Of a DNA stretch of 64,000 nucleotides, positions 1-64,000 are shown in pieces (position 1 is the first letter of the stretch; the number at the start of each line of letters is the position of its first letter). The notes under the pieces were generated by a model. The model was not told the DNA's origin, did not search any database, and was given only the letters and a program-made list of their open reading frames with translations. The position numbers were made by a program, and so were the translations under genes. Location of the stretch: NCBI RefSeq assembly GCF_056746865.1, contig NZ_CM163382.1; one strand, 5' to 3'.

Positions 1-718
1 GTGCTTCCGCCTGGAGGTAACGCCGTCCGTCAGTTTTGACCTCACATTTCATGCGATGGTTGCCACTCCAGCCCAGATGTACGGCCCACACCTCGCCCTG
101 CTGTTCTGAGAAACCGGGGGCACCGGCAATCAGTGCCGGAAAATGCTCATGGGACGTGCGGCCCCGGCGGTTCTCCAGCACAAAACCGTCATGTGTGAGA
201 CGGACCCTGTGCGGCTGAAACTCACGAGTCCAGCGTCCGTGGAAGGCCATGACTTCCTCTGCCCTTTCAGCCACAGGGAGCGTGATGGCGAAGCGGTTCA
301 CCTGCCAGTCCCCTTCACGGAGGTTCGTCAGGGCATGACGCATCTTCAGCACACCGGACGATGTCAGCACCAGTTCACTGACCATGCGCAGACCCGCCAC
401 TGCATCCTCACTGGTCAGGGTGAGTGATTCTCCGGCCTGTACCACGCTGATGGTACGGAACACAGGGGACGCATCCAGCCCGTTGCGGTGTCCCTCCAGC
501 CCCGGCGAGCCAAAAAGTCCCGCGCCGTTTTCGGCCATCAGCGTCAGTGGGGTGTCGGTATCCAGACGACCATTCGCAACCGGCCTTTCCAGGCTGATAC
601 AGTCATCCGGTGAAAAGTGTTTCAGGGTGGATCCCCACCAGACAATCTCTGCATACGGGTGGGTTTTAATAATCAGGTCTGAGTGGGGACTGGTCAGCCT
701 GCGGTACATCGGTTCCAT
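1..718 (-). CDS. alpha-galactosidase-like protein (RafA-like), 5' portion only; runs off the left window edge
   Basis: Open frame on the minus strand from ATG at 716-718 (translation MEPMYRRLTSPHSDLIIKTHPYAEIVWWG...) with GGAG about 8 nt upstream, translated by hand and open to position 1. Not in the ORF track because it has no stop in the window. Family assignment is from context (LacI-type repressor plus twin operators directly upstream) and an RRGRTSHEHFP-type motif recalled from GH36 enzymes. Confidence 0.5.
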   Translation of the reverse strand, partial: MEPMYRRLTSPHSDLIIKTHPYAEIVWWGSTLKHFSPDDCISLERPVANGRLDTDTPLTLMAENGAGLFGSPGLEGHRNGLDASPVFRTISVVQAGESLTLTSEDAVAGLRMVSELVLTSSGVLKMRHALTNLREGDWQVNRFAITLPVAERAEEVMAFHGRWTREFQPHRVRLTHDGFVLENRRGRTSHEHFPALIAGAPGFSEQQGEVWAVHLGWSGNHRMKCEVKTDGRRYLQAEA

Positions 719-755
719 AAGACATCTCCGTTTTCGGGTATGCCTTACTGTTGAT

Positions 756-790
756 CCGAATCGTTTCGGATAGCAACCGAAACGATTCGA
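756..790. promoter_or_regulatory. twin palindromic operator-like sites (ccgaatcgtttcgg / ccgaaacgattcga) between the repressor gene and the alpha-galactosidase start
   Basis: Two 14-bp near-palindromes at 756-769 and 777-790 that are reverse complements of each other (13/14), separated by 7 bp, 38-70 bp upstream of the ATG at 718. Confidence 0.55.
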
Positions 791-811
791 ATTTGTGAGC
801 GGGATTAAAAA

Positions 812-1822
812 TCAGGCGGAGGGAGCAAGCGTTGTCTTGCCAGGATGAAATTCCGGCTGCCAGAGTACTTGTAGCATTTCAGGTGAAACATTCGTGACCA
901 GCTGGCGTATCATGTCGTCAATCTGACGACCGACGCGATGTCGTGTTGACTGAAGAACTGCAGCCACATCCTGTTCAATAATACTGTCCTGCGGCAGACC
1001 ATCATAAACCACAAGAGAGACGGCATCCTCTCCGGACAGATGACCGGATAACTGCAGCGACATGGCCGCGCCATCACCGATCAGGTCACTGTCGGTAATA
1101 ATGGCCGTCGGGGGAAGCGGAAGTGACATTAACTCAGTCACTGCCTGGAAACCTGAGCGTCGGGTGGGAGAGACCCGGCGTAGCCAGGTCTCAGGCAGAC
1201 CATGTTCACTCAGGGCATCGCGCCATCCCTGACGTCGTGCAGTGACATAGGCACGGGAGTTGTCCTCACTCAGCAGGGCAATTCGCTGATGGCCCAGGGC
1301 AATCAGGTGCTGTGTGGCCTGCCAGGTTCCTGCATGGTTATCAAAGTCAAACCAGGCACAGGGAAGACCGGACGGCACCTGACCGAGTGCCAGAAACGGA
1401 ATACCGGCCTCCTGCAGGTGTGTAAGACGCGGGTCATTATCCATCGTGTGCGCCACGATAAGGGCATCAACCCGGCGGCTTTCGACCAGACGCATATAGC
1501 TGTGGCTGTCAGCCCGTTCATCATCGGCTATCAGCAGTAAGTCAATATCATGGCGGGCCAGTTCCCGGCTGATACAACTGACCATATCCACAAACACACT
1601 ACTGCTGAACAGTACAGCATGTTCAGGGAAGACCAGGCCGACCGCATCGGTTTTACCGGTTTTGAGACGTCTTGCCAGGGTATTCGGGCGATAACCACGA
1701 CGCCGAGCTTCCGCTTCTACACGTGCACGGGTCGAAGCGGAAACGTCCGAAAATCCGCCAAGCGCCCGGCTGACTGTGGTGACAGAGATCCCGAGTTCGG
1801 CGGCGATAGCCTTGAGTGACAT
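812..1822 (-). CDS. LacI-family transcriptional repressor (RafR-like), 336 aa
   Basis: ORF 812..1822; N-terminal LacI-type HTH (LKAIAAELGISVTTVSRAL); AGGAG 7 nt upstream of the ATG. Confidence 0.75.
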   Translation of the reverse strand: MSLKAIAAELGISVTTVSRALGGFSDVSASTRARVEAEARRRGYRPNTLARRLKTGKTDAVGLVFPEHAVLFSSSVFVDMVSCISRELARHDIDLLLIADDERADSHSYMRLVESRRVDALIVAHTMDNDPRLTHLQEAGIPFLALGQVPSGLPCAWFDFDNHAGTWQATQHLIALGHQRIALLSEDNSRAYVTARRQGWRDALSEHGLPETWLRRVSPTRRSGFQAVTELMSLPLPPTAIITDSDLIGDGAAMSLQLSGHLSGEDAVSLVVYDGLPQDSIIEQDVAAVLQSTRHRVGRQIDDMIRQLVTNVSPEMLQVLWQPEFHPGKTTLAPSA

Positions 1823-2156
1823 ATTTTCTCCTGCGGATAACTGAACAGCCCTGTCCCTGATGCGGGTGATCCGGGCAACAAACCTGACAGAGACGCCTGC
1901 ATAAGTGGTCGCGCTGTACCAGTATGAGCCTCCATCATCCTGATTTGTGTATTAACTTTCAATACCGGAGGACGATTTGATTACCGGTTGTTAGCAGGAG
2001 TGCGAATATTAGACCGACGGTGGAGATCTAAGACTCAGTGAGCATAGCGATACACTATATTACTGTAATTAAGCCAGTAAACTTCCTGTTCACTGGCTTA
2101 AACGCTAATGATGTATGCAGTTGAACAAGCTTTTAAACTAATGATTAATTGATATA

Positions 2157-3245
2157 TAGACTGGCCCCCTGAATCTCCAGACAATCAATATCACTTAAAT
2201 AAGTGATAGTCTTAATACTAGTTTCTAGACTAGTCATTGGAGAATAGATGATTGATGTCTTAGGGCCGGAGAAACGCAGACGGCGTACTACACAGGAAAA
2301 GATCGCTATTGTTCAGCAGAGCTTTGAACCGGGAATGACGGTCTCCCTTGTTGCCCGGGGATGGGGAGTAAGCTTAGTCAGCCGTTGTCTCCGGGTGTCG
2401 CGTGCGCAGTTGCACGTCATTCTCAGACGAACCGATGACTGGAAAGATGGTCGCCGCAGCCGTCACTCAGATGATACGGATGTGCTTCTCCGTATACACC
2501 ATGTTATCGGAGAGCTGCCCACGTATGGTTATCGTCGGGTATGGGCGCTGCTTCGCAGACAGGCCGAACTTGATGGTATGCCTGCTATCAATGCCAAACG
2601 TGTTTACCGGATCATGCGCCAGAATGCGCTGTTGCTTGAGCGAAAAACCGCTGTACCGCCATCGAAACGGGCACATACTGGCAAAGTGGCCGTGAAAGAA
2701 AGCAATCAACGATGGTGCTCTGACGGGTTCGAGTTCCGCTGTGATAACGGAGAAAAACTGGGGGTCACGTTCGCGCTGGACTGCTGTGACCGTGAGGCAC
2801 TGCACTGGGCGGTCACTACGGGCGGCTTCGACAGTGAAACAGTACAGGACGTCATGCTGGGAGCGGTGGAACGCCGCTTCGGCAGCGAGCTTCCGACATC
2901 TCCAGTGGAGTGGCTGACGGATAATGGTTCATGCTACCGGGCTAATGAAACACGCCAGTTCGCCCGGATGCTGGGACTTGAACCGAAGAACACGGCGGTG
3001 CGGAGTCCGGAGAGTAACGGCATAGCAGAGAGCTTCGTGAAAACGATAAAGCGTGATTACATCAGTATCATGCCCAAACCAGACGGGTTAACGGCAGCAA
3101 AGAACCTTGCAGAGGCGTTCGAGCATTATAACGAATGGCATCCGCATAGTGCACTGGGTTATCGCTCGCCACGGGAATATCTACGGCAGCGGGCCAGTAA
3201 TGGGTTAAGTGATAACAGGTGTCTGGAAATATAGGGGCAAATCCA
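2157..3245 (+). mobile_element. IS2 derivative with an internal deletion of about 242 bp (1089 bp here against about 1331 bp for intact IS2); no 5-bp target-site duplication
   Basis: Left end TAGACTGGCCCCCTGAATCTCCAGACAA at 2157 and right end GGGGCAAATCCA ending at 3245 match the IS2 termini as I recall them. Flanks gatata / atggcg are not a direct repeat. Confidence 0.85.
2248..3234 (+). CDS. IS2 transposase, in-frame fusion of the first ~37 codons of orfA (InsC) to orfB (InsD) created by the internal deletion; 328 aa
   Basis: ORF begins [37 protein letters not shown] (InsC N-terminus) and continues [20 protein letters not shown]... (InsD). The junction lies at a GCCCGG motif; the full identity of the short repeat on the two sides is from the remembered IS2 sequence. 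Confidence 0.8.
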
Positions 3246-3440
3246 ATGGCGCAGATACGCTTGCGGATCGATACCATTCAGACAGCAGGTCCGTTCACTA
3301 CCGTAATCGCTGCCGAAGAACACATTGATTGCCCCTCAATAATCCTGCCGTCAACGTCAAAATTGCTGGTCGGGCTCGACTTATTTAATTGTGTAAACAG
3401 GGCCTCTCAGCGAAAGGCCCTTATGCATCACCTGACGTCG

Positions 3441-4007
3441 TTAAAAGTCACTACACCCAAGATGACGTTCAATGGCACCATGCGATTCAATGTAAGCCTG
3501 GGCCGTCTGTTCCAGTACACCAGGCTCAGCGTTGTATGTGTTAGCTGCATCAAATACCAACGACAGCACTTCAGGATACACAACCAGATGTGTAATGGAG
3601 TTATCTTCACCCAATACTTTTCCCCACGCCTGCTCAATCAGATTTCTGAGAGCCACCACCTCACGACTCTTACACCAGACATCGTTATTAAGTAGCAGTA
3701 CCATAAGATAAGGAGTGGTATCGTTAGCCACAGCTTCCCTACTCCAGAGATAATATAAAGGGGCGGGCTCAACAGATTTATCTTTACGTCGCTTGCACTG
3801 CAAATATTCAGAAATTAGTCTATGCAGTTCACCAGTAAAATCAGCCATCAGAGAGGGAATTGCCTTGTTCATACCTGGGCAAGGTATTAATTTAAATTGT
3901 AATAATTTAATTTTAGGATGTGTAGCTGCAGCCCGATACAGAGTTGCAAGGACATACTTTTGCCAGAGGGCGTTACAGGAAAGCTTAACGTTTGATTCTG
4001 TATACAT
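3441..4007 (-). CDS. hypothetical protein, 188 aa, co-transcribed with the upstream Gp2-like gene (27-bp gap)
   Basis: ORF 3441..4007; AAGGTG 8 nt upstream of the ATG; no recognisable motif. Confidence 0.5.
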   Translation of the reverse strand: MYTESNVKLSCNALWQKYVLATLYRAAATHPKIKLLQFKLIPCPGMNKAIPSLMADFTGELHRLISEYLQCKRRKDKSVEPAPLYYLWSREAVANDTTPYLMVLLLNNDVWCKSREVVALRNLIEQAWGKVLGEDNSITHLVVYPEVLSLVFDAANTYNAEPGVLEQTAQAYIESHGAIERHLGCSDF

Positions 4008-4034
4008 AATAAATCACCTTACAGTTACAATAGG

Positions 4035-4649
4035 TCAAAAACCGCTGTAGCCAAAGTTACGCTGGCCTGATGCTTTAGTGTCGAGCTTCGTCAGATAATC
4101 CAGACGTGCCAATAAGCGCTGATATTGCTCAGGGAAATCAGGATCGTTAATATCCAGGATGTAACGTCCATTAGCAGGGAAATGAACTAGTCCCTGGTGA
4201 TCTTCCAGTTCTAACCCTAAGGCACTGTACCAGGCTCCGGTAATTAACCCTCTCAGGGTGTCAGAGCGCTCATAGTCTCCCAGGTGGTAATAGGCGTCTT
4301 TGTTAAAAAAAAGGCAGACGTGATAATGACATTTAAAGGACTGCGTATATTCTTTCGCCCAGATAATACAAACCGACGTTGCGTAGGTGCGTTTGCCTTG
4401 TTGTTTTTTACGGTGTTGATCTGCATTAATTTTCGCATTCAGCGAGTTACGGAAACGAGATATCTCTCCGGGACTCAGGTTAGGAAAACAGGTAATGGTA
4501 TCCCCGTTGTCAATCACGGGAGGATAATGGAGATCCACCCGTATTGCCGTTATTCTGGGATGTTTCTGGAAGAGGTTATTCACCTGGTTTCTTATTTTTA
4601 ACCCGTGAGCCTCATGACATTCACCGTAAAGAGTTTCAATCGTAATCAT
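4035..4649 (-). CDS. YagK/YfjJ-type (inovirus Gp2-like) protein with an HUH-type motif, 204 aa
   Basis: ORF 4035..4649; motif KCHYHVCLFF (H-hydrophobic-H) followed by tyrosines (YYHLGDY); AAGGA upstream. Family call is from memory of similar proteins in P4-like cryptic elements. Confidence 0.55.
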   Translation of the reverse strand: MITIETLYGECHEAHGLKIRNQVNNLFQKHPRITAIRVDLHYPPVIDNGDTITCFPNLSPGEISRFRNSLNAKINADQHRKKQQGKRTYATSVCIIWAKEYTQSFKCHYHVCLFFNKDAYYHLGDYERSDTLRGLITGAWYSALGLELEDHQGLVHFPANGRYILDINDPDFPEQYQRLLARLDYLTKLDTKASGQRNFGYSGF

Positions 4650-5030
4650 GTTAATATTCCTTTTGCTTTCAGAGATAAGCTAATAGTTAACCTACCCAAT
4701 ACACAACAGAAGCAGATATTAATATTCGTATCAGTAGTTCCCAGAGGGATATATAACCCTCTGGGCGTCAATTAAGAAAAACGCTACTGCCTATTGTTAC
4801 ATTAGAGAACAGGATGATGTTACACAGTTACATTAGAACGTTCTAAAACATTAAACAGAGTTATGATCTACACACAACTAATTATTTGGTATCAGAATAC
4901 CATTAGCTCTATTAGTACATCATATCCATCATTACACATATACTATACATCACAGATATAATATATATTACCTATCCAACGCACATGTATTTATAACTCC
5001 ATTGCCAATAGCTACAAGGACTATAAAATG

Positions 5031-5591
5031 TTACTCTGCAGTTAGATCAACAATACCTTTATCCCAGTGTCTTTTTACAGTGGATAAACTGATGCTTAAT
5101 TTTCTGGCTGTTTGTGACTGACTGAACCCCTGCAATTTCAACTGTCTGATATTTTTACTATGAATACTCCCTTCTTTCCTTCCTGGTTTTCTTTTAATTT
5201 TCCGGATACTGATGTCGGGAATTTTTCCTCTAATATCTGTAGGTAAAATCATCCCGGTGAGTACCACAGGAATATCATCACCATCCGGCAACTCTGATGA
5301 CGTAAAAAAGCAAATATTAATACCTTGTCTGATACTTAAAGATAAAACCTCCTGTATTTTTTCCGGCGTATTACCAAAACAAGTTAACGATTTAGTAATC
5401 AGAATATCACCCCTTTGCATATCCTGCGTCAGGAGTCGAACTAACCGTTTTCTGTCTGCCAGAGTATAATCCGGGCGACCCAATTCGCCTGTTAACTGCA
5501 ATAGTGGTTCTTTAAAATATCTCTGAATCATGGATTTTAAGCGATTAAGTTTTGACCATTTTTCAGAGTCTATGTATGCAAAACTCGCCAT
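5031..5591 (-). CDS. serine-recombinase (resolvase)-like DNA-binding protein, probably catalytically inactive, 186 aa
   Basis: ORF 5031..5591. GDILITKSLTCFGNT aligns by eye to the resolvase GDxLVVxxLDRLGRS motif but lacks the two Arg; N-terminus FAYIDSEK instead of YxRVSTxxQ; C-terminal HTH (TARKLSISLSTVKRHW). Confidence 0.5.
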   Translation of the reverse strand: MASFAYIDSEKWSKLNRLKSMIQRYFKEPLLQLTGELGRPDYTLADRKRLVRLLTQDMQRGDILITKSLTCFGNTPEKIQEVLSLSIRQGINICFFTSSELPDGDDIPVVLTGMILPTDIRGKIPDISIRKIKRKPGRKEGSIHSKNIRQLKLQGFSQSQTARKLSISLSTVKRHWDKGIVDLTAE

Positions 5592-5812
5592 AATGCCTCA
5601 AACTGGTGTCATGAATTAATTATTGAACCTGTTTTTTCCTGAGTCGCATTACTCTTTTCTAAGGGAGGCTCTCCAGATACATCGGAAAAGTACTCGATAA
5701 AAGAGTTGGCCACTCCCGGGTAATGATTGCTCTCTTTAACCTCAGAAAGCGGTTTCTGTTCATCATTTACACCACGATTTCTGGGTTATGAATAAATCTA
5801 CGCGGGCCATAA

Positions 5813-6559
5813 TCATTCATCTTCAAATGGGTTAATAATAATAACATCTCCACCTGTTCTGGAACTTTGTGAAACTTCCTCTGTTCTCAGAACAGGCACT
5901 ATTACAGCCTTATTATTGATATAAAAAATCGGAATATGAAAAGTACAAAATCCTGTACTACGAATCTGATGTCGCCTCACTGTTTCTTTCGTACCATACT
6001 CAATCAACTCATCTATCGGCAGGCAAACTGAATTGCAAAAGTCAAAAAAATAATCCCCAAAAACACTGGTTTTAATCAGAATGGTTTTATAAAACCCTCC
6101 TGCACGATTCAGGGTATGGGAAACTTTTCTGTTCGTGTAAATACAAATTGCCTTCTCAACTTTATAATATTCCAGCATTAAGGTCGCATTCTCTTTAATT
6201 CCCTTTTTCTCTGCAACTCCCATAGCATTTCTGGTGCTTTCATGAGGAAATATCTTTCTATCGAGAACATCATATTCATATTTGATATGCGATTTATAAA
6301 TGCTATGAAAAAACTCTCCTTTTGTTATTTCAGGCTTTGTCCGTTGCACAAATGGTTCCTCATTAAAAAACTGACGTAGCTTATCCTCTATATCAGTTAT
6401 AGCAGCAATATTTTCATTTATCCTGTTTAAAACAGGAGCCCCTAGCTTTAAACACTCTTTAATCGCTGCTGAAAATGAGCATTTTTTTAAATGCTGATAC
6501 TTTTTAATTACATCAGCTTCATATGTTTCTGCAAGAGAGAAAGAGACACGTTTCATCAT
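5813..6559 (-). CDS. hypothetical protein, 248 aa; N-terminal ~45 aa resemble a ribbon-helix-helix DNA-binding fold, C-terminal ~200 aa unassigned
   Basis: ORF 5813..6559; strong RBS AAGGAG 5 nt before ATGATG; AT-rich coding sequence; N-terminus KRVSFSLAETYEADVIKKYQ...FSAAIKECLKLG has a strand-helix-helix pattern. Confidence 0.55.
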   Translation of the reverse strand: MMKRVSFSLAETYEADVIKKYQHLKKCSFSAAIKECLKLGAPVLNRINENIAAITDIEDKLRQFFNEEPFVQRTKPEITKGEFFHSIYKSHIKYEYDVLDRKIFPHESTRNAMGVAEKKGIKENATLMLEYYKVEKAICIYTNRKVSHTLNRAGGFYKTILIKTSVFGDYFFDFCNSVCLPIDELIEYGTKETVRRHQIRSTGFCTFHIPIFYINNKAVIVPVLRTEEVSQSSRTGGDVIIINPFEDE

Positions 6560-6621
6560 GAAACTCCTTTTTAATTATAAAATTAAAATATAGAAATATA
6601 TATTATTCTGATACTATAAGG

Positions 6622-6849
6622 TTAATACTGACTAATCCACCACAATAGATCACTTAATAACCACCCACAGGATTTCTTTCCAATAGTTTTACGTGGCGGG
6701 AATTTTCCTTCACGTTCCAGTTTCCAGGCTTGTGAACGAGAAATAGACGTAATTTTCTGGCGTTCCTTTTCTCGTACCAGTCTGTCACAGGTGTATCCAT
6801 AGATCTTCAAAATTGATAAACGGTTCTCATCTCTTAACGGCTTCCACAT
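6622..6849 (-). CDS. AlpA-family prophage transcriptional regulator / excisionase-like protein, 75 aa
   Basis: ORF 6622..6849; SRSQAWKLEREGKFPPRKTIGKKSCGWLLSDLLWW resembles the AlpA HTH core; AGGAGA RBS. Confidence 0.65.
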   Translation of the reverse strand: MWKPLRDENRLSILKIYGYTCDRLVREKERQKITSISRSQAWKLEREGKFPPRKTIGKKSCGWLLSDLLWWISQY

Positions 6850-7628
6850 ATTGCTCTCCTTATATATTCATGATTTTCAGATTGTATATGCATGTGAGCT
6901 GCTCAAATCACTACATCTATCTGTAGTGGTATGCTGTTGAACAGCACCAGCAACTCACGAGCAAAACAATACATTTGCACAACCAAGAAATCAAATTGCG
7001 AGAAATGATTTAATTAACTGACTTCTAATAACACAATAACAACAAAGAAAGTCACAATATAAAAATAACTTAAACAATGCTTTTTGGTATACAAAATAAA
7101 AATCAAAATCACAATATTCGTAGGTTATTTTATGCAGACAAAAACAAAAAAAATCTTGTTATAATCTATGATATCAAGAGGAGGGGTAGTGACCAAAAAT
7201 TCTCCCCAGAAAAGCCCCCACAACATTAGTTTGAAAACGTGACGAAGTTCACAAAATTATCTTCTGGCGATAATAGAACTTGTAAGAGGGAGTTGATTTT
7301 TGCCAACTTTCTAAAGCTAAAGTGCAGACAAAAGATAATAATTGAATGAAAACGATACATATTTTCAGATGAAAGTGACGTGACTGTAGAGGGCTATAAC
7401 CGTAAAATCATTTGCGTCCTGAGCAATATGCAACAAAAGGGAATGCTCGTAAAAAAATCAGGAATAAACGCTAAGGATATCGTATTAGATTCAGCATCGT
7501 ATAATGCCACTGCATAACTGATTCCCATTTCGTAGAGGCTGTTAACTCTGTATCAATGTCCTGACAAAGGACTGTATCAAGTTTCTCTACTGGAAACAGC
7601 TATGCAATAGACGGAAGAATTTAACATT

Positions 7629-9233
7629 ATGGTAACTAAAAAGGTAAAAACAAACCACCCGTACTATCGTGTTTTATCCGGCACCTCCATGCCGTTTCCC
7701 CACATACATGAAGCTGTTTCCGAACAGTTGCTTCTACTCATTTTCAAAGCACGCAGATTGTATCTGGATCCAGAATATCGTCCTTGGTTTGATGAACAAC
7801 ATCGGATTCTCTCGGCATTACGCGCTAACACAAAACTCCAAAGTATTTTAGAGAAAAACAGAGAGAACTACTCCATAAGTGAGACCGATAATCCACTATC
7901 TAAAGATCTGTATGCTGCTTTTCAGGTTATGTGCCATTTATACAATGGTTTTGATAACAGACTCGTCAGCCTGAAAACCTGGGGAGATATGAACAGGGAA
8001 CCAACAGCAAAATTTGTCGGCCAAAATAGTGGTGGCTGGAAAACACCTGAGATGGAAGAATTCGTCAGAAACGATTTGTTCAATATTCTGACAGATTGTA
8101 AAGCTCATTGCTCACCACTTCCCGCTCTGGTTCGACAAGGATATTGCCATCAGGATCTTTCTGTTGCGCACTCATGTACTAAAGAATTACTGGAACAACT
8201 GAACCGATACCATCAAATTGATGAATCAGCGATACTTGCCAGAACCCTTGGTTTGGCTATTAACAACTGCTATCACTCAGAAACAGAGATTCCTGAATGG
8301 CTTTCTCCTTTTGAAAATGAATACAAAAGTCCCTGGAATTGTGAGAAACCAGATACTAACGATGTGAGTAAACTTAGAAAACAATTGCTAACAATCGGGC
8401 GTACAGAATTCGTGGACAAAATGTTTTCGCTAGCCAACAAAAATGCAACAAAGATAATATATGATGGATACGTTAAACTTTATGCTCTGGAAATATATGA
8501 ATGGTTAAATAAATTAGTGCAATATTTTAAAGGAAATGATTTTATTCGTTACACCTGGAAGTTCACAACAATTATTTCCGATGAAAGTGACACGATTGAA
8601 AACACCACCGCATGGGAAAAAGACTATTGTCAAATCACTATACAGCGTGATGAACTTCTGAAACTGATTTATACCAATACCCTGCAGGATGCAGCAATGA
8701 ATCTTGCTGATTGCCTGCAACAGGCATACACAGAACCGTTAAAAATGGAAATAAATTATCCAGGAATAAACATTGATGCAAAAGAGCGTAAAATTAGAAA
8801 ATCTATTGAATTCAGGAGCGAACTGAATAACTTCACAAACATCATGAAACAACTGGAAATATTTGAAAAATGGTATAACGCCAATAAAATTCTGTTGGTA
8901 AGTAACAAAAAGATACGTACAGAAAAGATTGACGTGAATATTCGTCTTGCAGGACTAAAAGGCTATGATCTGAATGAAGGTATACCTGATGGTCAGGGAC
9001 GCAGAATTAAAGATGGTGTAAATGAACTTGTCAAGGCAGATGGCAGTCTACAACTTCCACAAGATATCAGTGACACTTCGCTTAACCGTTACCGTCAAGC
9101 AGTTCAACACATTATTAAGGATGAGATCGACACGTTGCTGATAGCACAGAGGGAAAAAAATAAAATAAATCCATATAGCGAAGATAGATACTCGATACGA
9201 CCTTTATGGGGAAAATGTCTGGTCGAACAGTAA
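7629..9233 (+). CDS. hypothetical protein, 534 aa, no domain recognisable by eye; integrase-proximal cargo
   Basis: ORF 7629..9233; GGAAG upstream of the ATG; AT-rich; preceded by a 780-bp AT-rich non-coding region. Confidence 0.6.
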   Translation: MVTKKVKTNHPYYRVLSGTSMPFPHIHEAVSEQLLLLIFKARRLYLDPEYRPWFDEQHRILSALRANTKLQSILEKNRENYSISETDNPLSKDLYAAFQVMCHLYNGFDNRLVSLKTWGDMNREPTAKFVGQNSGGWKTPEMEEFVRNDLFNILTDCKAHCSPLPALVRQGYCHQDLSVAHSCTKELLEQLNRYHQIDESAILARTLGLAINNCYHSETEIPEWLSPFENEYKSPWNCEKPDTNDVSKLRKQLLTIGRTEFVDKMFSLANKNATKIIYDGYVKLYALEIYEWLNKLVQYFKGNDFIRYTWKFTTIISDESDTIENTTAWEKDYCQITIQRDELLKLIYTNTLQDAAMNLADCLQQAYTEPLKMEINYPGINIDAKERKIRKSIEFRSELNNFTNIMKQLEIFEKWYNANKILLVSNKKIRTEKIDVNIRLAGLKGYDLNEGIPDGQGRRIKDGVNELVKADGSLQLPQDISDTSLNRYRQAVQHIIKDEIDTLLIAQREKNKINPYSEDRYSIRPLWGKCLVEQ

Positions 9234-9315
9234 CTCACTGAGAAAGGGGATAGCAGTTCGCTATCCCCAAAGGAGACTTTCCAGCAAGATCTCAAAAAAT
9301 GAGACACTCAGCAAA

Positions 9316-33974: not shown

Positions 33975-34160
33975 ACCTGCAAAGGGGAGTAACTTCATTG
34001 CCGGTCGATCGTCATTACGATGTGTGAAAAACCACATCCGGTCACCGGGCAACCCGAAAGGAATACGCAGACGTATTCCTTTTTTGTTGTAAGTGAGACC
34101 TTGCCGGAAGGCGAGGTCTATGCATAAAAAGCAGCGGCTGACGTCTTCCGACGTTGGCCG
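33975..34160 (+). ncRNA. alx 5' leader: yybP-ykoY-type (Mn/pH-responsive) riboswitch element
   Basis: Conserved aaaGGGGAGUAac core plus several hairpins (for example ccggaaggcgaggtc...cggctgacgtcttccg) immediately upstream of alx. Boundaries are approximate. Confidence 0.6.
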
Positions 34161-34184
34161 TTTTTTTATGTGTAAGGAACTTCT

Positions 34185-35150
34185 ATGAATACTGTCGGCA
34201 CGCCGTTGCTATGGGGCGGATTCGCTGTTGTTGTCGCCATTATGCTGGCTATCGACCTGTTGTTGCAGGGGCGTCGTGGGGCACATGGCATGACCATGAA
34301 ACAGGCTGCGGCCTGGTCGCTGGTCTGGGTGACGCTGTCGTTACTGTTTAACGCCGCTTTCTGGTGGTATCTGGTGCAAACCGAAGGTCGCGCCGTTGCC
34401 GATCCACAGGCACTGGCCTTTCTCACGGGTTATCTGATTGAGAAATCGCTGGCGGTCGATAACGTCTTTGTCTGGCTGATGTTGTTCAGCTATTTCTCTG
34501 TTCCGGCGGCGTTACAACGGCGCGTGCTGGTGTATGGCGTGCTCGGGGCGATTGTTCTGCGTACCATCATGATCTTCACTGGCAGCTGGCTGATTTCGCA
34601 GTTCGACTGGATCCTGTATATCTTCGGTGCCTTCCTGCTGTTTACCGGCGTGAAGATGGCGCTGGCCCATGAAGATGAATCAGGCATTGGCGACAAGCCG
34701 CTGGTGCGCTGGCTACGCGGTCATTTGCGCATGACCGACACCATCGACAACGAGCATTTCTTTGTGCGTAAGAATGGCTTGCTGTATGCCACGCCGCTGA
34801 TGCTGGTGCTGATTCTGGTGGAATTGAGCGACGTGATTTTCGCCGTGGATAGCATTCCGGCTATCTTCGCCGTGACCACTGACCCGTTCATTGTGCTGAC
34901 CTCAAACCTGTTTGCGATCCTCGGCCTGCGTGCGATGTATTTCCTGCTGGCGGGCGTAGCAGAACGTTTCTCGATGCTCAAATATGGCCTGGCGGTGATT
35001 CTGGTGTTTATCGGTATCAAGATGCTGATTGTCGACTTCTACCATATTCCAATCGCCGTCTCGCTGGGCGTGGTGTTTGGCATTCTGGTGATGACGTTTA
35101 TTATCAACGCCTGGGTGAATTATCGGCATGATAAGCAGCGGGGAGAATGA
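34185..35150 (+). CDS. alx: TerC-family inner-membrane protein Alx, 321 aa
   Basis: ORF 34185..35150; synteny and length. Confidence 0.9.
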
Positions 35151-35765
35151 TTCGCTGTATATTAAGCCATTACTAGAGATAACTCATTCCAGACAAAGGT
35201 GAGCTATTAATTATGTAATCGGCTTATAGCTCTTTACAAAAAGACCGCACGGGTGTTGGTGGCGTCAAAATCGCCGAAGCGTTCCCTGGAGGCCGGGGCG
35301 ACGCGCATGGATGCGCGGCGAGGGCGCATCTTACAGGGACGTTCCCTTGCGCCCGACCCGGTAGCCGCAAGGGATAAGCTGAGGGAACCGCGCAGCGGCG
35401 ATTTTGTTCGCCAGAGCCTGGGGGTGCAGGGGGCGGCGGCGATTGGCCGCCCCCTGCGCGCTCCCTGCGGCATTGACTTTATATGGCATAGCACATTAAA
35501 GGAGCGCAACCGTTCTCATATTCCAAATAGTTTTGCCCATATGTTATCTAATCAGCCTTAGTAGCCAGTCCTTCCCTCTGTTTATGTCAAATAAATGTAA
35601 CCATGAAGTTGCAAAATATGACCTCTCTTTAAAATCCAGCATTTTTCGCTTCCCGAAGCTGTAACTTTCCTTATACTCGACCTTGCAAACACTTTGTTAC
35701 ATCCTGAAAGATGCGTCGACAGAACGCACCAGGGATGTGCGACAACACAATGAAAGGATCGAAAA

Positions 35766-37010
35766 ATGACTACGCAACGTTCACCGGGGCTATTCCGGCG
35801 TCTGGCTCATGGCAGCCTGGTAAAACAAATCCTGGTCGGCCTTGTTCTGGGGATTCTTCTGGCATGGATCTCAAAACCCGCGGCGGAAGCTGTTGGTCTG
35901 TTAGGTACTTTGTTCGTCGGCGCACTGAAAGCCGTTGCCCCCATCCTGGTGTTGATGCTGGTAATGGCGTCTATTGCTAACCACCAGCACGGGCAGAAAA
36001 CCAATATCCGTCCTATTTTGTTCCTCTATCTACTGGGCACCTTCTCTGCTGCTCTGGCCGCAGTAGTCTTCAGCTTTGCCTTCCCTTCTACCCTGCACTT
36101 GTCCAGTAGCGCGGGTGATATTTCGCCGCCGTCAGGCATTGTCGAAGTGATGCGCGGGCTGGTAATGAGCATGGTTTCCAACCCCATCGACGCGCTGCTG
36201 AAAGGTAACTACATCGGGATTCTGGTGTGGGCAATTGGCCTCGGTTTCGCACTGCGTCACGGTAACGAGACCACCAAAAACCTGGTCAACGATATGTCGA
36301 ATGCCGTCACCTTTATGGTGAAACTGGTCATTCGCTTCGCACCGATCGGTATTTTTGGTCTGGTTTCTTCTACCCTGGCAACCACCGGTTTCTCCACACT
36401 GTGGGGCTACGCGCAACTGCTGGTCGTGCTGGTTGGCTGTATGCTGCTGGTGGCGCTGGTGGTTAACCCCTTGCTGGTGTGGTGGAAAATTCGTCGTAAC
36501 CCGTTCCCGCTGGTGCTGCTGTGCCTGCGCGAAAGCGGCGTGTACGCCTTCTTCACCCGCAGCTCTGCGGCGAACATTCCGGTGAATATGGCGCTGTGTG
36601 AAAAGCTGAATCTGGATCGCGATACCTATTCCGTTTCTATTCCGCTGGGTGCCACCATCAATATGGCGGGCGCAGCAATCACCATTACCGTGTTGACGCT
36701 GGCTGCGGTTAATACGCTGGGTATTCCGGTCGATCTGCCCACAGCGCTGCTGTTGAGCGTAGTGGCTTCTCTGTGTGCCTGTGGCGCATCCGGCGTGGCG
36801 GGGGGTTCTCTGCTGCTGATCCCACTGGCCTGTAATATGTTCGGTATTTCGAACGATATCGCCATGCAGGTGGTTGCCGTCGGCTTTATCATCGGCGTAT
36901 TGCAGGACTCTTGCGAAACCGCGCTGAACTCTTCAACTGACGTGCTGTTCACTGCGGCAGCTTGCCAGGCAGAAGACGATCGTCTGGCAAATAGCGCCCT
37001 GCGTAATTAA
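35766..37010 (+). CDS. sstT: serine/threonine:Na+ symporter, 414 aa
   Basis: ORF 35766..37010; length and synteny. Confidence 0.9.
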
Positions 37011-37014
37011 TTGT

Positions 37015-37566
37015 TTAACCCCTTTCGTCTACGGCGGAAGGGGTTTTCTCTACTTTAAACGGATCAATTCCCCTTTTCTGCATCCGCCAGAAACGAATGA
37101 TATTCAGACCATTCATCAGCAGAAAACTCCCCTCAATCATCGTGCCGCCTATCGACCCCGCCCAGAAGTTGTGAATCACCCAGCAACACGTTGAAAACCA
37201 CATTACGCAGCGCATGGTCAGCCCTTTACAGCGGAACAGCGCCCAGGTACTGACAATCGTGCCGATTACCGGCAGTAGTTCGACAGGATGATGGAACTTC
37301 GCGAGGCCAATTCCGCCAGTCAGCACAATAAAAATCGCCATTACCCATAAGCTGCGCGTGCGTAAAGTAATCAGCGTACGAATGGCATTAAGGATGGCAC
37401 TGGCACCAGCGGGATAGGTGCCCAGAAGAAAAAAATGTACGCCAATAACGGCGCTATAGACCGAAAGCTGCTTTTTGAAGCGACGTTCGTCACGATTGAA
37501 AAATGTTGTGATACCGATCAGAAAGGCGATGACACCCACGCCCTGGGCCAGCCAATACGCGGTCAT
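37015..37566 (-). CDS. ygjV: inner-membrane protein YgjV, 183 aa
   Basis: ORF 37015..37566; hydrophobic; synteny. Confidence 0.8.
   Translation of the reverse strand: MTAYWLAQGVGVIAFLIGITTFFNRDERRFKKQLSVYSAVIGVHFFLLGTYPAGASAILNAIRTLITLRTRSLWVMAIFIVLTGGIGLAKFHHPVELLPVIGTIVSTWALFRCKGLTMRCVMWFSTCCWVIHNFWAGSIGGTMIEGSFLLMNGLNIIRFWRMQKRGIDPFKVEKTPSAVDERG
37016..37055. terminator. hairpin terminator between sstT and ygjV
   Basis: aaccccttcgtctacggcggaaggggtt followed by ttctctacttt. Confidence 0.5.
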
Positions 37567-37648
37567 GATAAATCCTTAGCAGGTATGGAAAAGCAAACGG
37601 CGCTTCACATTATGAAACGCCGTTTTTTATTAACAACTCATTTCGACT

Positions 37649-39136
37649 TTATAGCGTTACGCCGCTTTTGAAGATCGCCAGTTCGCGGAAGTCGTTACGC
37701 TCGTTGCAGGTTTGTTTACCATTGGCAAACTCAACGATGGTATCGATAAATTCTTCCAGCAACTGCGGCATCGCTTTACCGTGGATCAGCTGACCCGCGT
37801 CAAAGTCGATCCAGTGTTTTTTCTTCGCCGCCAGTTCACTGTTGGTGGCGATTTTCACCGTCGGCACAAATCCACCATACGGCGTGCCACGACCAGTACT
37901 GAACAGCACCATATGGCAGCCCGCACCCGCCAGGGCGCTGGTCGCTACGGCATCGTTACCCGGCGCACTTAACAAGTTCAGCCCCGGTGTTTTCAGACGC
38001 TCACCGTAACGCAGCACGTCAACCACGACGCTGGAACCCGCTTTCTGGGTACAGCCAAGTGATTTGTCTTCCAGCGTGGTGATACCGCCCGCTTTGTTCC
38101 CCGGCGATGGGTTTTCATAGATCGGCTGGTCATGGGCAATAAAGTACTGCTTGAAGTCATTGACCATGGTGACCAGTTTTTCAAACGTTGCTTCGTCGCG
38201 GCAATGGTCCATCAGCAACTGCTCTGCGCCAAACATCTCCGGCACTTCGGTCAGTACGGTAGTACCGCCGTTAGCAATCACGTAGTCAGAGAAACGCCCC
38301 AGCATCGGGTTAGCAGTAATACCAGAAAGACCGTCAGAACCACCGCACTCCAGACCAAACTTCAGTTCGCTGAGTTTGCCTGGCTCGCGCTTGTCGTTGC
38401 GCATCACGTTATACAGCTGATGCAGATGCTCGATCCCGGCTTCGATCTCATCATCCTGCTGTTGGCAGATCATGAAATGAACGCGTTCAGGATCGATATC
38501 GCCCAGCGTTTCACGGAATGCGGTAACCTGGTTGTTTTCACAGCCCAGACCAATCACCAGCACTGCGCCTGCGTTCGGGTGGCGCACCATGTTTTGCAGC
38601 ATGGTGCGGGTATTAATGTGATCGTCGCCCAGCTGTGAGCAGCCGTAGGTGTGGCTGAAGAGGAACACGCCGTCGGTACCTTCAGCGTTGTTGGTCTCTT
38701 TCAGAAAACGGTTCTGGATCTGCCGCGCGATGCCGTTAACACAGCCCACGGTTGGCAGGATCCACAGCTCATTGCGCACCCCGACATCGCCGTTAGCGCG
38801 ACGATAGATCTGCACTTCACGATCTGCCGCTTGCGCAGGCAGATCCTGAAAATCAGGTTGATAGCGATACTGATCCAGATCGCTCAGATTCGTGCGCGTA
38901 TTGTGGGCGTGAACGTGTTCCCCCGCCGCAATATCCGCCAATGCATAACCAATCGGCAGGCCATATTTGATGACGTTGGCCCCTTTTGCGATATCCGTTA
39001 ACGCAAATTTATGTCCACGAGCAACATCCTGGCGCAGCGTAACAGTCTGGTTGTCGACACTGACTTCTGTGCCTTCCGCCAAATCTGCTAAAGCGACCGC
39101 GACGTTATCCAGCGCATGGATCTTGATGTATTGCAT
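37649..39136 (-). CDS. uxaA: altronate dehydratase, 495 aa
   Basis: ORF 37649..39136; length and synteny. Confidence 0.9.
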   Translation of the reverse strand: MQYIKIHALDNVAVALADLAEGTEVSVDNQTVTLRQDVARGHKFALTDIAKGANVIKYGLPIGYALADIAAGEHVHAHNTRTNLSDLDQYRYQPDFQDLPAQAADREVQIYRRANGDVGVRNELWILPTVGCVNGIARQIQNRFLKETNNAEGTDGVFLFSHTYGCSQLGDDHINTRTMLQNMVRHPNAGAVLVIGLGCENNQVTAFRETLGDIDPERVHFMICQQQDDEIEAGIEHLHQLYNVMRNDKREPGKLSELKFGLECGGSDGLSGITANPMLGRFSDYVIANGGTTVLTEVPEMFGAEQLLMDHCRDEATFEKLVTMVNDFKQYFIAHDQPIYENPSPGNKAGGITTLEDKSLGCTQKAGSSVVVDVLRYGERLKTPGLNLLSAPGNDAVATSALAGAGCHMVLFSTGRGTPYGGFVPTVKIATNSELAAKKKHWIDFDAGQLIHGKAMPQLLEEFIDTIVEFANGKQTCNERNDFRELAIFKSGVTL

Positions 39137-39150
39137 ATCAACCCCAGACC

Positions 39151-40665
<1,515 letters not shown>

Positions 40666-41045
40666 TCAATAAACGTAGTTAAAAAAATTACTCTCAAAGT
40701 GGTAAATCTCGCTGCAGGCCGCGCCAGTACTGGCCTCGCTGTCGTCAGGTAATGTCCCTACAAATATTCCCACATTTGTGATGGCTCTCACCTTTTAAAG
40801 TTGTATGACAAGTTATCTTTCTGCCGTCGCAAATCATAAGTCGACGGAATGCAAATTGCCGATTCATTCATTTGTTAGATGAATCGGGTTAACCGGTACG
40901 GAAGCCGAATTAGCACGAAACTTTCATGGCAACGTTCGGGGCGTGCCGGTTTTTTTTCGGTTACCCGGTCGTAACTAACATCTTCAGCCTCTGGCGGGAT
41001 GATGGCCGCGCTTCCTGCGGATATAACAAAACGATGAGGTTTTAC

Positions 41046-42344
41046 ATGCGTAAAATTAAAGGGTTACGTTGGTATATGATCGCACTGGTGACGCTCGGCA
41101 CCGTGCTTGGTTACCTGACGCGTAACACTGTGGCGGCAGCTGCGCCAACTCTGATGGAAGAGTTAAACATCTCCACCCAACAGTATTCCTATATCATCGC
41201 AGCCTATTCTGCTGCTTATACGGTCATGCAACCGGTAGCGGGTTATGTACTGGATGTGCTGGGTACGAAAATCGGTTACGCAATGTTTGCTGTACTGTGG
41301 GCCGTATTCTGTGGTGCAACCGCGCTGGCAGGTAGCTGGGGTGGCCTGGCGATTGCTCGTGGTGCGGTCGGTGCCGCGGAAGCAGCGATGATCCCGGCGG
41401 GTCTGAAAGCCAGCTCCGAATGGTTCCCGGCGAAAGAGCGTTCCATCGCAGTAGGCTACTTTAACGTAGGTTCTTCTATTGGTGCGATGATTGCGCCGCC
41501 GCTGGTTGTATGGGCAATCGTGATGCACAGCTGGCAGATGGCATTTATCATCTCCGGTGCATTGAGCTTTATCTGGGCAATGGCATGGCTGATTTTCTAT
41601 AAACATCCGCGCGACCAGAAGCATCTGACCGATGAAGAACGCGACTACATTATTAATGGTCAGGAAGCCCAGCACCAGGTGAGCACGGCGAAGAAAATGT
41701 CCGTTGGTCAGATCCTGCGTAACCGTCAGTTCTGGGGTATTGCACTGCCGCGTTTCCTGGCAGAACCGGCCTGGGGTACTTTTAACGCGTGGATCCCGCT
41801 GTTCATGTTTAAAGTTTACGGCTTTAACCTGAAAGAGATCGCGATGTTTGCCTGGATGCCGATGCTGTTTGCTGACCTCGGTTGTATCCTCGGTGGTTAC
41901 CTGCCGCCGCTGTTCCAGCGTTGGTTTGGTGTTAACCTGATCGTTTCTCGTAAGATGGTCGTAACGCTGGGTGCTGTGCTGATGATTGGCCCGGGTATGA
42001 TCGGTCTGTTCACCAACCCGTATGTCGCAATTATGCTGCTGTGTATCGGTGGTTTTGCTCACCAGGCACTGTCTGGCGCGCTGATTACGCTCTCTTCTGA
42101 CGTGTTCGGTCGTAACGAAGTGGCAACGGCAAACGGTTTAACCGGGATGTCCGCATGGCTGGCAAGTACGCTGTTTGCGCTGGTTGTCGGTGCACTGGCT
42201 GACACCATCGGCTTCAGCCCGCTGTTCGCAGTTCTGGCAGTATTTGACCTGCTGGGTGCGCTGGTTATCTGGACGGTGTTGCAGAACAAACCGGCGATTG
42301 AGGTGGCGCAGGAAACACATAACGATCCTGCACCGCAACATTAA
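41046..42344 (+). CDS. exuT: hexuronate MFS transporter, 432 aa
   Basis: ORF 40926..42344; start at MRKIKGLRWYMIALV; divergent from uxaCA. Confidence 0.9.
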   Translation: MRKIKGLRWYMIALVTLGTVLGYLTRNTVAAAAPTLMEELNISTQQYSYIIAAYSAAYTVMQPVAGYVLDVLGTKIGYAMFAVLWAVFCGATALAGSWGGLAIARGAVGAAEAAMIPAGLKASSEWFPAKERSIAVGYFNVGSSIGAMIAPPLVVWAIVMHSWQMAFIISGALSFIWAMAWLIFYKHPRDQKHLTDEERDYIINGQEAQHQVSTAKKMSVGQILRNRQFWGIALPRFLAEPAWGTFNAWIPLFMFKVYGFNLKEIAMFAWMPMLFADLGCILGGYLPPLFQRWFGVNLIVSRKMVVTLGAVLMIGPGMIGLFTNPYVAIMLLCIGGFAHQALSGALITLSSDVFGRNEVATANGLTGMSAWLASTLFALVVGALADTIGFSPLFAVLAVFDLLGALVIWTVLQNKPAIEVAQETHNDPAPQH

Positions 42345-42372
42345 GGCTTCGTGTAAGTTTTAGTTTCCCTTC

Positions 42373-42399
42373 AAAGCCGCCTTCTCAGGCGGCTTTTTC
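42373..42399 (+). terminator. rho-independent terminator after exuT
   Basis: aagccgcc-ttctca-ggcggctt followed by tttca. Confidence 0.65.
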
Positions 42400-42473
42400 A
42401 TCACTGTGAGTAGAGCTAAACTCGCAAAAGTGGTATAACAAATATAGTCTGCCGTATCATGCCTGGAGCGCAT

Positions 42474-43250
42474 ATGGAAATCACTGAACCACGCCGTTTG
42501 TATCAACAACTTGCCGCTGATCTGAAAGAGCGCATCGAACAGGGCGTCTATCTGGTGGGTGATAAACTGCCTGCTGAGCGCTTTATTGCCGATGAAAAGA
42601 ACGTCAGCCGTACGGTAGTTCGTGAAGCCATCATCATGCTGGAAGTTGAAGGCTATGTGGAGGTGCGTAAAGGTTCAGGTATTCACGTGGTTTCCAACCA
42701 GCCGCGTCATCAGCAGGCGGCGGACAATAATATGGAATTCGCCAATTACGGTCCGTTTGAGTTGCTCCAGGCTCGCCAGCTCATCGAAAGTAATATTGCC
42801 GAGTTCGCGGCAACTCAGGTAACGAAACAGGACATCATGAAACTGATGGCCATCCAGGAGCAGGCGCGCGGCGAACAATGCTTCCGTGATTCCGAGTGGG
42901 ATTTGCAGTTCCACATTCAGGTAGCCCTGGCGACGCAGAACTCCGCCCTGGCGGCTATCGTTGAAAAAATGTGGACCCAACGTAGCCATAACCCGTACTG
43001 GAAAAAACTACACGAACACATTGATGCCCGTACTGTCGATAACTGGTGCGATGACCACGATCAGATCCTCAAGGCGTTAATTCGCAAAGATCCTCATGCT
43101 GCCAAGCTGGCAATGTGGCAGCATCTGGAAAACACCAAAATCATGTTATTTAACGAAACCAGCGACGATTTCGAGTTCAATGCCGACCGCTATCTGTTCG
43201 CAGAAAACCCGGTAGTGCATCTCGATACGGCCACCAGCGGCAGCAAATGA
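42474..43250 (+). CDS. exuR: GntR-family hexuronate regulon repressor, 258 aa
   Basis: ORF 42459..43250; start at [13 protein letters not shown]; GntR-type HTH. Confidence 0.9.
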
Positions 43251-43594
43251 AATTTCCATCCGACAGGCGCTGCAATGCGCCTGTTTGCTTCGTCGGTAAG
43301 CGAAAAGTATAAAGTGTCAGCCTGTGTAAATCCTCTCGCCACCCTCCCCTGCAATCAGCAAAATCAGACTCCACGGACATGTAATTTTGATAACGAACAA
43401 CGTTGACCTTTGTTACAATTAGATTCAATTTGAATTTATGCTTTTGAATGCTTTCTTATCTCACGATTTAACAGGGAATAGTTCAGGCTGTGTTGATGTA
43501 TCAAACCCGCAAAACATACCAAAACAGCAATAACATTGCGGTAGTGCATCTTTTAAAACCAGCGTGGCGTTAACCGATTCACCAGGAATAATGA

Positions 43595-44257
43595 ATGGAA
43601 CTTTTGACCCAATTGCTGCAAGCCCTGTGGGCGCAGGATTTTGAAACCCTGGCCAATCCGTCGATGATTGGCATGTTGTATTTTGTCTTGTTTGTAATTT
43701 TGTTCCTTGAAAACGGCTTGCTTCCGGCGGCCTTTTTACCGGGCGACAGTTTACTGGTGTTGGTCGGCGTATTGATTGCGAAAGGCGCGATGGGCTATCC
43801 GCAAACGATTCTGCTGCTGACCGTTGCCGCCAGCCTCGGTTGCTGGGTCAGCTATATTCAGGGGCGATGGTTGGGCAATACCCGCACTGTACAAAACTGG
43901 CTATCTCATTTACCCGCGCATTATCATCAACGCGCACACCATCTTTTTCATAAACACGGTTTATCGGCGCTGTTAATTGGTCGCTTTATTGCATTTGTCA
44001 GAACACTGCTGCCGACGATTGCCGGATTATCAGGGCTGAATAACGCGCGCTTTCAGTTCTTCAACTGGATGAGCGGTCTGCTGTGGGTATTGATCCTGAC
44101 AACTCTGGGTTACATGCTCGGCAAAACGCCGGTATTTTTAAAGTACGAGGACCAGCTGATGTCATGCCTGATGCTGCTCCCGGTGGTGCTGCTGGTGTTT
44201 GGCCTGGCAGGTTCTCTGGTCGTGTTATGGAAAAAGAAATATGGAAATCGGGGGTAA
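43595..44257 (+). CDS. yqjA: DedA-family inner-membrane protein, 220 aa
   Basis: ORF 43595..44257; synteny. Confidence 0.85.
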
Positions 44258-44260
44258 GGG

Positions 44261-44644
44261 ATGCAAATACCTCGCATGTCGCTTCGCCAGCTAGCCTGGT
44301 CCGGCGCTGTTTTACTTCTGGTCGGCACACTGTTGCTGGCCTGGTCCGCGGTTCGCCAGCAAGAGTCTACGCTGGCGATTCGTGCCGTTCATCAAGGGAC
44401 AACGATGCCAGACGGTTTTTCAATCTGGCATCACCTTGACGCTCACGGCATTCCTTTCAAAAGTATCACCCCCAAAAATGACACTCTGTTAATTACCTTT
44501 GACTCCAGCGACCAGAGTGCCGCCGCAAAAGCGGTCCTCGACAGAACATTGCCCCATGGCTACATCATCGCGCAGCAGGACAATAATAGTCAGGCTATGC
44601 AGTGGCTGACCCGGTTGCGGGATAACTCTCATCGCTTCGGATAA
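44261..44644 (+). CDS. mzrA: modulator of EnvZ/OmpR (MzrA), 127 aa
   Basis: ORF 44261..44644; N-terminal transmembrane segment; 3 bp after yqjA. Confidence 0.85.
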
Positions 44645-44790
44645 CTTCCTGTTATCCGAAACATATCACTGACTTTGGTGATTTCACCGTAACTGTCTAT
44701 GATTAATGAGGCGGTGGTTAACACTACCGCTTCGTTGTCTGGACAATCGTTCCTTTGTAATAGGTCCGAATCACAATGGAAGGTTCAAGA

Positions 44791-45159
44791 ATGAAATACC
44801 GCATCGCTTTAGCTGTTTCTCTCTTTGCTCTTAGTGCCGGTAGTTATGCCACTACCCTGTGTCAGGAAAAGGAGCAAAATATCCTTAAGGAGATCAGCTA
44901 TGCCGAAAAACACCAAAACCAGAATCGTATTGACGGTCTGAATAAAGCCCTGAGTGAAGTCCGGGCCAACTGTTCAGATAGCCAGCTGCGTGCCGATCAT
45001 CAGAAGAAAATCGCAAAGCAGAAAGATGAGGTGGCGGAACGCCAGCAAGATTTAACCGAGGCGAAGCAAAAAGGCGATGCCGATAAGATTGCCAAACGCG
45101 AACGGAAACTGGCAGAAGCGCAGGAAGAGCTGAAAAAGCTGGAAGCGCGCGACTACTAA
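44791..45159 (+). CDS. yqjC: periplasmic protein YqjC (DUF1090), 122 aa
   Basis: ORF 44776..45159; start at MKYRIALAVSLFALSAGSYA (signal peptide). Confidence 0.8.
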   Translation: MKYRIALAVSLFALSAGSYATTLCQEKEQNILKEISYAEKHQNQNRIDGLNKALSEVRANCSDSQLRADHQKKIAKQKDEVAERQQDLTEAKQKGDADKIAKRERKLAEAQEELKKLEARDY

Positions 45160-45196
45160 CTCACAATAGTCACTACTTACTCACCTGGAGAAAACT

Positions 45197-45502
45197 ATGT
45201 CGAAAGAACACACTACGGAACATCTGCGTGCTGAGTTGAAATCCCTTTCCGATACGCTGGAAGAGGTGCTTAGCTCATCTGGCGAGAAGTCGAAAGAAGA
45301 GTTGAGTAAGATTCGTAGCAAAGCGGAGCAGGCACTGAAACAGAGCCGTTATCGCCTGGGTGAAACCGGTGATGCCATCGCCAAACAAACCCGTGTCGCG
45401 GCGGCGCGTGCCGATGAGTATGTGCGTGAAAATCCATGGACGGGCGTGGGCATTGGCGCTGCAATCGGTGTAGTGCTCGGCGTTCTGCTATCGCGTCGTT
45501 AA
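45197..45502 (+). CDS. yqjD: ribosome-associated membrane protein YqjD, 101 aa
   Basis: ORF 45197..45502; C-terminal transmembrane anchor. Confidence 0.85.
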   Translation: MSKEHTTEHLRAELKSLSDTLEEVLSSSGEKSKEELSKIRSKAEQALKQSRYRLGETGDAIAKQTRVAAARADEYVRENPWTGVGIGAAIGVVLGVLLSRR

Positions 45503-45504
45503 TT

Positions 45505-45909
45505 ATGGCGGACACTCATCACGCGCAAGGGCCCGGTAAAAGCGTTCTGGGCATCGGGCAGCGAATTGTTTCCATCATGGTTGAAATGGTGGAAACACGT
45601 CTGCGGCTGGCGGTGGTGGAGCTGGAAGAGGAAAAAGCGAATCTCTTTCAACTTTTACTGATGCTGGGCCTGACGATGCTTTTCGCTGCATTTGGTCTTA
45701 TGAGCCTGATGGTGCTGATTATTTGGGCGGTTGATCCGCAATATCGCCTGAATGCGATGATTGCCACCACCGTGGTGTTGCTGCTACTGGCACTGATTGG
45801 CGGTATCTGGACGTTACGTAAATCGCGTAAATCCACCTTGCTGCGCCATACACGCCATGAGCTGGCAAACGATCGGCAGCTGCTCGAGGAGGAGTCCCGT
45901 GAGCAGTAA
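45505..45909 (+). CDS. yqjE: inner-membrane protein YqjE, 134 aa
   Basis: ORF 45436..45909; start at MADTHHAQGPGKS. Confidence 0.8.
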   Translation: MADTHHAQGPGKSVLGIGQRIVSIMVEMVETRLRLAVVELEEEKANLFQLLLMLGLTMLFAAFGLMSLMVLIIWAVDPQYRLNAMIATTVVLLLLALIGGIWTLRKSRKSTLLRHTRHELANDRQLLEEESREQ

Positions 45910-46198
45910 AGTCGAACGTGAACGACGTAAGGCGCAACTGCTTAGCCAGATCCAGCAACAACGGCTGGATCTTTCTGCCAGTCGTCGTGAATGGCTGGAG
46001 GCAACAGGCGCTTACGATCGTCGCTGGAATATGCTGCTAAGTCTGCGCTCCTGGGCGCTGGTTGGCAGTAGCGTGATGGCGATCTGGACGATTCGCCATC
46101 CTAATATGCTGGTCCGCTGGGCCAGACGCGGTTTTGGCTTATGGAGCGCCTGGCGTCTGGTTAAAACGACCCTCAAGCAGCAACAGCTTCGCGGTTAA
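45899..46198 (+). CDS. yqjK: YqjK, 99 aa, GTG start overlapping the yqjE 3' end
   Basis: ORF 45797..46198; GTG at 45899 after GGAG (VSSKVERERRKAQLLSQ). Confidence 0.7.
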   Translation: MSSKVERERRKAQLLSQIQQQRLDLSASRREWLEATGAYDRRWNMLLSLRSWALVGSSVMAIWTIRHPNMLVRWARRGFGLWSAWRLVKTTLKQQQLRG

Positions 46199-46384
46199 TA
46201 ACCTCTCTGGCCGGAGCCATTCCGGCCTTATCCCTCAAATTTTTTGAAGATTTTTGACAGTTTTCCTTGCTAACAATCATCATTCACCACGTTTATGATT
46301 CTCTCCATCGACAGCAACGACGCTAATACCGCGCCCTTGCACAAAAAAACAATCAGCAGCCTGAGTGGCGCAGTGGAGAGTATG

Positions 46385-46777
46385 ATGAAAAAATTAGAAG
46401 ATGTTGGTGTACTGGTAGCGCGCATTTTAATGCCGATTCTGTTTATTACCGCAGGCTGGGGAAAAATTACTGGCTACGCGGGTACCCAACAATATATGGA
46501 AGCGATGGGTGTCCCAGGCTTTATGCTGCCGCTGGTGATTCTGCTTGAGTTTGGTGGTGGTCTGGCAATCCTGTTCGGTTTCCTGACTCGCACCACAGCC
46601 CTGTTTACTGCGGGCTTTACGCTGCTGACGGCATTTTTATTTCACAGCAACTTTGCTGAAGGCGTCAACTCGCTGATGTTCATGAAAAACCTGACAATTT
46701 CTGGCGGATTCCTGCTGCTGGCAATTACCGGTCCGGGCGCGTATAGCATCGACCGCCTGCTGAATAAAAAGTGGTAA
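46385..46777 (+). CDS. yqjF: DoxX-family inner-membrane protein, 130 aa
   Basis: ORF 46295..46777; start at MKKLEDVGVLVARIL. Confidence 0.8.
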   Translation: MKKLEDVGVLVARILMPILFITAGWGKITGYAGTQQYMEAMGVPGFMLPLVILLEFGGGLAILFGFLTRTTALFTAGFTLLTAFLFHSNFAEGVNSLMFMKNLTISGGFLLLAITGPGAYSIDRLLNKKW

Positions 46778-46846
46778 GCACGCGCTATACTTAACGATAA
46801 AAAACGAGGAGGAAGCTCCTCGTTTTTGCTATTGGAGGAGAGAAAT

Positions 46847-47833
46847 ATGGGTCAACTGATTGACGGCGTCTGGCATGACACCTGGTACGATACCAAATCT
46901 ACCGGCGGTAAATTTCAACGTTCAGCTTCCGCATTTCGTAACTGGCTCACTGCCGATGGCGCGCCAGGCCCCACTGGCACAGGCGGTTTTATCGCAGAGA
47001 AAGATCGTTATCATCTCTATGTTTCACTCGCCTGCCCGTGGGCGCACCGCACGCTGATCATGCGTAAACTCAAAGGACTGGAACCGTTTATTTCCGTTTC
47101 CGTAGTGAACCCGCTGATGCTGGAAAACGGCTGGACCTTTGATGACAGTTTTCCGGGTGCAACCGGCGATACACTCTATCAACATGAATTTTTGTATCAG
47201 CTTTATCTCCACGCCGATCCACACTACAGCGGACGAGTTACTGTTCCCGTGCTGTGGGACAAAAAGAACCACACCATCGTCAGCAACGAATCAGCAGAAA
47301 TCATCCGCATGTTCAATACCGCGTTTGATGCGCTGGGCGCGAAAGCTGGTGATTACTACCCATCAGCCCTGCAAACGAAAATTGACGAACTTAACGGCTG
47401 GATTTATGACACCGTTAACAATGGCGTGTATAAAGCCGGTTTTGCCACCAGCCAGCAAGCCTACGACGAGGCGGTAGTGAAAGTGTTTGAATCGCTGGCG
47501 CGACTGGAGCAGATTTTAGGCCAGCATCGTTACCTGACCGGCAACCAGCTAACCGAAGCCGATATTCGCCTGTGGACCACGCTGGTGCGTTTTGATCCGG
47601 TGTATGTCACCCACTTCAAGTGTGATAAGCACCGCATCAGCGATTACCTGAATCTGTATGGTTTCCTGCGCGATATCTACCAGATGCCGGGGATTGCCGA
47701 AACTGTCAATTTCGATCACATCCGTAATCACTACTTCCGCAGCCATAAGACCATCAACCCTACGGGGATTATTTCAATTGGTCCGTGGCAGGATCTCGAT
47801 GAACCGCATGGACGAGATGTTCGCTTCGGTTAA
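46847..47833 (+). CDS. yqjG: glutathionyl-hydroquinone reductase (Xi-class GST), 328 aa
   Basis: ORF 46826..47833; start at MGQLIDGVWHDTWYD preceded by GGAGGAG. Confidence 0.85.
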   Translation: MGQLIDGVWHDTWYDTKSTGGKFQRSASAFRNWLTADGAPGPTGTGGFIAEKDRYHLYVSLACPWAHRTLIMRKLKGLEPFISVSVVNPLMLENGWTFDDSFPGATGDTLYQHEFLYQLYLHADPHYSGRVTVPVLWDKKNHTIVSNESAEIIRMFNTAFDALGAKAGDYYPSALQTKIDELNGWIYDTVNNGVYKAGFATSQQAYDEAVVKVFESLARLEQILGQHRYLTGNQLTEADIRLWTTLVRFDPVYVTHFKCDKHRISDYLNLYGFLRDIYQMPGIAETVNFDHIRNHYFRSHKTINPTGIISIGPWQDLDEPHGRDVRFG

Positions 47834-47835
47834 AA

Positions 47836-47868
47836 AAAGGCACCTTACGAGGTGCCTCTGATTATTAG
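47836..47868 (+). terminator. hairpin terminator after yqjG
   Basis: aaggcacc-ttacga-ggtgcct followed by ctgattatt. Confidence 0.5.
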
Positions 47869-47874
47869 CTAAGT

Positions 47875-47995
47875 GCGTGTTATTTATGTCGGATGCGGCG
47901 TGAACGTTTTCTCCAACTTACAAAACGTTTATATTCAATATGTTACAATGCCGCGTAGGCCAGATAAGCGTAGCGCATCTGGCGATTTTGCGCTT
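47875..47995. repeat. REP/BIME elements
   Basis: gtcggatgcggcgtgaacg and tgccgcgtaggccagataagcgtagcgcatctggcg. Confidence 0.55.
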
Positions 47996-48124
47996 GTCAT
48001 CAGTCTTAGCGCGCCTTCACGGCACTTTATTAATTCCTTGAACGAATATTTACTGCCATTTCATTCACGTCTATTCTTAATTTGCTGCTTTAAAAACAAG
48101 TGATTGAGCAAAATTGAGGCAAAA

Positions 48125-48490
48125 ATGGACTGGTATCTGAAAGTACTAAAAAATTATGTCGGTTTCCGGGGTCGTGCGCGGCGCAAAGAGTACTGGATGT
48201 TTATTCTGGTCAACATCATCTTTACGTTCGTGCTGGGGCTGCTGGATAAAATGTTAGGCTGGCAACGCGCTGGTGGCGAAGGCATCCTGACAACAATCTA
48301 CGGTATTCTGGTGTTTTTACCGTGGTGGGCGGTTCAGTTCCGCCGCCTGCACGACACCGACCGCTCGGCGTGGTGGGCACTGCTGTTCTTAATCCCGTTT
48401 ATCGGCTGGCTTATTATCATCGTCTTTAACTGCCAGGCGGGTACGCCAGGCGAAAACCGCTTTGGACCTGATCCAAAACTGGAACCTTAA
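48125..48490 (+). CDS. yhaH: DUF805 inner-membrane protein YhaH, 121 aa
   Basis: ORF 48104..48490; start at MDWYLKVLKNYVGFRGRARRKEYW. Confidence 0.8.
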   Translation: MDWYLKVLKNYVGFRGRARRKEYWMFILVNIIFTFVLGLLDKMLGWQRAGGEGILTTIYGILVFLPWWAVQFRRLHDTDRSAWWALLFLIPFIGWLIIIVFNCQAGTPGENRFGPDPKLEP

Positions 48491-49044
48491 AACAAATCTG
48501 CTCGCCGGATGTCTGACTCATCCGGCTTTTATCATCATGTTGATGAATGAATAATTTACTAATGTTTAGTTAAAATATTTCAATGTCGTTATATAAATTA
48601 CATATAAAAAACAACCATATATTTATCTTAAATATTAAAACCTTTATAACATCCGAAAAAGAAAGATACGAATAGCATTTACACAATACCCGGAATAGAC
48701 TTTCGTCACTTTTAATTAAAGGGATGTTTTTATGCAGTGGTATTTATCCGTATTAAAAAATTATGTTGGTTTCTCTGGTCGCGCACGTCGTAAAGAGTAC
48801 TGGATGTTTACTCTGATTAACGCCATCGTCGGCGCTATTATCAATGTCATTCAATTGATTTTAGGTTTAGAGTTTCCGTTCCTTTCTCTCATTTACCTGG
48901 CAGCAACAATCATTCCGGTCATTGCTCTGTGCGTTCGTCGTCTGCATGATACTGACCGTTCAGGTGCGTGGGCGCTTCTCTATCTGGTACCGATCATTGG
49001 CTGGTTAGTTCTGTTTGTATTTGCCTGTTGGTAATGACTCCAAC

Positions 49045-49548
49045 TTATTGATAGTGTTTTATGTTCAGATAATGCCCGATGACTTTGTCATGCAGCTCCA
49101 CCGATTTTGAGAACGACAGCGACTTCCGTCCCAGCCGTGCCAGGTGCTGCCTCAGATTCAGGTTATGCCGCTCAATTCGCTGCGTATATCGCTTGCTGAT
49201 TACGTGCAGCTTTCCCTTCAGGCGGGATTCATACAGCGGCCAGCCATCCGTCATCCATATCACCACGTCAAAGGGTGACAGCAGGCTCATAAGACGCCCC
49301 AGCGTCGCCATAGTGCGTTCACCGAATACGTGCGCAACAACCGTCTTCCGGAGCCTGTCATACGCGTAAAACAGCCAGCGCTGGCGCGATTTAGCCCCGA
49401 CGTATCCCCACTGTTCGTCCATTTCCGCGCAGACGATGACGTCACTGCCCGGCTGTATGCGCGAGGTTACCGACTGCGGCCTGAGTTTTTTAAATGGCGG
49501 AAAATCGTGTTGAGGCCAACGCCCATAATGCGGGCGGTTGCCCGGCAT
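49045..49548 (-). CDS. insB: IS1 InsB (frame expressed as InsAB' by -1 frameshift), 167 aa
   Basis: ORF 49045..49548, recognised as the IS1 InsB frame. Confidence 0.9.
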
Positions 49549-49742
49549 CCAACGCCATTCATGGCCATATCAATGATTTTCTGGTGCGTACCGGGTTGAG
49601 AAGCGGTGTAAGTGAACTGCAGTTGCCATGTTTTACGGCAGTGAGAGCAGAGATAGCGCTGATGTCCGGCAGTGCTTTTGCCGTTACGCACCACCCCGTC
49701 AGTAGCTGAACAGGAGGGACAGCTGATAGAAACAGAAGCCAC
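49467..49742 (-). CDS. insA: IS1 InsA, 91 aa
   Basis: [43 protein letters not shown]... Confidence 0.95.
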
Positions 49743-49915
49743 TGGAGCACCTCAAAAACACCATCATACACTAAATCAGTAAGTTGGCAGCATCACCTTG
49801 CCTGTTTAGAGGGCAATTCTGGCAGCAATCGTTACGGAAACGATCCGAAATTTGGTTCAAATTAATATTAAAATTGGGGCGATATTTCGCCCCTTGTTAT
49901 TAACAATAACAAATA

Positions 49916-50812
49916 TTATTTTCCGCTAAAAAGTTTGGGAATTTCCCGCAGACACCAGGATTTCGCTTCCCCCATACTGTCACGACGCCAGGCCATAATA
50001 ATATCGATCTCGCTGGTCGATTCCGGGCTGACGACACGCAACCGCCCTTCCGCAATATCTTTTTCGACCATCGGATACGGCATCGTCGCCACGCCAAGCC
50101 CCGCCAGTAATGCCTGACGTTTATCTTCAATCGTGCTCACCGTTAAGCGCGGCTGTTTGTCCAGCAGCTGTACGGTCAACACCGGGCGCTCACGAGCGGT
50201 ATCCGCCACCGCAATTCCACGATATTTCACGCGCGTCACTTCAGATAACGGTTCCGGCTCCTGATGAATCGGGTGATCAGGCGCGGCAACGTAGACGTTC
50301 ATTAACGTATAGAGCTTGCGCGAGTTGATCTCCGACGAGGAACGAAAATGCATATCCGGCGCGATAACAATATCCGCCCGCCCCTGCTCCAGCCGTTCCC
50401 ACGCCCCCGCCAGCACTTCGGTGATAATTGCCAGTTGGGTATTGGCTTTTGCCGCCAGTTTGTCGATTAACGGGAAAAAGGCAGGTGTCGGTACCAGCGC
50501 CTCGGTCACAATGGTGAGATGCGTTTCCCAACCGCGCGCGAGAGCTTCCGCATCGGTAGTCAGTTTATCTGCGGCTTCCAGCAAAACGCGCCCTCGCTCC
50601 AGCAACATCCTCCCGACATTGGTGAATTTGGTGCGATGGCCCGAGCGGTCAAACAGCACCACATCCAGCTCTTCTTCCAGTTTTTGCATGGTGTAGCTAA
50701 GTGCGGAAGGCACGCGTCCCAGCTCATCCGCCGCCGCCGCAAAACTGCCCCGGCGATCGATCGCATCCATAACCCGTAGTGCTTCCAGCGTTAATGCCCT
50801 TTCTTTGGCCAT
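49916..50812 (-). CDS. yhaJ: LysR-family transcriptional regulator, 298 aa
   Basis: ORF 49916..50812; LysR-type HTH (TLEALRVMDAIDRRGSFAAAADELGRVPSALSYTMQKLE). Confidence 0.85.
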   Translation of the reverse strand: MAKERALTLEALRVMDAIDRRGSFAAAADELGRVPSALSYTMQKLEEELDVVLFDRSGHRTKFTNVGRMLLERGRVLLEAADKLTTDAEALARGWETHLTIVTEALVPTPAFFPLIDKLAAKANTQLAIITEVLAGAWERLEQGRADIVIAPDMHFRSSSEINSRKLYTLMNVYVAAPDHPIHQEPEPLSEVTRVKYRGIAVADTARERPVLTVQLLDKQPRLTVSTIEDKRQALLAGLGVATMPYPMVEKDIAEGRLRVVSPESTSEIDIIMAWRRDSMGEAKSWCLREIPKLFSGK

Positions 50813-50916
50813 TTCGTTCTCATTCAGGAAATTTGAACATACCGGGCAGAATATCTGGCTAACAATGTAGCGTCCAGCCCCTTACCATAAAAGGAAGTAA
50901 AGAGAGGTCAAGAATT

Positions 50917-51618
50917 ATGATTACTACCCGAACTGCCAGGCAGTGTGGACAAGCAGACTACGGATGGTTGCAGGCCCGGTATACTTTTTCCTTTGGACAC
51001 TACTTCGACCCGAAATTGTTAGGCTATGCCTCCCTGCGCGTGCTTAACCAGGAAGTGCTGGCCCCAGGTGCCGCCTTTCAGCCGCGAACCTATCCCAAAG
51101 TCGATATTTTAAATGTGATTCTGGATGGAGAAGCAGAGTATCGCGACAGCGAAGGCAATCATGTTCAGGCCAGCTCCGGTGAGGCGTTGCTGCTCTCTAC
51201 CCAGCCGGGTGTCAGCTATAGCGAACACAATCTCAGCAAAGACAAACCGTTAACGCGAATGCAGCTTTGGCTGGATGCCTGCCCGCAGCGAGAGAATCCG
51301 CTGATTCAAAAGCTGGCGCTTAATATGGACAAGCAGCAATTAATCGCCTCGCCAGAGGGTGCGATGGGAAGCCTGCAATTACGCCAACAAGTGTGGCTGC
51401 ACCATATCGTGCTCGACAAAGGCGAAAGTGCGAATTTCCAGTTGCATGGGCCACGCGCGTATTTGCAATCGATTCACGGGAAATTTCATGCGCTTACGCA
51501 TCATGAAGAGAAAGCGGCGCTAACCTGCGGTGATGGGGCGTTTATTCGTGACGAGGCTAACATTACGCTGGTTGCCGATTCCCCACTGCGCGCTTTGCTG
51601 ATAGATTTGCCTGTCTAG
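50917..51618 (+). CDS. yhaK: pirin-like bicupin protein, 233 aa
   Basis: ORF 50917..51618; divergent from yhaJ. Confidence 0.85.
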   Translation: MITTRTARQCGQADYGWLQARYTFSFGHYFDPKLLGYASLRVLNQEVLAPGAAFQPRTYPKVDILNVILDGEAEYRDSEGNHVQASSGEALLLSTQPGVSYSEHNLSKDKPLTRMQLWLDACPQRENPLIQKLALNMDKQQLIASPEGAMGSLQLRQQVWLHHIVLDKGESANFQLHGPRAYLQSIHGKFHALTHHEEKAALTCGDGAFIRDEANITLVADSPLRALLIDLPV

Positions 51619-51640
51619 TTGTTTTTACAGGGAGATGATG

Positions 51641-51805
51641 ATGAGTAAAAAATCGGCCAAAAAGCGTCAGCCAGTGAAGCCCGTGGTGGCGAAAGAACCT
51701 GCTCGCACCGCCAATAATTTTGGCTATGAAGAGATGTTGAGCGAGCTGGAAGCCATCGTCGCGGATGCTGAAACGCGTTTAGCCGAGGATGAAGCTACCG
51801 CGTAA
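51641..51805 (+). CDS. yhaL: small protein YhaL, 54 aa
   Basis: Hand-translated MSKKSAKKRQPVKPVVAKEPARTANNFGYEEMLSELEAIVADAETRLAEDEATA; GGAG upstream; below the 60-aa cutoff of the ORF track. Confidence 0.7.
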   Translation: MSKKSAKKRQPVKPVVAKEPARTANNFGYEEMLSELEAIVADAETRLAEDEATA

Positions 51806-51935
<130 letters not shown>

Positions 51936-51937
51936 GT

Positions 51938-53248
51938 TTATCTGGCCTTGCTCGCCATAATCTCGATAATCTGCCGATCCGTTTGCTGCATCGAATGGCT
52001 TGCTAACGCACACAGGTTGGCAATCGACTGCTCAACATCATGCGCCACAATCCCTTCATTGCCGGTCACGGCGGTATCATCCAGCGCCATTAACACCGCT
52101 TTCCACGCAGCCGAAGCACTGGTCGAAACCTTCATCGCGCAGCTGTTCGACGCACCATCGCAAATCATGCCGCTGACATCGCCGATCATACTGCTGATCG
52201 CCATCGAAATGGTTTCATAACGCCCATCCACCAGCCATGCCATCCCGGCGGCGGCCCCCATTGCTGCGGTCGTTGCGGCACAAAGCGCAGACAAACGCGG
52301 TAACTGGTTATGGATGTAAATCGCGCTCAAATGCGAAAGCATCAGCGCACGCGCCAGCCGTTCATCATCCGCTCCGAAGTGTTCTGCTACCACCACCACA
52401 GGCATTGTTGCGGTGATCCCTTGGTTACCCGAGCCGGAGTTACTCATTGCCGGAAGCGTAGCGCCGCCCATACGCGCATCGGATGCCGCGCTGGTACGAA
52501 TCACAATGGATGAAGAGAGATCTTTCGCCAGCAAACCGCGCGCGCACTGTTTTTCCAGCGTCGCACCAATATGCAGCCCCCAGTTACCGCTCAAACCTTC
52601 CTGCGATAACGCACAATTTAACTTCGCAGAATCGAGAATAAAGCGGATCGCCGCAAACGGGACTTCATTGACGAACTTCAGGATCTCAGCCAGCGTCGTC
52701 CTGGAAAGCACCGTCAGCGGCGACTCTTGCTCGCCCTCTGTCACACACGCCTGCTGGGTAAACACCACACCATTGTGCGTCTCAATATGCACAATGTTGG
52801 TATGCCCGCCGACAATGGTGACACACGCCCACTTCTCACCGTTCCAGACTTTGGCGCGTGAGAAGAGGATTTCATCGCAAGGTTCCTGGATCTTAACTGA
52901 GACTTTCCCCGCCGCCAGCAGTGCTTTGGCATCGGCAATTGCCTGCGCAGTTGCATCTTTCAGCACTTCCAGCCCGGCGTTAGCATTTCCACCTAACGCT
53001 CCCAGCGCCGCCGCAATCGGCAGCCCCACCATTCCCGTGCCGGGAACGGTGACGCCCAGACCGTTCTTCATCAGATTTGGCGAAACCCAGGCTTCTACAC
53101 GTTCAACCGGACCTTCCAGTTCAGCCGCAGCAACCGCCGCTGCCAGCGCCAGTGAAATCGGTTCAGTACACCCCAGCGCCGGTTTTACCTCCTCCTGAAC
53201 GGCGAGGATGTAACGCTGCCATAACGGATTTAAAGTCGAATCAAACAT
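51938..53248 (-). CDS. cyuA: L-cysteine desulfidase, 436 aa
   Basis: ORF 51938..53248; synteny (formerly yhaM). Confidence 0.85.
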
Positions 53249-53275
53249 ATTAAAAACCTTAAAATTTCAGGTAAA

Positions 53276-54607
53276 TCAAGAAAATGCCAGGAACGGAGAA
53301 ACACAAAGCAACAAACCAGTGACGATAATCAGGTACAGAGACATCCCTTTGTATTTGTGCAATGCCGGTACTTTGTAAACCAGCCACGCCGGGATCAGGC
53401 ACCCTACCATGCCGAAAATCGGGCTACAGATAGAGGTGAAGCTCAACACCGGGGCGTTCAGTACGATGGCGCTCCAGGCCAGCAAAATGGCGAAAATCAT
53501 GATGCCGCGCTGAACGAGATTTTCGTTAATCTTCTCGGCAGGTATCTTGCGACGCAGGATGTTCATTACGATCCCTTGCGTTGCTTCGCGAAAGCCTAAA
53601 TAGACGCCAAAGAATGCAGTCATTACAGCAAAGATATTGAGAATGACGCTGACCACTTTCACCCACGCTGCGCCGTCACCGCTAATAAACTGTGCGGCAA
53701 TCGCCAACGCGGAAATATTCTGCTCGTAGGCTTTTACCGCTTCGTCATGTCCCATCGCCAGCGTGAACGACACGGCGTAGAAAAAGACGGTGACAAACAA
53801 AATGCCAAACGCGATATTCATTGCCCGCAATGCTTTATGCCGCGCCACTTCAATTGATTTTTCCCGCGAGCGATAAGAGATCACCATCGGGCTTAACGTC
53901 TGGATAAACAGAATCGACGTCAGGGTAAACGGCAGCGTAATAATGGCGTTTTTCACCAGCAGCCCCAGCGGCGGTAGCGAACCGACGTTATACAGATGCC
54001 ACATTCCCACCATCGACACGCCCAGCGCCGCGACCACCAGCAGCTTGGTCAGCACCATGCCCGTCGAAATTTTGAATAACAATTTCTCGCCGCGTGAGGA
54101 GATCGCCACCAGAATGCAAATCAGTACCAGACCATAAAAGGGACTGTCTGACAGCAACCCTTCCGTCACGCCGAAGGTATGCAGGTAGGAAGCACTATCG
54201 TTGGTGATGGCGGTGGAATAGACGAACATCCAAATCACCAGCATTACGAAATAGAGTGCACCTAACAGGATGCCCCAGTTTTTACCTAAATAGCCGCTAA
54301 TGACGCTCGGGTAATCTTTACATTCTGGTGATTCTGCCAGCGTATTAATAAACAACCGCTGAAACAGATACATTGCCGGGTAACCAATCACCGATGAGAG
54401 CAAAAATACCCACAATCCCATCAAACCGACCTGCACCGGGAGAAAAACAATCCCCGCGCCAATCGCCATCCCGATACTCATAATCACCCAGCCGGTGTCA
54501 GTACTGTCGAATTTGATCGCTTCTCGCCACTCGCTCTCACTCATTCCAGCACGACCCGCCGGGGTCGAAGCGTCTGCAATGACGCCTTTATTCGATGCAA
54601 TTTCCAT
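53276..54607 (-). CDS. cyuP: cysteine/serine transporter (HAAAP family), 443 aa
   Basis: ORF 53276..54607; polytopic membrane protein; formerly yhaO. Confidence 0.85.
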   Translation of the reverse strand: MEIASNKGVIADASTPAGRAGMSESEWREAIKFDSTDTGWVIMSIGMAIGAGIVFLPVQVGLMGLWVFLLSSVIGYPAMYLFQRLFINTLAESPECKDYPSVISGYLGKNWGILLGALYFVMLVIWMFVYSTAITNDSASYLHTFGVTEGLLSDSPFYGLVLICILVAISSRGEKLLFKISTGMVLTKLLVVAALGVSMVGMWHLYNVGSLPPLGLLVKNAIITLPFTLTSILFIQTLSPMVISYRSREKSIEVARHKALRAMNIAFGILFVTVFFYAVSFTLAMGHDEAVKAYEQNISALAIAAQFISGDGAAWVKVVSVILNIFAVMTAFFGVYLGFREATQGIVMNILRRKIPAEKINENLVQRGIMIFAILLAWSAIVLNAPVLSFTSICSPIFGMVGCLIPAWLVYKVPALHKYKGMSLYLIIVTGLLLCVSPFLAFS

Positions 54608-54882
54608 AATTTCTCGCTCAATATTTTGTAGGGCTTATTATTTTTTTCCGAGCCGCATCAAGGCGATATGCGGTCTACGTTTTTGCAGGCGAGTTATTAG
54701 AATAAAGAAATGATACGCGCGAGGTCAGAGAAAATCTTCACAATCAAGACTTTGAAATAACGGAGATGGATAAGAATTTTCTACTAAATTAATCGCAAGA
54801 GAATATTCATTCTCTATTTGCGGCAGATCACAAAAAAAAAGGTGCACATTTGTGCACCCAATGATGAAAGCTGACAGTAATG

Positions 54883-56247
54883 TCAGCCGCAGACCACTTT
54901 AATGGCCAGTCCTCCGCGTGATGTTTCGCGGTATTTATCGTTCATATCTTTGCCGGTTTCATACATCGTCTCGATCACTTTATCGAGTGAAACACGCGGT
55001 GCCGAGGTGCGGCGCATCGCCATCCGTGCGGCATTTACTGCTTTCACGGCATTAATGGCATTACGTTCAATGCACGGGATTTGTACCTGTCCGGCAACCG
55101 GATCGCAGGTCAGCCCAAGGTTATGCTCCATCGCGATTTCCGCCGCATTGCACACCTGCGCCGGACTGCCGCCCAGGAGTTCAGTTAACCCTGCCGCCGC
55201 CATTGAACAGGCCACGCCAATCTCCCCCTGACAGCCGACTTCCGCGCCAGAGATGGAGGCGTTCATTTTATACAGCGCGCCAATAGCCCCCGCTGCCAGA
55301 AAATAGCGGGCAATTGACCGCTCGTTTACCGGACGACGGAACTTATCGTAATAAGCCAGCACTGCCGGAATAATGCCGCACGCACCGTTAGTCGGTGCCG
55401 TTACCACACGCCCGCCAGCTGCGTTTTCTTCACTAACCGCCAGCGCGTACATATTGATCCAGTCGATGACATTCATCGGATCGTTAGAGATGTTATCGCT
55501 GGAAACCAGCTGACGACGCAGCGCTACGGCACGACGCGGCACATTGAGCGGACCAGGCAGCACGCCTTCAGTGTTCATCCCGCGTTCAATACCGTCATGC
55601 ATCACTTGCCAGATACGGGCAAACCCTGCGTCAATTTCCGCTTTGCTGCGCAGCGCCAGCTCGTTGTGCATCATCAGACCAGATATAGACAGGCCGTTGT
55701 AATCACACATTTTCAGCAGTTCACCTGCTGAGTGGAAATCGTAAGGTACGGACGTTTCGACATCGTGCGACAGGCCGAAGTGTTCTTCTTCGACAATAAA
55801 CCCGCCGCCGACAGAGTAATAGGTTTTACTTAATAGCGCTTCCTGTCCCTTCCAGGCAGTGATCCGCATTCCGTTCTCATGGCGAGGCAACATTTCGGGA
55901 TGGAAGATAATGTTTTTTGCTACAGGAAAATCAACAATATGCGCACCAGATGCCACTGGCAGCCGCCCGCTGCGCGTTACTAACTCTATAAATGCAGGGA
56001 TCTCATCAATGACAACATCCTGCGGACTATTTCCTGCCAGTCCCATGATGATGGCGACATCCGTGGCATGGCCTTTGCCCGTCAGTGACAACGACCCGTA
56101 CAGATCGACCACAATATGGCTCGTCGCGGTTAATAAGCCGCTACTTTCCAGCCGATCAATAAAACTTTTTCCGGCATTCATTGGCCCCACGGTATGCGAA
56201 CTGGAGGGACCAATCCCAATTTTGAAAATATCGAATGCACTAATCAT
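54883..56247 (-). CDS. tdcG: L-serine dehydratase TdcG, 454 aa
   Basis: ORF 54883..56253; start at [23 protein letters not shown]. Confidence 0.9.
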
Positions 56248-56318
56248 ATCCACACCCTCGGATTGCCGTTCAGTGAAGTGGAGCGGAACGACCTTGCGAC
56301 CGTCCCGCTCACGAGGCT

Positions 56319-56708
56319 TTACGCACTACGTACTGCGATGGCTTCAATTTCCAGCTTCACATCTTTCGGCAAACGCGCGACCTGTACACAGCTCCGGGTC
56401 GGGTAGGTCGCCTGATGCTCATCGAAGAACTGCTTATAGACTTCGTTGATGGTGGCAAAATCATTCAGATCGGTGATGAACACGGTCATCTTGATGATAT
56501 CGCCCACGCTCAGCCCGGCAGCAACCACGATCGCTTTGACGTTTTCGAGGCTTAAACGCGCCTGATCTTGCACATCAGCCGGGATCTCACCGGTCTGTGG
56601 GCAAACCGGAATTTGACCGGAGGTGAAGACCATGCTGCCTAAATCAACGCCCTGAACATAAGGGCCGATTGCGTCTGGGGCACGTTGCGTTTCGATAATC
56701 TTTTTCAT
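56319..56708 (-). CDS. tdcF: RidA-family enamine/imine deaminase TdcF, 129 aa
   Basis: ORF 56319..56771; start at the internal MKKIIETQRAPDAIGPYVQG. Confidence 0.9.
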   Translation of the reverse strand: MKKIIETQRAPDAIGPYVQGVDLGSMVFTSGQIPVCPQTGEIPADVQDQARLSLENVKAIVVAAGLSVGDIIKMTVFITDLNDFATINEVYKQFFDEHQATYPTRSCVQVARLPKDVKLEIEAIAVRSA

Positions 56709-56721
56709 ACATCCTCCGGCG

Positions 56722-59016
56722 TCAGAGCGCCTGGGTAAAGGTACGTGAAATAACATCCTGCTGCTGTTCACGGGTCAGTGCGTTGAAGCGCACGGCGTAG
56801 CCAGAGACACGGATTGTCAGGTTAGGATATTTTTCCGGGTGCTCGATGGCATCCAGCAGCATTTCCCGATTCATTACGTTGACGTTGAGGTGTTGACCGC
56901 CTTCGACATCCGCTTCGTGGTGGAAATACCCATCCAGCAGGCCGACAAGGTTGGTTTTACGTACTGGATCTTCTTTGCCCAGCGCCGCAGGCACGATCGA
57001 GAAGGTGTACGAGATCCCGTCTTTGGCGTAGGTGAACGGCAGTTTCGCCACCGACGTCAATGAGGCCACGGCACCTTTGCGGTCACGACCGTGCATCGGG
57101 TTAGCGCCCGGTGCGAACGGTGTACCCGCACGACGACCGTCTGGCGTGTTACCGGTTTTCTGGCCGTACACCACGTTAGAAGTGATAGTCAGAATCGACT
57201 GGGTAGGGACGGCGTTGCGATAGGTTGGCAGCGCTTTAATTTTCTTCATAAAGCGTTCAACCAGGTCGCAGGCAATACTGTCTACGCGCTCGTCGTTGTT
57301 GCCGTACTGCGGATATTCACCGTCGATTTCGAAATCCACCGCCAGGCCGTTTTCGTCACGGATTGGTTTCACGCGGGCATATTTGATAGCAGACAGGGAG
57401 TCCGTCGCCACCGACAGGCCCGCGATGCCGCACGCCATGGTGCGATAGACATCACGATCGTGTAGCGCCATCAGCGAAGCTTCGTAGCTGTACTTGTCGT
57501 GCATGTAGTGAATGATATTCAGCGCGCTGATGTACTGCACCGCCAGCCAGTCCATGAAGTGATCGAGACTGTCCATCACTTTGTCGTAATCCAGCACGTC
57601 GTCCATCAGCGGTGCCGTTTTCGGACCGACCTGAATCTTCAGCTTCTCATCCACCCCGCCGTTAATTGCGTACAGCAGCGTTTTCGCCAGGTTAGCGCGT
57701 GCACCAAAGAACTGCATTTGCTTACCAATCACCATTGGGCTGACGCAGCAGGCAATCGCGTAATCGTCGCTGTTGAAGTCAGTACGCATCAGATCGTCGT
57801 TTTCATACTGCAAGGAAGAGGTGACGATCGACACCTGCGCGGCATATTTTTTGAAGGCAATCGGTAATTCTTCCGACCAAAGAATGGTCAGGTTAGGTTC
57901 CGGTGCCGGCCCCATAGTGTGCAGGGTGTGCAAATAGCGGAAGGAGTTTTTGGTCACCAGCGTACGACCGTCCAGCCCCATCCCGCCGATCACTTCCGTC
58001 GCCCAGATTGGGTCGCCGGAGAACAGCGAATCAAATTCCGGTGTACGCAGGAAGCGTACCATACGGATCTTCATGATGAAGTGATCGATCAGTTCCTGTG
58101 CCTGCTGCTCATTGAGTACGCCAGCTTTAAAGTCGCGCTCAATGTAGATATCGAGGAACGATGCCGTGCGCCCCAGCGACATCGCGCCGCCATTTTGCGA
58201 TTTCACTGCCGCCAGATAAGCGAAGTAGAGCCACTGCACCGCTTCCTGTGCATTCTGCGCCGGGCGAGAGATATCAAAGCCATATTTCGCCGCCATTTCC
58301 TGAATCTGCAAAAGCGCATGACGATGCTCTGCCAGCTCCTCACGCAGACGGATAGTGGCTTCCAGATCCTCGCCTTTTTCCAGACGGGACTGGAGATCGG
58401 CAAATTGCAGTTCGCGTTCCCGCACCAGATAACTGATGCCATACAGCGCCACGCGGCGGTAGTCACCGATAATGCGCCCACGGCCATAACCATCTGGCAA
58501 ACCAGTCAGTACACCCGATTTACGGCAGCGCAGCATATCTGGTGAGTAAACATCAAATACGCCCTGATTATGGGTTTTACGCAGATCGGTAAACAGATAT
58601 TCAAATTCACTGTCCATTTCACGGCCATAGGCGTGGAATGAACTTTTAATCATATTAATGCCACCGAACGGATGCAGCGCACGCTTTAATGGCGCATCCG
58701 TTTGCAGGCCCACTATTTTTTCCAGCGGCTGGTTAATATATCCCGCATCATGAGCGGTAATGGTGGTAGCAATATTAGTATCGAAATCAACCGGCGCGTG
58801 GGTTGCGTTTTCGATACCAATGCCTTCCATCACTTTTTCCCACAATTCCGTGGTGGCTGGCGTCGCTTCAGCGAGGAAAGATTCATCGCCTTCATACGGT
58901 GTATAGTTATGTTGAATAAAATCGCGGACATTAATTTCGTTTTTCCAGTCCGTACCTTTAAAGCCAAGCCATGCGTCGGCGTACAGCTTATCGCTGGTAT
59001 CAATATCTACCTTCAT
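56722..59016 (-). CDS. tdcE: 2-ketobutyrate/pyruvate formate-lyase TdcE, 764 aa
   Basis: ORF 56722..59016; glycyl-radical C-terminus (RVSGYAVRF). Confidence 0.9.
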
Positions 59017-59049
59017 GAAAAATAATCTCTCTACAATACTTCAACTAAA

Positions 59050-60258
59050 TTATGCAAATTCTGCGGGCGCGTTAACTTTGCCTAAATGAATGGCATCCAA
59101 AGCAATCATTTTTTCTTCGTTGGTTGGGATAACGGCGCAAATGACACGCGCATTTTCACTGGAAACAATTCGCTCTCCACAGGAGTTAGAGCGATTATTC
59201 ATTTCTGTATCAATCTCTACGCCTAATACAGCCAAATGTTCCATGACCAGACGACGAATTAAACTTGAATTTTCTCCTATTCCGCCGGTGAATATAATTC
59301 CATCCAGGCGACGTAATGAGGCTGCGTGTCCGGCAATATGACGGGCAATTCGGTGAACAAAGGTTTTAATTGCCAGTTGCGCGCGTTCGTGACCTTCATG
59401 CCAGGCTTTTTCCAGAACACGTAAATCCGAAGAAAGACCGGAAATACCTAATAATCCCGACTCTTTATTCACTACGCGTTCCAGGTCACCCAGGCTCTGG
59501 TTGGTTTGGCTGGCGACCCAGGACATCGCCCCGAAGTCGACATCACCACTGCGGGTACCCATCATCAAGCCTTCCAGCGGCGTCATTCCCATTGAGGTAT
59601 CAACACTCTGACCGTTGCGAACTGCGCAGATTGACGCGCCATTGCCAAGATGCGCCACAACCAGGCCGGAGTCATCTTCCGCCAGATTCAGCAAAGAATG
59701 CGCGCGCTGGGAAACATAGCGGTGCGACGTGCCGTGGAAACCATAACGGCGTACACCTAACTCTTCATAATATTTCCACGGCAGGCCGTATAAATAAGCT
59801 TCCGGAGCCATCGTCTGGTGGAAACTGGTATCAAATACCGCTACCTGAGTTACGCCCGGAAATAATTGCTGCGCCGATTCAATACCACTTAAATTGGCGT
59901 AATTATGCAGGGGTGCCAGTGGAGAAACGCGACGGATATTATCAATGACTTCATCGGTAATAATGGCGGACTCGGTAAAAATACTGCCGCCGTGAGCGAT
60001 GCGGTGGCCAATTAAGGCCACACTGTCATTTAAATTCCGTTTTTCCAGTTCAAATGCAATTGCCTTCAATGCACCTTCGTAGCTGTGGTGAGCCAGCGGT
60101 GCTGGCTCTCCCCCATTTACGGATAAGAATGCATTTTCCGAGTTAATACCGTCGGCAATACCTGACATTAATACTTCACAGTCGCTGGCATCGAGTACGG
60201 AAAACTTAATCGAAGACGAACCACAGTTAATAACCAAAACAACCGGAAATTCATTCAT
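59050..60258 (-). CDS. tdcD: propionate/acetate kinase TdcD, 402 aa
   Basis: ORF 59050..60270; start at [21 protein letters not shown]. Confidence 0.9.
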
Positions 60259-60283
60259 CTCTTTTCTCATCCTGAGTTACGGA

Positions 60284-61618
<1,335 letters not shown>

Positions 61619-61636
61619 CTATCCTCAACGAATTAA

Positions 61637-62626
61637 TTAAGCGTCAACGAAACCGGTGATTTGAGAGACGCGAGAAAGATCGATATTGCCGCCGGAAATA
61701 ATACTGACGGTTTTTCTGTTTTGAATATATTGGTCTAATTTACCGCTTAATAATGCAGCACATGCCAGAGCGCCTGCGCCTTCGGTGACGACTTTATTGC
61801 GCTGAATTAAGGCAATCATACTGTTTCTGATTTCATCTTCGCTGACCAGCACGATGTCATCGACTAATTCACGAACGATTTCGTAAGTTAAATTACCCGG
61901 GCGGGAGACATCACAACCATCCGCCAGGGTGCCGGTAGTTCGGTGCGTGGTTATTTCTCCGGAGTGGAAAGAAGCCGCCATGCCGTGAACGTTTTCTGAC
62001 TGTACGCCAATAACACGAATGGTCGGGTTAATAGATTTTATTGCCACCGCAATACCAGCAATTAAACCGCCACCACCAATTGGCACAATCACGTTATCGA
62101 CATCATAGAGATCTTCCATAATTTCCAGACCAATCGTTCCCTGGCCAGCAATCACTTTCGGATCATCGTAAGGTGGGATAAAAATACGGCCTTCCATTTC
62201 GACAATTTCGCTCACTTTAGCGATAGTGTCGTTGAAGTTATCACCATGCAGAACGACTTCTGCGGAGTAGTCGCACGTTGCCGCTACTTTGGATTTCGGC
62301 GCGCCTTTTGGCATCACCACTTTACCGTCGATACCCAGCATCGCGCAGGAGAGCGAAACCCCTTGCGCATGGTTGCCCGCAGAGCAGGCCACTACACCTT
62401 TACGTTTTTCCGCATCGGTCAGTGAACTTAATTTATTAAATGCGCCACGAATTTTAAATGAACCGGTACGCTGCATGTTTTCGAATTTGAGGAATATTTC
62501 ACCTTTGCAACGTTCACTAAAATAGTTGGAGCGAGGCATGCCTGTTTTATAAATTCGCCCAGCCAGTCGTTGTTTAGCTTCAATGATGTCATCAATAGCA
62601 ACCGGGAGATCGTATGTAATATGCAT
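61637..62626 (-). CDS. tdcB: catabolic threonine dehydratase TdcB, 329 aa
   Basis: ORF 61637..62626; PLP-lysine motif (SFKIRGA). Confidence 0.9.
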
Positions 62627-62724
62627 TATAAAACCTCTTAGCCTGAATTAAATATGTAGGTAACCGTAACCGACACCTGCAAAACAGACAGGTGGATTAT
62701 TTATGTTTAAATAAAAACAAATAA

Positions 62725-63663
62725 CTAACCAACTTCAATTAATTGCCTTCGTCTACACCCATTATAAGATGAATACTCTTTGGCTAATTCCACCAAAACC
62801 GATGCTGCTTTTTTAATACGATAATTTTTCGACCATACCGCGGCATATTGTGCCACAGGTAATGTTTCTTCAACCGGAATAGTAATAAATTGATTTGAAC
62901 CAAAAGGTGATGTCATATCACAAGGAATTACAGTTAAGAAATCAGCATTGAGAACAAGATTATAAATTGTCACGACTGAGTCGGTTTTAACGATGTTTTC
63001 AATACTGATGCCATTTCTTTGTAACGTGGTGAGCAGCTCGCTGTAGTACCCCATATTGGTTTGTGGCAACACCCACTGTTCGTTCTTCAACGACTCCAGC
63101 GTGGTGGTGCCGGTGCATGTTCGGGACTTACTGGCTACCAGCACAAACTCGGACTCGAACAGCGGCTCAACATGTAAATCCTGAAGCTTCATTTCTGCGC
63201 TTAACGTACCAATCGCAAAATCCAGTCGACCGTCGCGGATTGCCGGTAAGAACGAAGACAGTTGCGCTTCATACATAGAAACCTGCGCTTTCGGGAACAC
63301 CTCTTTGAACTTGTTGATCATCCCGGACATAAAAGTAAAACCAATCAATGAAGGAAAACCAAATGAGACTTCCACCACCGCCTCAGAAGACATACCGCTT
63401 ATCTCATTAACCATATTTTTCATTTCACGGGTAATGGATTCGGAACGGGAGAGTAACAATTGACCGGCAGGTGTTAATGTTACACCGGTATTTTTCCGCA
63501 CCACTAATTCCACGCCAAAATAATCTTCAATATCGTTAATGATTTTACTGACAGCCGGTTGAGTTAACCCTAATTCTTTTGCAGCCGAGCCGATAGAACC
63601 ACTTCTAATGACTTCCTGAAAGACTACCAGGTGCTGCGTTTTCGGAAGAAGAATAGTGCTCAT
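62725..63663 (-). CDS. tdcA: LysR-family activator of the tdc operon, 312 aa
   Basis: ORF 62725..63663; LysR-type HTH. Confidence 0.9.
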   Translation of the reverse strand: MSTILLPKTQHLVVFQEVIRSGSIGSAAKELGLTQPAVSKIINDIEDYFGVELVVRKNTGVTLTPAGQLLLSRSESITREMKNMVNEISGMSSEAVVEVSFGFPSLIGFTFMSGMINKFKEVFPKAQVSMYEAQLSSFLPAIRDGRLDFAIGTLSAEMKLQDLHVEPLFESEFVLVASKSRTCTGTTTLESLKNEQWVLPQTNMGYYSELLTTLQRNGISIENIVKTDSVVTIYNLVLNADFLTVIPCDMTSPFGSNQFITIPVEETLPVAQYAAVWSKNYRIKKAASVLVELAKEYSSYNGCRRRQLIEVG

Positions 63664-63726
63664 AACGACCTACGTTAATTACCTCATTGACGGCATGAAG
63701 TGTATCAAAATGAAATGAACAGGATA

Positions 63727-63742
63727 TGTGCGACCACTCACA
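63727..63742. promoter_or_regulatory. CRP-binding-site-like palindrome TGTGc-gaccac-TCACA upstream of tdcA
   Basis: 16-bp match to the TGTGA-N6-TCACA consensus 64-79 bp upstream of the tdcA start; the tdc operon is known to be cAMP-CRP dependent. Confidence 0.5.
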
Positions 63743-64000
63743 AATTAACTTTCAATACTTTCCATGGTATCGTTATTCCAATTAAATATCTTTATATATC
63801 AATAAGTTAAAGTATAAAAATCAGCATAAACCCTGATTTTTGTCAAAAAAAATGACGGGGATAACCATATTTTATGGCGATAACATCATTCGTTATGTGG
63901 TTAATACAAAAAAGGGGCTGAGACCATATTTCAAGCAATTACCGGATAATTACCAGGCAAATTTTGAGTTAAATTTAATGAGCAAGTTCTCAAATTTTAT

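Follow-up and report, generated by a model that had tools for sequence, protein, structure and literature searches.

The window, that is, the whole 64-kb stretch of DNA analysed here, was identified as E. coli and carries the genes yqjF-yqjG-yhaH-yhaI-yhaJ-yhaK-yhaL-cyuA in this order, with yhaJ and cyuA on the minus strand. The same locus with the same gene order is found in E. coli K-12, in which yhaH (b3103) and yhaI (b3104) are each annotated as 'DUF805 domain-containing protein'; the gene pair is already known and annotated in this species. The first of the two, yhaH (48125..48490, plus strand), is intact and encodes a DUF805 inner-membrane protein that is annotated yhaH in RefSeq genomes. 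Its open reading frame (48104/48125-48490) reads MDWYLKVLKNYVGFRGRARRKEYWMF...RRLHDTDRS... and gives 121 aa when counted from the ATG at 48125, which is preceded at 6 nt by a GAGG Shine-Dalgarno sequence, and the protein is 100% identical to YhaH of K-12/C600 and also to YhaH of strain 118UI. Directly 3' of yhaH lies an intrinsic-terminator-like hairpin (48504..48530, plus strand; GCCGGATG...CATCCGGC followed by TTTT), and because it stands between the two genes, yhaH and yhaI would form separate transcription units. The AT-rich spacer between them (48491..48731, plus strand; 27.8% GC) is presumed to hold the yhaI promoter and ribosome-binding site. It lies in a trough of 28-30% GC across the yhaH-yhaI spacer region and belongs to a yhaI cassette of about 640 bp, which is missing from those E. 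coli genomes that have yhaH only. A scan with a strict sigma-70 consensus gave no promoter site 5' of either yhaH or yhaI, and an Rfam scan of positions 46000-51500 gave no credible match. At the other end of the pair, a bidirectional terminator hairpin, GGGGCGATATTTCGCCCC (49876..49893), separates yhaI from its convergent neighbour yhaJ (49916..50812, minus strand), an intact gene for a LysR-type regulator. Similar GGGGC...GCCCC hairpins are also found 3' of the yhaI orthologs in Citrobacter rodentium and Intestinirhabdus alba.

An IS1 element within yhaI

The second gene, yhaI, is broken by an IS1 element after nucleotide 298 of the gene. Its 5' part (48732..49029, plus strand) comprises codons 1-99 and the first base of codon 100, and the reading frame that remains (48732-49034, plus strand; MQWYLSVLKNYVGFSGRARRKEYWMF...RRLHDTDRS...FACW and stop) encodes 100 aa, its final GG and the TAA stop being supplied by the IS1 end. 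The element itself (49030..49797, minus strand) is of the IS1B type and 768 bp long. It is bounded by imperfect terminal inverted repeats of about 23 bp, GGTAATGACTCCAACTTATTGAT and GGTGATGCTGCCAACTTACTGAT, and carries intact insA (49467-49742) and insB' (49045-49548), both on the minus strand and antisense to yhaI, with an A6C slippery site between the two frames. On each side of it stands the direct repeat TTGCCTGTT, the 9-bp target-site duplication, whose left copy lies at 49021..49029 and right copy at 49798..49806; length, terminal repeats, genes with A6C motif and target duplication are those by which IS1 is recognised. This copy, the only IS1 in the window, is 100% identical over its full length to copies on many E. 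coli chromosomes and plasmids that bear the annotation 'IS1-like element IS1B family transposase'. Beyond the right repeat lies the orphaned 3' remnant of yhaI (49807..49865, plus strand), which comprises what is left of codon 100, codons 101-118 and the stop (LEGNSGSNRYGNDPKFGSN). The 19 codons thus cut off from the gene include the family-invariant residues N107, G110, P113 and K114.

Deletion in silico of IS1 and one TTGCCTGTT copy restores a YhaI reading frame of 118 aa, identical to yhaI of the uropathogenic E. coli strain 118UI. The window without IS1 is 100% identical to 118UI over 6030 bp, and the empty site in 118UI has a single TTGCCTGTT copy. By this comparison, a canonical IS1 transposed into TTGCCTGTT at yhaI codons 97-99 and duplicated these 9 bp; the reading frame now stops after residue 99 plus a Trp and the stop codon, retaining the predicted helices and losing the 19-residue tail with its invariant N-x-(Y/F)-G-x-x-P-K. 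The IS1-yhaI junction of the window occurs in 0 of 5426 complete genomes, no database record was found for the exact 100-aa truncated YhaI, and a search with the right-junction peptide gave no match that spans both halves. Compared with canonical IS1 gene inactivation, the element agrees in length, repeats, insA/insB' and 9-bp duplication, and only the insertion site is new. This is a strain-private pseudogenisation of a dispensable paralog by a routine IS1 event. With YhaH identical to that of K-12 and yhaI truncated by IS1, the original prediction that only yhaH remains intact in this strain is borne out.

Polar effects of IS1 on the neighbouring genes would not be expected: yhaH ends in a terminator of its own, and the one between yhaI and yhaJ is left untouched.

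Family signature and predicted structure of YhaH and YhaI

Our profile searches place YhaH (120.9 bits), reconstructed YhaI (109.1 bits) and even truncated YhaI (86.9 bits, covering profile positions 1-99 of 111) in PF05656 (DUF805), for which the Pfam gathering score is 25.7 bits. By BLASTP, YhaH and the reconstructed 118-aa YhaI are identical at 63 of 118 positions (about 53-54%; E = 2e-44), far beyond chance. The pairwise alignment hence agrees with the description of the two genes as tandem DUF805 paralogs that share an N-terminal segment and RRLHDTDRS, both of which read as had been stated. What these shared segments mean was judged from an alignment of 59 proteins, made up of YhaH, YhaI and 57 homologs from Bacillota, Actinomycetota, Bacteroidota, Pseudomonadota and other phyla. 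Invariant in this alignment are Y11, G16, R17, R20, E22, W24, M25, F26, L28, P62, R69, R70, H72, D73, N107, G110, P113 and K114, although the distant homologs were chosen by shared 8-residue words, which enriches the set for conserved motifs and inflates the apparent conservation. Three signature motifs occur in both proteins: G-R-x-x-R-x-E-Y/F-W ahead of helix 1, R-R-L-H-D following helix 2 and, within the tail, N-x-Y/F-G-x-x-P-K, the last of which is split off by IS1 in yhaI of the window. Judged from this alignment, the N-terminal M.WYL.VLKNY..F.GRARRKEYWMF together with RRLHD is a family signature, invariant or nearly so across phyla, and no mark of a local duplication. In keeping with this, YhaI is 55-58% identical to homologs from Paenibacillus, Exiguobacterium and Streptomyces, as against 54% to its neighbour YhaH. 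The contig scan with YhaI relied on exact 8-residue words and returned only distant homologs with no Escherichia among them, so that it says nothing on the absence of yhaI from other species; gene order at the locus in other species was read directly from their contigs.

YhaH and YhaI have the same build of 118-121 aa, in which an amphipathic helix at the N-terminus is followed by three hydrophobic helices and a short tail that is conserved. The AlphaFold2 model of YhaI (pLDDT 90.5) has helices at residues 2-13, 20-44, 50-73, 78-85 and 89-99, the helix spanning 78-99 being kinked at P87, and residues 100-118 form an ordered non-helical tail. The three hydrophobic segments in the Kyte-Doolittle plot fit a small integral membrane protein with three hydrophobic helices. 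The charge distribution, read by the positive-inside rule, favours a cytoplasmic N-terminus and loop 2 and predicts a periplasmic tail. A C-terminal GFP fusion that fluoresces points to a cytoplasmic C-terminus. The ASKA YhaH-GFP fusion, in which GFP is C-terminal, gives membrane-localised fluorescence, and this localisation is YidC-dependent (PMC3225971). The GFP signal suggests a cytoplasmic tail, opposite to the charge-based prediction. We found no related solved structure or known fold for DUF805 proteins, no NCBIfam family above its cut-off and no match to the PADLOC anti-phage defence models at E <= 0.01. As our best inference, DUF805 proteins may be membrane-embedded scaffolds or regulators that act through the invariant Arg/His/Asp cluster near helices 1 and 2. 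DUF805 proteins are also encoded by phages, as in phrog_12855 and in an unannotated 129-aa open reading frame of Stx phages.

Age of the duplication and origin of yhaI in Escherichia

At the DNA level, yhaH and yhaI resemble each other over their first 96 nt (78% identity), and no similarity is detected beyond. Over the genes, the proportion of synonymous differences in E. coli (pS 0.82) is too high for dS correction, the paralogs of C. rodentium have a dS of 1.70, and dN is 0.41 for both the E. coli and the C. rodentium pair. At the same locus C. rodentium has two DUF805 genes in a row, whose products of 121 and 119 aa are 87% identical to YhaH and 60% identical to YhaI, respectively, followed by convergent yhaJ and yhaK; Superficieibacter electus has three DUF805 genes there, encoding 145, 122 and 119 aa, and in I. 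alba the only such gene is YhaI-like. In the matrix of pairwise identities, a YhaH group (74-87% within the group) stands apart from a YhaI group (55-64% within), with 50-59% between groups. YhaH of the window fits the former: it is 74-87% identical to the upstream genes of Citrobacter and Superficieibacter and 84% identical to its Salmonella and Klebsiella counterparts, and its gene follows yqjG directly. YhaI of the window fits the latter, whose position is that of the last DUF805 gene before convergent yhaJ, with 60-64% identity to the downstream genes of C. rodentium, I. alba and S. electus as against 54% to YhaH, a small margin. The saturated synonymous sites, the split into a YhaH and a YhaI group and the shared locus together indicate that the duplication is older than the genera Citrobacter, Superficieibacter and Escherichia. 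The original prediction of a local duplication therefore stands insofar as the two genes are true tandem paralogs, but the motifs on which it was based are a family signature, and the saturated dS and the Citrobacter and Superficieibacter orthologs show that the event was ancient, not recent or strain-level. When identical pairs of species are compared, yhaH orthologs have a dN of 0.09-0.15 and yhaI orthologs one of 0.27-0.35; by these values yhaI evolves about 3-4 times faster than the tightly constrained yhaH. We propose that yhaH and yhaI go back to a tandem duplication that took place long ago at the yqjG-yhaJ locus of Enterobacteriaceae, at neither strain nor species level, and that the copies then parted, yhaH as a constrained core gene and yhaI as a fast-evolving accessory copy behind an AT-rich region. 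Taken as a whole, the account of ancient paralogs, a core yhaH, an accessory yhaI gained as a cassette and its IS1 truncation in this strain is in our view likely.

A recent local duplication of yhaH, in E. coli itself or in a near ancestor, of which the conserved N-terminus would be the remnant, could be read from two adjacent genes on the same strand that belong to the same family, are 53% identical in protein and keep 78% identity over their first 96 nt. It would, however, have to accommodate synonymous saturation together with a dN of 0.41, orthologs of each paralog at the same locus in other genera, and an N-terminal motif that is invariant across phyla, and we regard it as extremely improbable. 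Nor does the 5' stretch itself speak for it, since codons 1-32 show just as high an excess of identical codons when E. coli yhaI is compared with Citrobacter yhaH (0.73) as they do within a genome (0.62-0.68). The same 96 nt might instead have been kept alike by a constraint at the RNA level, such as pairing with the small RNA SdsR, or by gene conversion still going on between the two genes. Over codons 1-32, all 10 of the 10 two-fold-degenerate codons for the same residue are identical (counted by hand on the DNA alignment), as are 15 of 22 over all degenerate same-residue codons, and in Salmonella the region -43..+45 of yhaH is known to confer SdsR regulation (PMC5137417). Against this, the excess of same codons is not limited to pairs within a genome and vanishes in comparison with Superficieibacter, and the stretch is rich in the two-fold-degenerate residues K, N, Y, F and E, which makes identical codons likelier by chance. 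Duplexes predicted with ViennaRNA between the E. coli SdsR seed and yhaH or yhaI (-43..+45 and -60..+60) are no better than shuffled controls inside the reporter-defined region -43..+45, and a stronger duplex at +36..+56 extends beyond this region. On the codon comparison over three genera, in which the excess is not specific to paralogs, we rejected gene conversion and RNA constraint for these 96 nt, and consider such an explanation very improbable.

Among complete RefSeq E. coli genomes, yhaH is present in 5419 of 5426 and yhaI in about 4360 of 5426 (about 80%), while 1008 of 5426 (19%) have a junction with yhaH only. At this junction, as in E. coli U12A, yhaH ends in LEQE and the stop, followed by the hairpin TTAAGCACCTTGTAAAAGGTGCTTAA and then directly by yhaJ. 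The U12A junction is orthologous to that of E. marmotae, from which it is two substitutions apart, and the flanking genes of U12A are 97-99% identical to those of other E. coli and 90-91% to those of E. marmotae. Salmonella enterica and Klebsiella pneumoniae have yhaH only, as does E. marmotae. The yhaI cassette extends from the last two yhaH codons to the yhaJ stop, with a GC content of 27.8% in the spacer and 43.6% in the gene. On the simplest reading, the state with yhaH only would be ancestral for Escherichia, and the yhaI cassette would have come by homologous replacement of the yhaH-yhaJ spacer. In Escherichia, yhaI behaves as an accessory cassette, probably acquired and not formed at the locus itself; a gain appears most parsimonious when weighed on four outgroup lineages. 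A search for the donor of yhaI gave none closer than 60-64% identity. One may argue that yhaI came down vertically from the ancestral tandem, with independent losses in U12A-like E. coli, E. marmotae, Salmonella and Klebsiella, as it always lies just upstream of convergent yhaJ, has GGGGC..GCCCC terminators of similar form behind it in E. coli, C. rodentium and I. alba, and belongs to a locus whose copy number differs (1, 2 or 3) between genera. However, U12A and E. marmotae have the yhaH-only junction, with its hairpin and LEQE end, in common and in proportionally diverged form, so that vertical inheritance would need either one old deletion that stayed polymorphic across speciation or an identical deletion that recurred. 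The low GC content of the cassette and its internal mosaicism, with dS above 1, also speak against vertical inheritance, which we consider possible although rather unlikely.

Polymorphism and functional leads

The yhaI gene of E. coli occurs in two allele classes, one like that of the window and 118UI (about 2294 genomes, about 42%) and one like that of K-12 (about 2083, about 38%); of the former genomes, only 168 carry an allele at least 99% identical to that of the window. In comparison with K-12 yhaI, the window has the other allele class, which is 86% identical in protein and lacks the T7 run described below, and in the window it is interrupted by IS1. The classes differ at 57 of 173 nt (33%) in a mosaic block of gene nt 136-308, whose main part (gene nt 136-298) lies at 48867..49029 on the plus strand and which resumes beyond IS1 at 49807-49816. 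Between classes, dS is 0.035 for codons 1-45 and 1.36 for codons 46-118, the latter with a dN/dS of 0.12. This pattern of substitutions indicates that the block is recombinant, with a divergence of between-species depth over helices 2 and 3, and that both versions are under purifying selection.

Damage to yhaI is not confined to the strain studied here. The K-12-type gene has a T7 run, GTTTTTTTC, at codons 95-97, where the window allele reads TTT GTA TTT GCC and has no tract. Among about 2100 complete genomes that carry this run, 37 have T6 and 44 have T8 (about 4%), some of these variants possibly being homopolymer assembly errors, and YhaI proteins of 139 and 131 aa, matching the T6 and T8 frameshifts, occur on 345 and 190 contigs, respectively. 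K-12-type yhaI is in this respect similar to homopolymer contingency loci, having a T7 run with natural -1 and +1 variants, but its tract is short and the variants are rare. The window yhaI has no long homopolymer tract at all, and we rejected it as a phase-variable contingency locus. Another, independent IS1 is inserted in the same orientation at about nt 137 of yhaI in E. coli GCA_045115195.1, and a database protein from a further strain has an IS1 end fused to yhaH at about codon 93; the insertion in the window is distinct from both.

As regards the protein left by IS1 in the window, we infer that truncated YhaI is non-functional, on account of the invariant residues that it has lost: the missing tail holds 4 of the 18 invariant columns of the 59-protein alignment, and the model is confident just there (pLDDT about 93 at residues 101-110). 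The breakpoint coincides with the end of the last predicted helix. The 100-aa protein might still be a functional membrane protein, in which case the strain would effectively keep both paralogs, as the promoter region, the ribosome-binding site and every predicted helix (to residue 99) are kept, the match to PF05656 is still well scored, and many natural variants change the last ~20 residues only. These C-terminal variants in the databases would, however, be equally expected from decay, and their sample is biased to late truncations. With four invariant columns gone, a functional truncated YhaI seems to us unlikely.

ManYZ for lambda and PtsG for HK97 are inner-membrane host factors that phages require after adsorption. 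In the case of YhaH, E. coli TK001 with a mutated yhaH is resistant to the myoviruses PhiWec188 and PhiWec190 and becomes sensitive again on complementation, and the authors of that study place YhaH alongside NfrB and TolA among the membrane proteins required (bioRxiv 10.1101/2024.11.29.626071; PMC12695924). YhaH thus serves at least some phages as an inner-membrane infection factor, a candidate for the blocked step being, for example, DNA entry. YhaH is similar to phage host factors of the ManYZ, PtsG and NfrB kind in its use by phages but not in family membership, and the phage data concern YhaH alone. As to regulation, Ler counteracts H-NS, and the AT-rich yhaI spacer may be an H-NS-silenced promoter region. 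Ler activates yhaI 36-fold in EHEC (PMC3891560), Cpx activation induces yhaI (PMC2731931), and SdsR directly represses the Salmonella yhaH mRNA, YhaH accumulating toward stationary phase (PMC5137417). Both yhaH and yhaI were still among the uncharacterised y-genes in 2024 (PMC11551758).

The significance of the present finding is small as it stands, an IS1 hit in a dispensable gene being routine. What remains most interesting is the three-state, deeply dimorphic polymorphism of yhaI. From the three yhaI states at intermediate frequency, the block that is diverged by 33% and yet under purifying selection, and the recurrent tail-destroying frameshifts and IS1 hits, one may speculate that the polymorphism is kept by a fluctuating selection pressure. 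Its agents would be phages, or toxins aimed at the membrane, for which DUF805 proteins are inner-membrane entry factors, as YhaH is for PhiWec188 and PhiWec190. We give this speculation little credence; if it were true, the IS1 truncation described here would be a resistance allele and not neutral decay. Of more immediate use, yhaH as the constrained core copy and yhaI as the expendable, polymorphic copy provide a guide as to which paralog should be knocked out first, and for any DUF805 phenotype, including the dependence of phages on YhaH, the strain background should be checked beforehand as to whether yhaI is absent, which allele class it belongs to, and whether it is frameshifted or broken by an IS element.

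Absence of yhaI and the yhaH-yhaJ junction

Comparison of the junctions in E. coli U12A (L003 3440-3540) and E. marmotae (L090 2820-2920) with window 48480-49915 reveals that the yhaI-less arrangement is the same in the two species. In 1008 complete E. coli genomes yhaI is absent, yhaH and yhaJ are separated by a 35-bp spacer that contains a hairpin of its own, and the yhaH product ends in ..LEQE* at its C-terminus. Since this yhaH-only junction is common to the 1008 E. coli genomes and E. marmotae, the sequence comparison suggests that yhaI is a cassette gained in the remaining E. coli lineages.

Allele classes and length variants of yhaI

Where yhaI is present, it occurs in two E. coli allele classes, each found in about 40% of the 5426 complete genomes searched. 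The K-12-type and window-type alleles differ at 57 of the 173 nucleotides of yhaI nt 136-308 (window 48867-49029 and 49807-49816), with a dS of 1.36 and a dN/dS of 0.12 between classes, and are nearly identical on both flanks of this block. The K-12-type allele also carries a T7 run at codons 95-97 (GTTTTTTTC; L002 3519-3525), which has no counterpart in the window allele. A -1 variant (T6) is present in 37 genomes, its 139-aa product being encoded on 345 contigs, and a +1 variant (T8) is present in 44 genomes, with a 131-aa product on 190 contigs. These length variants reflect either a mutational hot spot or assembly errors.

Upstream of yhaH, a REP-like repeat region lies between yqjG and yhaH (47880-48000), within which the window-type and K-12 sequences show 18 differences in a single 100-bp bin; the y-ome paper describes yhaH as "surrounded by repeat sites".

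IS1 insertions and contig ends in the gene pair

Independent IS1 insertions in the yhaH/yhaI pair are found in other strains (GCA_045115195.1, L094 1-70; protein P0301), one at about nt 137 of yhaI and a second that forms a fusion to yhaH at about codon 93, both in the same orientation as the window IS1. Some IS1 matches of other genomes continue into the yhaI flank (49001-49029) for 16-29 nt with lower identity, which probably reflects either a selection effect among some 74,000 IS1 places or a weak target preference of IS1. Many draft and metagenome contigs also break within yhaI (the ends of contigs L095-L097; proteins P0284-P0297 and P0365-P0372). At least 24 of them stop 2-4 nt short of the window IS1 site (equivalent to window 49021-49027), and further contigs, whose sequence is uninterrupted, have their start 10-20 nt upstream of this site, which does not agree with a 9-bp target duplication.

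DUF805 proteins in phages

Stx-converting phages carry in the nin region an unannotated 129-aa ORF with all DUF805 motifs (GRASRREFW, RRLHD and NKYG), as in Shigella phage 75/02 Stx (L098 2471-2860) and POCJ13; this ORF lies on the other strand from its neighbours. DUF805 also makes up phrog_12855, labelled "moron/host takeover".

Follow-up and report, generated by a model that had tools for sequence, protein, structure and literature searches.

A complete IS1 flanked by a 9-bp target duplication truncates yhaI in an Escherichia coli chromosome

Members of the IS1 family are recognised by a length of about 768 bp and by terminal inverted repeats, imperfect and about 23 bp long, that start with GGT(A/G)ATG. 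They prefer AT-rich DNA and generate target duplications of 8-9 bp (PMC5009759), and experiments have demonstrated that IS1 can move from plasmids into genes of the chromosome (bioRxiv 10.1101/2025.08.12.669853). The elements closest to the one described here are IS1B and IS1C of E. coli K-12 and the IS1 copies of plasmids, with which it shares its length, the terminal inverted repeats, insA and insB', the A6C slippery site, a 232-aa InsAB' product and a 9-bp duplication. The element itself shows no difference from these beyond a single base relative to K-12 IS1B. The interrupted gene, yhaI, has been treated as uncharacterised (PMC11551758); it is activated 36-fold by Ler in EHEC (PMC3891560) and modulated by CpxR and the Cpx system (PMC2731931). 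Our literature search found no papers linking yhaI with IS1. The element is a known one and the gene an ordinary yhaI, and the event is a textbook one in which only the position of the insertion is unrecorded in the collections searched.

The window, by which we mean the whole 64-kb stretch of DNA that was analysed, contains one IS1 copy. It occupies positions 49030-49797, is 768 bp long, starts with GGTAATGACTCC and ends with GGCAGCATCACC, and lies with its transposase genes on the minus strand, antisense to yhaI. A scan of the window with a degenerate IS1-end pattern, for which no match was expected by chance, returned only two matches, both belonging to this element: the right inverted repeat (IRR, 49030-49052, plus strand), which abuts the junction of yhaI codons 99 and 100, and the left inverted repeat (IRL, 49775-49797, minus strand). 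The left end reads GGTAATGACTCCAACTTATTGAT and the right end, as its reverse complement, GGTGATGCTGCCAACTTACTGAT. At the IRL, where the insA promoter is expected, there is a promoter-like site of the form CTGCCA-16-TATGAT (49790-49763, minus strand). It is followed by insA (49467-49742, minus strand), which encodes a 91-aa protein with a zinc ribbon and a helix-turn-helix, matching the paired Zn_ribbon_InsA/HTH_Tnp_IS1 profiles PF03811 (75.3 bits) and PF12759 (104.8 bits). The insB' frame is open for 167 aa (49045-49548, minus strand), overlaps insA and matches DDE_Tnp_IS1 (PF03400, 261.3 bits). The A6C slippery site of the programmed -1 frameshift is found at 49485-49491 on the minus strand (IS positions 307-313), and the InsAB' coding region that results from the frameshift (49045-49742, minus strand) specifies 232 aa, which score 261 bits against PF03400 and 243.8 bits against the NCBIfam IS1 transposase equivalog NF033558, whose cut-off is 100.

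Compared with the curated mobile-element features of MG1655, the element agrees with K-12 IS1B and IS1C at 767 of 768 bases and differs from IS1A at 8. The sole base that differs from IS1B lies at IS position 704 and turns a Gln of InsB' into Leu, and the Leu form is the plasmid form. Plasmids of Escherichia, Klebsiella, Salmonella, Enterobacter and Citrobacter carry thousands of IS1 copies that match the window copy at 100% over its full 768 bp, and at least 4,900 records reached at least 99% identity among the at least 5,000 matches listed. The identical plasmid copies carry the label 'IS1-like element IS1B family'. Every feature of the family that could be examined is thus present, namely the length, the inverted repeats, the A6C frameshift, the profile scores, a duplication in the 8-9 bp range and near-identity to known copies. 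Judged by its sequence, the element is a standard IS1, intact throughout, of the kind that resistance plasmids carry, and all sequence requirements for transposition appear to be in place.

The element is bordered by two copies of TTGCCTGTT, at 49021-49029 on the left and, as a script confirmed, at 49798-49806 on the right. The direct repeat is exactly 9 bp long, the flanks mismatching at the tenth base pair, and relatives with an empty site contain the sequence only once. Because these relatives carry the single copy at a site that is otherwise 100% identical, the repeat is a genuine duplication of the target rather than a coincidence. A sequence-only reading of this locus had proposed a complete 768-bp IS1 at 49030-49797 between identical 9-bp repeats, and both points hold base for base when the sequence is read and checked by script. 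The same reading had placed the element 119 bp from the 3' end of the convergent yhaJ gene. This too is correct as a difference of coordinates: the yhaJ stop codon starts at 49916, 119 positions from the last base of the IS at 49797, with 118 intervening bases. The region is AT-rich, with a GC content of 28-30% immediately before yhaI and of 37-46% inside the gene.

The gene order yqjG-yhaH-yhaI-yhaJ-yhaK is conserved, and yhaI is named as such in several RefSeq annotations. In the window the truncated yhaI (48732-49034, plus strand) consists of 99 native codons, followed by a Trp codon of mixed origin (49029-49031) and the stop TAA (49032-49034), and its product is 100 aa long and ends in FACW, where normal YhaI has 118 aa. 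The Trp codon is composed of the T that ends the target repeat and the GG that begins the IS, and TAA corresponds to IS bases 3-5, so that the previously noted replacement of the gene's end by one Trp codon and a stop supplied by the IS was seen in the open reading frame itself. The displaced 3' remnant, codons 100-118 (LEGNSGSNRYGNDPKFGSN) with the original stop, lies beyond the element at 49806-49865 on the plus strand. When the IS and one repeat were removed in silico, a 118-aa frame ending with the stop at 49863-49865 was restored, which substantiates the claimed loss of the last 19 codons. At the nucleotide level the restored gene does not differ from the DUF805 gene of strains 118UI and F374, which encodes 118 aa (WP_001198802.1).

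YhaI belongs to the DUF805 (PF05656) small inner-membrane proteins, as does its intact paralog YhaH, encoded just upstream and annotated under that name in syntenic loci (48125-48490, plus strand; 121 aa counted from the ATG, with the open reading frame extending to a TTG at 48104; 120.7 bits). The two proteins are 53% identical and share, in the part that YhaI has lost, the conserved motif G-x-N-R-[YF]-G-x-D-P-K. Unlike these two proteins, the window allele is without the C-terminal 19 residues, the NR[YF]G-x-DPK tail among them. The restored protein scores 109.1 bits against the DUF805 profile and the truncated one 86.9 bits, with a cut-off of 25.7; the truncated protein covers profile positions 1-99 of 111, short of the full-length domain, and the last 11 or so aligned residues, in the tail, contribute about 22 of the 109 bits. 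A hydropathy scan placed the hydrophobic segments of YhaI within residues 23-71 and 78-103 and found the lost tail to be hydrophilic. Since the hydrophobic segments are kept but the conserved hydrophilic tail is gone, the allele is probably null or hypomorphic, its product being predicted to be insertable into the membrane but probably non-functional or weakened.

Neighbouring genes are not expected to suffer polar effects, because no other gene follows yhaI on its strand before the convergent, intact yhaJ (49916-50812, minus strand; a LysR-type regulator, annotated in syntenic loci) and because a GC-rich hairpin between IS1 and yhaJ, GGGGCGATATTTCGCCCC (49876-49893), which is terminator-like on both strands, is still in place. 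The hairpin scan also flagged as terminator-like a weak new hairpin at the junction of yhaI and IS1 (49027-49044), GTTGG...CCAAC, with 5 pairs and followed by TTATTGAT. The scan returned 5 terminator-like sites where 2.0 +/- 1.5 were expected, so the junction hairpin is probably a chance occurrence.

The empty site was reconstructed from 600 bp on each side and one copy of the repeat, and many complete E. coli chromosomes match this query at 100% identity. In both of the closest relatives, 118UI and F374, the site is empty and yhaI is intact, encoding 118 aa. Outside the IS, 118UI differs from the window by a single mismatch across the 37,475 bp to the left (11555-49029) and by none across the 14,203 bp to the right (49798-64000), and F374 (NZ_OY754371.1) by about 100 SNPs. 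The junction between IS1 and yhaI, searched with queries of 501 bp and 80 bp, occurred in none of 5,426 complete E. coli genomes; its exact 52-nt sequence was not found in GTDB representative genomes or metagenome contigs, and the truncated YhaI of 100 aa had no exact match on record. The suggestion that the insertion is strain-specific is therefore supported, by the absence of the junction from the E. coli, GTDB and metagenome collections and by the empty site of the closest relatives. The further suggestion, that it could point to an IS1-rich lineage, neither gains nor loses weight from one copy in 64 kb, a typical complete E. coli genome having about 10 IS1-matching places. Comparison with reference genomes, which the sequence-only reading had recommended, gave the same picture, with an empty site in near-identical relatives and an intact yhaI in the great majority of genomes. 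Three strains that at first appeared to carry the same insertion (GN04592, MS 198-1 and GN02270, each with 777 additional bp) were rejected as carriers, their IS1 lying in the yhaI-yhaJ spacer at 49891-49899 and in the opposite orientation.

Taken as a whole, these data are very probably explained by a single, simple transposition through which IS1 entered the chromosomal yhaI of an E. coli strain near its 3' end. According to this explanation, an intact IS1 of the variant common on enterobacterial plasmids would have transposed once into the end of the gene; cuts staggered by 9 bp in the target would then have been filled in, leaving TTGCCTGTT in duplicate. The choice of site would fit the known preference of IS1 for AT-rich DNA. 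As a consequence, the yhaI transcript would now continue into IS1, where it is antisense to the transposase genes, and would no longer reach its own terminator. We infer that the insertion is recent and private to the strain, because it is confined to that strain in our searches and because the copy does not differ from the plasmid consensus. A plasmid-borne donor is plausible, given the shared plasmid form of the sequence. Chromosomal IS1 copies close to that of the window, differing by 1-2 nt, occur in relatives, in EC14 (99.9% identical) and in GN04592 (99.7%), and identical chromosomal copies, which would count against a plasmid donor, may exist. The insertion provides a clean private marker of the strain or clone for strain typing and a natural C-terminal truncation of yhaI, and the locus is a small example of a plasmid-type IS1 in a chromosome.

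This is not the only place near yhaI where IS1 has landed. Complete E. coli genomes contain at least 10 other IS1 sites in the AT-rich yhaH-yhaJ stretch (48618-49899 in window coordinates), at positions 48618-48876 and 49891-49899, each with its own 8- or 9-bp duplication. At least 4 of these other insertions are independent events inside the yhaI coding sequence (EC14, CH4796, Trp01 and M2), and the yhaH-yhaI spacer holds an IS1 insertion in three lineages. At least 60 genomes have IS1 close to yhaI, as counted with a query that joins flank and IS, for which the ranking favours such genomes and kinship is ignored. The alleles of EC14, CH4796, Trp01, M2, XYEH3314, 23CRST012, OW968288 and GN04592/MS 198-1/GN02270 thus share with the window allele the element family and the AT-rich stretch of about 1.3 kb, but in none of them is YhaI cut off at codon 99, and in several the element is another IS1 variant, either of the IS1A type (99.0%) or of a divergent type (93%). 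The divergent type was observed in the yhaH-yhaI spacer of 23CRST012 and OW968288, where the IS1 is 93.2% identical to the window copy and is flanked by 8-bp rather than 9-bp duplications; the data suggest that this allele is common to many genomes of some lineages. An apparent orientation bias, with the transposase on the minus strand in 9 of 10 other insertions, was rejected, since the search joins only pieces from the same strand and can recover only that orientation.

With such recurrence in mind, one may ask whether yhaH-yhaI-yhaJ is a true regional hot spot for IS1, or whether the loss of yhaI has been repeatedly selected in clinical and commensal E. coli. If either were the case, the window allele would be one among numerous separate insertions affecting the same membrane protein. 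We compared the yhaI segment with two other segments by means of identically designed chimeric queries, counting genomes with at least 80% coverage and ignoring shared ancestry. The yhaI segment gave 13 genomes, an AT-rich segment adjoining tdcA gave 7, and a GC-normal ebgA segment gave 0. A special hot spot at yhaI is therefore not indicated: insertions in the AT-rich control are about half as frequent as at yhaI and the GC-normal one has none, and AT-richness is a sufficient explanation. The preference for AT-rich DNA and the dispensability of these genes together account adequately for the recurrence without a hot spot peculiar to yhaI and without selection, and we regard this pair of possibilities as improbable. 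The activation of yhaI by Ler suggests that the yhaH-yhaI-yhaJ stretch is bound by H-NS. The independent IS1 insertions near yhaI, as a list, represent possible natural knock-out alleles for work on DUF805 proteins.

The stricter proposal, that yhaI is repeatedly inactivated because its loss is advantageous and that the present insertion is adaptive rather than neutral, can draw on the four or more independent insertions inside the gene in EC14, CH4796, Trp01 and M2, on the further ones in the flanking spacers, and on the strong regulation of yhaI, 36-fold by Ler in EHEC (PMC3891560) and modulated by Cpx (PMC2731931). However, the counts of 7 genomes for the tdcA-side control, 13 for yhaI and 0 for ebgA indicate that AT-rich targeting explains most of the recurrence, and yhaI remains intact in the great majority of genomes. 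An adaptive origin of this insertion is accordingly very unlikely.

An error of assembly, in which the assembler misplaced an IS1 repeat into yhaI, deserves mention because repeats are a classic source of misassembly and IS1 is multi-copy in most E. coli, with a median of about 10 matching places per genome among 5,426 complete genomes. A misplaced repeat, however, would not yield a perfect 9-bp duplication of a sequence that is single at an otherwise identical empty site; moreover, the element is of full length with both ends intact, and its flanks are collinear with 118UI and F374. The perfection of the target duplication in particular makes such an error very unlikely. A larger IS1-mediated rearrangement, although IS1 does cause adjacent deletions, as apparently at the locus of strain DLI.6n, has a negligible probability here, since the collinear flanks, with nothing missing on either side relative to 118UI or F374, and the intact duplication, together with the lack of a second IS1 in the 64 kb, rule out an adjacent deletion, an inversion or the end of a composite transposon at this copy, within the window. 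Simple transposition of one intact IS1 remains the reading that we prefer.

The locus of E. coli DLI.6n just mentioned (NZ_CP103974.1, 1834-2601) carries an IS1 just downstream of yhaI that has no target duplication and directly adjoins the rnpB/garK region, and it is without yhaJ and the whole yhaK-tdc segment. From the sequence, this arrangement looks like an IS1-mediated adjacent deletion.

Some further features of the window were observed away from yhaI. About 85 of the roughly 100 SNPs that distinguish F374 are clustered at 34856-40661 (alx-sstT-ygjV-uxaA-uxaC), where 118UI is identical to the window, and this cluster looks like a recombination patch separating otherwise close relatives. 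A search with Rfam at gathering thresholds gave no match in the whole 64 kb, which is somewhat unexpected given the presence of the alx leader in the region, and ARAGORN found no complete tRNA in the window. A genomic island that has integrated in tRNA-Ile takes up the left 11.5 kb (1-11601) with its right-hand end; a 47-nt copy of the 3' part of tRNA-Ile lies at 11555-11601, adjoining the gene for a tyrosine integrase (10042-11358, minus strand). The island encodes YagK/YfjJ-like proteins of the inovirus Gp2 type, a transposase of the IS3 family (2248-3234) and a LacI-family regulator (812-1822), and an alpha-galactosidase gene, according to the annotation of F374, runs off the left edge of the window. 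The island is absent from 118UI, in which tRNA-Ile is intact; it is present in F374, the only genome that has the island and the adjacent core as a single 100% identical piece of 24 kb. It is 100% identical in several genomes, and at least 80% of it is covered in 173. Within the gene for its IS3-family transposase, 9 SNPs relative to F374 are concentrated at 2586-2907, a cluster that suggests either that the IS copies are not the same one or that gene conversion has taken place among such copies.

Follow-up and report, generated by a model that had tools for sequence, protein, structure and literature searches.

A very probable cAMP-CRP activator site in the tdcABCDEFG promoter of Escherichia coli, with constant half-sites and constant promoter spacing among enterobacteria

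The stretch of DNA considered here (64,000 nucleotides, hereafter the window) belongs to an E. coli chromosome and closes with the tdcA-tdcR intergenic region and the first codons of tdcR. Downstream of tdcA, the window holds tdcB, tdcC, tdcD, tdcE, tdcF, and tdcG in that order, and the features of the control region are collected in Table 1. From about -140 to the tdcA ATG, the sequence is base-for-base identical to that of K-12 MG1655, and since the promoter core is thus shared, the K-12 promoter literature applies directly to it. The window strain itself is not K-12: of its seven differences from MG1655, six fall at 63765-63803, just upstream of the site discussed below, and one lies near tdcR.

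Table 1. Features of the tdcA-tdcR control region (window coordinates; functional roles are predicted)
Feature	Position	Strand	Basis and remarks
tdcA coding sequence	62725..63663	-	Open reading frame; LysR-type activator, first gene of tdcABCDEFG
Putative transcription start, G	63691	-	8 nt past the -10 hexamer, 28 nt before the ATG; G in 55 of 65 loci
Extended -10, TGaTACACT	63699..63707	-	Hexamer TACACT at 63704-63699, TG at 63707-63706; functional role inferred
-35 position, ATATCC	63722..63727	-	17-bp spacer; lacks the -35 consensus; overlaps the promoter-proximal CRP half-site
CRP-binding core (predicted)	63727..63742	-	9/10 core bases, matrix score, and half-site conservation; full 22-bp site 63724-63745, centre 63734.5
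IHF-like motif	63797..63809	-	TAACTTATTGATA (YAANNNNTTGATW); centre about -112 relative to G63691; candidate for the reported tdc IHF site
tdcR start	63979..64000	+	Divergent (MSKFSNF...); cut by the window end

A palindrome resembling a CRP site is found with its centre 71 nt from the tdcA ATG, and hence upstream of tdcA, as the first-pass annotation of this DNA had stated. It reads TGTGCGACCACTCACA on the plus strand and TGTGAGTGGTCGCACA on the minus strand, which is the tdcA sense. The earlier claim that it fits the CRP consensus is borne out, as nine of the ten bases of the core TGTGA-N6-TCACA agree (the site reads TGTGA-N6-GCACA). The only deviation, GCACA for TCACA, concerns the inner end of one half-site (its innermost base). 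Cores with at most one mismatch occur six times in the 64-kb window, compared with 2.0 +/- 1.2 expected from dinucleotide-preserving shuffles. The K-12 'tdc' sequence is one of the 18 that make up the Stormo-Hartzell CRP benchmark for motif-finding algorithms.

Scoring with a position weight matrix (PWM) had been proposed in that annotation as a check. We used a symmetrised 22-bp CRP matrix made from a set of 22 classic CRP sites, with the tdc site left out. These sites belong to the Stormo-Hartzell / Lawrence-Reilly collection, and the resulting matrix yields the textbook CRP consensus AAATGTGATCTAGATCACATTT. With 12.25 bits, the 22-mer at 63724-63745 comes close to the median of the training sites (12.6 bits), and it takes sixth place among the ~64,000 positions of the window. 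A score of at least 12.25 bits is expected at 1.85 positions per Markov-1 random sequence of 64 kb, and the chance expectation for such a match within the 315-bp tdcA-tdcR spacer is ~0.009. The score is typical of genuine CRP sites, yet alone it is not beyond chance across the whole 64-kb window. Because matches of similar score occur within genes (namely in the coding regions of aer, uxaC, bacA, and yhaK), the PWM score is uninformative as a sole test. It is the combination of location, conservation, and promoter geometry that lifts the tdc match above chance.

Some other matches in the window deserve a brief mention. The top two, at 7235-7256 and 15027-15048, outscore the tdc site by a wide margin, with 18.1 and 18.0 bits, respectively; AAACGTGACGAAGTTCACAAAA extends across the tsaD start codon, adjoining the tsaD-rpsU spacer, and TAATTTGATTTAGATCGCAATT sits within the aer coding region. 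A CRP-type 22-mer on par with the tdc site (12.19 bits, rank 8) is found in the tdcG-cyuP spacer at 54814-54835, where it reads TTTTGTGATCTGCCGCAAATAG in the cyuP sense. The tdcG terminator hairpin GGTGCACAAATGTGCACC and its T-run immediately precede this 22-mer, the cyuP ATG follows ~215 nt downstream, and the 22-mer is a candidate for a direct CRP site of the cyuP operon.

The conservation of the tdc site was followed in a set of 64 tdcA loci from ~20 enterobacterial genera (one genome per species), which together with the window gives 65 sequences. Among the genera are Escherichia, Citrobacter, Salmonella, Raoultella, Kluyvera, Enterobacter, Lelliottia, Yokenella, Trabulsiella, Pseudocitrobacter, and Cedecea. 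All but two of the sequences (63/65) have a CRP core with at most one mismatch, placed 68-73 nt ahead of the tdcA ATG; the exceptions are Cedecea, with one extra mismatch, and Leclercia NCTC13032, with a 1-bp insertion. Five loci (Raoultella and relatives) even carry the perfect TGTGA-N6-TCACA, and the N6 spacer occurs in at least 12 variants among the 65 loci. In a MAFFT alignment of all 65 loci, the mean over the ten half-site columns is 1.95 of 2 bits, compared with 1.25 bits in the spacer, and the GTG columns of both half-sites are identical in 65/65 sequences, except for one column with 64/65. Of all 5+N6+5 patterns in the 150-nt region ahead of tdcA, the 16-bp frame at 63727-63742 is the best conserved (1.95 bits vs a median of 0.95 bits). 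Constant half-sites around a free spacer are the footprint expected of a CRP-type dimer.

A similar picture emerges within the species. Among E. coli genomes, 4346 of 5387 show at least 99% identity over a 97-bp core that comprises the site, the -10, and the leader, and the adjoining 97 bp upstream (63761-63857) reach that level in only 240 of 5169, with 3043 at 90-95% and 282 at 80-90% identity.

Between the CRP site and the ATG, only one other block is strongly conserved, namely a TAnnnT hexamer that reads TACACT in the window and TAGAAT in many genera. Its T, A, and final T are invariant (65/65 loci). The distance from the CRP centre to the first base of the hexamer is exactly 30.5 bp in 62 of the 65 loci, with the intervening 19 bp being essentially unconserved. 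A TGn precedes the hexamer wherever it is weak (TACACT or TAAACT; 36/36 loci) and never where it is one of the stronger versions TAGAAT, TAAAAT, and TACAAT (0/26). Owing to this trade-off and the fixed spacing, we read the hexamer as a real, functional -10. The perfect trade-off of -10 features across genera is, in its own right, a natural example of compensatory promoter evolution.

A generic sigma-70 scan of 63300-64000 returned no -35/-10 pair. Such a null result is expected of an activator-dependent promoter, which the tdcA promoter would be, and does not count against a promoter here. The putative transcription start was placed at G63691 from the promoter geometry together with a published value of -43.5: Wu, Patil and Datta reportedly obtained, in 1992, a CAP footprint centred at -43.5 with IHF at ~-104. 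With the start at G63691, the CRP centre lies at -43.5, and with the hexamer set at -12..-7, it lies at -42.5; depending on the start base, the values span -41.5 to -43.5. The 30.5 bp from centre to hexamer at tdc compare with 29.5 bp in the canonical class II arrangement, and the site overlaps the -35 position, 1-2 bp upstream of -41.5. This predicted position is class II-type, overlapping the -35 region. A position incompatible with both class I and class II, which the first-pass annotation had named as evidence that would count against its reading, was thus not found, the centre lying at about -42.5 or -43.5 from the putative start. No entry for the tdc site or its transcription start was present in the supplements of the CRP ChIP-exo, PredCRP, CRPBSFinder, Kim 2012 TSS, and Cappable-seq papers; those studies used aerobic or glucose conditions, in which tdc is probably not expressed.

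The sequence match and its location, the conservation of the half-sites and not of the spacer, the fixed spacing to the -10, the absent -35, and the independence from tdcR (see below) all point to 63727-63742 as the cAMP-CRP activator site of the tdcABCDEFG promoter. We hold this reading with high confidence, the binding itself, the exact start site, and the polymerase contacts being taken from the literature and from inference. Genomic SELEX with purified CRP has picked out tdcA, a known cAMP-CRP target (PMC3105977), which supports binding at the level of the region, and CRP, IHF, and TdcR are named as taking part in tdc regulation (PMC9426608). The earlier suggestion that a CRP site here would be consistent with catabolite control of tdc is hence supported by conservation and geometry as well as by the literature (PMC3105977, PMC9426608).

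The palindrome could also serve a different dimeric regulator. Here, FNR comes to mind, since tdc is anaerobically induced and has been tagged 'FNR-activated (EcoCyc)' (PMC2634741), and so does TdcA, as LysR-type activators commonly sit over the -35 and TGTG-N8-CACA forms a dyad that could be its activation site. FNR, however, requires TTG, and both halves of the tdc site read TGTG, with a G at the very base that separates CRP (GTGA) from FNR (TTGA); TTGAT-N4-ATCAA is absent as well, and an FNR site was rejected on account of GTG standing in place of TTG in both half-sites. Against either protein, the conserved bases are exactly the TGTGA/CACA contacted by CRP, and the five loci of Raoultella and relatives depart from the window in the direction of a perfect CRP core. 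As for TdcA, Hagewood et al. reportedly placed it further upstream in the tdc promoter in 1994, which also argues against its binding here. It is thus very unlikely that FNR or TdcA is the protein that the site is made for, although either of them may co-occupy the site with CRP or compete for it.

Assuming a CRP site, it might still be asked which of the two divergent genes it serves, as the spacer is common to both and the gene opposite tdcA was listed by Shimada et al. among the predicted additional CRP targets (PMC3105977). Under this alternative, the main target would be tdcR (start 63979), with the site ~245 bp ahead of the tdcR ATG, and tdcA would be affected only indirectly via TdcR. 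By tblastn, TdcR is found in Escherichia only, at 58-89% identity, apart from weak matches in some Citrobacter, and it is undetectable in 45 of the 64 loci, including those of Salmonella, Raoultella, Kluyvera, and Enterobacter. Of these 45 loci, 43 nonetheless retain the CRP site at the exact 30.5-bp spacing from the tdcA-side -10. As the site persists where tdcR is undetectable, the CRP element belongs to the tdcA promoter. In addition, the conserved -10 points toward tdcA, and hypervariable DNA separates the site from tdcR. A tdcR-directed site is extremely improbable in the light of these data and was rejected because the site is kept where tdcR is undetectable. TdcR itself (72 aa) is fast-evolving and patchy, being 89% identical where TdcA is 100% identical and 58% identical in E. 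albertii, where TdcA is 98% identical. Its patchiness and fast evolution question the generality, or even the reality, of its activator role.

That the palindrome, lying in an AT-rich spacer, resembles the consensus merely by chance and lacks a regulatory role has next to no probability and is effectively refuted by the conservation data: random 64-kb sequence does hold ~1.85 equally good sites, and several equally good matches lie inside the four genes named above, but the half-sites are invariant across ~20 genera as flanks and spacer drift, the spacing to the -10 is constant, the core is near-invariant in E. coli beside a hypervariable patch, and tdcA is a CRP target recovered by SELEX (PMC3105977).

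Returning to the cAMP-CRP activator site, its proposed mode of action can be outlined as follows. In the absence of glucose, with cAMP at a high level, the TGTGA-N6-GCACA palindrome (63724-63745) would be bound by a CRP dimer. The bound dimer would overlap the missing -35 position, ~42-43 bp upstream of the transcription start, where it would recruit and activate RNA polymerase. The polymerase, in turn, would hold the promoter mainly via the extended -10 TGaTACACT. Such class II-type activation would bring tdc, and thus the anaerobic degradation of threonine and serine, under catabolite repression, with CRP working jointly with TdcA/TdcR and with IHF at a more upstream position. The site would account for the fact that, in E. 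coli, the fermentation of threonine and serine is confined to conditions in which better carbon sources are lacking.

The tdc CRP site is already known from publications going back to the early 1990s and can be regarded as textbook-level knowledge. What we add is the comparative picture of invariant half-sites, a 30.5-bp spacing, and a trade-off between TG and hexamer, which confirms the promoter architecture across the Enterobacteriaceae.

It is worthwhile to set the site beside some well-known CRP systems. The K-12 tdcABC CAP/CRP site (Wu, Patil and Datta 1992; Sawers 2001) is the same element, given the shared sequence from about -140 to the ATG. Its centre is at -43.5 if transcription starts at G63691, equal to the value reportedly published, and there is no difference within the site, the window strain deviating only outside of it. 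The galP1 promoter is class II, with CRP at -41.5 and 29.5 bp from the start of the hexamer. Like tdc, it has the CRP site over the -35 position, lacks a -35 hexamer, and offsets a weak -10 hexamer by a TGn extension; unlike galP1, tdc keeps 30.5 bp to the hexamer (62/65 loci) and additionally needs IHF, TdcA, and TdcR (PMC9426608). The lac CRP site shares with tdc the left half TGTGAGT and a 9/10 core. It is, however, of class I, centred at -61.5 and upstream of an existing -35, whereas the tdc site overlaps the -35 region.

Further upstream, IHF control of tdc has been reported (PMC9426608, PMC10581059) and also holds in Klebsiella (PMC10581059). The IHF-like motif of Table 1 would, judged by its sequence and place, correspond to the reported tdc IHF site. 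A relaxed version of it is present at the same place in 31 of the 65 loci, with the TA..TTGA columns being conserved. The motif is contained in the patch at 63761-63857 that is unusually polymorphic in E. coli, and this patch presumably also contains the TdcA/TdcR-responsive DNA. The tdcA-tdcR spacer has furthermore been listed as an H-NS-associated 'promoter island' (PMC3661553).

One could speculate that the conserved 30.5 bp reflect a CRP that is deliberately off-register at tdc and unable to activate alone, needing the IHF bend and TdcA for a productive geometry. We consider this unlikely. If true, off-register CRP would be the structural basis for the unusual combination of catabolite and anaerobic control at tdc.

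Finally, a few loci stood out. In Leclercia adecarboxylata NCTC13032 (L062, 2400-3440), the only locus with a CRP core disrupted by an indel (TGTGGAG...), tdcA is broken up, with ORFs of 131, 115, 82, and 83 aa; this reflects either a decayed or decaying operon or homopolymer errors in an indel-prone assembly. Three typical enterobacterial tdc loci carry labels from elsewhere, namely an uncultured Bacteroides MAG (L002), Chryseobacterium sp. 18061 (L036), and an uncultured Clostridium sp. (L061). The TdcA of the Bacteroides-labelled locus is 100% identical to that of the window, and all three assemblies are likely mis-binned or contaminated. In three E. coli strains (WP7-S17-ESBL-01 (L069), HR5-1, and HR12-1), an IS5 is present within tdcA, ~39 codons from its start. 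We rejected it as a control-region insertion because it sits inside the coding region, at about window position 63545, where it splits tdcA and leaves the CRP site and promoter intact.
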